Positions 1-64,000 of a DNA stretch of 64,000 nt are shown here, piece after piece. This DNA is from Squalus acanthias (taxonomy: Eukaryota). Within the stretch, counting starts at the first letter, position 1. Every line of letters begins with the position of its first letter. The notes under the pieces were generated by a model, which worked only from the letters and a program-made list of their open reading frames with translations, was not told where the DNA came from and searched no databases. The stretch is taken from positions 82,214,001 through 82,278,000 of the forward strand of contig CM059432.1 of assembly GCA_030390025.1 (NCBI GenBank), read 5' to 3'. A program made the translations under genes and the position numbers.

Positions 1-750
1 ATTTATTGGTCATCCCTAGTTGCCTTTGAGACGGTGATGGTGGGCCTTCTTTTTGAACTGCTGCAGTCCGTGTGGTGAAGGTACTCTCACAATGTCATTA
101 AGTAGGGAGCTCTAGGAATTTGACCCAGCAATGATGTAGGAACAGCGATATACATCCAAGTCAGGATGGTGTGTGACTTAGAGTGGTACAGGAAACTTTC
201 GTTTATCCGGCACCCAAATATCCGGAATTCTCGCTTAACCGGCAAAAATCATCCTCCGAAAACGCCTCTCAAATAACCGGCAATGTTGCCGAGTCGCAGT
301 CGAGTCTCTGCGAACGCCGAGTGCTCCGAAAAATCCTCTCAAATAACCGGCAATGTTGCCGATCCCGAGTCCGAGTCAGAGTCCGCGAACGCCGATTTAG
401 TCAGTAGGGGTACTTTTCAAAAGTGCCACTATTCGGCCTCCTGGCGCTGTTGCAAGTCCGAAACATTGCAGTAGCATGAGTAGATTCTCCCGTGCTGCTT
501 GGAGTCTCTTTGTTAAAAATAGCCTCGGTAGATATAACTCTCTGTTATCCGGTACTTTCGATAAACCGGCACCACGCCGGTCCCGTCGATGCCGGATAAA
601 CGAAAGTTTCCTGTACTTGCAGGTGATGGTGTTCCCATGCACCTGCTCCCCTTTGTCCTTCTAGGCAGTGGAGGTCGTGGGTTTAGGAGGTGCTTCTGAA
701 GAAGCCTTGATGAGTTGCTGCACTGCATCCTGTAGATAGTACACACTGAT
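1..750 (-). mobile_element. 3' end of a CR1/Jockey-group LINE (here 'family B'), interrupted by a MITE at 189-613
   Basis: Collinear with 21950-22270 and with the reverse complement of 39190-39500 (VCTIYRMQCSNSSRLL... C-terminus and the gggcaataaat 3' UTR). Confidence 0.8.
189..613. mobile_element. 425-bp Tc1/mariner-superfamily (pogo/Tigger-like) MITE, copy 1
   Basis: Perfect 24-bp TIRs CAGGAAACTTTCGTTTATCCGGCA; TA target duplication at 187-188 and 614-615; splits a LINE; matches 55120-55544. Confidence 0.9.
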
Positions 751-1584
751 GGCGTGGAAATGAGGCCCAACTGTGAAAATTGGTCATGGCTTAGGAATGT
801 GGATAGCCATATATGTCGCAAGAATAATACCTTCAGGAGTTGTCTATCTGGAGCAGTACATATTTAAGGATGTTTAGGACGAATACTGAAGGGGACAGGA
901 AAGGACCTGGTAGTGGCATTTCAAGTTGGGGTAAATGATAGGAGAGAATTAACAATGGGGCCTTAAAAGCCACATATATGAGAATTGTCTCAAAATTGAT
1001 GGATGGGCGATATAAAGTCATGTTCTCCAGTGCTTCAGAGTCAGATTTGGTAAATGTTATGCATGACTGCATCTTCATCCAATGCATAAAGGAAGCCACG
1101 AGAAGCAATGCTCAGCTTTACCTAGTATTCCTAACTCACCCAAATAACATACAGAAAATAGACATGGCACCACAGGGGGTCATCAGCCACAGAATGATTA
1201 CATTCAATATGAACTGCATTCAGAAATTCCAAAGGTGGGGAGCTAGGTATTTACATTTAAAAGGGCTAACGTTAAAGAAATGAGGGAACGATTTGAGCAA
1301 ATTGATTGGGGGAGGTTGTTCAACTACACTTCAGTTGAAATAAAGAATAAAAATTACATTTACAATTTCTGCAGTGAGAGGGAACATTGGGATGAATATA
1401 GGAACATGTATAAACACATTAATAGTATAACCTGAGGGGCAAATAGATACCTAGAAAAAACATAACTGAAAAAGGCAAAACAACAGTAACTTCTTTCAGA
1501 ACTTCAACAGTAAGAAGGTAGTCAAAGAGATGAGATGCTAACCATCTGGAAACAGAGAATGAACATGAAAGAAGAAAGAAAAAA

Positions 1585-2029
1585 ACAACCTGTATCGATA
1601 AAGCACCTTTCACAACCTCCGCATTCCTCAAAGTGCTTCACAGCCAATGAAATACTTTTGAAGTGCAGTCACTATTGAAATGTAGCAGCCAATTTGCATG
1701 CAGCAAGGTCCCACATACAACAATGAGATAAATGACTAGATAATCTATTTTAGTGTTTGAGGGATAAATATTGGCCAGGACACTGGGAGAATTCACCTGA
1801 TCATCTTCAAATAGTGCCATGGGACCTTCTAAATCCACCCGAAAGGGCAGAAAAGGCCTCGGTTTAGCATCTTATTTGAAAGACAGCACACCTCCTGTAT
1901 TAAAACACTCCCTCTGTTGCTGCACTGGAGTATCAGCTTAGATTATACACTCAAGTGCTGGAGTGGGGCTTGAACCCACAGTTTTCTGACCCTGAGGTGA
2001 GAGTGCTACCACTGAGCCAAGACTGACAC
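1585..2029 (-). mobile_element. tRNA-derived DeuSINE (SacSINE1-like)
   Basis: Reverse complement has a tRNA-like head (ggctcagtggtagcactctc...ggttcaagcccc), a Deu-like core and an L2-like tail; homologous to 43215-43670 and 59235-59680. Confidence 0.75.
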
Positions 2030-2039
2030 CATAATGTCA

Positions 2040-2600
2040 CAGTAAACATTCCAAATGATTACTTCCTCCATGTGTTCACAAGGAAAGGTATGAGCAAGAT
2101 GCCCTCCTCAAGCAGAAAAAACCTAGGGAAAATTAATGGCTTTGATACATATGAGATGGAAGTCTTAGACAGCTTAAAGGGCTGAAAACCAATCAATCCC
2201 CAGGGATAGAGGGTAATTATCCCAGAATATTGAGAAAAATTAGAGAGGAGATTTGCAAGGCATTAACATTCATTACGAGGGAGCCACTGGACACTGGAGA
2301 GGTGCCAGTGAATTATTCCCTCAAGTGATGGAGTCCTACATTACAACAGTGACTACACTTCAAAAAGTACTTCATTGGCTGTAAAGTGCTTTGGACGTGC
2401 TGAGGTTGTGAAAAGTGCTATATAAATGCAAGTCTTTCTATAAACGTGGTGCCCAAATTCTAAAGCAGCGACAAAACAGACACAGACAACTGCAGACCCA
2501 GTGATCTGACTTCAATTCCACTTAAAATAATGGAATTGATTCTCAAGAGTAAACTTGAGGATCATTTGTACCACAATAACCTGGTATACTCCATGGCTCC
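2040..2600 (+). mobile_element. Old, degenerate CR1 LINE fragment (RT-proximal region) with a SINE-tail insertion
   Basis: Decayed LK-x-x-KSPG-x-D-x-x-x-PRILREI-type coding remnants. Confidence 0.55.
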
Positions 2601-2798
2601 ACGGTACTCCCTCACCATGTGATGTCTATTGAATGAAATATGATGGCATGATATCATACTGGAATCAACCGCAGGCAGAGGTATCTGATTAAAAAAGGAG
2701 ATTTCTGATAAAAAGATTAAACAATACTTTCCAAACTTTAAAATATGGTTATTTTGCTGAAACAGATGACAAAATCAAAAATGGACCTACTCAGTCTT

Positions 2799-3391
2799 GG
2801 CCCTAGAAATTTGGTTGCCTCGCACCCATTGTTTGGGCTCTATAGTTGCCGAATTGGGACTAAAATGGCGTCTGAGCACCACGCACACAATTCTGGTGCG
2901 GGCGGTAGGGTGGCCGTTAGGAGCGTGCGCAGGAAGTATGGTAAGTAGGTAGATCATGATGTCAGTCAGCGTGCAACACTGATTTGATGCCAGTGCTGTC
3001 TTTTTTGTCGTCAGAGGGTTGTGAATCTTTGGAATTCTCTGCCCCAAAGGGCTGTGGATGCTCAGTCATTGAGTACATTCAAGGCTGAGATAGATAGATT
3101 TTTGGACTCTAGAGGAATCAAGAGCTCTGGAGATTGGGCGGGAAAGTGGAGTTGACGTCGAAGATCAGCCATGATCTTATTGAATGGCTGAGCAGGCTCG
3201 AGGGGCCGTATGGCCTACTCCTGCTCCTAATTCTTATGTTCCTATGTTCAGCACTCGGCTGAATGCTACAATCATGCAAAGTTGCAGGCAGCTTGAATTT
3301 TACATGCTGCCTGCAGTCCTCCGAACGGGCGCGGGTTGCTATCGCATTGAGATCTGCGTGCCCGTTTTCGGGGATACTGTATTTCTAGGCC
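2799..3391. mobile_element. Harbinger-like non-autonomous element containing a CR1 3'-end insertion (about 3001-3249)
   Basis: Inverted ends ggccctagaaat / atttctaggcc; the internal segment resembles a CR1 3' end with a ttcttatgttcctatg tail. Confidence 0.5.
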
Positions 3392-4125
3392 TTGGATTTT
3401 GTTTTGCTCCTTATTTGCCCACAGGATCTTGAGTATGGCTGGAAAGTACATACCACACATGCATGTAGCATTGCCTGACTGTAGCCATGCAGTGTAGTAT
3501 TGCAGTCGGCTGTTAGAAGTAGATGGCTTTCAGCATTGCTGTTGGTTTATCTGGACTCCAGTGGACAAATATGTACAAAGCTGAAGCAGTCTAAGTACTA
3601 AGAACAGCGTGGACACTGAGATTGTGTGGTACAGACATTCCAAAATAGGGATTTAGGCAATGTGCTGTCTGTACCATAGCAGTGACCACTTTCTCCACCA
3701 AACATGCATTTTATTTAACTATGGAGTGTTTAGTGTCGATACTAGGGCCCCAAAATTACACGATGATATTAACCACTTAACACGTTTGTCTGAAATTCCT
3801 TCCTTGGCTATTCAGTGGTATTAACCCACTTGCTTTAAATGAGTTAATAAACATTTGTACACTAATATCTCACAGTGTAATTCCAGGGCCTAGATTCCTA
3901 CATTACAACAGTGACTACACTTCAGTGGCTGTAAAATGCTTTGGGACGTCCTGAAGTCGTGAAAGACATTATATAAATGCAAGCTCTCTCTTTCTTACAT
4001 CTTAATTAGCATTAAAAAGAAATGCATATAAAGAGAAAGGCATTTTTAGATTGATTTTGTGATGCCTAATGTTAGTTCTTTTGTGTGATAAATGGGGTTT
4101 GTAACCTCTTGCTATCTGTTGTCAG

Positions 4126-4336
4126 AAATGGCAGTGCGTTGAAGATGCTGCAGGCAAACTTCGACTCCACAAGTGCAAAGGGACAACCAAGGTACCTGCT
4201 GGCAGCAAGAAAAGTAGAAGTCTGCGCACTCAGACCTACGGCAGTAACGACTGTGAGTGCTCAGATAGTAGCTACAGGATGAGTCAGTCTGAGAGAAGGA
4301 ACCAGAGACAATTCCTCAGAATCCACACTACTCACA
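4126..4336 (+). CDS. SULF1: SULF1 exon (KWQCVEDAAGKLRLHKCKG...QRQFLRIHTTH), hydrophilic domain
   Basis: AG at 4124-4125, GTGAGT at 4337; phase 0 to 1; matches the SULF1 KWQCIED.SGKLRIHKCKG motif. Confidence 0.93.
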
Positions 4337-5465
4337 GTGAGTATAGAGCAACCTGTGACCTCATGTTAACTATCGAGCAGCCCTTTGGAAATGGTCCTTT
4401 GGTGCCATCTAGTGGTTTACAGCCATCACTGGTACCATGTTAGATTTAAGCGTTTATGAGAGTTGGATGAGGCAAAACAATAGAATCTTGGAAAGAGATG
4501 AAGATTAACAAGAGAACTTATTTTTCACATAGTATAAATCCTTATGTTGAATTTAACAAACTCAGGATATAGTTTTATTACCAGCACTGAATCGTTCTAA
4601 CACTGCTCCATACTGTGATCAAACTTGAATTGCAGATCCTGCTTTATCCCTGTATTTTCATTCAGATTTTCTTGTATATTTCCTTTTGAAAGCAAGTGGT
4701 GACACGGTAGCAAGTGAACAGACAATGACATTTCCTATTCTTTCCTTTATGTGTGTTTTAGTCATGTGAATACAGGTTTAAAAAATCTGAAATTGCAATA
4801 TTTATGGCTTACTATTTATACTGGTGATGCTTCTCTTTGCTGTTTTCTCTCCCCCGACTGTTCTTTTCTGATGTTTGTGTTACTTTCCATCTCCTGTTGT
4901 TTCTTTGACTCTCTTCTGCTGATTCTCTTAATTTACGTTTCTCTACTGTTTCTTTTTTAACTTATTTTTATATTAAACTCTCCTTCTTTCCCCATCCTTT
5001 TCGATCTTGTTTCATGTGAATAAGGAAGTAGATCACAAACCCCAGTGAAGCCACCTCAGCGCTGCCTCTGAGCACTGAGCGAATGGCTGAAGTGATCTTG
5101 TGGCACTGGCACTATTCCAAGATCAGGCTTTAAGGTCGGCCACCATCTGCATTGTGGTGACTCCCAGCTTTACTGCAACCTTCTATTTAACCCTTCCCTG
5201 TAGCGTTTGGTGTAGTGTCTAGATCGGTGGTTCTCAAACTGAGATTCATTGAGACTTTCCGGGGTTCCGCGAAAGAAACCCCAATCGGTGATGCGGAGCG
5301 GCCGGGCGCTGCTGAACGCGGCGGTGAATGGTTACCATGGCGGCAGCAGCAGCGGCTATGCGCTGCAGGAAGAAGAGAAGGCAGGAGGGAAAAAGACTGC
5401 TGCAGCTGTGGATTTTTGCCGGTCTCGGCTGGTGACTGTCCGGATTTCACCGTTTCACCGCTGCA

Positions 5466-5980
<515 letters not shown>

Positions 5981-6392
5981 AATTTGCTGATGAACAGAAT
6001 AGCCTAATCAAGTACAAATGTGATTAATATTTCACTGGCTCCCACTAATATTCATGTTGGTGTCATGGAAATGTACATTTCCTAAGTCTGTTGTCAAATG
6101 TTCCAATAAATTCGATTACAAGAAAAAAATGACTGCGGGCCAGCAGCGGCCGCAGAGCCACCGCCAGCAACAGGAGCCGGAGGCAGAATAGCGCAGGACC
6201 AGCTGTTCAGAGAGGAACCGATCGTCTGTCAACAAAGATTCCGTCCTGGCTGCCAGTCGACTGCAGCAGCGCTGGGAGACGACCACAAATAACAGGCCCC
6301 GCAAGTCGGACATACATTACATTCGTTCTGTCTGTCCATGGTCAAGGGCTGGCCAAGGAGCAAATCTGACATAATAATCTGGGCAGCACTTG

Positions 6393-7085
6393 AATAAGAA
6401 CATAAGAACATAAGAATTAGGAGCAGGAGTAGGCCATACGGCCCTTCGAGCCTGCTCCACCATTCAATAAGATCATGGCTGATCATCGACCTCAACTCCA
6501 CTTTCCTGACCAATTCCCATATCTCTTGATTCCCCTAGAGTCCAAAATTCTATCTATCCCAGCCTTGAATATACTCAACGATTCAGCATCCACAGCCCTT
6601 TCAAGAAGAGAATTCCAAAGATTCACAACCCTCTGAGTGAAGAAATTCCTCCTCCTCTCAGTCCTAAATGGCCGATCCTTTATCCTGAGACTATGCCCCC
6701 TAGTTCTAGACTCTCCAGCCAGGGGAAACAACCTCTCAGCATCTACCCTGTCAATCCCCCTCAGAATCTTGTATGTTTCAACGAGATCACCTCTCATTCT
6801 TCTAAACTCCAGAGAGTATAGGCCCAATCTACTCAATCTCTCCTCATAGGACAACCCTCTCATCCGCGGAATCAAGTTAGTGAACCTTCGTTGCACCACC
6901 TTTAAGGCAAGTTTATCCTTCCTTGGAAAAGGAGACCAAAACTGTGCATAGTACGCCAGGTGTGGTCTCACCAAAGCCCTGTACAATTGTAGCAAGACTT
7001 CCTTACTCTTGTACTCCAACTCCTTACAATAAAGGCCAACATGCAATTTGCCTTCCTAATTGCTTGCTGTACCTGCATGCTAACA
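6393..7085 (-). mobile_element. CR1 LINE 3' fragment
   Basis: ORF 6492-7046 encodes the CR1 C-terminus (LYRALVRPHL..QFWSP..RRMRGDL..FFTQRVVNLWN); (ttcttatg)n tail. Confidence 0.92.
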
Positions 7086-9110
7086 CTGTCCCAGAAATTC
7101 CCTACATTATTGCCACGAGTTAGCCCTGCAATCCTGGTGAAAAATGGCGGCCGCCACCCTAACGCCCTTCTCTGGTGCGGGACTCGGCGGCCGCCAGTTT
7201 GGTGAGGGGCTTAGCTCTACCGATAGCAGCGCTGGAGATGCAAATATTGGGAGCGTGATGTCAGTCGGCAGGCTGAGTTGAACGCTGGGTCCTAAGCGCA
7301 CTCTGAAAAGCGAGCGTTCAGAGACTATTTCCTCGGGTAGAGGCAGCTGTTACAAGAGGGCATAACTATAAGGTGCATGGGGGGAGATATAGAAGGGATG
7401 TCCGAGGTAGATTCTTTACTCAGAGAGTGGTTGGGGTGTGGAATGGACTGCCTGCTGTGATAGTGGAGTCGGACACTTTAGGAACTTTCAAGCGGTTATT
7501 GGATAAGCACATGGAGCACACCAGAGTGATAGGGAGTGTGATAGCTTGATCTTGGTCTCGGACAATGCTCGGCACAACATCGAGGGCCGAAGGGCCTGTA
7601 CTGTGCTGTACTGTTCTATGTTCTATGTAGATGCTGTCAGCACTTCTTAAAGGGACACACACATCTTTCAGGTGAGTTTGCTTGTAAGCTTTTGGACTGG
7701 ATTTTTTAAATTTTTTATTGAAGTAGTGGTTGGTGCAATACATATTAAAAGTTTTTTAAGTATTCAGGGAGTGCTGCTGGATGCTTGCAAGGCCTCAGCT
7801 GGTAAAGGGAAGGCCTCTGAGAAGACAGAAAATGCTGGGAATATTCAGCAGGTCAGGCAGCATCCGTGGAGAGAGAAACAAAGTTCGTGTCTCAGGTCGA
7901 GATGCTGCCTGGCCTGCTGAGTATTTCCAACATTTTGTGCTTTTATTTCAGAATTACAGCATCCGCTCACAGAGGGAAGAGAAAGACGCAGAAAAGGAGG
8001 ACACAGAAGGAAGGATGCAACCCAGACAGCCCCTTTCTGGCCGGGATATCTGGGATGGAATCATCTGCCTGCGGTACCAGTGACCACAATCCCAATTCCC
8101 TTTCAACGTTTGTCCCACACCTTACCTTCCCTCTGTTACTGACCATCACAGCGTCCTCTTGGCCACAATGCTGAAATAAAAGTCACCACAAAGCAAATTT
8201 TCCAATCCAACTTTATACATCTATCCATCCAATGTGACATTAAGAAATCAACTCATCACCCTTATACATTCCCTTAGTGACTGTCTTGTGTGTGCCTTTG
8301 CCTATCCTACTGATGTCACACAGTGCTACCCCAGTGGCTGCAGCATGGCTGGTGGAAGGCCGCTGACTTTCAGTGGGGGACACTGCAAATGGCCTTGCTG
8401 GTCGACCTTGAGGAGCTGGTGGCTGGGAGTGTCAAATCGAGTGAAAGTGTTTCTTCTTCCTCTTCCTCCTCTCTCCTCTCTCCACTTCTTGGTCACCCAC
8501 TGGCTGGGCAGGCTGGATTTCTTGGGTGTGTGAAATGAGGAAGGCACAAGGGTGGAGTTGTGGTGAGGGGAGGGCGGGAAAGCAAGAGGTGCATGCGAGA
8601 AGGAGGATAACGTATGAGGAGACCAGCATCTTGTATTCTTTCACCCACTGCTGGCCAGGAGCTCAGCCATGCCCCTGCCAAGAATGGCCTGCACCATCTC
8701 CACCAAGGGGGTGAGGTGACGCTAGGAATGGGAGGTGTGCCTCATGTTTTGGTACAGATTGTTGGTAGGTGAGTGATTGGCGGGGAGGAGTTGTGCATTG
8801 AGAAGTGTGTGAGGCTAGTGGTGCAGTTGGTAGGAGACAGCTTTTGAAGATGCATTCACTGACCTTGACCACTGGTCTGAGGTCATGAAGCTTCTTTAGG
8901 CACTGGAGCCAGGTGGTGGAGCCAACACTACTGGCATGGACGGCCTCGGTGATCTGGTCCCACCTTTCTTTCTGAAGGCCCTCCTGGCCCCTGTGGGTAG
9001 AGGACCTCTCTTGCAGTGTTGACCCCCTGCACAAAGCTGGAGTGCTGCGTGCGAGACCCTGGGTGCCCCTTCCCTGGCTTGTGTTAGTGCTGAAGCACTT
9101 TTACCATTTT
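7086..9110. mobile_element. Truncated Harbinger-derived non-autonomous element with Myb/SANT-like remnant on the - strand; CR1 3' end nested at about 7336-7627
   Basis: 7630-9110 is collinear with 60510-62000; remnant reads WDQITEAVHASS..TWLQCLKKLHDL. Confidence 0.75.
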
Positions 9111-9114
9111 TTTT

Positions 9115-9355
9115 AGGTGTGGAAGATTAAAGTCCCCCACGATTATTGCATTACTTTTGTTACAAGCTCATATTATTTCCTGATTAATACTCTGTCCAAC
9201 GGTATAGCTACTGTTAGGGGGCCTATAAACTACTCCCACCAGTGTTCTTTGCCCCTTGTTATTTCTTATCTCCACCTATAATGATTCTACTTCCTGATCT
9301 TCTGAGCCAAGATCCTTTCTCACTACTGTCCTTATTGTCATCCTTTATTATCAGG
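9115..9355 (-). mobile_element. CR1 endonuclease-domain fragment
   Basis: Reverse strand encodes GVVYRPPN and IVGDFNLP, motifs of the APE-like endonuclease. Confidence 0.7.
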
Positions 9356-9815
9356 ATGAATACACTGAATAACCAATGCCTTTGTAATTTTAAACAATCA
9401 ATTCTTTACCATCACTATCATTTTATACATACATGCTTGAGGGATTCCCGTTTTGTAAATGTCTATATTGCAATTCATTGTCAGAAGATCCTGGTATAGT
9501 ATCAATACAAGGGGTCCTTCAAACAAAAAAGAACCACTGGTCTAGATCAGCTCCTTCTTTGCTTTTCTTGCTCCTCCTTCCCTTATACTCTTTTCCTTTA
9601 CTCTGTCCCACTCTCTAGTCTCTGATAATTATACCTGATGTAAGTTTATACCAAATATCTATCCACAACCATGACTGTTGCTTTATATCATTGTCTTGGT
9701 TCCTTCAACACGTGTCTGATCATCCCTGTTCTTCATGTTACATTGGGGCTACCCAACCTCTATCATGCTTTGAAATCAGTCCATTTCACAATGTAGAAAA
9801 GAACAGTTTTAGTTT

Positions 9816-10338
9816 CAGACTGGAATAGCCCTGACCCCCACTGCAGACTGGGATAGTCCTGACCCCCACTGCAGACTGGGATAGCCCTGACCCCCACTGC
9901 AGACTGGGATAGCCCTGAACCCCACTGCAGACTGGGATAGCCCTGACCCCCACTGCAGACTGGGATAGTCCTGACCCCCACTGCAGACTGGGGTAGTCCT
10001 GACCCCCACTGCAGACTGGGATAGTCCTGACCCCCACTGCAGACTGGGATAGCCCTGACCCCCACTGCAGACTGGGATAGTCCTGACCCCCACTGCAGAC
10101 TGGGATAGTCCTGACCCCCACTGCAGACTGGGATAGCCCTGACCCCCACTGCAGACTGGAATAGCCCTGACCCCCACTGCAGACTGGGATAGTCCTGACC
10201 CCCACTGCAGACTGGGATAGTCCTGACCCCCACTGCAGACTGGGATAGCCCTGACCCCCACTGCAGACTGGGATAGTCCTGACCCCCACTGCAGACTGGG
10301 ATAGCCCTGACCCCCACTGCAGACTGGGATAGTCCTGA
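9816..10338. repeat. 28-bp minisatellite, about 18-19 copies
   Basis: Unit CTGCAGACTGGGATAG(T/C)CCTGACCCCCA repeated head-to-tail. Confidence 0.97.
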
Positions 10339-11771
10339 ATCGCACTGTGACAGCAGATGCCAACAGATATTTACAGGGGCAGAATGTGTGGGTTTTAGTG
10401 TTCTTAAGGTAAAAAGGGAGGAATAAGTCATTTGGTGATGTCATTGCTTCATTGTAATACTAATAACGTAGAAGTATGATTTTATTTGAACAATAATGAA
10501 GAAAGAGTCCCTCCCTCCCAATTGTCTTGCTTTCTCTCCTAAGGGTTCTTGCTGGGGTGCAGTTTTGATGGTAACTGCTGCTCTCTAGTACCTCACTCTT
10601 CATTATTCATGCATGAGTCGAGACAGTGAGTATCAGCAGGCTATTCAACCATGAAATGCATCAAAGCTGAGCCCATTGTCCATAAGTGCATATTTCAGCA
10701 AGAGTCATTGGCTAATGATCAGATTGGGAACCATGGCTGATTCAATCTCCCTCCCCAACCCATGGGCACTGGGACCCATTGTAGCACCCTTACTAATGAT
10801 GCAGCTGAGATCAGCTAAGTCGGCATAGATTGGGTGTCTAACCAGGGTGCTGCAGCTCTGTATGGCCGAACACTAAACAAAACAATGATTTCATGCACTA
10901 GACCATCAGGGGATTTATTTAAAATCAAGAAATCCTAGGAATGTTGCGTTGTTCCTTGTAATATTTCAGTGCTGCAGAATTTCCACAGAGAGAATGGTAA
11001 TGGATAATTCATGCATAATATAAAAGTGGTTTTAAGCACAGTGATGTGCATGTCAGACACTCATCTGGTCAAAAAAAAAACGCTTAAAATATTTACTTTC
11101 ACTGCTTTTCTGCAAGAAGTGGTGCCCTGTTCATCTATTGCTGATCAGTAAGTCTACAGTTACAGGAAATCCTCTGGCCATACCCAAGCTCATAGCACTG
11201 TGTACTGAATAGTGACTGATGTCCCAGGAATTAGCCCTTCCAAAAGCACATTGGGCTCCCAGCAGAGAATCTAAATATGAATTCAGCCTCAGCTATCATT
11301 TTAACTCCACCACAATCATTGGCAATCCATGTGGTGTGAGTGAACTGATCAGTATCAATGTCTCTGGAGAGGTTTGTGGCCCACACAATCCTGCCCTCAC
11401 TTTCAGTCAGCAGTTGAAGGAGGTGGAAAGAACTGAGGAAGAAACTTTTAAGGAATGGTGACCAGGCCACAGGCCTGGATTTCCCAACAGACAGGTAGCA
11501 GCAGGTTTCTGTAAATGGTAACTCTACCTTGACCTGCTTTTGACATTTTCTACATCTGGTACCTGTCCTATGTCTGCCGTGCTAGCTCATCCCCTAAGAG
11601 CGATTTGAGCAGATGACTAGAGCTCTTCCTCACTGAGTGTAGCCATGCCAGTGAGGCAGCGTAAAAAAATTGTGTTTTCAAAAGAGTTGCCTGTTTTCAC
11701 AGTTGTGTGCTGAGTTGTGTTTGTGTAATTAGTGGCAATCTGTATTAAGGTGCACTTTCCCTTCCGAACAG

Positions 11772-12015
11772 AATTTAAACATCGTTTCATTCGCACTCGA
11801 CCAATTCGCTCCGTTTCAGTCGAATTAGAAGGTGAGATTTATGACATTGACCTGGAAATTGAAGAACTCGAGTCGCTGATGCCAAAAAATATTAGCACGG
11901 GCTATTACCGAGAGGAAAACCCAGCTGAAGAGGGAGATGAGGACAATAAAATGATTGCTGAGGACAGCAGTAAAGCTGATGGATCAGTGCTAGATTCAGT
12001 CAAAGTCACACACAA
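11772..12015 (+). CDS. SULF1: SULF1 exon (FKHRFIRTRPIRSVSVELEGEIYDIDL...VKVTHK)
   Basis: AG at 11770-11771, GTAAGT at 12016; phase 1 to 2; includes the basic RTRPIR/SVSVE furin-type processing region. Confidence 0.95.
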
Positions 12016-12222
12016 GTAAGTCTGGCTTACTCACTGAACAATTGTATTCTATAACTTTAGAGATCTAGTTTTCCAGTGCAGCAGTACCTTGAAGGTATTC
12101 ATAATATGCCCTGAACCTTTTGTGTTTAAGGATTTTAAAGAACCCCTGATTTGGCCTCTAGATTTTGCTGGACTGTACACTAATGTGCTCTTTTATTTTC
12201 TTTACTTATTTCTTTCCTGAAG

Positions 12223-12319
12223 ATGTTACATTCTTGCCAATGACACGGTGCATTGTGAGAAAGAGCTGTATCAGTCAGCTAGAGCATGGAAGGACCACAA
12301 GAGCTACATAGACAAAGAG
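12223..12319 (+). CDS. SULF1: SULF1 exon ([32 protein letters not shown])
   Basis: AG/GT flanks, 97 nt, phase 2 to 0; SULF1-type [13 protein letters not shown]. Confidence 0.96.
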
Positions 12320-12983
12320 GTTAGATAACGTTACTGGAGAGAATTTTCGAGTCGGCGGTCGGCAGATGTTATCAATGACGAGCAAGGGTTCTGGTCACTG
12401 CGATTTCCCATTCCCAGTGGGAAGGCAAGAATTGACACGAAATTTCCTGCTAGAGGAATGCCAACGAATGGCTGAATAATGCTGGCAGAAAATGAACAGA
12501 TGGATGTCTTAGTTTAGCACTAAAGTATAGGCTAGAAGCTTTTTATACTTCTGTAAAATTAATCTTAATCAATCTTAATCAATCCTCTTGGTTGTTGTGA
12601 CGGAGCACAGATGGAGCTCCACTGAGGACATAACTCCAGGTATTTTTGGAAAAAAATCTCTATTTATTGGCTGGAGTAGTGGCTTAAATTTCCCTTAACA
12701 CCATTCCAGTATTCACGTTAGAAAATCAAGAGCTAGTGGCAATTACCATGGATCAGCTCCTGATTAACATCAAATTGCCAAATGAGTACTAAGTCATCAC
12801 TGCTTCTGCAGGTACCTGAGGTAATGTAATGTGTCGGGTGGAAGCTAGATACTGTCATCGGAAAAATCAGACAGTAGAGACACCATCGACCTGAAAATTA
12901 CCCCCATCATAATTAATGAAATAAAGTTATTTCAGTGATTTTGAAGCTAGAAAACAACTCTTTTCTTTGGCTCTCAATTGTAG

Positions 12984-13078
12984 ATTGAAGCTCTTCAAGA
13001 CAAAATAAAGAATCTGAGAGAAGTGAGAGGTCACCTCAAAAGAAAAAAGCCTGAGGAATGTGACTGCAACAGGAAAAG
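12984..13078 (+). CDS. SULF1: SULF1 exon ([31 protein letters not shown])
   Basis: TAG acceptor, GT donor at 13079; 95 nt, phase 0 to 2. Confidence 0.96.
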
Positions 13079-15234
13079 GTCTGTTTCTTTAATGTGCCGC
13101 ATGAATGACCACTCCTTTTAATCTTAAGGACAATTTTCCTCAGCCTTACTCCTGGGCAACACATATTTCCTGAGGCAAAGGCATGGAGACCCACAACACC
13201 AAGACTCTGCCCCCTTTGCATCTCCTGAGGGGTGAATAGAGCTCTTGTTCCTGCTGCAAGGGCAAGCACGGAAATGCAAATGAACTGGGAGAAACATAAC
13301 AACACCTCCTGCCTCATTTTCTTGTCTCACTGCCAGCCATTAGGAAGTGCGCCCAGAGAGTCAGGCCGTAGACCCAGCCTCACTTAGATCTTGAGGCAAC
13401 ACGGACGTGAGGGCCGAAAAAGGTAAGTGCCCTTTTTTTCAGGCTCTGCACTGGAGCTTCAAGGCTGGAGACCTTCTGGCTGCTGTTTTTGGGCAGCAGC
13501 TGAAAGCCCCAGGTCCATGGCCATTACCTGCTGCAAGCCTCTGAAGCCTGCAACAACAGTTGACCTTCCTCCCGCACTTCCAAATGCTAGGCACTGCTAG
13601 GGGGCAGACCTGCATTGGAGGAACTCCTAGCCTATTAAAATGACCTGAACCCAGAAATGCATACAGGTTCCGGTCATGTCAGGCAGAGTGTGCTTCAGAT
13701 GCGTTCTGCTTGACAAGCACCCAGGCAGAGGAGAGGAGAAAATCGATTATGTTCATGATGCACTTCAATCCACTTTTCTTTATTTGCCTTTATCTAATAA
13801 AGGTATGAGTTAAAATCACTGTGAACCTCTATTTACAAATAGTTTTGTCTAAATTATTTTAAATCGTATTGCCCGAGATGGTGGACATGTGGACAACCCA
13901 CATCCGGCTCTCTGAGTATGACACAATGCGTTTTGGCTATACATTTCAGCATTCTATTTGCTTGGCTGATTGCTGCTTTGTAGTAGTTGAATCTATTTAG
14001 CGTTGAGTCAACTAAGACCCCTGGATTTCTTTCATCTTCATCCTTAGCTATTTTAGCACCATTCATGAAGTACCTGTATTGCCCATTTTTCTTCTTATGT
14101 GCAGCACTTAAATTTCATCTTGTTTTGTTCTGTCCAGTTACATATTTTTTCCAATTCATTTTGTATTTCCTGAGCTGCCTCCTCCTAAGAATCAACTACC
14201 CACCTAGTTTGGTATCATCTACAAATGTGAACAATTAGCATTGAGTTTCTAGATCCAAGACACTCACTCCATCCTGAAACACCCCGCATGAGATCAGGGA
14301 ATCGCCATGTAGGAAATCATGGGACAAGAATCCTAAATTCTACCACTCCAAGAGGCAGTGTTGACTACCAGTCCAGTTGGCCACAAGTAGTTACACAAGA
14401 CTGTGGGGGTGATTTTTGTCCCTATTTTCAGATGGGAACTGGGTGATAACAGGCCAAAAATCATGGGGTAGTTACTGTCCATTCCTGCCATTGGTCCACG
14501 GAACGTGCCAGGAAACAGGCAAGCGATGCACCCACCGACACAGGACAGAGCCAACTTATAAAATGCGAATCCGGGTCCTATGTTGTATTTAGGACCACAA
14601 TGTAATTTTGCTTTTCCACTGGGTGGGTGGCGCACCTGCTCCATCCAATGGAAATGAGCATTGAGCGGACGAGCCAGCAGTCATTAAAGGGATCGCTGCA
14701 GGCTGCTCGGAAAAATCATTTTTAAAAGTTGTGTCAATTGTTTTCGTGGGGCTAACAGGAGCATGCTCCTCCTGGTGCCACGGCAATCTTCTCTGCGCTG
14801 CCATTCCTCTGTGGCCCTCTCCCGAGATTGCCTTTCCTCACGTCGGCTCCACTGCCCGGCTAAGTTACTTGCTAATTGAAAATTTCCCCCTGTGTGTATT
14901 TCCTTTAGTACTGCCTCTCTGCAGGGAGGCACATCTCCTGAAGGACATGGCCAAGACTGGGAACTCATGAAGCCCAACCATTGTCCTCCTGCTCTGTGAC
15001 AAGTGTTTTGGTTCCAAGGGTTTGAAATAAAATATGGGACATGTTAAACAGCTGCTAAAACTGAAATGAGTGGGTTGTGTCTTCCCTCTAACGTTCTCAT
15101 GGTACTGAAATCAGAATTGATCTGGAAGTATTTAATTTGTTTCTCCACTGAGCTGATCTCACCGTAGCATTTTTAACTCTTATGAGATACAACAGTCACA
15201 AATGGTGACGTTCCTTTACTTCTATTCAATGTAG

Positions 15235-15309
15235 TTATTTTAGCAGAGATAAAGGAATGAGAAACCAAGGGAAACTGAAGAACAAGAACAGCCATCTGCA
15301 TCCCTTCAG
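15235..15309 (+). CDS. SULF1: SULF1 exon (YFSRDKGMRNQGKLKNKNSHLHPFR)
   Basis: TAG acceptor, GTAGGT donor; 75 nt, phase 2 to 2; SHLHPF motif. Confidence 0.92.
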
Positions 15310-15907
15310 GTAGGTGACAGTCTGTTGCAGGGCCAGGACTTTGTGGTGATTATAGTTTTACGAGAGATATTCGCATCAGAGGATAGCACCTCTTCTCAAT
15401 GGAGCATGAAAGATCTTGGCTTGGAACTGGTTCCAACCTTTTAAAAATGAGTTAAATCACATTGATTTATCATTGTTCCCTCCTGCAGTTTCTATTTTTT
15501 TTTTGAACAGTATCATGACTGGAGAATGGAACCACTTTTTTGTACCCAGTGTCAGCAACAAGCAATGCTAAGTCTGTAAGTGCATTGGGCAGACACAGAT
15601 TAAACTTCTCCTCTCCTGCCCCTACCCAAAACACAAAGGAGCACCACCCCCTGTATCAGTGTCTCGTCTCCTTTCCAAACATCGGCCATTTTTGTAAGTT
15701 TTTCTGAATGAGTTGCTAGGTTTTGCAAAGTTATGAAAGGTTTTGTGCTAGACTCAGGGCCGCTAGGGGCATTATTCAGTCTGCTCAAGTTCATTCGAAA
15801 TCGGGCTCTTAAAACCATAGAGAAACCACATAACCCGGGATTGGATTTGAAAGCAGGTACCAGAGGTGAAAACTCACCGTCCCACCAGGTTCCCTTTCAG
15901 CTTCAAT

Positions 15908-16850
15908 AGCCCCGATTTTAACTCAAGGTGAGAGGTCAGCGTGGGTCCGGAAACTCACCAACATGAAGGTTAGGCCATTTTAACTCTTCAGTAATATTAA
16001 CATAGTTCAGGTCCGACTTCCACTCAAACCCAGCAAGAGTGATGGGGAGGCTGACGAGTGGGAGCGGGGCAAGAGGCCGCTGCTGGGGACCCATGGGAAT
16101 GTGGGATGGGGAGGCCCAAGGTTTCCTTATGGGGCCCGGAGGACCACTCCTGCTCTTTTTGGCACACAAGGAACCCATAAAAATATTTTCAAACTTCCCA
16201 GCCCTTTGCTGGGCCTGCTGTTCCTTTGCGTCGGATCCATCAATGATGACGAGCAGGAATGCGGTCAAAAGTATAATTATAATTAATTTTTTTTTGTTTC
16301 CTTGTGGGCCAGGAAGAGCAGGAGTGCTCTTCCCCAGAAGGAAATCTTGGACCACTCCTGCCCGAGCTTCCCTCGGCCCCCCTCCACCTCCCGCTCCGCC
16401 CCCCTTCCCCCCCTTCCCCCCCCTCTCCCCCCCTCTCCCCTCTCCCCCCCCTCCCCCCCTCCCCCTCTCCACCCCCCTCTCCCCCTCTCCCCCCCCTCTC
16501 CCCTCCTCTCCCCCTCTCCCCCTCCCCCTCCCCCCCTCCCCCCCTCTCCCCCTCTCCCCCCCCCCATTCCCTCCCCCCCGATCGCGATCACCTCCAGACT
16601 GCCCCACATCACCACTTACCTTAGTATTGGGGGCCATTCACTCAGAATCCTGGCGGCCACCTCCTGCTGCGAAAAGTCCATCTCCCACCCAGTTAGTCCC
16701 ACCAGGATCGGGCAGGCGGCCATCCTGGAACATGGTAACAAGGCCCGGAAGTTTAAATGGCTAGTGCCTTATGCTGCTGCCATCGTGGGCACTTCCCGTT
16801 CGCCCTGGCTCCCACAAGCTGCACTCACGCCCCATGTTAAAATCGGGGCT
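15908..16850. mobile_element. Harbinger-like MITE with an internal C-rich low-complexity expansion (about 16375-16580)
   Basis: Perfect 15-bp TIR AGCCCCGATTTTAAC / GTTAAAATCGGGGCT. Confidence 0.75.
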
Positions 16851-17032
16851 TAAGTTTCAGAAACACTATTGTGCATATTGTTCAAGACACCATATACTGA
16901 TGAGGTGTGAAATGAAGCCACCCATTGTTAGAGCAGCTTAGTGTTATATATGCTACTTGTACACTTCCATACATGCGGATCAGATTATCAAATAACCAGT
17001 AGGACTATAACTCCATTACTTGATCTTTTCAG

Positions 17033-17205
17033 GGAAGTGGCTCAGGAGGTGGACAGTAAACTGCAACTGTTCAAGGAGAATCGGAGAAAGAAGAAAGATC
17101 GTAAAATAAAGAAGCGCCTGAGAAAGGGAGATGGCTGCAGCTTGCCTGGCCTCACCTGCTTCACACACAATAATGAGCATTGGCAGACGCCGCCTTACTG
17201 GAATT
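17033..17205 (+). CDS. SULF1: SULF1 exon ([21 protein letters not shown]...[23 protein letters not shown])
   Basis: CAG/GTAAG flanks; 173 nt, phase 2 to 1. Confidence 0.96.
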
Positions 17206-18663
17206 GTAAGCAGAGTTTGTTTGCTTATGATACATTATTAGGCTCTTAAAGTAGAGGGAACTCGGAGGGGATTCCCACTGCATTGTGTCCGTACATTGAT
17301 TGCACCGTTCCTGAATTGGTCTCTTTGATATGATCGACTGTCTCTGCCAGATATTTGCACTGTTTTAGAAATGCATGACAAAATGTTAAACAGCGCCACA
17401 GTCAGTCTTTAAAGGGCCAAACTGCTCTGACTCAAGGCTATGGACACTCCAACTCACCACGCCAGTGTGACCACTCCAGTGTTTGCTTACGGAAATGGAC
17501 AGCATACAGGACTCTTCCATGCAGCCTGTAAATGCATTTATGTTTAAATAGCATAAATAGGTGATCAATAGATAAGCACTTAGCTGTTGTTACCCAGAGA
17601 ATGGCCACCTCTTCCGTTCTCATGTTGTGCCCGCCCATAAGTTCTGCAACAGCATTAACCTAAAGTGGTAACTTTACAGTCACCTTTTTTACCGAGATAT
17701 TTTCTTCTCTGCATTAGTTTTAACAAATCTGTAAGCGTGTTTACAAAAACTATGTTTATGGATTCATTAAAATAAATGCAGAGAATATTGGGACAAGTTT
17801 TCAAAGTCATTTTAGCACTACTTTTAACTGATGTTAGTATTGTTTTAATTTAATTTTAGATAGTTGTGGGTAGTGGGATAATAATAAAATTGAAATTTTT
17901 GTAAACCAGCTTCTTTGCTCTTGTGGATTCAGACTGTCTGAACCCCACTGAATTACGACTTCATTGCTTGGCACAGCTATCCTTGATTCGACACAAAGGA
18001 CTGTTGGAATTTATAGCACAGAAGGTGGCCATCCAGCTCATCATGTCTGTGCCAGCTCTTTGCTGGAGCAATCCAAAACTAGTCCCATTGCTTTGCTGTC
18101 TCCCTGTAGCCACAACGTCCTTGGCTTCAAATGTTTATCTACTCTTCCCTTAAAGGTGCCTCAACAAATCCCTGTACGAAAGCATGTCATGCTCCAACAA
18201 CTCTCAAAATAAAGAAATTTCTTCTAACCTCTCTCCTCACTCTTCTGAGTAACAATTTGTTAATGGACCCTCATCACTGACTCCTCAATCAGAGGAAATA
18301 ACCTTTCCCTTTTCACTCTATGAAAACCCTCTATCATTTTAAAAACCTCTATTAAATCTCCTGAGTCTTCTCTGCTCCAGTAGAAATAGATCCAGTATTG
18401 CAAGCCTTTCTTAAGACATTATCTTAAAGTTAGAACTAGACCATTTAGGAGTGAAATCAAGAAGAACGTTTTCAAACAAAGGGTAGTGAAATCTGGAACT
18501 CAATCTTCCAAAAGGCAGTGGATGCTGGGTCAATTGAAGATCGATAGATTTTTATTAGGTAAGGATATCGGGATATATGCTACAATGGAGTTGAGGTACA
18601 GATCAGCCATGATCTAATTGAATGGTGGAACAGACTCAAGGAGCCGAATGACCTGCTACTGTT

Positions 18664-18813
18664 CAATGTTCCTGCTAAGTTGTGCGGACGCGTGACCGCA
18701 CAGTGGTCTGGAGGTCCCACGCAGGTTGCTCATGGACTTTTCAATGTAAATAACCACGCATATGTGAGAAATTGAAAGGGCCTGCACGCCAAAAAATATT
18801 ATAGAGAACATTG
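18664..18813. mobile_element. About 150-bp hAT-type MITE (CAATGTTC TIR family)
   Basis: TIR CAATGTTC / GAACATTG; 8-bp TSD ctactgtt / ctcctgtt; inserted in a CR1 tail. Confidence 0.75.
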
Positions 18814-19823
18814 CTCCTGTTTCTATGTTCCTTTCTTTATAACGATAGTTTCTCATCCCTGGTAACATCCTGCTGAATCTACACTGCACACTCTCTATGG
18901 CTTTAATGTCTTTTTTATAATGGGGCTCCCAAAACTCTAACTGTGGCCTAATAATTACCTTGCACAAATTCACAAACCTTCCTCTTATATTCTATGCCCT
19001 TATTTATAAAGCCCAAAATATTATTGATTTTATCTGATTTTATCGACCTGCACAATCATTGCGGCACAAAGAAAGTGTTTTTTCATTTTCTTTGAACACT
19101 TTTATTTATTGGTTATAAAAATATTAGTGATGGAGAAGAAAGGCTGTTTGACTGGGCAGGGCAGTTGGTGCTGAGAGGTCATGTGATGAACCTTCCAGGG
19201 ATATGTCCAACCAGAGTTGGTATCCCGAGTATGTTGCTGAGTTTTTAGGTGGGCTCAGCCCCAGGAGCAACCTGCTTCCAAAGTTACCCTGCAGCAATGT
19301 GTTGGGAGCCACTGGCAACTTTCACTCTGCATGAGGTGCAATATGACAACTTCGGACCATCAGATTATATCACTGCACCCTCTCCTCTGTACAAATGCAG
19401 TGAGGCATTCTGGATCACACATTACTGTCGTGACATGTGCACTTTAAAAAGGAGGGTCTAGATATTCCTCTATGCCAGGGCTCCCAAAGGAAGTGTGTCA
19501 GGGCAAGACATTTTGTGTGTTTGTAAATAAGCAAAAATTGGTTTTGCAAACACTTCTTCATGAAGGCAAGGCCCTTTCAATTCAGCTTCCTAGTGACTGG
19601 ACTTAGTGGCTCCTTTAAGTAAGTCCTGATCACTTAGTCAATTTCATCGGTACACTATGCTGTAATTATAAAAAATTAAAACATGGACAAAATAAAATGG
19701 ACCTATGTTAATTGCAATTGTTCATAAATGTTTGATCTTTAAATATGTCCTAATGGCAAGATTCCATGACTGTGAACTTGCAGTACATCTGCGCAACAGG
19801 AAATTTCTCTTCTGGAACTTATT

Positions 19824-19987
19824 GGGGGTAACATTTAACTTTGGTGGGGGCGCAAAACAGGTGGTAGCGGATCGAGCACCCATTATACACGCCGCCCTCA
19901 ATGGAAAAGAAAATCGTGCAGTGTTATAACAGGCAGCAAATCCACTACCGTCTATTTTGTGCCCCCACCAAAGAGCGGATTTACCCC
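19824..19987. mobile_element. Short palindromic Harbinger-like MITE (degenerate)
   Basis: GGGGGTAA...TTACCCC ends; related to 28693-28878. Confidence 0.55.
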
Positions 19988-20061
19988 ACATGGTTACATT
20001 TGGAAATACTGTGTTCATGTTTAGACATTAACCTGACAAAGGTTTTTCCCTTTCATTACAG

Positions 20062-20204
20062 TAGGATCCTTCTGTGCTTGTACAAGTTCGAACAATAACA
20101 CTTATTGGTGTTTGCGGACCATCAATGAGACTCACAACATCCTCTTCTGTGAATTTGCCACGGGTTTCCTTGAGTATTTTGACATGAACAGTGATCCATA
20201 TCAA
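20062..20204 (+). CDS. SULF1: SULF1 exon ([48 protein letters not shown])
   Basis: CAG/GTAAG flanks; 143 nt, phase 1 to 0; highly conserved C-terminal sulfatase segment. Confidence 0.97.
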
Positions 20205-21648
20205 GTAAGGAGACTTTTTTTGTCCAGTAAAATAAAAAAAATTGTATTACTCACAAGACAACAAGCTAGGTACAGATGAGGAAGGTAATTCAGCCCATTC
20301 ATCTATTTAAAAACCTAAGCCCTAAAGTTCCGATGGTATCACTGCACTATCAGAAGTGGGGTGGGGCAGGATTTGCACCCAACATGGTGTCTTGACACTG
20401 ACCCTGCCTTAAATTGTAGGTCAGATGTTTAATATATCAAAGATTTGCAGACTATCTAAATCCAGCCTGCAACATCTCAGAAAGGTTGGAGGTGGGGGGG
20501 GGGGAGGGCAGAAAACTCTGGCATTGGCAGGAGTAAGTCCCCAAATGAACTGGATGGGATGGGATGGAAAATAACTGGAGGAGAGGTGGATATAGAACCT
20601 GCTGCTGCTTAAAGGGATAATGGCAGCACTGGAGGAAGCAGTAAACCTGGGAGAGGATGACAGCAAAAGCCAAAAGAAGAGCAGTTAGCATTAGGGACTC
20701 AGAAATACCGAGCAGGAGGAACGAGCAGTTTGAGGTCAGGGGCTACAGACCCATCAAAAGATGTATTAGGCACTTTGTGGTGGGAGGTGGCTGTGGCAGT
20801 GTGTTCCGCCTCCTTGAACCCCAGGACTGCTTTGCAGTGAAGGAAGAAGTTTAAGAACTTCACCAGAGCAGCCAAGGTAAGCTACCTGCTCCCCCAACCC
20901 TTCCTTGCATTCTCTGGTACTCCTTCATTCGTTACCCTCAGAGTGCCAGAGGAGTAGGCGGTGGAAGTAAGCTCTGACAGTGGAGTGGGGAGCCTGTGAG
21001 TCCTGCTCTGAAAAGAATGATGCTGGATGGAGACACTGAGAACCATCTCACACATCATGACACACAGGCAGGAAGAAAAAGACGTCCTTGCCTGAAACTA
21101 CTGAAAGACTGCTTGCCGAGTCCTTTCTTAGCTTCGGTCAAAGCTGATGTTTCAGACAAAGTTTGTGATGATTCAAAGCCTGTGAACTTAACCACTTTCT
21201 GGTTTGATAGGTTGTGCAGGTAACTGCCCTCTCTTCTACAGGCTTAAGTTAAGTTAGTGCAATTCTGGCATAAATGGCAGAATTTCTGGGACAGCAGCTT
21301 TTGTCGTCATTATCCTGTTATTTGCATAAATCAATCATTTGGGAGCGGGCACATCTTCTGCCAGCACTTGTCCCCCCAATGGAATTTAGCATACATCTTA
21401 GAACGGTCGTAACTCTGACGTATCTAATTAACGCCCCAAATTCCAACCTCCTTTGTCAAAACTACCATACTTTCTCCCCCCAAAAATTACAGAATTTCAG
21501 ACCACTATGGTCCCTCCATCATGACATCCAATTCTTCTTTAAATGATTCCAATCATTTTGCCTCCACTACTCCAGCTAGAAGTCCATACCACAGGTTGAT
21601 CATTATTTCTGTAAGCATCATGACAACAGTCCTTAATTTACTGACATG

Positions 21649-21799
21649 CAACGTTCCCCTAAGGTACACGGGCGAAGGGCCGCGCATCAATCAGGTGGTC
21701 CCGCACAGGACGCTCACAAGCTGTTGCCGCTGGAAGAAAGACCGGCCATGCAGCAAATTTAAAGGGACCGCGCACGAAAAAAAATTAGAGGGAACATTG
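21649..21799. mobile_element. About 150-bp hAT-type MITE (CAATGTTC TIR family)
   Basis: TIR CAACGTTCCC / GGGAACATTG; perfect 8-bp TSD CTGACATG. Confidence 0.8.
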
Positions 21800-21901
21800 C
21801 TGACATGCTTTATTTTTAAGTAGTATTCCAAATGTACCTTTTCTATACCATTTATTATCTTCCTTTTGATGCTGAAAAGACCAAGCTCCTCCGGTCTTTC
21901 C

Positions 21902-22830
21902 TTTTTTTTTATTCGTTTCTGGGATGTGGGCCTCGCTGGCAAGGTCAGCATTTATTGCCCATTCCTAATTGCCCTTGAGAAGGTGGTGGTGAGCTGCCTT
22001 CTTGAACCACTGCAGTCCGTGTGGTGAAGGTACCCCCACAGTGCTGTTAGGGAGGGAGTTCCAGGATTCTGACCCAGCAACGATGAAGGATCGGTGATAT
22101 ATTTCCAAGTCAGGATGGTGTGTGACTTGGAGGGGAACTTGGAGGTGGTGGTGTTTGCATGCACCTGCTACCCTTGTCCTTCTAGGTGGTAGAGGTCGCG
22201 GGTTTGGGAGGTGCTGTCGAAAAAGCCTTGGAGAGTTGCTGCAGTGCATTTTGTAGATGGTACACAATGCAGCCACAGTGCGCCAGTGGTGGAGGGAGTG
22301 AATGTTTAAGGTGGTGGATGGGGTGCCAATCAAGAGGGCTGCTTTGTCCTGGATGGTGTCAAGCTTTTTGAGTGTTGTTGGAGCTGCACTCATCCAGGCA
22401 AGTGGAGAGTATTCCATCACGCTCCTGACTTGTGCCTTGTGTGGTAAGGCTTTGGGGAGTCAGGTGGTGAGACCACACCTGGTGTGTCGCAGAATACCCA
22501 GCCTCTGACCTGCTCTTGTTGCCACAGTATTTATGTGGCTGGTCCAGTTAAGTTTGTGGTCAATGGTGACCCCCAGGAAGTTGATGGTGGGAGATTTGGC
22601 AATGGTAATGCCATTGAATGTCAAGGGGCGGTGGTTAGACTCTCTCTTGTTGGAGATAGTCATTGATTGGCACTTCTGTGGCGCGAATGTTATTTGCCAC
22701 TGATCAGCCGATGCCTGAATGTCGTCCAGGTCTTGCTGCATGTGGGCACGGACTGCTTCATTATCTGAGGAGTTGGGAATGGAACTGAACACTGCGCAAT
22801 CATCAGTGAACATCCCCACTTCTAACCTTA
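21902..22830 (-). mobile_element. LINE family B, 5'-truncated 3' end
   Basis: ORF remnants MFTDD...QQDLDDIQ, MEYSPLAWMSAAPTTLKKLDTIQ; A-rich tail; homologous to 38640-39549. Confidence 0.9.
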
Positions 22831-22889
22831 TAACTCTGATACTACACATTGGTCTCATGGCTGTTCCCTGAACTGTCTCCATGTCTTTA

Positions 22890-25117
22890 AACATAGAAAT
22901 ATAGAAGATAGGAGCAGGAGTAGGCCATTCAGTCCCTCGAGCCTGCTCCGCCATTCAATGCGATCATGGCTGATCATCCAAATTCAGTACCCTGTCCCTG
23001 CTTTCTCCCCATATCCCTTGATCCGTTTAGCCTTAAGAAATATATCTAACTCCTTCTTGAATATATTTAATAAATTGGACTCAACTGTCTTCTGTGGTAG
23101 CGAATTCCACAGGTTCACCACTCTCTGGGTGAAAAATTCCTCCTCATCTCAGTCCTAAATGGCTTACCCCTTATCCTTAGACTGTGACCCCTGGTTCTGG
23201 ACTCCCCCGCCATCGGGAACATCCTTCCTGCATCTAGTCTGTCTAGTCCTGTTAGAATTTTATAAGTTTCAATGAGATCCCCTCTCATTCTTCTAAACTC
23301 TAGCGAAGACAAGCCCAATCGACCCAATCTCTCTTCATACGTCATTCCTGCCATCCCAGGTATCAGTCTGGTGAAACTTCGCTGCACTCCCTCCATGGCA
23401 AGAACATCCTTCCTCAGATAAGGCGACCAAAACTGCACACAATATTCAAGGTGTGGTCTCACCAAAGCCCTGTACAACTGCAGCAAGACCTCCTTGCTCC
23501 TGTACTCGAATCCTCTCACTATGAAGGCCAACATACCATTTGCCTTCTTAACCGCCTGCTGCACCTGCATGCTTACCTTCAGCGACTGGTGCACAAGGAC
23601 ACCCAGGTCTTGTTGCACTTCCCCTTTTCCCAATCTATTGCCGTTCAGATAATAATCTGCCTTCCTGTTTTTGTCACCAAAGTGGATAACCTCACATTTA
23701 TCCACATTATACTGCATCTGCCATGCATCTGCCCAATCACCCAACCTGTCCAAATCATACTGGAGTTTCTCTGCATCCTCCTCACAGCACACACGCCCAC
23801 CCAGCTTTGTGTCATCTGCAAACTTGGAGATATTACATCTAGTTCCCTCGTCTAGATCATTAATATATATTGTGAATAACTGGGGTCCTAGCACCGATCC
23901 CTGCGGTACCCCACTAGTCACTGCCTGCCACTCGGAAAAAGACCCGTTTATTCCAACTCTTTGCTTCCTGTCTGCCAACCAGTTTTCTATCCAAGTCAGT
24001 ACCTTATCCCCAATCCCATGTGCTTTAACTTTGCATGCTAATCTCTTATGCGGGACCTTATCGAAAGCCTTCTGAAAGTCCAAATATACCACATCCACTG
24101 GTTCTCCCTTATCTATTCTACCAGTTACATCCTCAAAAAATTCCAGTAGATTAGTCAAGCATGATTTACCTTTTGTAAATCCATGTTGACTTTGTCCGAT
24201 CCTGTCACTGTTTTCCAAGTGCTCAGCTGTTACATCTTTTATAATGGACTCGAGCATTTTCCCCACTACCGATGTCAGGCTTACCGGTCTATAATTCCCC
24301 GTTTTCTCTCTACCACCTTTTTTAAATAGTGGGGTTACATTAGCCACCCTGCAATCCATGGGAACTGTTCCAGAGTCCATAGAATTTTGGAAGATGACCA
24401 GCAATGCATCTACTATTTCTAGGGCCACTTCCTTAAGTACCCTAGGATGTAGATTATCAGGCCCTGGGGATTTATCGGCCTTCAATCCTGTCAATTTCCC
24501 GAACACCATTTCCCTACAAATACTGATTTCATTCAGTTCCTCCCTCTCATTAGACCCTATGTTCCCTGACATCTCTGGGAGGTTATTTGTGTCCTCCTTT
24601 GTGAAGATAGAACCAAAGTATGTATTTAATTGGTCTGCCATTTCTTTGTTCCCCATTATGAATTCCCCTGATTCTGACTGCAAGGGACCTACGCTTGACT
24701 TCACCAATCTTTTTCTCTTCACATATCTATAGAAGCTTTTACAGTCAGTTTTTATGTTCCCTGAAAGCTTACTTTCATACTCTATTTTCCCCCTCTTAAT
24801 TAATCCCTTTGTCCTCCTTTGCTGAATCCTAAACTGCTCCCAATCCTCAGGTTTGCTGCTTTTTCTGGCCAATTTATATGTCCTCTCCTTGGATCTTATG
24901 CTATCCCTAATTTCCCTTGTTAGCCACGGTTGAGACACCTTTTTTGTTTTATTTTTATGGCAAACAGGGATGAACAAATTCTGTAGTTCATCCATGCGAT
25001 CTTTAAATGTTTGCCATTGCCTATCCACCGTCAACCCTTTAAGTAACGTTCCCCAATCCACCCTAGCCAACTTGCGCCTCATACCATCGTAGTTTCCTTT
25101 ATTTAAATTCAGGACCC
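22890..25117 (-). mobile_element. 5'-truncated CR1 LINE with a 655-aa uninterrupted ORF2 segment (RT domain)
   Basis: ORF 23115-25082: [46 protein letters not shown]; ttctat-type tail. Confidence 0.96.
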
Positions 25118-25848
25118 TTCATTTTGCCTTGATTGCTTACCTGATGATGGCCTCAGTCTCACCTGAGACCTTCAGTAAAAGAATTGATGCAGTCCTCGGG
25201 GTTCTGTGGCCCTTTTATTCTTGTCTCCCGCTTATTCTGAGGCTGCAACGGTAATCCCACTGCAGAACTGCCTGGACTGCCCTGGAGACTCACTGGTGGA
25301 ACTCCTGCTTGCTGTAGGAGCCCACCATGAATACATAATGACCCCTTACCCAGGAGATTGGGCCACGGTCGGCCCATGGAAAGTTGTCCTGCCATGGCCT
25401 GTCGGGGCAGGAAAAAGAAAATCCAGCCCCTGGAATAAAAGTCTCCCCTTTCTAGCAGTTGATGTTTAAATGGCCTTTTTTCATAGTTTATTGTTTTATG
25501 CTGTTACAAGTGGAAGTTGCCCAGACCTATTTCACATCAGCTGTTAGAGAGAACAAACTTTCATTTCATCACTCTGGCTGGTTATGAAGTTAGCTTCACA
25601 GATGCTAGGTATTCTTGAAGCACTGTAAAGTGTCCTTTGCCTGCTGCTGCAGTCTATGCTCTGTCTTACTTGTACTCGGAATGTTATCGCCAAAGGCTTT
25701 ATGAAATGAGCATCCCCTCATCTAAACTCAAAAGTCAGGTTCTTCATTCTGGCAAAGTGTTCATCACAATATTGTTTTAAAGTGCATCATCCATAGGTTA
25801 CCCTGTGAAAAGGGAAGGCTGATGTCTGTTTTTATTTTGTGATTTCAG

Positions 25849-25972
25849 TTGACTAATACGGTACACATGGTTGAACGGGAAATTCTTAACCAGTTACACA
25901 TACAGTTAATGGAGCTGAGAAGCTGCCAAGGACACAAGCAGTGCACTCCACGGGCTAAGGGTGTGCAAACAG
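25849..25972 (+). CDS. SULF1: SULF1 exon ([41 protein letters not shown])
   Basis: CAG/GTAAT flanks; 124 nt, phase 0 to 1. Confidence 0.96.
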
Positions 25973-26826
25973 GTAATCAAGGATACAGTGATTGTCCGGA
26001 GCTCTCTTCACACGGAGTCTTCGCTTAGCTGTGAGAAAGAAATTGTAAAGAAAAATGAATTTCTGCTATTGTTGTCCACATTTGTCAGCAAAGAATTTGA
26101 TTTGTGTCATTTTCCTGGAATGGCATTCCTTGTATCAGTGAAACATAATTTTTCCCCATTGCTCCTTAATTTTTCAGGTGAAATCTTCATGGAAAACTGC
26201 AGATTAGGATCACATTTGTAAAGTGTTTAAAATGGATCAAAAATCTGCAACACTCTTTTAAGTTAAAAGCCCCACAACATTTACATTTTCACCAAACAGT
26301 TCCTATGTTGAGAGTCCAGTGTAGAACATGTTATATGGGACAGGGCAGGACACCAAGTTTATTCAGTTTATTCAGCCTGCTGGTTCACATAATTCTTTTC
26401 CTGACAGTCATAAAAATGTACATTTTCTGCTTTCATTTTCGAAAGCAATTCAATTGCTGATGTGCACCTCTGTTCTTTAATACTAATCATTGTTGAAAGT
26501 TGAACCAGTATAATTATGGACCCTTTGATTAAAGAGCCAGCATCCATTTGTCCCTTTTTAACATTTCCAGTAAAAAATCAAAACAAGCATGAGTTTTAAT
26601 TTTATGTTTACTTTTTTGACCAGGAGTAACTCACTTAAGCACTGAAAGCCTTTATTTTTAACTCTTAGGCTGCCAGCAAGTCCAGAGACAGTTGCGTAGT
26701 GTTCAGCTAATGCACTGTAACATGGGAACAACTGGCAGAGCCTTGAAATTACGCTGATATTAATGTACAAACGCTTAACGTGTTGATATGAAATTCTTTC
26801 GCCTGCTATTTTAACAAAGTAGTAAC

Positions 26827-26981
26827 CAATGTTCCTTCTTACTTTTTTTGTCGGCGCGTGGGCCCTTTAACTGGCTGCATAGCCCATTTAAATGTTTGCG
26901 CATGCGTGGTTTTTCTCCGGTGCGCGGCCTGCGCGAGACCTCCAGAGCGCTGCGCGACTGCACAGCTTAACGAGAACATTG
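26827..26981. mobile_element. About 155-bp hAT-type MITE (CAATGTTC TIR family)
   Basis: TIR CAATGTTC / GAACATTG; perfect 8-bp TSD GTAGTAAC; CpG-rich. Confidence 0.82.
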
Positions 26982-27139
26982 GTAGTAACCCATTTTTTAA
27001 AAAGTGGTTCATTTTAATTATCAATGTTGTGAAGAATGTATCATATTCTAAATGGAACAATGCCTCTGTTAAAATAGCAGCCAAAGGAGGTTGGTTTGCA
27101 CATTAATATCGCACAATGCAATTTCAAGGGCTAAGTTTT

Positions 27140-27570
27140 TGTCAGCTTGACTCAGTTGATGGCACGCTCGCTCAGGTCAGATGGTTGTGGGTTTGAGCCC
27201 TGCTCCAGGGGGTTGAGCACATAATGTAGGCTAGGTCTCCGGTGCAGTACTGAGGGAGTGCTGCATTGTTGGAAATGCCAACCTTTGCATGAGACGTTAA
27301 ACTGAGATCCCACCTGCTGTCTTGGTGGATCAGGTGAGCATTAGTATTCTGATGTCATTATTCGAAGAAGACTAGAGAATTCTAATGGTGACCTTCCCAA
27401 CATTCCTGATTATTCATCTCATGGCTGCTCATGAGATACTTTTAGCACAGAATGGCTGCTGTAGTTTGTCGACATGACAACAATCCCTGCACTTCAGGAA
27501 AAAAGTAACTCATTATGTAAATTGCTTTGAGAAGTTTTGACGTGAAAGGCGCTATATAAATGCAATTATT
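27140..27570 (+). mobile_element. DeuSINE (older copy)
   Basis: tRNA-like head, gtgcagtactgagggagtgctgca core, aggcgctatataaatgca tail. Confidence 0.7.
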
Positions 27571-28692
27571 ATTTATTTATATTATTGTATTACTACAGTA
27601 AAGCTACTCAAATGTCCAGAATAGCTTTATCTGTAATATTAACCTCAACTACAAAAATAAAATATAAAATACAATTTTTAGTAAAAATCTAAACTTTTAA
27701 ATATTTCCATTCCATCCCTGTGTTTCTTTTTTTCAACCTCTTGAAGTCTTTCATCCCCTATTTTCTCTTTACATAATTTTATTGCTTTTAATTTAATTTT
27801 ACTTATTTCTAACTAGCCTAACTCTAATCCTCTCTAATTTGAAACCTTGTATTTACCTTCTTTTTGTGGCCCCACTGTCCATTTTGGAGGGGGGGAGCAA
27901 GTTCCAAAATATTGTTCTTTCTTTGTTTTAAAACTGATTTTGAAGGTTTTTTTTCCAGCCAATCAAAGATAAACATGACTATGTCTTTGGTACATCAGCA
28001 CATATCAAACAGAAGGTCTGACTGAACGAGTGCACTCAGCACCAGCCCTGGAGCCCAACAAGCTCATCTTTTACAACCAATCCGGACACAGATTACTGAT
28101 TTTAGATCAGATGTGTGATAAGTCAAACTTGAGGGTTTTCTGAAGCGCAAACTTGACAAAGTGATCTTTCAAATGTAATATTTTGGTATCCATGTTGTAA
28201 AGCATCTACCACAAATAGGTCACTCTGCCCCAAAAACATGAATTATCCTCTCGAGAAAAAAATAATTGTTATTAACCCACATATAGGCTGTATAACCAAC
28301 TTAAACTGATTTCTTCTTATATATATTTTCCTATCTGTAACTTGTGCATAATTAGGCAGAACAGAGGAAATAAATTTAAATGAAGAAGGTTGACTTATTA
28401 GAACTACTTTTGTGTGTGCGGAGGTGCATACAGTAGCTTTAAGCATGTAGTAATTATTTGTGTAGATTAATTACCCTGCCTGTGGATAATCATTCTTTTC
28501 TGGGAATTGAGTACAAAAATGATACATTCACAGAGCCACACAGCAGAAATTCAGTTATAAAATTAAATACGGAAGTCTAAGAAAATGTCAATAGTGAAAT
28601 ACAAAGTTAATGTAATAGTATAAACAGTTACTGTTAGCATCAAGCTTGTTCTGAAGCTAATATTGAATATAAAATCAGGTACTCTGTGTCAT

Positions 28693-28878
28693 GGGGATAA
28701 TTTTGACTTTGTGCGATAGTGTAAAATGGGTGATAGCGAACCGGTAGCCCCTTTTACACCTCTCCCAATTTTTATTTCTATTGAAGTCAATGGGAATAAA
28801 AATCGAGAGAGATGTAATACGGGCTGCCAATTCGCTATCGCTCATTTTACACTTTAACACAAAGTCAAAATCTACCCC
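28693..28878. mobile_element. Palindromic Harbinger-like MITE (about 185 bp)
   Basis: Long inverted arms GGGGATAATTTTGACTTTGTG..AGTGTAAAATG / CATTTTACACT..CACAAAGTCAAAATCTACCCC; relatives at 50562 and 54351. Confidence 0.8.
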
Positions 28879-29159
28879 ACAGTCTTTTATATGTTTCCAC
28901 TGCCTAATAAAATGTGTAAAGAAGCTGACCGTCCTAACTGAACTAGTTTGCAATGATACGAGACTACTGTTTACTCTCTCTATTAGTCTAGGTTTCCCAG
29001 CCATGTTCTCTTGATTAATTCTTGTGTCAAAGGTTACTTTTTCTCTCTATTTTAACCATATTACATTTTTCTTCAGGTAATGCATGGACAGATACATTGT
29101 GAATAATTTTACCGTTCTAAAAACATTAACAAAAATTACTCTTGTATTTTCCTAATCAG

Positions 29160-29193
29160 GAAATAAAGATGGAGGAAGCTTTGATCAGCACAG
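29160..29193 (+). CDS. SULF1: SULF1 34-nt exon (GNKDGGSFDQHR), frame-switching if skipped
   Basis: CAG/GTATCC flanks; phase 1 to 2; matches GNKDGGSYDLHR of SULF1. Confidence 0.93.
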
Positions 29194-29604
29194 GTATCCA
29201 TACTTTTTATTCTCTTAAACAACTTTCTTTCCAACCAATTGCATGAGCTGGCACATTGAAGCTTTTTTTTTTAGTTTTGTTGTGCATTGCACTCAGCATT
29301 CTTTATTGCATGACAACTCATCCTTTAACAAATAACAGCTAAATCTTATTTCAGATCATCTGTTTTACTCAACTCTGCTCTTTGGGTACCACAGGAGTCC
29401 TAATAATTTGCTTTTGTTGTGATCCCAGTTCAGTTGCTCCTCGAAGATGAAAGTGATTTCAAACTGAAGAGAAATTGTTTAATTCCTATCATTCTCCCCA
29501 TCACTCTCTCACACATGTAAATATACACATGTATACTGACACACTTACACATATCAAACACACACTAACACAGACACTTGATAATCGAAAAACTGAATAC
29601 CATT

Positions 29605-30340
29605 GGGGTAGAGTTTCCACTAGGTTGCGCTGGCAATTTGCCCAAAATCAACCAGCGCAAAAGATCGAGTAATTTCAAGGGCAGGTTACGTCCAGCCTAA
29701 ATCGAGTTTCCGCGATCTTTTGCGCTGGTTTAAAGAACATAGCACTGGAAGCTGGCCACGACCCCAGATCAAATTAATCACCATGATGAGTTTCCGCTAA
29801 TTGCGCCCGTTTGTGGGCCTTCAAGGAGGCTCTTAAAATTAAGCTGGTATTTTTTAGGCGTGAGGGCACTAATAGGCACCTTTTAAAAGCATTTAAATAT
29901 TAAATATTTAATTTACTAAGAAACTGACTTACCGTACACCAATGAAACTAGTAAATGGTTCTGTATAGTTTTTTTTAAAGTCATTTTCAGTTTTTCCAGT
30001 TATTTAAAATCAGGTTACTCACAGATGGTGGACTAGACATTCTTATTAAAAATGCTTATTTTTTGTGATAAACTCATTTACAGCTGGATTAATAAAACTG
30101 TGCCAGGTTACCACTCTGAAATATACCAAGGAATATTTTTAACGCAAGGAAAATAAAATAACAATTACGTTCTAAAACGCTGCCCGATTGCGCTGGTTCA
30201 TGGAAGATTTTACGTTTGTGATTATGCCAGTAAGTTTAAGCGGAATCTTGAACCATAACTTCACTTCGCAAAACTAGCACAAGTTTGAGCACAATTTACA
30301 CCCAGATTGCTGATTGCGGCCAAAGTAGAAACTTTACCCC
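29605..30340. mobile_element. Harbinger-like non-autonomous element
   Basis: TIR GGGGTAGAGTTTCCACT / AGTAGAAACTTTACCCC. Confidence 0.7.
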
Positions 30341-31781
30341 AATATGTTTTGCGAAATTCTACAACGAAGCTATAAACACTGTTGATATTTTTTTAAATCA
30401 GTCTAATAAAAATTCCACAAATATGAATTTCTAATTCCAGTTAAATCGCCTGTAAAATGTCATCTGTATCCATTAACTGGGGCTTTAAATTCTACCAAAT
30501 CACAATCTTGTGGCCCCCATCCTGAACCAAGGATGGTAATATCCAGACTAGTTACAATGTTTTAACATTTTCTCCTATGTGGACTGTGGTTCAGTAGGCA
30601 ATTTGGAGTAATTCTACTTCAAAAGTATTTTCTATCATTAATGTCGGATGTTTTCAATAATTTTGCTCAAACTTATCAACATCCATGAAAGATTTGGAGC
30701 CTGAATTAAACTTTCAGTACATTCGTAAGTAATTTTTTTAACCTTTCGTCTATTTATAATTGGTAAGCTTCATATTGCCTTTTCCATCTTGCAGTTATCT
30801 TCTAAAATCTAATATGAATTACTAAACTATCTTAACCATGAAAAACACAAACTTCCATTGGTGCCACAGAATGTGACAGTATGAGTTTGTATCTGTAATG
30901 CCTGCACAATAAGCTTGACAGGACTGTTCATGAAAGTGCTGAGTGGAGGCGAGAAGCTTCCCCACAGGCAGCACAAGCATATTGGCACAAGTCACGCTGG
31001 ACCTTTCCCCAATAGCTTCTGGGAACCGGAGTCAGAAAGGAATTGGTAAAGGCCTGGGAGAAGGACAGCTATCTGCCCTCTTATTGTAAACTGGGATGTC
31101 GCACAGAGAGGTCTTAAAGTGGGAGAAAAACAAATGTATTTAAAAGACTAGGGCCGGAATTTTTACATTGAAGAGAGTGCGGGTTCGCGAGCAGGTCAGC
31201 AGTTAAAAGCATCGAAATTGACTGTGTCAGGAACCCACCTGCATCCCGCCGGCTTCCCCATTTAACTCGGGTGCGTTTCCCAGTGCTCGAGAGAGGCGGG
31301 CGACCTCATTGAAGTAGTTAACAGCTCGTTGACAGATCCTCAAGAGGCTTTTTAACCTAAGGTTTTAGCTTTTACTGCTTGTGCATGGGATTCACAGACT
31401 CCCTGAAGCTCGCCTGTGAAGGCAAGGTGAGAGCTCAGTGGCCATTGTGTAAGTTCATTAAGTGACAGCTGGAAAAAGCACAAATACTCACACCTTACAC
31501 CTGCTTCCTTGCCTGAGGGAAAGGCTCTTGGTCACACCATTTTGTGCAAAAATTTTGTTTTCAGGAGTTTGCAAGTGATTTCTGCAACCTTGGAAGTCAC
31601 TCACTACATTGGAGGATTGTGCCTCTGATCTCCACTTTACCTGGCATCTGTCAGATCAGCATGGGGACCTTGGACCTCAGATTGTGACCAAGATGAGCCC
31701 CAGCAGCAGCAGCAGCCTTCCCCTCATCGACCTGATGCTCCACAGGACAAATGGGATCAGCACAGGGGTGCACCTCACCAG

Positions 31782-32822
31782 AGGCGATACCCCCAACACA
31801 GGGTATACAGGCAGAGGATGAGCTTCCTGGACATGACTGAACAGCAGTGCTTCAGGAAGCTCAGGCTATCGTGCCAGGTCATGGCAGACATTTGTAGCTT
31901 GCTGGAACAAGACCTGCTGCCCAGAGGACCTGGTGGACACTCCTTACCAGTGGCTGTCAAAGTCACCACCGCCCTCAACTTCTTCGCCTCAGGCTCCTTC
32001 CAGGAATCTGCAGCAGACATTTGCAGGTTCTCACAGTCAGCCGCCCACAAATGCATCACCCAGGTGACCGATGCCATATTTCACTTATGTGCACTTTGCC
32101 ACTGATGAAGCCAGTGTGACTGAGCGGGCACTTGGCTTTGCAGCTCTGGCTGGTTTCCTACGGGTACAGGGCATCATCGACTGCACACATGTGGCTATGA
32201 AGACACCCCATCATCACCCAGGAGTGTTTGTGAACCAGAAGGGCTTCAACTCCCTCAATGTGCAGCTCATCTGCAACCACAAAAAGATCCTCATGCATGT
32301 GTGTGCCAGATTTCCAGGGAGCTGTTATGACTCTTTTGTCCTGCGCCAGTCCACCATCCCTCAGCTCTTCGCACCTTCGAACAGACTTACCGGCTAGCTA
32401 CTTGGAGACAAGGGCTATTCACTGAAGACATGGCTCATGACACCCTGGAGGAGGCCAAGCAATGAGGCTGAGGAGCGCTATAATCAAAGCTACACGATGA
32501 CCAGATGTGTAATAGAGCAAGCAATTGGCATGCTGAAGATGCGCTTCAGATGCCTTGACAAATCTGGAGGAGCCCTTCAGTACGCACTAGCCAGGGTCTC
32601 CAGAATCATCGTCATACGCTGCATGCTGCACAACATAGCGCAGCAGCGAGGATTGGAGCGGCAGGAGGCGCAGAGTGCACAGCCTCTTTGGAGGAGGAGG
32701 AGGAGCAGGTGGAACATGAGGAGGAGGAGGAGGAGGAGGAACCTGAGGTGGACATGGCACCATTAGCAGCCCACATTGCTGTCTGGGAGGCCCGGGATGG
32801 CCTCATAATGGCACGATTTAGT
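31782..32822 (+). pseudogene. Disrupted Harbinger (HARBI1-like) DDE transposase
   Basis: [69 protein letters not shown]; frameshift at about 32080, in-frame TAG at 32395-32397. Confidence 0.92.
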
Positions 32823-34552
32823 TAAGTTACACCAGTGCACCCATCTGGCTCCCAGATGCTGTACCAACTCCCCCCCTCCCCCCCCCCCACCCCCCACCAA
32901 TACCATAAAGCAGTCCTAAAATGACCAAACCATTCCTGTCACACACAGACCCATTGCTCGAGGTTAAGTAATGTCTCACCATTCACTCCAAGTGACGAGG
33001 CCACTTCCCAGGTAGCAGGCAAAAATGGACAAGACTGGGAAAGTGGTGCAAAGAAATAAATTGATGTGCATCATAAATAGAACTGAAACTTAACAATAAC
33101 ATTTTGAAAAACACCCATGTGCATACCCTTGTGCATCTACGATTGTGTCATTTACTTATACTTGTGTCATGTGCTTCTACGAGGTGCACCCCCTTCAGCA
33201 GAGGTAGAGGCAGGCTGCTCACTTCCCTGCTCTGACTGCTTAGACACTTTGGCGGAGGTCCTCTGGGTTTTGAAACCTGTGAGGGCCCCGCCAAAGACTG
33301 CTCCTCCTGCAACTGTGCACGGGTAGACACGGCCATCGGGATCCAAGATAGCATGTGGGGCTCTGACTGAGTGGGAGGCAACGGGGCAGAAGTGTGAGCA
33401 CTTTGAGCAGAGCCCCCACTTCCATGTTCCCTCTCACCATCATCCCTCTCATGGGCCACCCGCACTTCCCTGCTAGCAAGGAGCTGGAGAGCACCATGCT
33501 GCACAGCAGTGGGGCGATGAATGCCCAAATCTACATTGGTATCCCTCCTAGAGATGATTGCTGTCAGTGACTGAAAGCTGTTGTCCACAGCAAGCATGGG
33601 ATCCTTTGACTGGCATATTAGCTGCTCCATGCAGGTGGCCATCATTTCTGTGGAAGAGCACATCGTCACCATCACCTGCGACATGATGCTGCTCATGTGG
33701 AGATGGACTCCTCCGTTCTCTCTACAGTCGCACACATCGTGGCTGGGAAAGCTGCCAGAGCCTCGCACATTTGTTGCTGCTCCTTCAATTGGGTCAGTTG
33801 TCCCACATACTAATCAAGCAACAGCCTGACATAGTCATACTCACAGCCTTTCAGCCAATGTCCCAGACTCCTTCTTCACCATCCCTGGGTATATCCTGTC
33901 CCACCGGCAGGACAGACCCACCAGGGGTGGCGGCACAGTGGTATACAGTTGGGAAGGAGTGGCCCTGAGAGTCCTCAACATTGACTCCGGACCCCATGAA
34001 GTCTCATGGCTTCAGGTCAAGCATGGACAAGGAAGCCTCCTGCTGATTACCATCTACTGCCCTCCCTCAGCTGATGAATCAGTACTCCTCCATGCTGAAC
34101 ACCACTTGGAAGAAGCACTGAGAGTAGCGAGGGCACAGAATGTACTCTGGGTGGGGAACTTCAATGTCCATCACCAAGAGTGGCTCGGTAGCATCACTAC
34201 TGACTGAGCTGGCTGAGTCCTGAAGGACATAGCAGCCAGACAGGACCTGCGGTAGTGGTGAGAGAACCAACACGAGGAAAAAACCTACTTGACCTCGTCC
34301 TCACCAATCTACCTGTCACAGCTGCATCTGTCCATGACAGTATTGGTAGCAGTGACCACCACACAGTCCTTGTGGAGACAAAGACCCGTCTTCACACTGA
34401 GGACACCCTCCATCGTGTTGTGTGGCACTACCACCATGCTAAATGGGATAGATTCAGAACAGATCTAGCAGCTCAAAACTGGGCATCCATGAGGCGCTGT
34501 GGGCCATCAGCAGCAGCAGAATTGTACTCCACCATAATCTGTAAACTCATGG

Positions 34553-37522
34553 GCCTTTAAAGAGGAAATAGTTCGGGTACAGTTGAGGTACATTCCCACT
34601 AGGGGGAAAGTTAGGGCAACCAAAGTCAGAGCTCCCTGGATGACGAAAGAGATAGAGTAAGATGAAGCAGAAAAAGAGCGCGTATGACAGATGTCAGGTT
34701 GAGAATACATCTGAGAATCAGGCTAACTATAGAAAGTTCAGAGGAGAAGTGAATAAGAAAATAAGAGGGGCAAAGAGAGGGTATGAGAATAGAATGGCAG
34801 CCAACATAAAAGGTAATCCAAAAGTCTTCTATAGGCATATAGGTAGTAAGAGGAGGGGTGGGGTCGATTAGGGACCAAAAAGGAGACCTATGCATGGAGG
34901 CAGAGGGTATGGCTGAAGTGCTAAATGAGTACTTTGTATCTGTCTTCACCAAGGAAGAAGATGCTGCCATAGACATAGTGAAGGAGGAGGTAGAGGAGAT
35001 AATGGATGGGATAAAAATTGATAAAGAGGAGGTACTAGAAAGGCTGGCTGTACTTAAAGTAGATAAGTCACCAGGACCAGATGGGATGCATCCTAGGACA
35101 CTGAGGGAAGTGAAGGAAGAAATCGCGGAGGTACTGGCCATAATCTTCCAAACCTCCTGAGAAATGAGGGTGGTGCCAGAGGACTGGAGAATTGCAAATG
35201 TTACACCCTTGTTCAAAAAAGGATGTAAAGGTAAACCCAGCAACAGCAGGTCAGTCAGTTTAACCTCGGCAGTAAGGAAGCTTTTAGAAACAATAATCAG
35301 GGACAAAATTAACAGTCACTTGGACAAGTGTGGATTAATTACGGAAAGCCAGCACGGATTTGTTAAAGGCAAATCGTGTTTAACCAACTTGATCAAGTTT
35401 TTTGATGAGGTAACAGAGAGGGTTGATGAGGGCAATGCGGTTGACGTGGTGTACATGGATTTCCAAAAGGCGTTCGACAAAGTGCCACATAATAGGCTTG
35501 CCAGCAAAGTTGAAGCCCATGGAATAAAAGGGGGAGTGGCAGCATGGATACGAAATTGACTAAGTGACAGGAAACAGAGAGTAGTGGTGAATGGTTGTTT
35601 TTCGGACTGGAGGAAGGTACACAGTGGTGTTCCCCAGGGGTCGGTTCTAGGACCACTGCTTTTCTTGATATAAATGACTTGGATGTGGGTGTACAGGGCA
35701 CAATTTCAAAAATTGCAGATGACACAAAACTTGGAAGTATAGTGAACAGTTAGAAGGATAGTGATAGACTTCAAGAGGACATAGACAGGCTGGTGGAATG
35801 GGTAGGCAGATGAAATTTAATGCAGAAAAGTGAGAAATGATACATTTTGGTAGAAAGAATGAAGAGAGAAAATATAAACTAAAGGGTACAATCCTAAAGG
35901 GGGTGCATGAACAGAGAGACCTAGGGATATATGTGCACAAATTGTTGATGGTGACAGGGCAGGATGAGAAAGCAGTTAAAAAGCTTACGGGATCCTGGGC
36001 TTCATGAATAGAGGTCTTGGGGTAGAAATTAGGTCGCGCCCCATTTGGGGCGCAAATATCGTCTGGACGCAAATATTAGCGCCTGGCGCTAATTATCGGC
36101 ACTGACAGGAAACTTCACTTTTACCGCCCCGGGAGGTGAGTGGAGCGCTAAAGCAGGCGCTGCACACCTGTCTTAAGGCGCAAAGGCCAAGGAGTGAGGC
36201 GCTAACTCAGAGCGCTGGCGAAGCTCATGTAATGTCAGTCAGCAATGAAACACACACACAATGGCACGGGCCAGTTCTTAAAGGGGATGGTTAATCTTGC
36301 TTTCCATCCACATCCTGTTCATTGCAGCCTTGAATCTTGGCCTGGAGAGACTTGCACATCAAATGTGCTGGAAAGAACAATGGAGAGTACCAGGCAAAGA
36401 GCTCAGAGTGCAGCTCCCACAGTCTCTGCTAAATCGATACAAGGAATGGCAAATCAAAATGAACCTGCAAAGTGCTGCTCAGTACCCAAAACTCCTTCAT
36501 ACAACGTTGAATCTCTCCAGAAGTCTCTCCCTCTCTCTCTCAGAATGCGTAGTTCAAAAATGCCACCAACAATAAAAGCCAGGAAGAGGCCCCCTTTAAA
36601 TAGCGCCACCCCCAGCCCCACAGCGATTGATAGCGTTCCAGTCTTCTGGTCGTTGGATGCGCCAGGCGGTAAGGCAGGGGGCGCCACTCAATTTCCGCTC
36701 CGGGGTGCCACAAGGGCGTTGCACCATGGAATGACGTCACAATCTGCGCGCGCAGGTGGTCGCAGCGGTAAGTTTTAGCGCCGCCGCACAATCTCAAGTT
36801 AAGTTCTCGAGTGGCGCAAACATCACTGCACACGGGCGTTAGCGGCTTTGCGCCCCATTAGCGCCCTCTTAAGGCGCTAACGGGAGGCGCAACCAAGTGA
36901 ATTTTTACCCCATAGAGTACAAAAGTGTGGAAATTATAATGAACCTGTATAAAACACTGGTTCGGCCTCAACTGGAGTATTGTGTCCAATTCTGGGCACT
37001 GCACTTTAGGAAGGATGTGAAAGCCTTAGAGAGGGTGTAGGAAAGATTTACAAGAATGGTTCCAGGAAAGAGGGTCTTCAGTTACGTGGATAGACTGGAG
37101 AAGCTGGGGTTGTTGTCCTTAGAGCACAGGAGGTTGAGAGGAGATTTGATAGAGGTGTTCAAAATCATGAGGGGTCTGGTCAGAGCAGATAGAGAGAAAC
37201 TGTTCCCATTGGCGGAAGGGTCGCGAACCAGACGACACAGATTTAAGGTGACTGGCAGAAGAACCAAAGGCGACATAAAGAGAAACTTTTTTACTCAGTG
37301 AGTGGTTAGGATCTAGATTGCAATACCTGAAAGGGTGGTAGAGGCAGACTCAATCACAGCTTTCAAAAGGGAATTGGATAAGTACCAGAAGTAAAAAAAA
37401 TTGCAGGGCTACGGGGAAAGGGCGGGGGAGTGGGACTAGCTGAAGTGCTCTTGCAGAGAGCTGGCACAGGCTCGATGGGCCGAATGGCCTTCTTCCGTGC
37501 TATAACCATTCTATGATTCTAT
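34553..37522 (+). mobile_element. CR1 LINE (5'-truncated, degenerate), nested in LINE family B
   Basis: KSPGPDGMHPR, QHGFVKGKSCLTNL, MDFQKAFDKVPH; ttctatgattctat tail. Confidence 0.92.
36019..36911. mobile_element. Harbinger-like non-autonomous element nested in CR1
   Basis: TIR GGGGTAGAAATT / AATTTTTACCCC; interrupts the CR1 at aatagagg|atagagtacaaa; CpG-rich subterminal arms. Confidence 0.8.
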
Positions 37523-39559
37523 ATCCCTCACTCTACCATTACCATCAAGCCAGGAGAACAACCCTGGTTCAATGAGGAGTGCAGAAGAGCATGCCAGGAG
37601 CAGCACCAGGCGTACCTAAAAATGAGGTGGCAACCTGGGGAAGCTGCAACACAGGACTACATGCATGCTAAACAGCGGAAGCAGCATGCTGTAGACAGAG
37701 CTAAGTGATCCTGCAATCAACGGATCAGATGAAAGCTGTGCAGTTCTGCCACATCCAGTCGTGAATGGTGGTGGACCATTAAACAACTAACGGGAGGAGG
37801 AGGCTCCATGAATATCCCCATCCTCAATGATGGCAGAGCCCAGCACGCGAGTGCAAAAGACAAGGCTGAAGTGTTTGCAACCATTTTCAGCCAGAAGTGC
37901 CAAGTGGATGATCCATATCGACTTCTTCCTGACATCCCTACCATCGCAGATGCCAGTCTTCAGCCAATTCGACTCACACCACGTGATATCAAGAAACGGC
38001 TGAGCACACTGGATACAGCAAAGGCTGTGGGCCCTGACAACATCCTGGCTGTCGTGCTGAAGACTTATGCTCCAGAACTCGCTGCGCCTCTAGCCAAGCT
38101 ATTCCAGTACAGCTATAACACTGACATCTATCCGACAATGTGGAAAACTGCCCAGGTATATCCTGTCCACAAAAAGCAGAACAAATCCAATCTGGCCAAT
38201 TACCGCCCCATCAGTCTACTCTCAATCATGAGCAAAGTGATGGAAGGTGTCATCGACAGTGCTATCAAGCGGTACTTACTCACCAATAACCTGCTCACTG
38301 ATGCCCAGTTAGGGTTCCGCCAGGACCACTCGGCTCCAGACCTCATTACAGCCTTGGTCCAAACATGGACAAAAGAGCTGAATTCCAGAGGTGAGGGGAG
38401 AGTGACTGCCCTTGACATCAAGGCAGCATTTGACCGAGTGTGGCATCAAGGAGCCCTAGTAAAACTGAAGTCAATGGGAATCAGGGGGAAAACTCTCCAC
38501 TGGCTGGAGTCATACCTAACACAAAGGAAGATGGTTGTGGTTGTTAGAGGTCAATCATCTCAGCCCCAGGACATTACTGGAGGAGTTCCACAAGGCAGTG
38601 TCCTAGGCCCAACCATCTTCAGCAGTTTCAATGATGATGGGGATGTTCGCTGATGATTGCACAGTGTTCAGTTCCATTCGCAACTCCCCAGATAATGAAG
38701 CAGTCCATGCCCGCATGCAGCAAGACCTGGACGACATTCAGGCTTGGGCTGATAAGTGGCAAGTAAAAATCGCGCCACACAAGTGCCGAGCAATGACTAT
38801 CTCCAACAAGAGAGAGTCTAACCACCGCCCCTTGACATTCAACGGCATTACCATCGCCGAATCCCCCACCATCAACATCCTGGGGGTCACCATTGACCTG
38901 AAACATAAATGGACCAGCCACATAAATACTGTGACAACAAGAGCAGGTCAGAGGCTGGGTATTCTGCGTCGAGTGTCTCACCTCCTGACTCCCCAAAGCC
39001 TTTCTACCATCTACAAGGCACAAGGAAGGAGTGTGATGGAACACTCTCCACTTGCCTGGATGAGTGCAGCTCCAACAACACTTAAGAAGCTCGACACCAT
39101 CCAGGACAAAGCAGCCTGCTTGATTGGCACGCCATCCACCACCTTAAACATTCACTCCCTCCACCACCGGCACACCGTGGCTGCAGTGTGTACCATCTAC
39201 AAGATGGCTGCAGCAACTCGCCAAGGCTTCTCCGGCAGCACCTCCCAAACCCGCGACCTCTTCCACCTAGAAGGACAAGGGCAGCAGGCACGTGGGAACA
39301 ACATCACCTGCAAGTTCCCCTCCAAGTTATCCACCATTCTGACTTGGAAATATATCGCCGTTCCTTCATCGTCGCTGGGTCAAAATCCTGGAACTCCCTC
39401 CCTAACAGCACTATGGGAGTACCTTCACCACACGGACTGCAGCGATTCAAGAAGGCGGCTCACCACCACCGTCTCAAGGGCAGTTAGGGATGGGCAATAA
39501 ATGCTGGCCTTGCCAGCGACACTCACTTCCCAGGAACAAATAAAAAAAATTCAACCTTT

Positions 39560-40690
39560 TTATCGATGGACCCAGTGGTTCAGCATCTGCATCCAGCTGC
39601 GCAGAGCTTGGAGCGTCTTGCGCCCTCCAGCGAGGACTCTCTGCTGCTATCCCTGTCTCCACCATCTGCTCTTGCTCACATGCTGTGTAAGACATCAGGT
39701 GACAGCACTACTCTATGTCTCGCAGGAACCACCAACGTGCGCATATCTGCGTGGTGCTGGGTGCGCAAGGGTCTGGTGGCGGTGCACCCTCAGAGGCTGG
39801 AGCTTCCTCTGCAGAGTCGTCTTCCTCCTCTGGCTGGACAGCGGGGGAACACTTGATGGACCTGTGGGAGAGTAAAGACATGAATTAGAATTCTTATGAT
39901 AAGAATGTTTAACGTTACCATTATGCACATGGTCATATTTCACTGGCTGCTGTATGCCATGTGGCTGTGTCATATTTAATTCTGTCACCAGGTTGCTGGA
40001 AGGTCCCCCTCTCTCCATCTCCCACCACCACCAGCTCTGCACTCCGCTTAATTCCGGCGCCTCCTCCTCTGCTGGTGTCAATGTTGTGTAAAATGGAGGG
40101 CCACCTCCAGTTCTCAGTCTCTCCCTGTTGTTCTGTGATCTCTTCTGCAAGCAGGGAAAGAAGCGAACTTTGAGTGAGAGTGATGGAATGAGTGTCGGGC
40201 GTGACTATGAGGGAGTGGCATGACATTGACAAATGGCCTCCTCTGTAGCGTTACTTTCTATGATTACATTAGGCTAAGGGTGAGTGTCAGTGGTGGATCG
40301 TCAGATGGGGATGTGAGTAGGTGCATAGACAGTGAGGGATGGGTGCACCTGCAAAGTAGTTGGTGTGAGGAGCACCATGCAGGAATAGGCTTGGGAAGGC
40401 AGAGTGATGGGGTTGGGGAGACACGCACATCAGGATGTAGTTGAATCTGGTGTTGTACTCACCTTTCCTGACCTCATGAGGTCATTAAATCTCTTCCTAC
40501 ACTGAATCCAGGAGCAGCTGACAACACCCCTGCTGCTCACTCTATGGGCGATCTCCAGCCATGCCCTCTTGGTTTCACTGGCTGGCCTCTTCCTGCTGTC
40601 ACCAGGGAAGAGGACCTCCTTCTGTGCTCTCACTCCCTGGAGCAGGATATCCAGGGAGGAATCTGAATCCCTGGGCGCAGCCTTCCTGGC
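39560..40690 (-). pseudogene. Spliced Myb/SANT-like (NAIF1/MSANTD-type) partner gene of the Harbinger; continues at about 33150-33790 beyond the LINE insertion
   Basis: RKAAPRDSDSSLDILL..KEVLFP..KRAWLEIA..V..SWIQCRKRFNDL followed by a GTGAGT donor (40462); next exon NRERLRTGGGP. Confidence 0.8.
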
Positions 40691-41327
40691 GCTGAGACTG
40701 CATGATTGGCTATAAGTGATTGCACCCTCACTGTCAAAGTATTGGATGTAACAGCAGCAGGCACCTCTCACAACCACCTCAGACCCTCCTACAACTACCT
40801 TCAACTCTGATGTGTGCAAGGCTCCTTTAAATAGGCGAGCTGAAGGCGAGTCATCCATGACATCATCAGACCCGCTCCATTTAATTGGCAGGGAAACCCG
40901 CATGACTCAGTCGATTGATCTGGGTAAGTTAATCTGGAGAGCACGCTGATGTAAAGTTCGTGATGGCGACCAGCTACGTGGCCCCCCCCCTCCCACACAC
41001 GAACCCACTCACAGGTAAAAATTCAGCCCTAGGAGATTTCTCATGGTGTTTACAATGAATGACACTTACAGGAAGTAAGTGCACTATATGCAAGAATTTT
41101 CAAATAGATGACAAGAAAACATATTTTATAAACTGATGAAATTATCCTATCATATCTTGCAAAGAATTACATTACAAAAAAAGTATTTTTTATTTGGAAT
41201 AATCTAAAATATATAGAGATATTTATATAGAGACTCAGAAAATGATGAATGTACCTAATTTAACCTTATTTTTAGAATCTAACTGATTGATCTTTGCCTC
41301 TTTTTGTTCCTGCTACCTGGTTGCCAG

Positions 41328-41381
41328 GCTACAGCAGCATCGAAAGTGGCCAAAGTTGAGGAGGCCCAGCTTCAAGTCCTT
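41328..41381 (+). CDS. SULF1: SULF1 54-nt cassette exon (LQQHRKWPKLRRPSFKSL), homologous to the SULF2 penultimate exon
   Basis: Polypyrimidine tract plus CAG acceptor, GTGAGT donor; symmetric phase 2-2; resembles SULF2 QFQRRKWPEMKRPSSKSL. Confidence 0.85.
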
Positions 41382-43214
41382 GTGAGTGACTAAAAGCTAT
41401 TCATTAGTAACCAATAGGGAAGAGATCACTGTTAAGATGGCGATAGCAACTAACTCTAAGTTTTCAATTCACATGTATCCCTGTTTCTTCAATTTTGTGC
41501 CTGTAACTCTTATTTTCACTTCTTTCCAAAAATGTATCAGCAACAAAATATTTGTTATTTCGGTATTATTGGCAAAGGACTAATTGCATAGAAGTGACAG
41601 AAGCTGTAGTTTGACAGTTGGGATTGCAAGGAATTGATTACTTGTGACATTGTGCTGCATGGACAATGACGTCTTTGTTAAAGCACACAACATGAGCATG
41701 CTTTCAGGTTCCTTTCAAGTATACATTTCTGTGGCAATGAATAAAAGATTCTGTCGTGTCTTGTCTCTTTCAACAGCTTTTTCATCCAGAGAAATAGGGT
41801 CTTCTTTTTGCTTTATGCCAAATTCCATGTTTCTTTAAATTCGATGTACTCAGAAGTCAGGACTGCCTCGTTGTGTTATCAAATCTCTTCATGGTGATTT
41901 ATGCCGTTAGGTTTGTTTTCTGGTGGCGGGCTGGGGACGGAGGGGAACAGTGGGTAGTTTTCTGGAGGAGAAATGGAACAGCTGTAGTGACAGACATGCT
42001 GGTTCAGTCCTGGACTTTCTCACATCTGCCGGCAGTGTGATGCAATAAAAGGAGGCTAGGCCCCGTCTGGGGTACAGTGATGGCTGCATCATCAAAGGCC
42101 ATTCCTCAACATCCCCAGCTGCTGTCTACAGAATAACACTGACAAAGGGTCATCTTTGAGCAGGGAGGTGGTATGTCATACAGAGAGATCCAAAAGATAA
42201 GGAAAAATTAACTGCCCAAGAACAAAATGATTAAATAAATACTGGGGGCCTTTGATCCTGGTGAAAATGGCACCGACCCCACCAAAGTTCGCAGGTTTGC
42301 CCAACTTAAACATCCCAAGCAGGCACCCAAGCTATTAGTAGCACATTCCGTAGGTCTGATGGGGAACTGTTGCCAGGACCACGCCAGTAAGAAAACACAA
42401 GTGCCCCCTTAGCCCTTTTTGTCCCACGAGGTCCCGCCAGACCACAGACATGCAAACTCCTAGCCTGGGAGTCCCTGCCGCCAGCCAGGCTCCTTTCTGT
42501 GCCGATAACCTTGAGCAGGGCCGGTGGAAGCTCTGCCTCTTACAAGGTCCTGTGGGAACTCCTGTACCAGAACGTCACCTGGCGTATCCAGGTCACAAAC
42601 TCTTTTTCAGCCCTTCCACCTCACTCCCACTGGAGATGCGGCAGGAGTGTGGCAGAAGGGCCAAGGGTTTTGAGCCCTCAGTTGTCTTTCTTTCCATGAA
42701 TAAATGAAAAAATGTTGTGACTTGTGTCAATTTGGGGAATAGAACTGCACCAGTGCTGAGCAGGTGACAACTGAAATAAATCTGCAGACAATAAGCAACC
42801 CATTAAATTCAAACCTCCTGCTCTTTCCTGGAACGTCTGCTAATTTCACATCCAATGTTCAGTTATTTGCATGTTATTAATTAAAATATAGCTAATTATA
42901 GTCTAACAGTCATGTACATACATGGCCCTGATATTCCACTATGGGATGCAAGAATATGAACCCTCAACATGTTTATCTGAAGTTACTCTCTCTGCTATTT
43001 TAGCAGAAATATTAACGCATTCATTTTAAACAGGTTGATGCTGGTATCCCACAGAGTAATTTCATTTTTTTTAAATATGCCTTTGTTTGGAATATTGTAT
43101 TTTGTGAACAGACAATTCCCACCTGCCACACACCCCACCCCCTCCGCCCCCTCCCCCAATCACCCATCTCTGAGTTCCCTGACCTCAAATACACCTTTTG
43201 AAAAAGGAAGCTTT

Positions 43215-43670
43215 GTCAGACGAGGCTCAGTTGGTAACACTCTCACCTCTGAGTCAGAAGGTTGTGAGTTCTAAGTCCCACTCCAGAGACTTGAGCACAA
43301 AATCCAGGCTGACACTCCAGTGCTGTGGGAGTGCTGCACTGTTGGAGGTGCTGTTTTTCAGATGAGACGTTAAACTGAGGCCCCATCTGCCCTCTCAGGT
43401 GGATGTACAAAGGATTCCATGACGCTACTTGAAAGAAGAGATGGAGATTTATCCCTGCTGTTCAACCAATATTTATCCCTCAAGCAACATCACTAAAACA
43501 CATGATCTGGTCATTTATTTCTTTGGTGTTTGTGGGAGCTTGCTGTTCGCAGATTGGCTGCCGCATTTCCTACAGTACAATAGTGACTGCACTTCAAAAG
43601 TGCTTCATTGGCTGTAACATGCTCAGGACGTCCTGAGGTTGTGAAAGGCTCTATATGAATGCAAGAACTT
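43215..43670 (+). mobile_element. DeuSINE (SacSINE1-like), near full length
   Basis: ggctcagttggtaacactctcacctctgagtcagaagg head; ggaggtgctgtttttcagatgagacgttaaac core; L2-like tail. Confidence 0.8.
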
Positions 43671-44582
43671 TCAATTTTTTTCTTTATCAGAAAATTCCAG
43701 GTGCACTGCCTACAATTCTCCATCTGTTGATTTCTGTGGATTGAATAATCGCAGGCAGTGCATCCACATTTCCAAATAAGCCACTCGCTGTGAGGCCCCA
43801 CCAGCAACGCAGTCTCAGAAAACCTTGCTCTATTTTAGCAGAGGATCACTAAAAGAAGTCAAAGTAAATAAAACTTGAAAAACCTTTATCATTCGAGGCA
43901 GCTATTGCACTTCTCCAATAATATTAGATATATCTTCAGTTTAGGTTCTTGTTCCTGACAGCAGTCAATAGAAAGGTAATATTGATCCCAGTTTAATGGA
44001 AATTGCACAGTGCACGAACGGTGAGATGAACCATGGTGGTCTTTTCTGGGCTTGTATATTTCTATGGTGTCAATACGAGAGAATAAATCGGTTCATGCTA
44101 GTAAAATACAGCTCATTCCTACCAACAGATTTGCTTCACTTACTCTCATCGTACATTGTCCATTTCACTAATAAACTTTATTTTTTAGTGTGTAGGTTCA
44201 TCGCGTTGCTGCTGCAGTATTGCTTTCTGTTTGCCCTGCATGTCTAACCATTAGTCATCTTTCATTGCTTTATTTTCCGAAGGAGAAACCTATCCAACCA
44301 CCAGGATTGTCCAAACCAAGGCTAAAAGGTCATTTGTCCTGCTTGCTCCTTGTTGATTTTCTTTGGATTTGCTTTTGCTTTATAGCTTTGACCATCTTCC
44401 TAACTCTCACAGGCCATGCCATTCACCTAACAGGACCTCACACACTGCCATTCATTATATGTCTATGTTTTTTTCCCTAATTAACACGGTTTTCTCAGTT
44501 TGCTTTTGTGTCATCTTTTATTTATATCACACTTGGTAAATAGCAAAAAATACAGCTTTAGGAAATTTCATGAGGACTCAAT

Positions 44583-45193
44583 GGGGTTAATTTTGACTTT
44601 TGGGCGACTGGTTGAGTGCGGGCGCTGGCTGGCCACCCATTCCGGGGGTGAAGTGACCTCCATGGGTTTGCGGCCCCGGTCTCAGCTGTGGGGCATCAAA
44701 CAGACATCCCAATGCAGCTCAACGGACTAAGGCCTCAAAATTGAACCAAAGCAGCCTCAGCAAGGTAAGCTACGGGCGGGGTGGGTGGGGTGTTGGCGGT
44801 TCACGATCAGAGGGTGGGGGTCCAAGGGCAGCAGCGTCCCGGTTTATTTTTGTGGACCCTGGAGGAGCAGTGCTGCTCCGGGACCCACAAAAATAATTTG
44901 ACCCTTATCTTTGGTAGGCCTCTTCTGCTCCATGGGCCGTGGAACTGGTCAGAATGTGCACTGCACAGACTCCGACTAGTTGCAACCTAAATTGGCAATC
45001 GGGCTCTATTTACGTCACAGGACTCTGATTTCCATATTAAAATGGGCCTATGGCCTGAAACAGGCAGGCACTTTGGACACCCAGTGGTAGGCCCCTTTCA
45101 AAATATTGTTAATGGGCCGGTAAAGCCACCGACTCCATTATGAGGCCATTACTGCCCTGCTAATGCCAGGCAAAAGCAGTCAAAATCGACCCC
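44583..45193. mobile_element. Harbinger-like non-autonomous element
   Basis: TIR GGGGTTAATTTTGACT / AGTCAAAATCGACCCC; 3-bp TSD AAT. Confidence 0.78.
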
Positions 45194-45379
45194 AATGAGT
45201 TTAAAACAAGAGGGAAAATTTCCACTGTGTGCAATGTGTATCAAAATCATAAACAGGTTTTTTATAAACATAACAGAAGCCATGGGTTATTTCAACTTGG
45301 CACCAGGCTTAAAACTGGCAACCTGGATCGGCCACATGTTGTAGAAACCGCCTGATGTTCATTTCCATTGAAATCAATG

Positions 45380-46021
45380 TGAAGGATTTCTTTCTCACTC
45401 TTTAGGGTATGAGAGGTAAGAATCAAGCGAGGCTGAAAAACTTATCTAAATAAAAACATTAAGACGTGACAGTTTTACAGATAGAGATGCTTACAGCCTT
45501 ATCCAGGAATACAACTCGAAACTCAGAATGATCAATTCTTCAGCTTCCGGGGGCTGAGGGGCTAATTCGTTGACATCTTCTTTGAACAGCTTCTGGTTCT
45601 GTCTCCTGGCAATCACTTTCAAATAGCTGTTTTTATATCTCTCTTTGATGCTGCAAAACAGCTTGCTGATGTTTTTTTCCCCCTTTCTTGCTCTTTCTCA
45701 TGGCTTGAGAAGACAGTTGTCCTGGTTATGGTTTGCTTTATCTCTAACCTTGTCTTTATCTCCCTGAAAGTACAGCTTGTCTCTTGAACACAGCAGTTAG
45801 TCTTCAACAGTCTGAAGCAATATCCATGATACCTTTTGAACTTGGTCAAGCTTCCCAGCATGCCTTCTGATTTCAGTCAAGTTTAACAGTTCTGTGTTCT
45901 TGACTTTGGTGTCAACCAAATTTTGATTTTTTGCGAATAATCTAGGGTGTCCAGCCCATCCTTTTAGTTTTCCTTAAAAACGACTATTAGAAGTCCATAT
46001 TGAAAAGTCCAAAATCCTTCA
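45380..46021. mobile_element. Probable solo LTR (642 bp) inserted in a palindromic MITE
   Basis: TG...CA ends with 10-bp inverted repeat TGAAGGATTT / AAATCCTTCA; 4-bp TSD AATG. Confidence 0.7.
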
Positions 46022-46470
46022 AATGGAAATGAAAATCAAGGGGCAGCTGATTCGCAATGTCAGTTTACACCTGGTGGCAAGTTGAAAATCGACCCCAATC
46101 TTCCCCCATGATGCAGAAGTCGATGATAAAGCTCTTGTGGAGAAAATGTTGACTTTGGGTGCGGGCATAAAGCTGGCAATTACAGATTGGCCACCCTTTA
46201 TACACCCCGTCCATTGGAAAAGAAAGTCGGGCGGGGTGTGTAAGGGGCAGCAGATCCGCAACTGCCGGTTCCCTGCCCATAACATACCCCCATATGTTAC
46301 TGATAGACGAGTACATAATGCAGTAGGCTCAGATCTAGTTCACATAAATCAACAGATTCCTGATTCAACAGACAGATAGATCCTTGGATTGTATTTTTTA
46401 GTGCCAAAGATTTCAGAATGAAGCAAAAACAAAATACTGCGGATGCTGGAAATCTGAAATTAAAACAAAT

Positions 46471-47442
46471 GGCCGGAATTTTCTGGAGGTAGGCGGGTTG
46501 GGGGCGGGGAGCCTCCGAGGTGGGCGGGAAACCCCTGAGGCCGGGTTTCTCGCAGGTCCTGCCGACTTTAACGGCAGGGTCTGATTTGCATGTGAGGCCT
46601 CGGTTTCCCGCCCGCAGCCAGACAGATTGAGAGGTTGGCTGACTGCGGGCAGGTAGGCCTGCCTCTGCAGAGAGGGAAGGAGGGAGGGTTCAGTCTGGGG
46701 GGAGGATGGGGTGGGGAGTCGGTTGGGGATCACGGGGGGCTCGGTCGGGGAGCAGGGGGAGTCGGTCGGGGATTGGGTTCGGCCAGGGATCAGGGATTGG
46801 AGTCGGCCAGGGATCCAGGGGGGCGGCCACGAATCGGCGGGGGGTGTGGGCGGCCGGAGGATCGAGGATCGGCGGGCGGGGGGTTTGGCTGGAGGATCGG
46901 GTATCGGCAGGGAGGTCGGCCAGGGATCAGTAGGGGGAGGGATAGAGGATCGGGGCCGGCCACCATAGGATGGTGGCCAGCCTCAGCATCATTGGTGGGA
47001 TGGTGGGGGAGAAGCCTCATGGTGGGGCTCAGAGGCCTGGGAAGGCGATCGGAGGCCTTGTGAGGGGTTCTCTGATTGCGGGGGGTGGGTTAGGTAGGGA
47101 CCCTGGATCCAGGAGGTAGGTATAAAGCCACTTACCGCCTGGATCCACTAATCCCCGCCTCGGTTTAACTGCCAGGTTTCACGAATTGTGCGAAACCCAT
47201 CCACATGCAGTTAAATTCAAAATGGAGGTTAAAAAAGAGGCTTCCAGCCTCATTATAATATTTAAATTGATGTTCTGCCCCTGGGAGCGGGTTGGTCACC
47301 TGCCCCCATCCTGCCCCTGTCCCGCCTCCGTTAAAACCAGAAGTGGGCAGGTTGGAGGTGGGATCAGGTCAGGAATCCCATTTTTAACAATTTAACTGCC
47401 CCCATGCTCCAAACGCACCCTTTTTTAGTGGAAAATTCCGGT
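46471..47442. mobile_element. GC-rich Harbinger-like non-autonomous element; a second, truncated copy follows at about 47502-48100
   Basis: TIR GGCCGGAATTTTC / GAAAATTCCGG; 47502-48100 is collinear with 46471-47180. Confidence 0.72.
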
Positions 47443-48214
47443 TAAAGTGTTGGAAATACTCAGCAGGTCAGGCAGCATCTACAGAGAGAGAAACAGTTAA
47501 CGGGCTGGGTTTTAAGGAGGAGGGTGGGTAGGGGGCGGGGAGGCTCCGAGGCCTTCGGGAAACCCCCGAGGCGGTCGAGAAACCCAAGAGGCAGGGTTTC
47601 CCGCAGGACCTGCTGACTTTAACGGCAGGGCCCTGATTTGCATGCTAGGCCTCGGTTTCCCGCTCGCAGCCAGTCAGATTGAGAGGCTGGCTGTCTGCGG
47701 GCAGGTAGGCCTACGGTTTTAGGCCACACAGAGGAGGGAGGGAGAGTTCGCCTGGGGGCAGAGCCGAGTGGCTGAGGGGTCGGGCAGATGATCGGGGGTC
47801 GGGCCGGACCGTTAAAAGGATCGGGTGGGGAGGGTCAGGCAGACTATCGGGGGGTGAGGGGGGAGAGACGATCGGGACCGGATGATTGGGGTGGGTGATG
47901 GGAAGATCGTGGCTGGCCACCAGAGAATCGTGGCCGGCCTCAGCATCATCAGCTGGGGGCGGGGTGGCCTGGGGGGGCGATCGGAAGTCTTCCGAGGGGG
48001 TCTCCGATCGCAGGGGGTGGGTTAGATAGGGACGTTGGATCCAGGAGGTAGGTATAAAGGCACTTACCTCCTGGATCCAGCAGTTCCCTGCTGTAACTAA
48101 CAGGTTTAAAAGAAACAGCAACTTTTCGTCACCAGGTTGGTTTTGGGTTCCAGGCTTTTGATGACTAAACAGAAGAGGTTTTGGTGTATCGCTTGTCATC
48201 ATACATTTTGCAGA

Positions 48215-48303
48215 TGGGAGACAGGATCCCAGTGTTGGGAGACAGGATCCCAGTGTTGGGAGACAGGATCCCAGTGTTGGGAGACAGGATCCCAGTGTTG
48301 GGA
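48215..48303. repeat. 21-bp tandem repeat, 4 copies
   Basis: TGGGAGACAGGATCCCAGTGT repeated. Confidence 0.95.
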
Positions 48304-48954
48304 TAGAATATAGGGATGCAAATTACAGAATTCTATAGTTATGTAAAAAGCAGAATCCCTAGTTATGTAGACATGGAGGAAAGGAAGATACTTTCCAGAC
48401 TGTCTAACATAAAGGCACTTGAGACAGTTTATTTACCAGTGAACCAATCAAACCCACCCAGACGTCAGAGATTGTTCAAAGACACCGAGATGAATCAAAA
48501 TGAAATCGCTTAGGCCTGAATTCATGACTGGGCAGTAGTACCAACAATAGAGCTGATGGAAAAATGGCATTTATAATGAAAATTACACACAAGCTATGGT
48601 TGACATTAGATGAGCCTCTTGATGGATGAGATAATGCCCAGCAATATCCAAACCCATGGTCAGGAGGGAGTCCAGACATGAAGCCAAACAGGGGATGCAT
48701 GTAATTACAATGTACAGGTCCACACAAGGCTTAATGATGTGATGAAGATGTCAGCCATGGAGAAGACGGCATTCAACGTCCAAGCCAGGAGAGCAACAAG
48801 GGAGAATTCTGACAGATGAAGGATGTTATTAGTTGACACAGGTCTGTCATTGGCTCCCTGATGAGCCTGCAGTTTCTAACATGCTGCTTCTCTTAAGTTA
48901 AATCTGTACACTAAATCACTGTTTTCAGGTGATTGATTTGAGGTCCATAGATCA

Positions 48955-50465
48955 TTGGAAATAGCAGAGGTCCTGACCATCATTTTCCAATCCTCTCTGG
49001 CTTCAGGTGTGGTGCCGGAGGACTGGAGGACTGCTAATGTGGTACCCTTGTTTAAAAAGGGAGAAAAGGATCGACCGAGTAATTACAGGCCAGTTAGCCT
49101 AACCTCGGTGGTCGGAAAATTATTGGAAAGAATTCTGAAGGACAGGATAAATCTTCATTTAGAAAGACACGGATTAATCAAGGATAGTCAGCACGGATTT
49201 GTTAAGGGAAGGTCGTGTCTGACAAACTTGATTGAATTTTTTGAGGAGGTAACAAGGAGGGTAGATGAGGGTAATGCATTTGATGTAGTGTATATGGACT
49301 TTAGCAAGGCTTTTGATAAGGTTCCACATGGCAGACTTGTCACAAAGTTAAAAGCCCATGGGATCCAGGGCAAAGTGGCAAGTTGGCTTGGAGGCAGGAA
49401 GCAGAGGGTAATGGTTGATGGGTGTTTTTGTGACTGGAAGGCTGTTTCCAGTGCGGTTCCGCAGGGCTCAGTATTAGGTCCCTTGCTTTTTGTGGTATAT
49501 ATCAATGATTTAGACTCGAATATAGGGGGTATGATTAAGAAGTTTGCAGATGATACTAAAATCGGCTGTGTGGTTGATACTGAAGAAGGGAGCTGTAGAC
49601 TGCAGGAAGATATCAATAAATTGGTCAGGTGGGCAGAACAGTGGCAAATCGAATTCAATCCGGAGAAGTGTGAGGTAATGCATTTGGGGAGGGCTAACAA
49701 GGAAAGGGAATACACATTAAATGGTAGGACACTGAGTAGTGTAGAGGAACAAAGGGACCTTGGAGTGCATGTCCACAGATCCCTGAAGGTAGCAAGCCAG
49801 GTAGATAAGGTGGTTAAGAAGGCATACGGAATGCTTGCCTTTACTAGCCGTGGCATAGAATACAAGAGCAAGGGGATTATGCTTCAACTGTATAAAACAC
49901 GAGTTAGGCCTCAGCTAGAGTACTGCGTGCAGTTCTGGTCACCACATTACAGGAAAGATGTGATTGCACTAGAGAGGGTACAGAGGAGATTTACAAGGAT
50001 GTTGCTGGGGGTAAAGAATCTTAGCTATGAGGAAAGACTGGATAGGCTGGGTTTGTTTTCCTTGGAACAGAGGAGGCTGAGGGGAGACCTTATTGAGGTG
50101 TATAAAATTATGAGGGGCCTAGATAAAGTGGATAGAAAGGACCTATTTCCCTTAGCAGAGGGGTCAAAAACCAGGAGGCACAGATTTAAAGTAATTGGTG
50201 GAAGGTTTAGAGGGGATTTGAGGGGAAATTTCTTCACCCAGAGGGTTGTGGGGGTCTGGAACTCACTGCCTGAAAGGGTGGTAGAGGCAGAAACCCTAAC
50301 CACATTTAAAAAGTACTTGGATGTGCACTTGGGATGCTGTAACCTGCAGGGCTACGGACCAAGAGCTGGGAAGTGGGATTAGGCTGGATAGCTCTTTGTT
50401 GGCCGGCATGGACACGATGGGCCGAAATGGCCTCCTTCTGTGCTGTAACTTTCTATGATTCTATG
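48955..50465 (+). mobile_element. 5'-truncated CR1 LINE with an open RT-to-C-terminus frame (475 aa)
   Basis: ORF 48955-50382 has all RT motifs (KFADDTK) and a native stop; ttctatgattctatg tail. Confidence 0.96.
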
Positions 50466-50561
50466 AGATGGTGTGGACAGATTAATGTTATCTTACTCTT
50501 TTGTTGGTGCCTTACCTTTTGCTCAACATCCTCCTCTGACATGTTCATTCCTACAACACAA

Positions 50562-50725
50562 GGTGGGTAATTTGGACTTTGTGTGATAGTGTGAAATGGG
50601 CGATAACGAGTTGGCAGCCCGTTTTATCTCTCCCGATTTTTATTTGCATTGAAGTGAAATGTAAAATGGGCTGCCGATACACTATCACCTGTTTTACACT
50701 ATTACACAAAATCAGAATTACTCCC
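50562..50725. mobile_element. Palindromic Harbinger-like MITE
   Basis: Homologous to 28693-28878. Confidence 0.7.
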
Positions 50726-51305
50726 AAGATGTTTATTATCCCTCTTGTGTGAACCACAGTACTGTTTTCTCCCTTGGCCTTGTTAAACCTTGGTCAGAAT
50801 TTGACCAATTGCACAAGTATTATTAGCCGTGCATAATAACTGGACACATTACTTGATTGGATCAACCCGTAATATTTTAAGTACATTTCCAGAAACTCTG
50901 CAATACTGAATTAAACCTATAGAAAATACAACTTGGCATTAACATATAACCAGCCTTTTACATCAACTATATTTTCAAAATGAGACTGTCAGCATGAAAA
51001 TCATATCATCATTCACAAAATAATTCCCATAGAAACCTTGGTTATGTGGAGACACAAGATCCTTGCTATGTCCTGTGCTTTAGCCAATGGTTCTGGCAAC
51101 CTTGATGTGGTCGCATGGTAATAAGATGTTGCTATCAATCTGTCACTAGGTGGTAAATATCAGTTCTGAGATATTTCTCTACTGTATAAATTAAATAATT
51201 AAATGAATTAGAGCTAGAGATTGGATTTTGGTGGAGGAATCTTTCTACTAAATATAATTTGTGTTAAAACAAGGACTTGCAAATAACTGAAACAGAGTAT
51301 GTATA

Positions 51306-51307
<2 letters not shown>

Positions 51308-51342
<35 letters not shown>
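51308..51342. repeat. (TG)n(AG)n microsatellite
   Basis: Direct inspection. Confidence 0.95.
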
Positions 51343-51343
<1 letters not shown>

Positions 51344-51819
51344 CGATTCCGTATTATCTGAAACTAATAAAAATGTCAACACTTTTGCTTTCCAAATGCT
51401 ATTTGATTGCAATGTAATGAAATATTAAGGGCAGTGCAGCTAGAAATATCAGATAAGGTGAAAATTACCTTTTAATTTATATTGTGTTTACTGTATGCAA
51501 AATCAAAATGGCTACACATTAGTTACTTTCTTTAAGAAATCTCTTTTTGACAGTGAGTTTTGTGCCTGTGGTCTATCATTATTTCTCTTTCTTCCCCTGT
51601 TGCCTACGTTAAAATTCTGATGTGTGTTTTAAATCTGTTCCTGCTGTGCAGCTTTGCTAAAGTCTTTGTGTGGTGGGATGAGCTATCTCTAATTTTGCTT
51701 TAAACAACCAGTTGATATTGGAGCAGGTGCATGTTTGCATGCAAACGCAGTGCTTCAGCAATTATGGGCGGCGTCGTATGTGAAAATAATCTACTTCAAA
51801 TCTTTGCTTCTGCCAGCAG

Positions 51820-51850
51820 AGGACAGCTATGGGATGGATGGGAAGGTTAA
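51820..51850 (+). CDS. SULF1: SULF1 terminal coding exon, canonical frame (GQLWDGWEG*)
   Basis: CAGCAG acceptor at 51814-51819; TAA at 51848-51850; canonical SULF1 C-terminus. Confidence 0.95.
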
Positions 51851-52730
51851 TCCACTCAAACTGCCAAACTTCACAGAAAATATCAACTGGGAAGGACTTG
51901 AAAATTTGTACAGTGTGGATGAAAGCTTGTTTGAACACAGGCATAATTATAGCCTTAGCCTTGGAGACTGGACTAATTACTGGAAGGATGTAGATAGAAT
52001 GTTTGCACTGCTGAAGACTTTTTCTGAACACATTAAAACTTCTGAGCCCATTGCGCTAAATAAGGGCAGGACTCTTGATTTGTTGACCATTGACACCACA
52101 GCACTGGACATGGCATCTACTCCATTGCCTATTTTGGGAAATGTGTTCTCTACTGAGCCAGAGGACGAATCTAGTGGCATGACTGCATGGGAGGCGAAAG
52201 AAGCACAACCTGCTGTACTTATAGACTCCAGGGGTCCAACTGCAAGCGCAGCCATTACAAGTGGTGACAGCCCAAAGGAGGAAGTGATAAATTACAATCA
52301 TATACCTGATAAGCATTTTTCAAATTCTGAATGGTGGAGACATAATCGGACACAAGAGTTGATAAAAGAATGGGTGGAGCTGGAAAATGATCAAGGTTTC
52401 AGTGGAAATGGCCTGATGGAGATTGAGACCAGAAACAACTTCTTCCTGCAGCAAAGTGGCCTGATTCCATCACCCAGCAACCAGAATGAAGTAGAGGAGA
52501 AAGAGGACATATTTGAAGATCAAACATATCTTCCTGCTGGTTCTGTTGGTCAATTTTATAATAAAGCTTTCACAGTTCCTCTAGAAACCGGGGTCAGCAA
52601 CAATGAGAAATCAACAAGTGTTCAGCTTCAGGAAGAGCCCCAGAGCAGTGGAGAGGAAATCCACGAGAACTTCAGTACAGAAGGCAGTGCCTTGCCCCCT
52701 CCTTCCTTTCATCAACTCAAAACCCGCTAA
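51820..52730 (+). CDS. SULF1: SULF1 terminal exon, alternative frame: 303-aa C-terminal extension (EDSYGMDGKV...HQLKTR*)
   Basis: 909-nt stop-free frame starting at the acceptor; in frame with the exon ending at 25972 when 29160-29193 is skipped; non-repetitive, followed by an AT-rich UTR. Confidence 0.7.
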
Positions 52731-54350
52731 TTATTTATTTGGACAACTATTTTAATCTTTAGTAATAACAGCTTTATTTTTAACAGCTTACATTGTGAGG
52801 TCAAAGCAAAGCACATTCCATTTCCATTGGAGGTTCATTTCATAACAGACTAGCCATGGTGGAAATATCACATACAGTTTTATTTTATTAGCATTGTGTG
52901 GAATGAGGGAACAAGAAGCTTATATTCCTTTTATAATTGTAATGTTTTACAACTCTCTATATAAATATATATTTAAATGTTCAGTGTTATGTAACTATGG
53001 ATAGACATGACCCAAAGTGCTACGAGAAATTCTCCCAAGCTTTCCATTGGCTGTTCAGTATGCAGAACTTTAGGTGCTTCAGCCTGTCCTACAGAGGGTC
53101 TCAAGATCTGTGACCTTTCCATTCCAAAAAGCCCTCATCATACACTCTTCACATTAATTCACCATTATAGAAGTTATGAGTACAGCAGTGTTTTCTTCTT
53201 ACAAAATATTTTGCACTTTCAGAATTCTTCACAATATATTTGCAGAATTTGGCCGCCAAGTATGGATGTATTAACAGTGCAGAGCATTGGCTCAGTAAGT
53301 TTTTCCAGCTGATCATTTTAGCTGTAATGTGTAAAGGAAATCTCATTCCGTGTTCTTCATGCTGTAACGTACTGTCACTTATCAGTTGTTTTTCTTCTAA
53401 AATTTTTTAGGGTTGTCTTTTTTTGCTTTTGAATTTTTACCTAGGCCTGTTTTGAAATTCTTCTTTAATGAAGGGACAAGATGAAGTCAACGTGCTGGAT
53501 TTTGTTTCACTTCATTACTTTTTCCTGTTACTTGGCACACATGCTTGCATAATGGAAAATGATATTAAAGGGGTATTGTCTTTGTGAAAATGTTTTGCAA
53601 ATTTGCTTTGTTGGGAGAGGGGGAAGAATCATCTGTCATTTTACCCTGACAACATTGAGTGCAACTGTCATAATGATGTACTTCTAATGAGATTAACGTC
53701 ACTGTGTGAATATGCATTAATAAATGGTTTGCAAGCACTTTTTCATGAATACGGTGCCCCTTTAAAATTAAAAAGTAGGCAAAACTACTTACAATATACT
53801 TGATGAGTAACTGTTTTGATAATTCTGTTTATAGTTTAAAAACCTTGTTTAACATCATCCCTAGATTCATTTGCATGAAGGTTTGTATAATGTGTGTAGG
53901 TTTTACAGTGGTCACAGATGTTTTCATTTTTTTATTATATGATGATAACATCATACATTTCCAAGCCAATGTAATCGATGTGCATAGGTTAGAGACATCA
54001 GAATAGTGCAATTCATGCTATTTTCTTCAAAGGGTAAAATTTGTATCAGTGTGTTATTTTTGTCTGTAATATACACTGGCCATACTATTTACTGTTGCTT
54101 GTTTCTGGATAGACTTGCAGTGATTAAACCACAATGCTTAATCCTTCTGTGAGAATGTAATTGTCATTAGTGATACAGAGTACTATCAACAAAAGGTACC
54201 AGAGTCAAAATTGAATTAAAATCTGAAGTTCACAACAGTGTATGTGTGATTATAGGTACCCTGCAATGACTTAAAGATTTGGTTACTATGTGTTAAAAGA
54301 TCCCCATATTCATTATTTCTATCAAAAGTCGCAAAGCATTCTAAACAATA

Positions 54351-54537
54351 GAGGGACTAATTTTATCTTTGGTGATAGTGTAAAATGGGCGATACCAAAT
54401 TGGCCGCCCCTTCTACGCCCTGTCTGATTTTTCCTTCCATTGATTTCAATGGAAAAGAAAATCGGGCGTGGTGTATAATGGATGTCTAATTCAATATTGC
54501 CCATTTTACACTAGCACCCAAAGTTAAAATTACTCCC
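54351..54537. mobile_element. Palindromic Harbinger-like MITE
   Basis: Homologous to 28693-28878. Confidence 0.7.
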
Positions 54538-55119
54538 ATAGGTTTTACTAGAAATAATAATCAGGAACAATTTTTACTAGATTATGGCACAATCAAATAG
54601 CGGCCAATGGAATATACAACTTCAATCTTTTCTTTTGAATTCCAATGAGAATTAGAAACTGAGCTTCACTCGCATAAAATATGACATCACATAAGTCACT
54701 CATTCAGATCACTGCTGCTGTTGCTCCCAGGTATCCATTATTTTTCCTCTAACACTTGTGGATTAACCTATAGCTGTTGACACTGGATTGTGTAAGTTTA
54801 TGGAAAAATGAATCCAAATCAGATCAAAGCCTATGATTGACTTGCAATTGGTTCTGTAATTGGATTATTTTAATTTTCTTCTTTATAAGAATTACCTCAT
54901 GCAATTCTTAAAAACAGAAAAAAAATAGCAAAACCTGGAAGTCAAATTAAAAACAGAGAATGATGAAAATGCACAGCAGGTCAGTTAGCATTTGTAATGA
55001 GAAAAGATAGGATATGACGGTCTGATACAGGGTTGCACTCTCCTGCGTTCTGATGAGCGGTGCATACCCAAAACGTCATAGCCTGTCTTTTCTCTTTACA
55101 GAGACTGACTAACCTAGTA

Positions 55120-55544
55120 CAGGAAACTTTCGTTTATCCGGCACCCAAATATCCGGAATTCTCGCTTAACCGGCAAAAATCATCCTCCGAAAACGCCTCT
55201 CAAATAACCGGCAATGTTGCCGAGTCGCAGTCGAGTCTCTGCGAACGCCGAGTGCTCCGAAAAATCCTCTCAAATAACCGGCAATGTTGCCGATCCCGAG
55301 TCCGAGTCAGAGTCCGCGAACGCCGATTTAGTCAGTAGGGGTACTTTTCAAAAGTGCCACTATTCGGCCTCCTGGCGCTGTTGCAAGTCCGAAACATTGC
55401 AGTAGCATGAGTAGATTCTCCCGTGCTGCTTGGAGTCTCTTTGTTAAAAATAGCCTCGGTAGATATAACTCTCTGTTATCCGGTACTTTCGATAAACCGG
55501 CACCACGCCGGTCCCGTCGATGCCGGATAAACGAAAGTTTCCTG
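55120..55544. mobile_element. 425-bp Tc1/mariner (pogo/Tigger-like) MITE, copy 2
   Basis: Same 24-bp TIRs; TA TSD at 55118-55119 and 55545-55546; no differences seen versus 189-613. Confidence 0.9.
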
Positions 55545-56700
55545 TATGTATTTCCAGCATTTTCTGTTTTTATCTCACACAATTTATTTGTTTTTCATGC
55601 ATTTTGTTTTGTTTCAAACCGCAATGAATCACATATAAGGGTAGAAAATGGACCTTGTGTCCACTTTACAGGCGTAAAGCGGGTGCAACAAGGCCTAATC
55701 TTGGGGACTAACGTCCTGTTCCCCAAGAACACCTGAAAAACGTCTGACATGAAATTGAGTCAGGCCATTTTTCAGGCACTCCTGGTGGCCACCTAAAACA
55801 GACTTTAGGTGAGGTACATATGGAAATGAGGGGCCTAATGCCTGTTTCAGGTCCCATCACAGAAATTGAGCAACAATGAGCAGGCCAGGCATTGGGCTTG
55901 CCCCACGCAAGATTCTTCTACAGCCGCCAGTTAAAATTAGGTTTTTTGTAATGCAAAATGTAACAGAACTTCTCTGTGGAGCCAGGAGGAGCAGGAGTGC
56001 TCCGCTGACTCCATAGTCGTTGGAGATTGCTCCAGAAAAATACTGCCGGCCACTGCCGCTCACTCACATAATAGCCAAGAAATTGTTGTCGGCGTATTAT
56101 TCATGGGTAAACTACATTGCTAAAGGTTTTGGGGCGAATGTGCAACTGCTGGTTTACCCACAAGATTGCTGTTTTCAGTTTGTGGCTAAAACTGGCGAAA
56201 TTTTCTCTCATGCAGTTGGCCAGTCAATAAGAAGGGGCAGTGCTAAAACTCTAACTCAACCATGAACTGCAATTATGAGCTGAATAATGCATCTGTGGCC
56301 TTCTTGAGACAACGGTGGCTAGCAAACTGGCTGATATTACAGATGTCCCTCACAATAACCTCAAGGGAACATAGTGAAAGGCATAGTCACCCTGGCAGTT
56401 GGAGGTTGTCTGTAGGTCTTCTTCTAATCCAGTGCCTGAGCCACCAATATCCAAACACACCAGTTGCCTTGATGCCCAGCTCATCAAGGCTCCTCCTCCT
56501 ATTGCCTCTGAAATCCAAAGTAATCGAATATAATTCCACCATTTTGGTGTTTCAACACAGGTGTGTTATTAACCTAGACTGGCTGTTCTGCACGTGCACC
56601 CACCCTTAGATGCAGCAGCACAGGTACCAACATATCCCATAAAATATTTGATCCCCTCCATCTATTGTTATCCCTATAATCTTTAATTCCATTCTATAGC

Positions 56701-59700
56701 CACTAAACTGCTGACCACCCAACTTCCTTTTCTGGCTCCCATGTTAGCCGATATTGTTAACAGTTCTCTCTCCTCAAGTACTGTCCCCCTCTCCTTCAAA
56801 TCTGCCGTCATCACCCCTCCTCAAAACAACAAACCTCGATCCCCTCCGTCCTTGCAAACTACGCCCCCCATTTCCCACCTCCCTTTCCTCTCCAAAGTTC
56901 TTGAACGTGTTGTCACCTCCCCAATCCGTGCCCATCTTTCCCAAAACTCTATATTTGAATCCCTCCAATCAGGTTTCCACCCTGACACAGTACCGAAATG
57001 GCTCTTATCAAAGTCACAAATTACATCCTATATGACCATGACAAAGTTAAACTATCCCTCCTTGACTTCTCGACCTGTCTGCAGCCAATGGCACGGTTGA
57101 TCACACCATCCTCCATAATGCCACAACATTTCTGCAGCTACTGATCTGCTCAACTTCACCCTCACCACCACCTTTGATGCCCTAGTCCCCATTAAAACCA
57201 TTACTCTCTCTCACCCTGGCCGTTCCCCCTGGTATGGCCCTCATTTCTGCTCCCTTAAGTCCAAGGGACGCAGACTTGAACGGATATGGCGGACAACTGG
57301 TTTAGCCATTCACTGCCAGATCTGGCTGAACCACATAAAGCATTATCGGGTCCTGCTCTCGTCTGCCAAAACTGCTCACTATTCCAGAATCATTCTGGAA
57401 TGCAAAGATAACCCCCGGCTTCTTTTCTCTACTGAAAACCATCTTTTAAACCCCTCTCCCCTGTCTCCTTTACCCTTACCTCCAACAACAAGTGCGAGGA
57501 GCTCATGAACTTCTTTTTCACTGATTGAGACCATCTGATCAGCTGCCTCTGCCACTTCCCTTCCTTCCCCTAGCCCACCGGGCCAAACTTCCTCTAAGGT
57601 TGCCCCCTGCCCTAGCCCTGAACTCGTATCTTTCTCCAGTTTCTCTCCGATCTCCCCTCATGCCCTCTCCGAGCTCATCTTGTCCATGAGGCCCACTTCC
57701 TGCTCCCTCAACTCTATACCCACTAAACTGCTGACCACCCAACTTCCTTTTCTGGCTCCCATGTTAGCTGATATTGTTAACAGTTCTCACTCCTCAGGTA
57801 CTCTTCCCCTCTCCTTCAAATATGCCGTCATCACCCCGCTCCTCAAAAAAACTCTTGACCCCTCCATCCTTGTAAACTACCACCCCATGTCTGACCTCTC
57901 TTTCTTCTCCAAAGTCCTTGAATGTGTTGTCGCCTCCCAAATCCGTGCTCATCTTTCCCAGAACTCCATGTTTGAATCCCTCCAATGAGGTTTCCGTCAC
58001 TGCCACAGTACCGAAACGGCTCTTATCAAAGTCACAAATGACATCCTTTGTGACCGTGACAAAGGTACACTATCCCTCCTTGTCCTTCTCGACCTGTCTG
58101 CAGCCTTTGACACGGTTGACCACACCATCCTCCTCCAATGCCTCTCCACCGTCGTCCAGCTGGGTGGGACTGCACTGGCCTGGTTCCATTCTTATCTATC
58201 TAATCGTAGCCAGAGAATCCATGGCTTCTTTTCCCACTCTTGCATTGTTACCTCTGGTGTCCCCCAAGGATCTATCCTTGCCCCCCCCCCCACCCCCTCC
58301 TATTTCTCATCTACATGCTGCCCCTTGGCAACATCATCTGAAAACACAGCATCAGTTTCCACATGTACGTTGACGACACCCAGCTCTACCTCACCATCAC
58401 TTTTCTCGACCCCTCCACGGTCTCTAAATTGTCAGACTGCTTGTCCAACATCCAGTACTGGATGAGCAGAAATTTCCTCCAAATAATATTGGGAAGACTG
58501 AAGTCATTGTCTTCGGTCCCCGCCACAAACTCCGTTCCCCAGCAACTATCTGAGGCTGAACCAGACTGTTCGCAACCTTGCTGTCATATTTGACCCTGCA
58601 ATGAGTTTCCAACCACATATCCACACCATCACTTAGAACGCCTATTTCCACCTTCGTAACATCGCCTGACTCCGCCCCTGCCTCAGCTCATCTGCTGCTG
58701 AAACCCTCATCCATGCCTTTGTTACCTCTAAACTTGACTATTCCAATGCACTCCTGGCCGGCCTCCTACATTCTATCCTCCATAAACTTGAGGTGATCCA
58801 AAACTCGGCTGCCTGTGCCCTAACCCGCACCAAGCCCCGTTCACCCATCACCCCTGTGCTCGCTGACCTACATTGACTCCTGGTTAAGCAACGGCTCAAT
58901 TTTAAAATTCTCATCCTTGTTTTCAAATCCCTCCATGGCCTCGCCCCACCCTATTTCTGTAATCTCCCACAGCCCCACACCCTCCGAGATATCTGCGTTC
59001 CTCTAATTCTGGCCTCTTGAGCACCCCTGATTTTAATCGCTCAACCATTGGTGGCCGTGCCTTCAGCTTCCAAGGCCCTAAGCTCTGGAATTCCCTCCCT
59101 AAACCTCTCCTCCTCTCTACCACTCTTTCCTCCTTTAAGACACTCCTTAAAACCTTCCTCTTTGACCAAGTTTTTGGTCATCTGCCCTAACATCTCCTTA
59201 TGTGGCTCGTGTCAAAGTTTGTTTTAAAAAAGAAAGAAAGACTTGCATTTATATAGCGCCTTTCACGACCACCGGACATCCCAAAGCGCTTTACAGCCAA
59301 TGAAGTACTTTTTGAAGTGTAGTCGCTGTTGTAATGTAGGAAACGCTGCAGCCAATTTGCGCACAGCAAGCAGCAATGTGATAATGACCAGATAATCTAT
59401 TTTTATGATGTTGATTGAGGGATAAATATTGGCCAGGACACTGGGGAGAACTCCCCTGCTCTTCTTCGAAATAGTGACATGGGATCGTTTACGTCCACCT
59501 GAGAGTGCAGATAGGACCTCAGTTTAACGTCTCATCTGAAAGATAGCACCTCCAACAGTGCAGCACTTCCCTGGAGGGTCAGCCTAGATTTGTTGTGCTC
59601 AAGTCTCTTGGAGTGGGTCTTGAACCCACAACCTTCATAGACTCAGAGGTGAATGTGCTACCAACTGAGCCATGGCTCACACTAAGAATGCTCCTGTGAA

Positions 59701-59757
59701 GCGCCTTGGGACGTTTTACTATGTTAAAGGTGCCATATAAATACAAGTTGTTGTTGT
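56701..59757 (+). mobile_element. L2-clade LINE (degenerate), with a duplicated 5' piece and a SINE in its 3' UTR
   Basis: [45 protein letters not shown]-type motifs; tail aaatacaagttgttgttgt. Confidence 0.88.
59235..59680 (-). mobile_element. DeuSINE inserted antisense in the L2 3' UTR
   Basis: Reverse complement is homologous to 43215-43670. Confidence 0.8.
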
Positions 59758-60121
59758 AGAAGTTTAGCAATTCTGATCTATTCCTAGTCGGAAATCAAGA
59801 ATGGGTCATTTTCAATAAACACTGGTAGAGGATCACTAAAAAGCTGCTCTGCACATGTAGAATATTTGTACCAAGGATCAGAATCACTGGGAGGTATGTG
59901 AGCCCTTGTTTAAGGAATTTGAGCTAGGCCTGAAATACTTACACATTTAGAAGTCAGATGCTTGTTAAACAATTATAGCTATTTTAGGCTGGTGCCTTAA
60001 TACAAACAAGCAGTACTGCATTAGTATATTGAGCATCAGAGTCTCATGACTCCTCTGATCCCATCCCTTTTCCGAGATGCATTTCTTTTTAATGTGCTTG
60101 TTTTTGTATGTGCTTCTCATG

Positions 60122-62525
60122 TAGGGTTGCCAACACTTGTTGGACCTATTCCTGGAGGTTTCATCACATGACCACCCACCTCCAACTGCCCTGCCTAGTC
60201 AAACAGTCTTTCTTATCCCCCTCTCCAATAAATTTATAAATAATAAACAAAAGTGCTCAAAGAAAATAAGAAAAACACATAGGGCAAGAAATTCGTGGCC
60301 TTAGTGCCACTGGCGCTAACACGGCGGCCGCTGCTCTTTCCCAGCTGCTGGCAAGTCCCGCGGCAGCCACCGTTTTTGTCCTTACCTTTGCGCTGCCGGT
60401 AACTGGCAGTGCCATCTCCAACAAAATGGCGGCGTTGTGACGTAAATCGGCGTGCAACGCCAACTTTACGTCACAAGCGTGAATTTCGACCCTAGCGCTG
60501 ATTTCTAAGCATGTAATGTCTGCAGCTCTTAAAGGGACACACACATCATTCAAGTAAGTTTGGTTTAAGGTTTTGGACTTTTTTTTGACTTTATTGAAGT
60601 GGTGGCTTGCTGCAATAGATGTGAAAAGTTTTTTTAAGTGTGTAAGGAGTGCTGCTGGACGCTTGCAAGGGCTTGGATGGTAAATGAAGACCTTTGAGAA
60701 GACAGAACATGCTGCAAATACTCAGCAGGTCACGCAACATCCGCGGAGAGAAAAACAGAGTTCACGTCTCAGGTCGAGATGCTGCCTGACCAACTGAGTA
60801 TTTCCAGCATTTTATGCTGTAATTTCACATTTACAGCATCCGATTGCAGAAGGAAAAGGAAGACACAGAAGAGGCGGAAGCCGAAGAGGATGAAGCCGAA
60901 CAGGAGGAAGCAGAAGAGGAGGAAGCAGAAGAGGAGGAAGCAGATGGAAGGATGTATCCCAGACAGCCCCTTGGTGGCTGGGATATCCGGGATGGAATCA
61001 TCCGCCTGCGGTCCCAGTGACCACAACCCCAATTCCCCTTTCAACATTTATCCCACGCCTAACCTTTCATCTGTTACTGACCATCACAATGCCCTCTTGG
61101 CCACAATGCTGAAATAAAAGCCACCACAAAGCAAACTTTCCAATCCACCTATATACATCTATCCATCCAATGTGACATCAAGAAATCAACTCATCACCCA
61201 ATTGCATTCTCTTAGTGACTGTCTTGTGTGTGCCTTTGCCTATCCGACTGATGTCACACAGTGCTATCCCAGTATGGCTGGTGGAAGGCTGCTGACTTTC
61301 AATGGGCAACACTGCAAATGCCATTGCTGTTTGACCTTGAGGAGCTGGTGGCTGGGCGTGTCAAGTCAATCTTCTTCTTCTTCACTTTCCTCTCTCTCTT
61401 CTTGGTCACTCACTTGGGTGTGTGAAATGAGGGGGGCATAAGGGTGGAGTTGTGGTGATGGGAGGGCGGGAAAGCATGAGGTGCATGCCAGTAGGAGGAT
61501 AACGTATGAGATAACAGCATCTTGTATCCTTTCAGCCCCGCTGCTAGACAAGGGCTCAGCCATGCTTCTGCTAAGAATGGCCAGCGCCGTCTCCTCCAAG
61601 GAGGTGAGGTGAGGCTAGGAATGGGAGATGTGCCTCATGATTGGTGCAGATTGTTGGTAGGTGAGTGATTGGGGGTGGGGGGTCATGCATTGAGCAGTGT
61701 GTGAGGCTAGTGGTGCAGTTTGTAGATGACGGCTTTTGAAGATGCATTCACTGACCTGGACCAGTGGTCTGAGGTCATGAAGCTTCTTTGGGCACTGGAG
61801 CCAGGTGGTGGGGGTGACACTGCTGGCAATGATGGCCTTGGTGATGTGGTCCCACATCGTTCTTTCTGGAGGTCCTCCTGGCCCCTGTGGGTAGAGGGCC
61901 TGTCTTGCAGTGTTGACCAGCTGGAGCGCTGTGTGCGAGACCCTGGATGCCCTTTCCCTGGCTTATTGAGCCATTTGTGTTAGTACTGAGGCATTTTTCC
62001 CATTTTATGAGCTTAAGAAAGGAATTCAGCTTTAAGAGCTGAATATTCACCTTTGGGACTTCTTTTTAATGTTAAATATTTTTTTAAAGGCTGAAAGGGC
62101 TGAAAACTGCATTGTTTCACTGGATTTTAATTTATATTGCTTCAGAGTGCATGGCCCCTTTAATTCTCATGCCTCTTCATTGCCCACGATTCCAGAGGCT
62201 GTGCGAGGCTCGAACGCCGCACCTGGACAGGAACTTCGGGTCGGATGCCTCCAGCACGCCGCCAGGACGGCGTTGCACAGCAGGTAAGCGCTGCACCAAC
62301 GATCTCCGTGCCCCCCAGATGAACTTTGCTCCATTAACGTTGCGGCCATTTTCAGCGGCCGTTAACTCCAGTTGCCGGTGACACCGGCAAGTTCACTGGC
62401 TAAAACGAATTTCTCCCCCCGTAATTCCCCAATGATTTTCTCCCGGTTTGCTTGCAGCAGTGCCAAGTAGATTAATCTTTAATTCCTGGGGACTCCAAGA
62501 CAATCCTGGCAGGTTGGCAACCCTA
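60122..62525. mobile_element. Non-autonomous hAT-like element (TAGGGTTGCCAAC TIRs) hosting a Harbinger derivative
   Basis: 13-bp perfect TIRs; decayed 8-bp TSD ttctcatg / ttagcatg; related pieces at about 19070-19230 and 62571-63270. Confidence 0.72.
60282..62420. mobile_element. Non-autonomous Harbinger deletion derivative with Myb/SANT remnant
   Basis: TIR GGGCAAGAAATTCGT / ACGAATTTCTCCCCCC; WDHITKAIIASS..TWLQCPKKLHDL on the - strand; homologous to 7630-9110. Confidence 0.8.
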
Positions 62526-62846
62526 TTAGCATGAAGGCCGATTTTACAAAATCTCAATGAGAGTGTGGAGTAGGGTTAACAACCCTCCAGGAGTGTCCTG
62601 GAGTCTACAGGAATTGAAGATTCATCTCCAGGACACTCCTGTAGACTCCAGGACACTCCTGGAAGCATCCCAGGAGAAAAATCATATGGGTATTAAAAAA
62701 AATTGTGTTTTTTTCATTTTCTTTGAACACTTTCATGTATTAGTTGTAAAAATATTGGAGATGGGGAAGAAAGGTTGTTTCACGAACAGTCAAGATGAAT
62801 CTAATTGGTTAACAAACAGTCTGGTTTCCAATTGGTGTAGGGGGCG

Positions 62847-63210
62847 GTGAGCCTGGAGGATGGGCCAATGGCGGGAGTGTGGGGGGCAGTGAGCCTGGAG
62901 GATGGACCAATGGCGGGAGTGTGGGGAGCAGTGAGCCTGGAGGATGGGCCAATGGCGGGAGTGTGGGGGGCAGTGAGCCTGGAGGATGGGCCAATGGCGG
63001 GAGTGTGGGGGGCAGTGAGCCTGGAGGATGGGCCAATGGCGGGAGTGTGGGGGGCGGTGAGCCTGGAGGATGGACCAATGGCGGGAGTGTGGGGGGCAGT
63101 GAGCCTGGAGGATGGGCCAATGGCGGGAGTGTGGGGGGCGGTGAGCCTGGAGGATGGGCCAATGGCGGGAGTGTGGGGGGCAGTGAGCCTGGAGGATGGA
63201 CCAATGGCGG
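62847..63210. repeat. 42-bp G-rich minisatellite (about 8.5 copies) inside a hAT-like element (62571 to about 63270)
   Basis: Unit GTGAGCCTGGAGGATGG(G/A)CCAATGGCGGGAGTGTGGGGGGC(A/G). Confidence 0.95.
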
Positions 63211-63659
63211 GGTTGTTCGATCCGGGAGGTCATGTGATGAAATCTCCAGGAATACACCCAATCAGAGTTTCCCAGTACGTGCGACTTGTCATATTGGGGA
63301 ATTGCAGAAAATCGTGAGATCTGGCGTCTCCTGGCAGGCAAGACTCCCCGTCAGTAACACACATTCATAAAATTGGTCCTCCGGATAAATACAGTTAGAT
63401 ACACCAAACCGAATGCCTATCAGTTGATATCATGGCATGGGCACAGAAAGAGGAAAAGTTGTGGTTAAAAGTCTTTGAAAGTGCCAGCTTTGATTACTTA
63501 GAACACTGGGTCCTCTTTTTTTGTTGTGTGCAAGAACCGTGACAAGAACTAGAATGAGCTGAATGGCCTTCCTCATCCCTTGTGAACCAGGTGGATCGCT
63601 ACAAAGAAAGACTTGTACTTGTATAGCACCTTATCACATCTCTCAGAAGTGTCTCTAAG

Positions 63660-63892
63660 TGTCAGCTGTGGCTCAGTTGGTAGCACTCTCACCTCTGAGT
63701 CAGAAGGTTGTGGATTCATAGTCCCTTGAGCACATAAATCTAGGCTGATACTCCAGTACTGACGTAGTGCCGCACTGTTGGAGGTGCTGTCTTTCGGATG
63801 AGACATTAAACCGAGGCCCTGTCTGCACTCTCCGGTGGACGTAAAAGATCCCATGGCACTATTTCGAAGAAGAGCAGGCAAGTTATCCCTGG
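63660..63892 (+). mobile_element. DeuSINE 5' half, followed by a Penelope-like palindromic repeat running off the window end
   Basis: gtcagctgtggctcagttggtagcactctc head and Deu core; then cagaaaacgctggaaaaactcagcaggccaggcaacatc. Confidence 0.75.
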
Positions 63893-64000
63893 TATAACAA
63901 CAGAAAACGCTGGAAAAACTCAGCAGGCCAGGCAACATCCGTGGAGAGAGAAAGAGAGTTAACGTTTCAGGTCGAAACCCTTCGTCGGAACTGAAAGAGC

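Follow-up and report, generated by a model that had tools for sequence, protein, structure and literature searches.

A splicing-selected second reading frame in the last exon of SULF1 and its acidic tail, a candidate for glycosaminoglycan attachment

The locus and its two reading frames

The window, by which is meant the whole stretch of 64,000 nucleotides analysed (Squalus acanthias, assembly GCA_030390025.1, contig CM059432.1, positions 82,214,001 to 82,278,000 of the forward strand), contains the 3′ half of SULF1 from a cartilaginous fish. To our knowledge no extracellular enzymes other than SULF1 and SULF2 edit the 6-O-sulfation of heparan sulfate. That the gene is the SULF1 orthologue is indicated by exon identities of 85–100% to Cetorhinus Sulf-1 versus 44–87% to the paralog, and its GQLWDGWEG end agrees with the human SULF1 row in the tables of PMC7392665. 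The features at issue at its 3′ end are:

25849..25972, + strand: exon A, the final constitutively spliced coding exon of SULF1; length 124 nt, phase-1 end, GT
29160..29193, + strand: exon B, frame-switch cassette whose inclusion gives the short canonical end; 34 nt
41328..41381, + strand: exon C, frame-neutral cassette with the basic stretch LQQHRKWPKLRRPSFKS; 54 nt
51817..51850, + strand: acceptors in tandem (51817/51820) and the beginning of the last exon (D), read in two frames, GQLWDGWEG-stop versus EDSYGMDGKV
51820..52730, + strand: long reading frame, 303-aa acidic tail

Exon A is identical in length to the human and mouse exon (PMC7392665 Table S1), and the 34-nt exon has counterparts in human and mouse SULF1 (PMC7392665) and in the SULF2 paralog, where there is also a counterpart of the 54-nt exon. 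AG/GT ends are present at the boundaries of exons A, B and C and at the acceptors 51820 and 51817, and both acceptor forms are represented among RefSeq models. By exon phase, joining A directly to D gives ...GVQT-EDSYGMDGKV in frame with the long ORF, which is what an earlier note on this DNA had claimed for the phase-1 exon ending at 25972 when joined to 51820; the long form requires that exon C be skipped too. A-B-D and A-B-C-D joining both give the GQLWDGWEG end, and A-C-D joining leads to a stop within exon C. The canonical stop is at 51848–51850 and the overlapping frame is open over 51822–52727, i.e. for 302 codons (303 counting the junction Glu) with its stop extending to 52730, so that the two overlapping frames described in the earlier note are where it had placed them. 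So is the AT-rich DNA that it had put downstream of the long frame, GC falling from ~0.40–0.46 to 0.30 past 52800. Over the long-ORF region the remaining five frames have 5–29 stops.

Two trivial origins of the open frame were considered and rejected. None of 20,000 Markov resamples attained 302 open codons (the maximum was 211), and a repeat-derived ORF is not indicated, the tail being single-copy in its own genome apart from one paralog. The last exon has a third frame, open over 57 codons (51820–51993), in which one Heterodontus model (P0040, isoform X7) terminates; as a further conserved protein frame it was discarded because it has stops in both paralogs, and in the paralog comparison, where it is shorter in SULF2, it had no mark of protein selection.

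Exon B itself contains an ATG, at 29169, in a favourable setting with A at −3 and G at +4. Since this ATG is in the long-tail frame of the exon-included mRNA (MEEALISTEDSYG...), the short mRNA would also contain the tail as an overlapping ORF. Of 35 further ORFs 7 begin at the equivalent ATG, which may simply reflect DGG codons.

Elsewhere, in introns and downstream, are ORF fragments that we take to be LINE reverse-transcriptase/endonuclease-like (23118–25118 on the − strand, 37733–39497, 48937–50379 and 56687–58462), and 31629–32763 resembles what is presumably a Harbinger-type transposase fragment. Five A[AT]TAAA hexamers clustered at 53564–54215 probably mark the poly(A) region, there is another TTTGCACT at 53210, and the tandem-repeat arrays at 62793–63367 and 9766–10459 have open frames on both strands.

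Evidence that the long form is made

The long-tailed isoform is not new. It is present in RefSeq models, as the earlier note had guessed, and had already been catalogued in print: in Preussner et al. 2020 (PMC7392665) the mouse and human SULF1 rows have a 34-nt penultimate exon and a 272-aa tail from EDSYGMDGKV, both are entered as annotated and as RNA-seq positive, and they form an orthologous pair. One proteotypic tail peptide, from a single mouse brain lysate, is in the supplements of that study and Sulf1 RT-PCR primers are in its Methods. In the parts consulted Sulf1 is confined to rows of the tables and one pair of primers, with no discussion of conservation depth, SULF2 or glycosylation, and the supplements have 0 matches to SULF2. 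In literature searches that took in few subscription journals and not the splice-variant work of the Dhoot laboratory, no paper devoted to long SULF1 was found, and the supplements of PMC13247117 had 0 SULF matches. While the existence of the isoform is not news, the age of the switch, the helical module and the candidate attachment site considered below were not found in the literature searched.

Assembled Squalus reads from four runs, considered over 25700–29300, gave repeat-derived joints only plus one contig ending inside exon A, with none of the contigs extending as far as the 3′ ends of exons A and B. Conservation in SULF1 models, the mouse and human RNA-seq and the one mouse-brain peptide together bear out the splice switch and coding status that had been proposed for the tail, and we have very little doubt that the long form is a translated and selected isoform.

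Could the tail be just a destabilizing extension, akin to other 3′UTR-encoded frameshift ends, with skipping doing no more than lowering the amount of SULF1 protein? Every frameshift C-terminus tested in PMC7392665 was destabilizing, and the SULF1 tail is mostly disordered in models of it. However, the destabilizing class is enriched in Pro, Cys, Ser and Leu and the U2af26 end lacks sequence conservation (PMC7392665). SULF1 tails have 2.6–9.9% Pro, almost no Cys and conserved motifs. The Sulfs being secreted, the tail would moreover be luminal, away from the proteasome, and we consider that destabilization is very improbable as its function.

Conservation across vertebrates

RefSeq models with the tail come from sharks, rays, coelacanth, bony fish, amphibians, reptiles, birds and mammals, with the provisos that they are for the most part predicted (X) models and that a protein search is blind to species with a broken frame. 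A longer-protein search yielded, among 2,152 candidates, 17 clusters with the tail, all of them SULF1 models with an identical junction and with 34–88% identity (sharks and rays 74–88%; coelacanth, birds, mammals, axolotl and characiform fish 34–43%). When the search was with the first 69 residues 48 of 55 candidates matched, adding 36 tails to the set: 27 from birds, 4 from sturgeons, 2 each from turtles and lizards and 1 from koala. When 1.84 billion representatives were searched exhaustively 36 matched at E<=0.001, and the 35 new ones were classed by pattern as 26 SULF1-like, 7 SULF2-like and 2 neither. Pattern classification of 84 proteins gave 33 long, 17 A-B-D, 11 A-B-C-D, 15 other and 8 without the anchor, with long and short SULF1 forms being found within one species. 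The tails are 269–307 aa (for 5 of the 36 further tails the length was set at a fixed 275) and have a net charge of −14 to −37.

Jawless-fish or invertebrate names did not occur among the named matches, a weak negative as 9 of the 10 distant matches checked bore no name, and a metagenome scan for ortholog DNA gave 239 pattern matches, none confirmed. Upstream of the tail, relatives' SULF1 models differ by ~25 residues (1119–1120 versus 1144–1150 aa), the window positions concerned being 17019–17028 and 15233–15319; this length difference suggests a further optional exon near 15233–15319, in the hydrophilic domain.

The SULF2 paralog and nucleotide constraint

Of 8 candidates in a search of the dogfish genome two matched, the window itself and a SULF2 paralog locus (G000:C11). 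The latter ends in GQLWEGWEG-stop and has a phase-1 exon A, a 34-nt exon and a 54-nt exon; its second frame is open for 121 residues and is 46% identical to the SULF1 tail over the first 75. Sturgeon and bonefish SULF2 models use this second frame (4 matches among 321 candidates). SULF2-type tails, of 84–277 aa, align in frame with the shark tail, and their linker length changes are also in frame. From the same 34-nt/54-nt layout and second frame in SULF2, the frame switch is likely older than the SULF1/SULF2 duplication, for which no outgroup was found.

Ray-finned-fish SULF2 tails share a second hydrophobic motif, SAIYLTTLATPALLL (L005:7658-8020, in G000:C11), which is only faintly recognizable in shark and missing from three divergent tails. 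The basic 54-nt exon is kept in shark, ray and characiform SULF1 models, also in SULF2, and the few mammalian short models retrieved all lack it. Taken with the tail switch, the optional 54-nt exon means that the SULF1 3′ end could offer basic, neutral and acidic C-termini.

Early in the tail are two features shared by the paralogs:

51882..52037, + strand: block common to SULF1 and SULF2; predicted helix-loop-amphipathic helix; few synonymous changes between paralogs
52001..52010, + strand: TTTGCACTG core, part of 24 consecutive nt that do not differ between SULF1 and SULF2

Differences between SULF1 and SULF2 by codon position are 12/13/11 over codons 22–66 and 95/63/182 over 345 control codons. 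Synonymous differences number 5/23 in the block versus 97/203 in the control (Fisher p=0.025, four windows having been tried with p 0.016–0.094). The TTTGCACTG core overlaps what we take to be miR-19, miR-130/301 and miR-148/152 seed matches, labels for which a literature search gave no confirmation, and the shared block had 0 Rfam matches. Since the block is 3′UTR in the short mRNA and has few synonymous changes, it probably does double duty, as protein in one mRNA and as an overlapping 3′UTR element in the other.

Need it be protein at all? It may be envisaged that the block is chiefly a conserved 3′UTR or splicing element of the short mRNA, with the protein frame riding along and that of SULF2 being possibly incidental. 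The shortage of synonymous differences and the 24 identical nt would suit this, as would the change in mouse of KDVD to RAVY with FALL kept and the variable length (84 to 277 aa) of SULF2-type tails, and paralog similarity alone is insufficient as proof of protein selection in SULF2. However, the long frame has zero stops in both paralogs versus 2–3 and 8 in the other frames. The amino-acid changes in the block are conservative, with mean BLOSUM +0.33 to +1.0 where simulated random base changes average about −0.5; p was <0.05 for 9 of 10 comparisons, all against one shared reference, and in 37–63% of the simulations a stop arose. Also at odds with a purely nucleotide element are the in-frame length changes of the SULF2 linker, motifs that are in frame 200–290 codons downstream, the detected mouse peptide and the lack of an Rfam match. 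We judge it unlikely that such an element is the main explanation; most likely it adds to, rather than replaces, protein selection.

Anatomy of the tail

The acidity of the tail, its Ser-Gly sites and its four sequons (NFT, NYS, NRT and NFS) are as the earlier note had them: the shark tail has 50 D+E versus 22 K+R, and no Cys, with relatives' tails being almost without Cys. In a tail-only AlphaFold model (36 sequences) pLDDT is 67–92 over residues 11–80, helices are predicted at 23–30 and 47–73, and elsewhere pLDDT is mostly <55, with a weak helix near 171–188; past residue ~80 the tail is predicted to be disordered. A full-length model had a mean pLDDT of 31 and was set aside. The long helix is amphipathic, the highest hydrophobic moments of the tail being at 48–75. 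According to the tail-only model the opening ~65 residues would form two helices, making a small module at residues ~21–73 that is followed by a disordered linker. This predicted helical start, the terminal EGSA site and the SULF2 switch had been overlooked in the earlier note. Among 9 clade representatives there are 38 invariant columns, 23 of them in residues 1–70 and 15 beyond, the latter at N..P, S-G-x-G..E, F..Q..LP and E-G-S; one of the downstream motifs is:

52509..52535, + strand: IFEDQTYLP, conserved short motif, in 22/25 and 28/36 tails by pattern

The tail had 0 matches in Pfam and 0 among PDB sequences, and Foldseek with the tail model gave nothing at E<=0.001, its single match, at E 6.9, being attributable to chance.

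These features raise the issue of whether the job of the tail resides in the folded module and short motifs, serving in partner binding, oligomerization, secretory sorting or shielding of the active site, the acidic linker being a chain-free spacer. The concentration of 23 of the 38 invariant columns in residues 1–70, where pLDDT is 67–92 (residues 11–80) and the helices at 23–30 and 47–73 are predicted, is favourable to that possibility, as is the hydrophobic moment peak at 48–75, and SULF2 tails retain the module yet are without acidic Ser-Gly. Against this, 15 invariant columns lie within the disordered region, grouped around S-G-x-G and E-G-S, and there is no Pfam, PDB sequence or fold match to point to a partner. 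A module role and a chain role can coexist, and as a full account the module is a less probable one, though of the alternatives considered it is the one we take most seriously.

Candidate glycosaminoglycan sites

Ser-Gly near acidic residues is typical of glycosaminoglycan attachment sites. Known chondroitin sulfate sites are in acidic, disordered regions, the Ser being followed by Gly or Ala and preceded by acidic residues (PMC10424144). ENDQGFSGNG, EDESSG and TEGSA are of this kind, with low-confidence coil predicted there. Retention was assessed in 25 tails, one per genus with the genera selected by the analyst, and in the further 36 tails (27 birds), which had been found without use of the motif:

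52395..52412, + strand: GFSGNG, main candidate glycosaminoglycan site, Ser codon 52401; 25/25 tails
52677..52691, + strand: TEGSA, terminal candidate attachment site, Ser codon 52686; 24/25 and 34/36
52161..52178, + strand: EDESSG, second candidate attachment site; 16/25 and 28/36, lost in sampled mammals

Ser195-Gly is kept in all 25 tails and the remaining Ser-Gly sites in 7–16. Of the Ser-Gly sites to which the earlier note drew attention ENDQGFSG thus stands (25/25), while EDESSG (16), SSGEE (10) and TSGDS (9) are not consistently kept; with the four sequons kept in 9–16 of 25 tails, most of the named sites were dropped as a conserved feature, GFSGNG alone among five Ser-Gly being invariant. 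In the further set [FV]SG is present in 34/36, with LSG in two turtles, and the second Gly of FSGxG is variable (22/25 and 30/36). Ser290 is kept in 24/25, and EGS[AG] is present in 34/36. In the PMC7392665 rows the main candidate is ETDFSGDG in human and EGDVVSGNG in mouse.

Human SULF2 bears a chondroitin/dermatan sulfate chain on DGGDFS583GTG, and on removal of that chain both activity and cell binding go up (bioRxiv 2021.01.04.425218). HSulf-1 from HEK293 cells had no chain in the same work, for which we assume the short isoform. The GFSGNG of the SULF1 tail resembles the DFSGTG of the SULF2 site, in both cases acidic-F-S-G-x-G in a flexible acidic stretch, the differences being that the SULF2 site is proven and is in the constitutive hydrophilic domain, whereas the SULF1 candidate is in an optional C-terminal tail. 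At the S583-equivalent position Ser-Gly is in 0/20 non-mammalian SULF1 rows and in 7/7 mammalian ones, there in a non-acidic setting; SULF2 rows have EDEGFSGTG in 3/4, with that sequence in sturgeon and EEEENMGESSGTG in shark. Reciprocally, SULF2-type tails are without acidic Ser-Gly (7/7 and 4/4).

Some observations counsel caution. Ser-Gly is insufficient, as SULF2 S508-G is unmodified (bioRxiv 2021.01.04.425218), and acidic EDTSG/EDASG is present in many SULF1 cores although HSulf-1 was chain-free. SULF1 had 0 matches in the text and supplements of the urine chondroitin sulfate glycoproteome (PMC10424144) and in the main texts of PMC9526814 and PMC13038410; SULF2 is likewise absent wherever searched in such papers, and their databases may lack the long isoform. 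With that said the tail looks, from its sequence, like a proteoglycan core, and a chain on the long form is somewhat better than an even bet.

A chain-bearing SULF1 by exon skipping?

The Sulfs are secreted enzymes; the N-terminus of the one considered here is outside the window. The last SULF1 exon has two conserved reading frames between which splicing would choose, and skipping of the 34-nt and 54-nt exons would swap a 21-residue canonical end for the 303-residue acidic tail. We envisage that the long form would be secreted and xylosylated at the Ser of GFSGNG, perhaps also at those of EGSA and ESSG, and so would carry a chondroitin/dermatan-type chain on its tail. Acidic tail or chain would then compete electrostatically with the basic hydrophilic domain, an effect measured for the SULF2 chain, with weaker binding of the enzyme to heparan sulfate and a damped SULF1 as the outcome. 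The SULF2 chain is constitutive, in the hydrophilic domain; that of SULF1 would be acquired only through splicing. It is the presence of acidic FSG in the optional tail of SULF1 and its absence from SULF2 tails, coupled with the known effects of the SULF2 chain, that suggests this, and we put the probability that skipping makes a glycosaminoglycan-bearing, damped SULF1 at roughly 0.5. That damping of activity or of surface retention, by chain or acidic tail, is the main role is itself evenly poised. A chain does not account for the conserved module or the IFE..YLP motif. A broader scheme is offered tentatively: a two-frame exon that predates the duplication may give the Sulfs a helical module, with the 34-nt exon an on/off switch making SULF1 a part-time proteoglycan where SULF2 is a constitutive one, and the same 200 nt being also a regulatory 3′UTR element.

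It has been proposed that the difference between SULF1 and SULF2 is due to a glycosaminoglycan chain on SULF2 and none on SULF1 (bioRxiv 2021.01.04.425218), a contrast repeated in PMC10721642. Long SULF1, conserved from shark to mammal, catalogued and apparently unstudied, has a near copy of the SULF2 attachment motif. If it does carry a chain, the published contrast would be limited to the short form, and the ratio of isoforms could underlie context-dependent effects of SULF1.

Comparison with known systems

In the class of splicing-accessible coding 3′UTRs (PMC7392665) frameshifting skipping of a late exon takes translation beyond the canonical stop to a new stop in the last exon. By layout the SULF1 tail belongs to it: the 34 nt of exon B are not divisible by 3, A-D joining is in frame, and there are 303 new residues, 293 of them past the canonical stop, for a class in which at least 20 and at least 10 respectively are specified. 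In shark, exon C intervenes, so that exon B is penultimate only if C is skipped. The trend of the class, which was studied in mammals, is to proline-rich, destabilizing ends (PMC7392665), and from this the SULF1 tail departs, with 6.0% Pro in shark and 2.6–9.9% in relatives; it is acidic, conserved across jawed vertebrates, part of a secreted enzyme and has a predicted folded module.

The closest relative is the mouse and human skipped isoform, which has in common with shark the 124-nt exon, the skipped 34-nt exon, the EDSYGMDGKV junction and motifs. The shark tail is longer (303 versus 272 aa), more acidic and has extra Ser-Gly sites, and shark SULF1, unlike that of mouse and human, retains the 54-nt exon in between so that two exons have to be skipped. 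Short SULF1 and SULF2 variants lacking exons 6–8 and 18 (PMC8999074) are likewise products of alternative splicing of Sulf genes, with effects on function. Those variants lose catalytic or hydrophilic-domain exons and are inactive, whereas long SULF1 keeps the enzyme whole and adds a tail to it.
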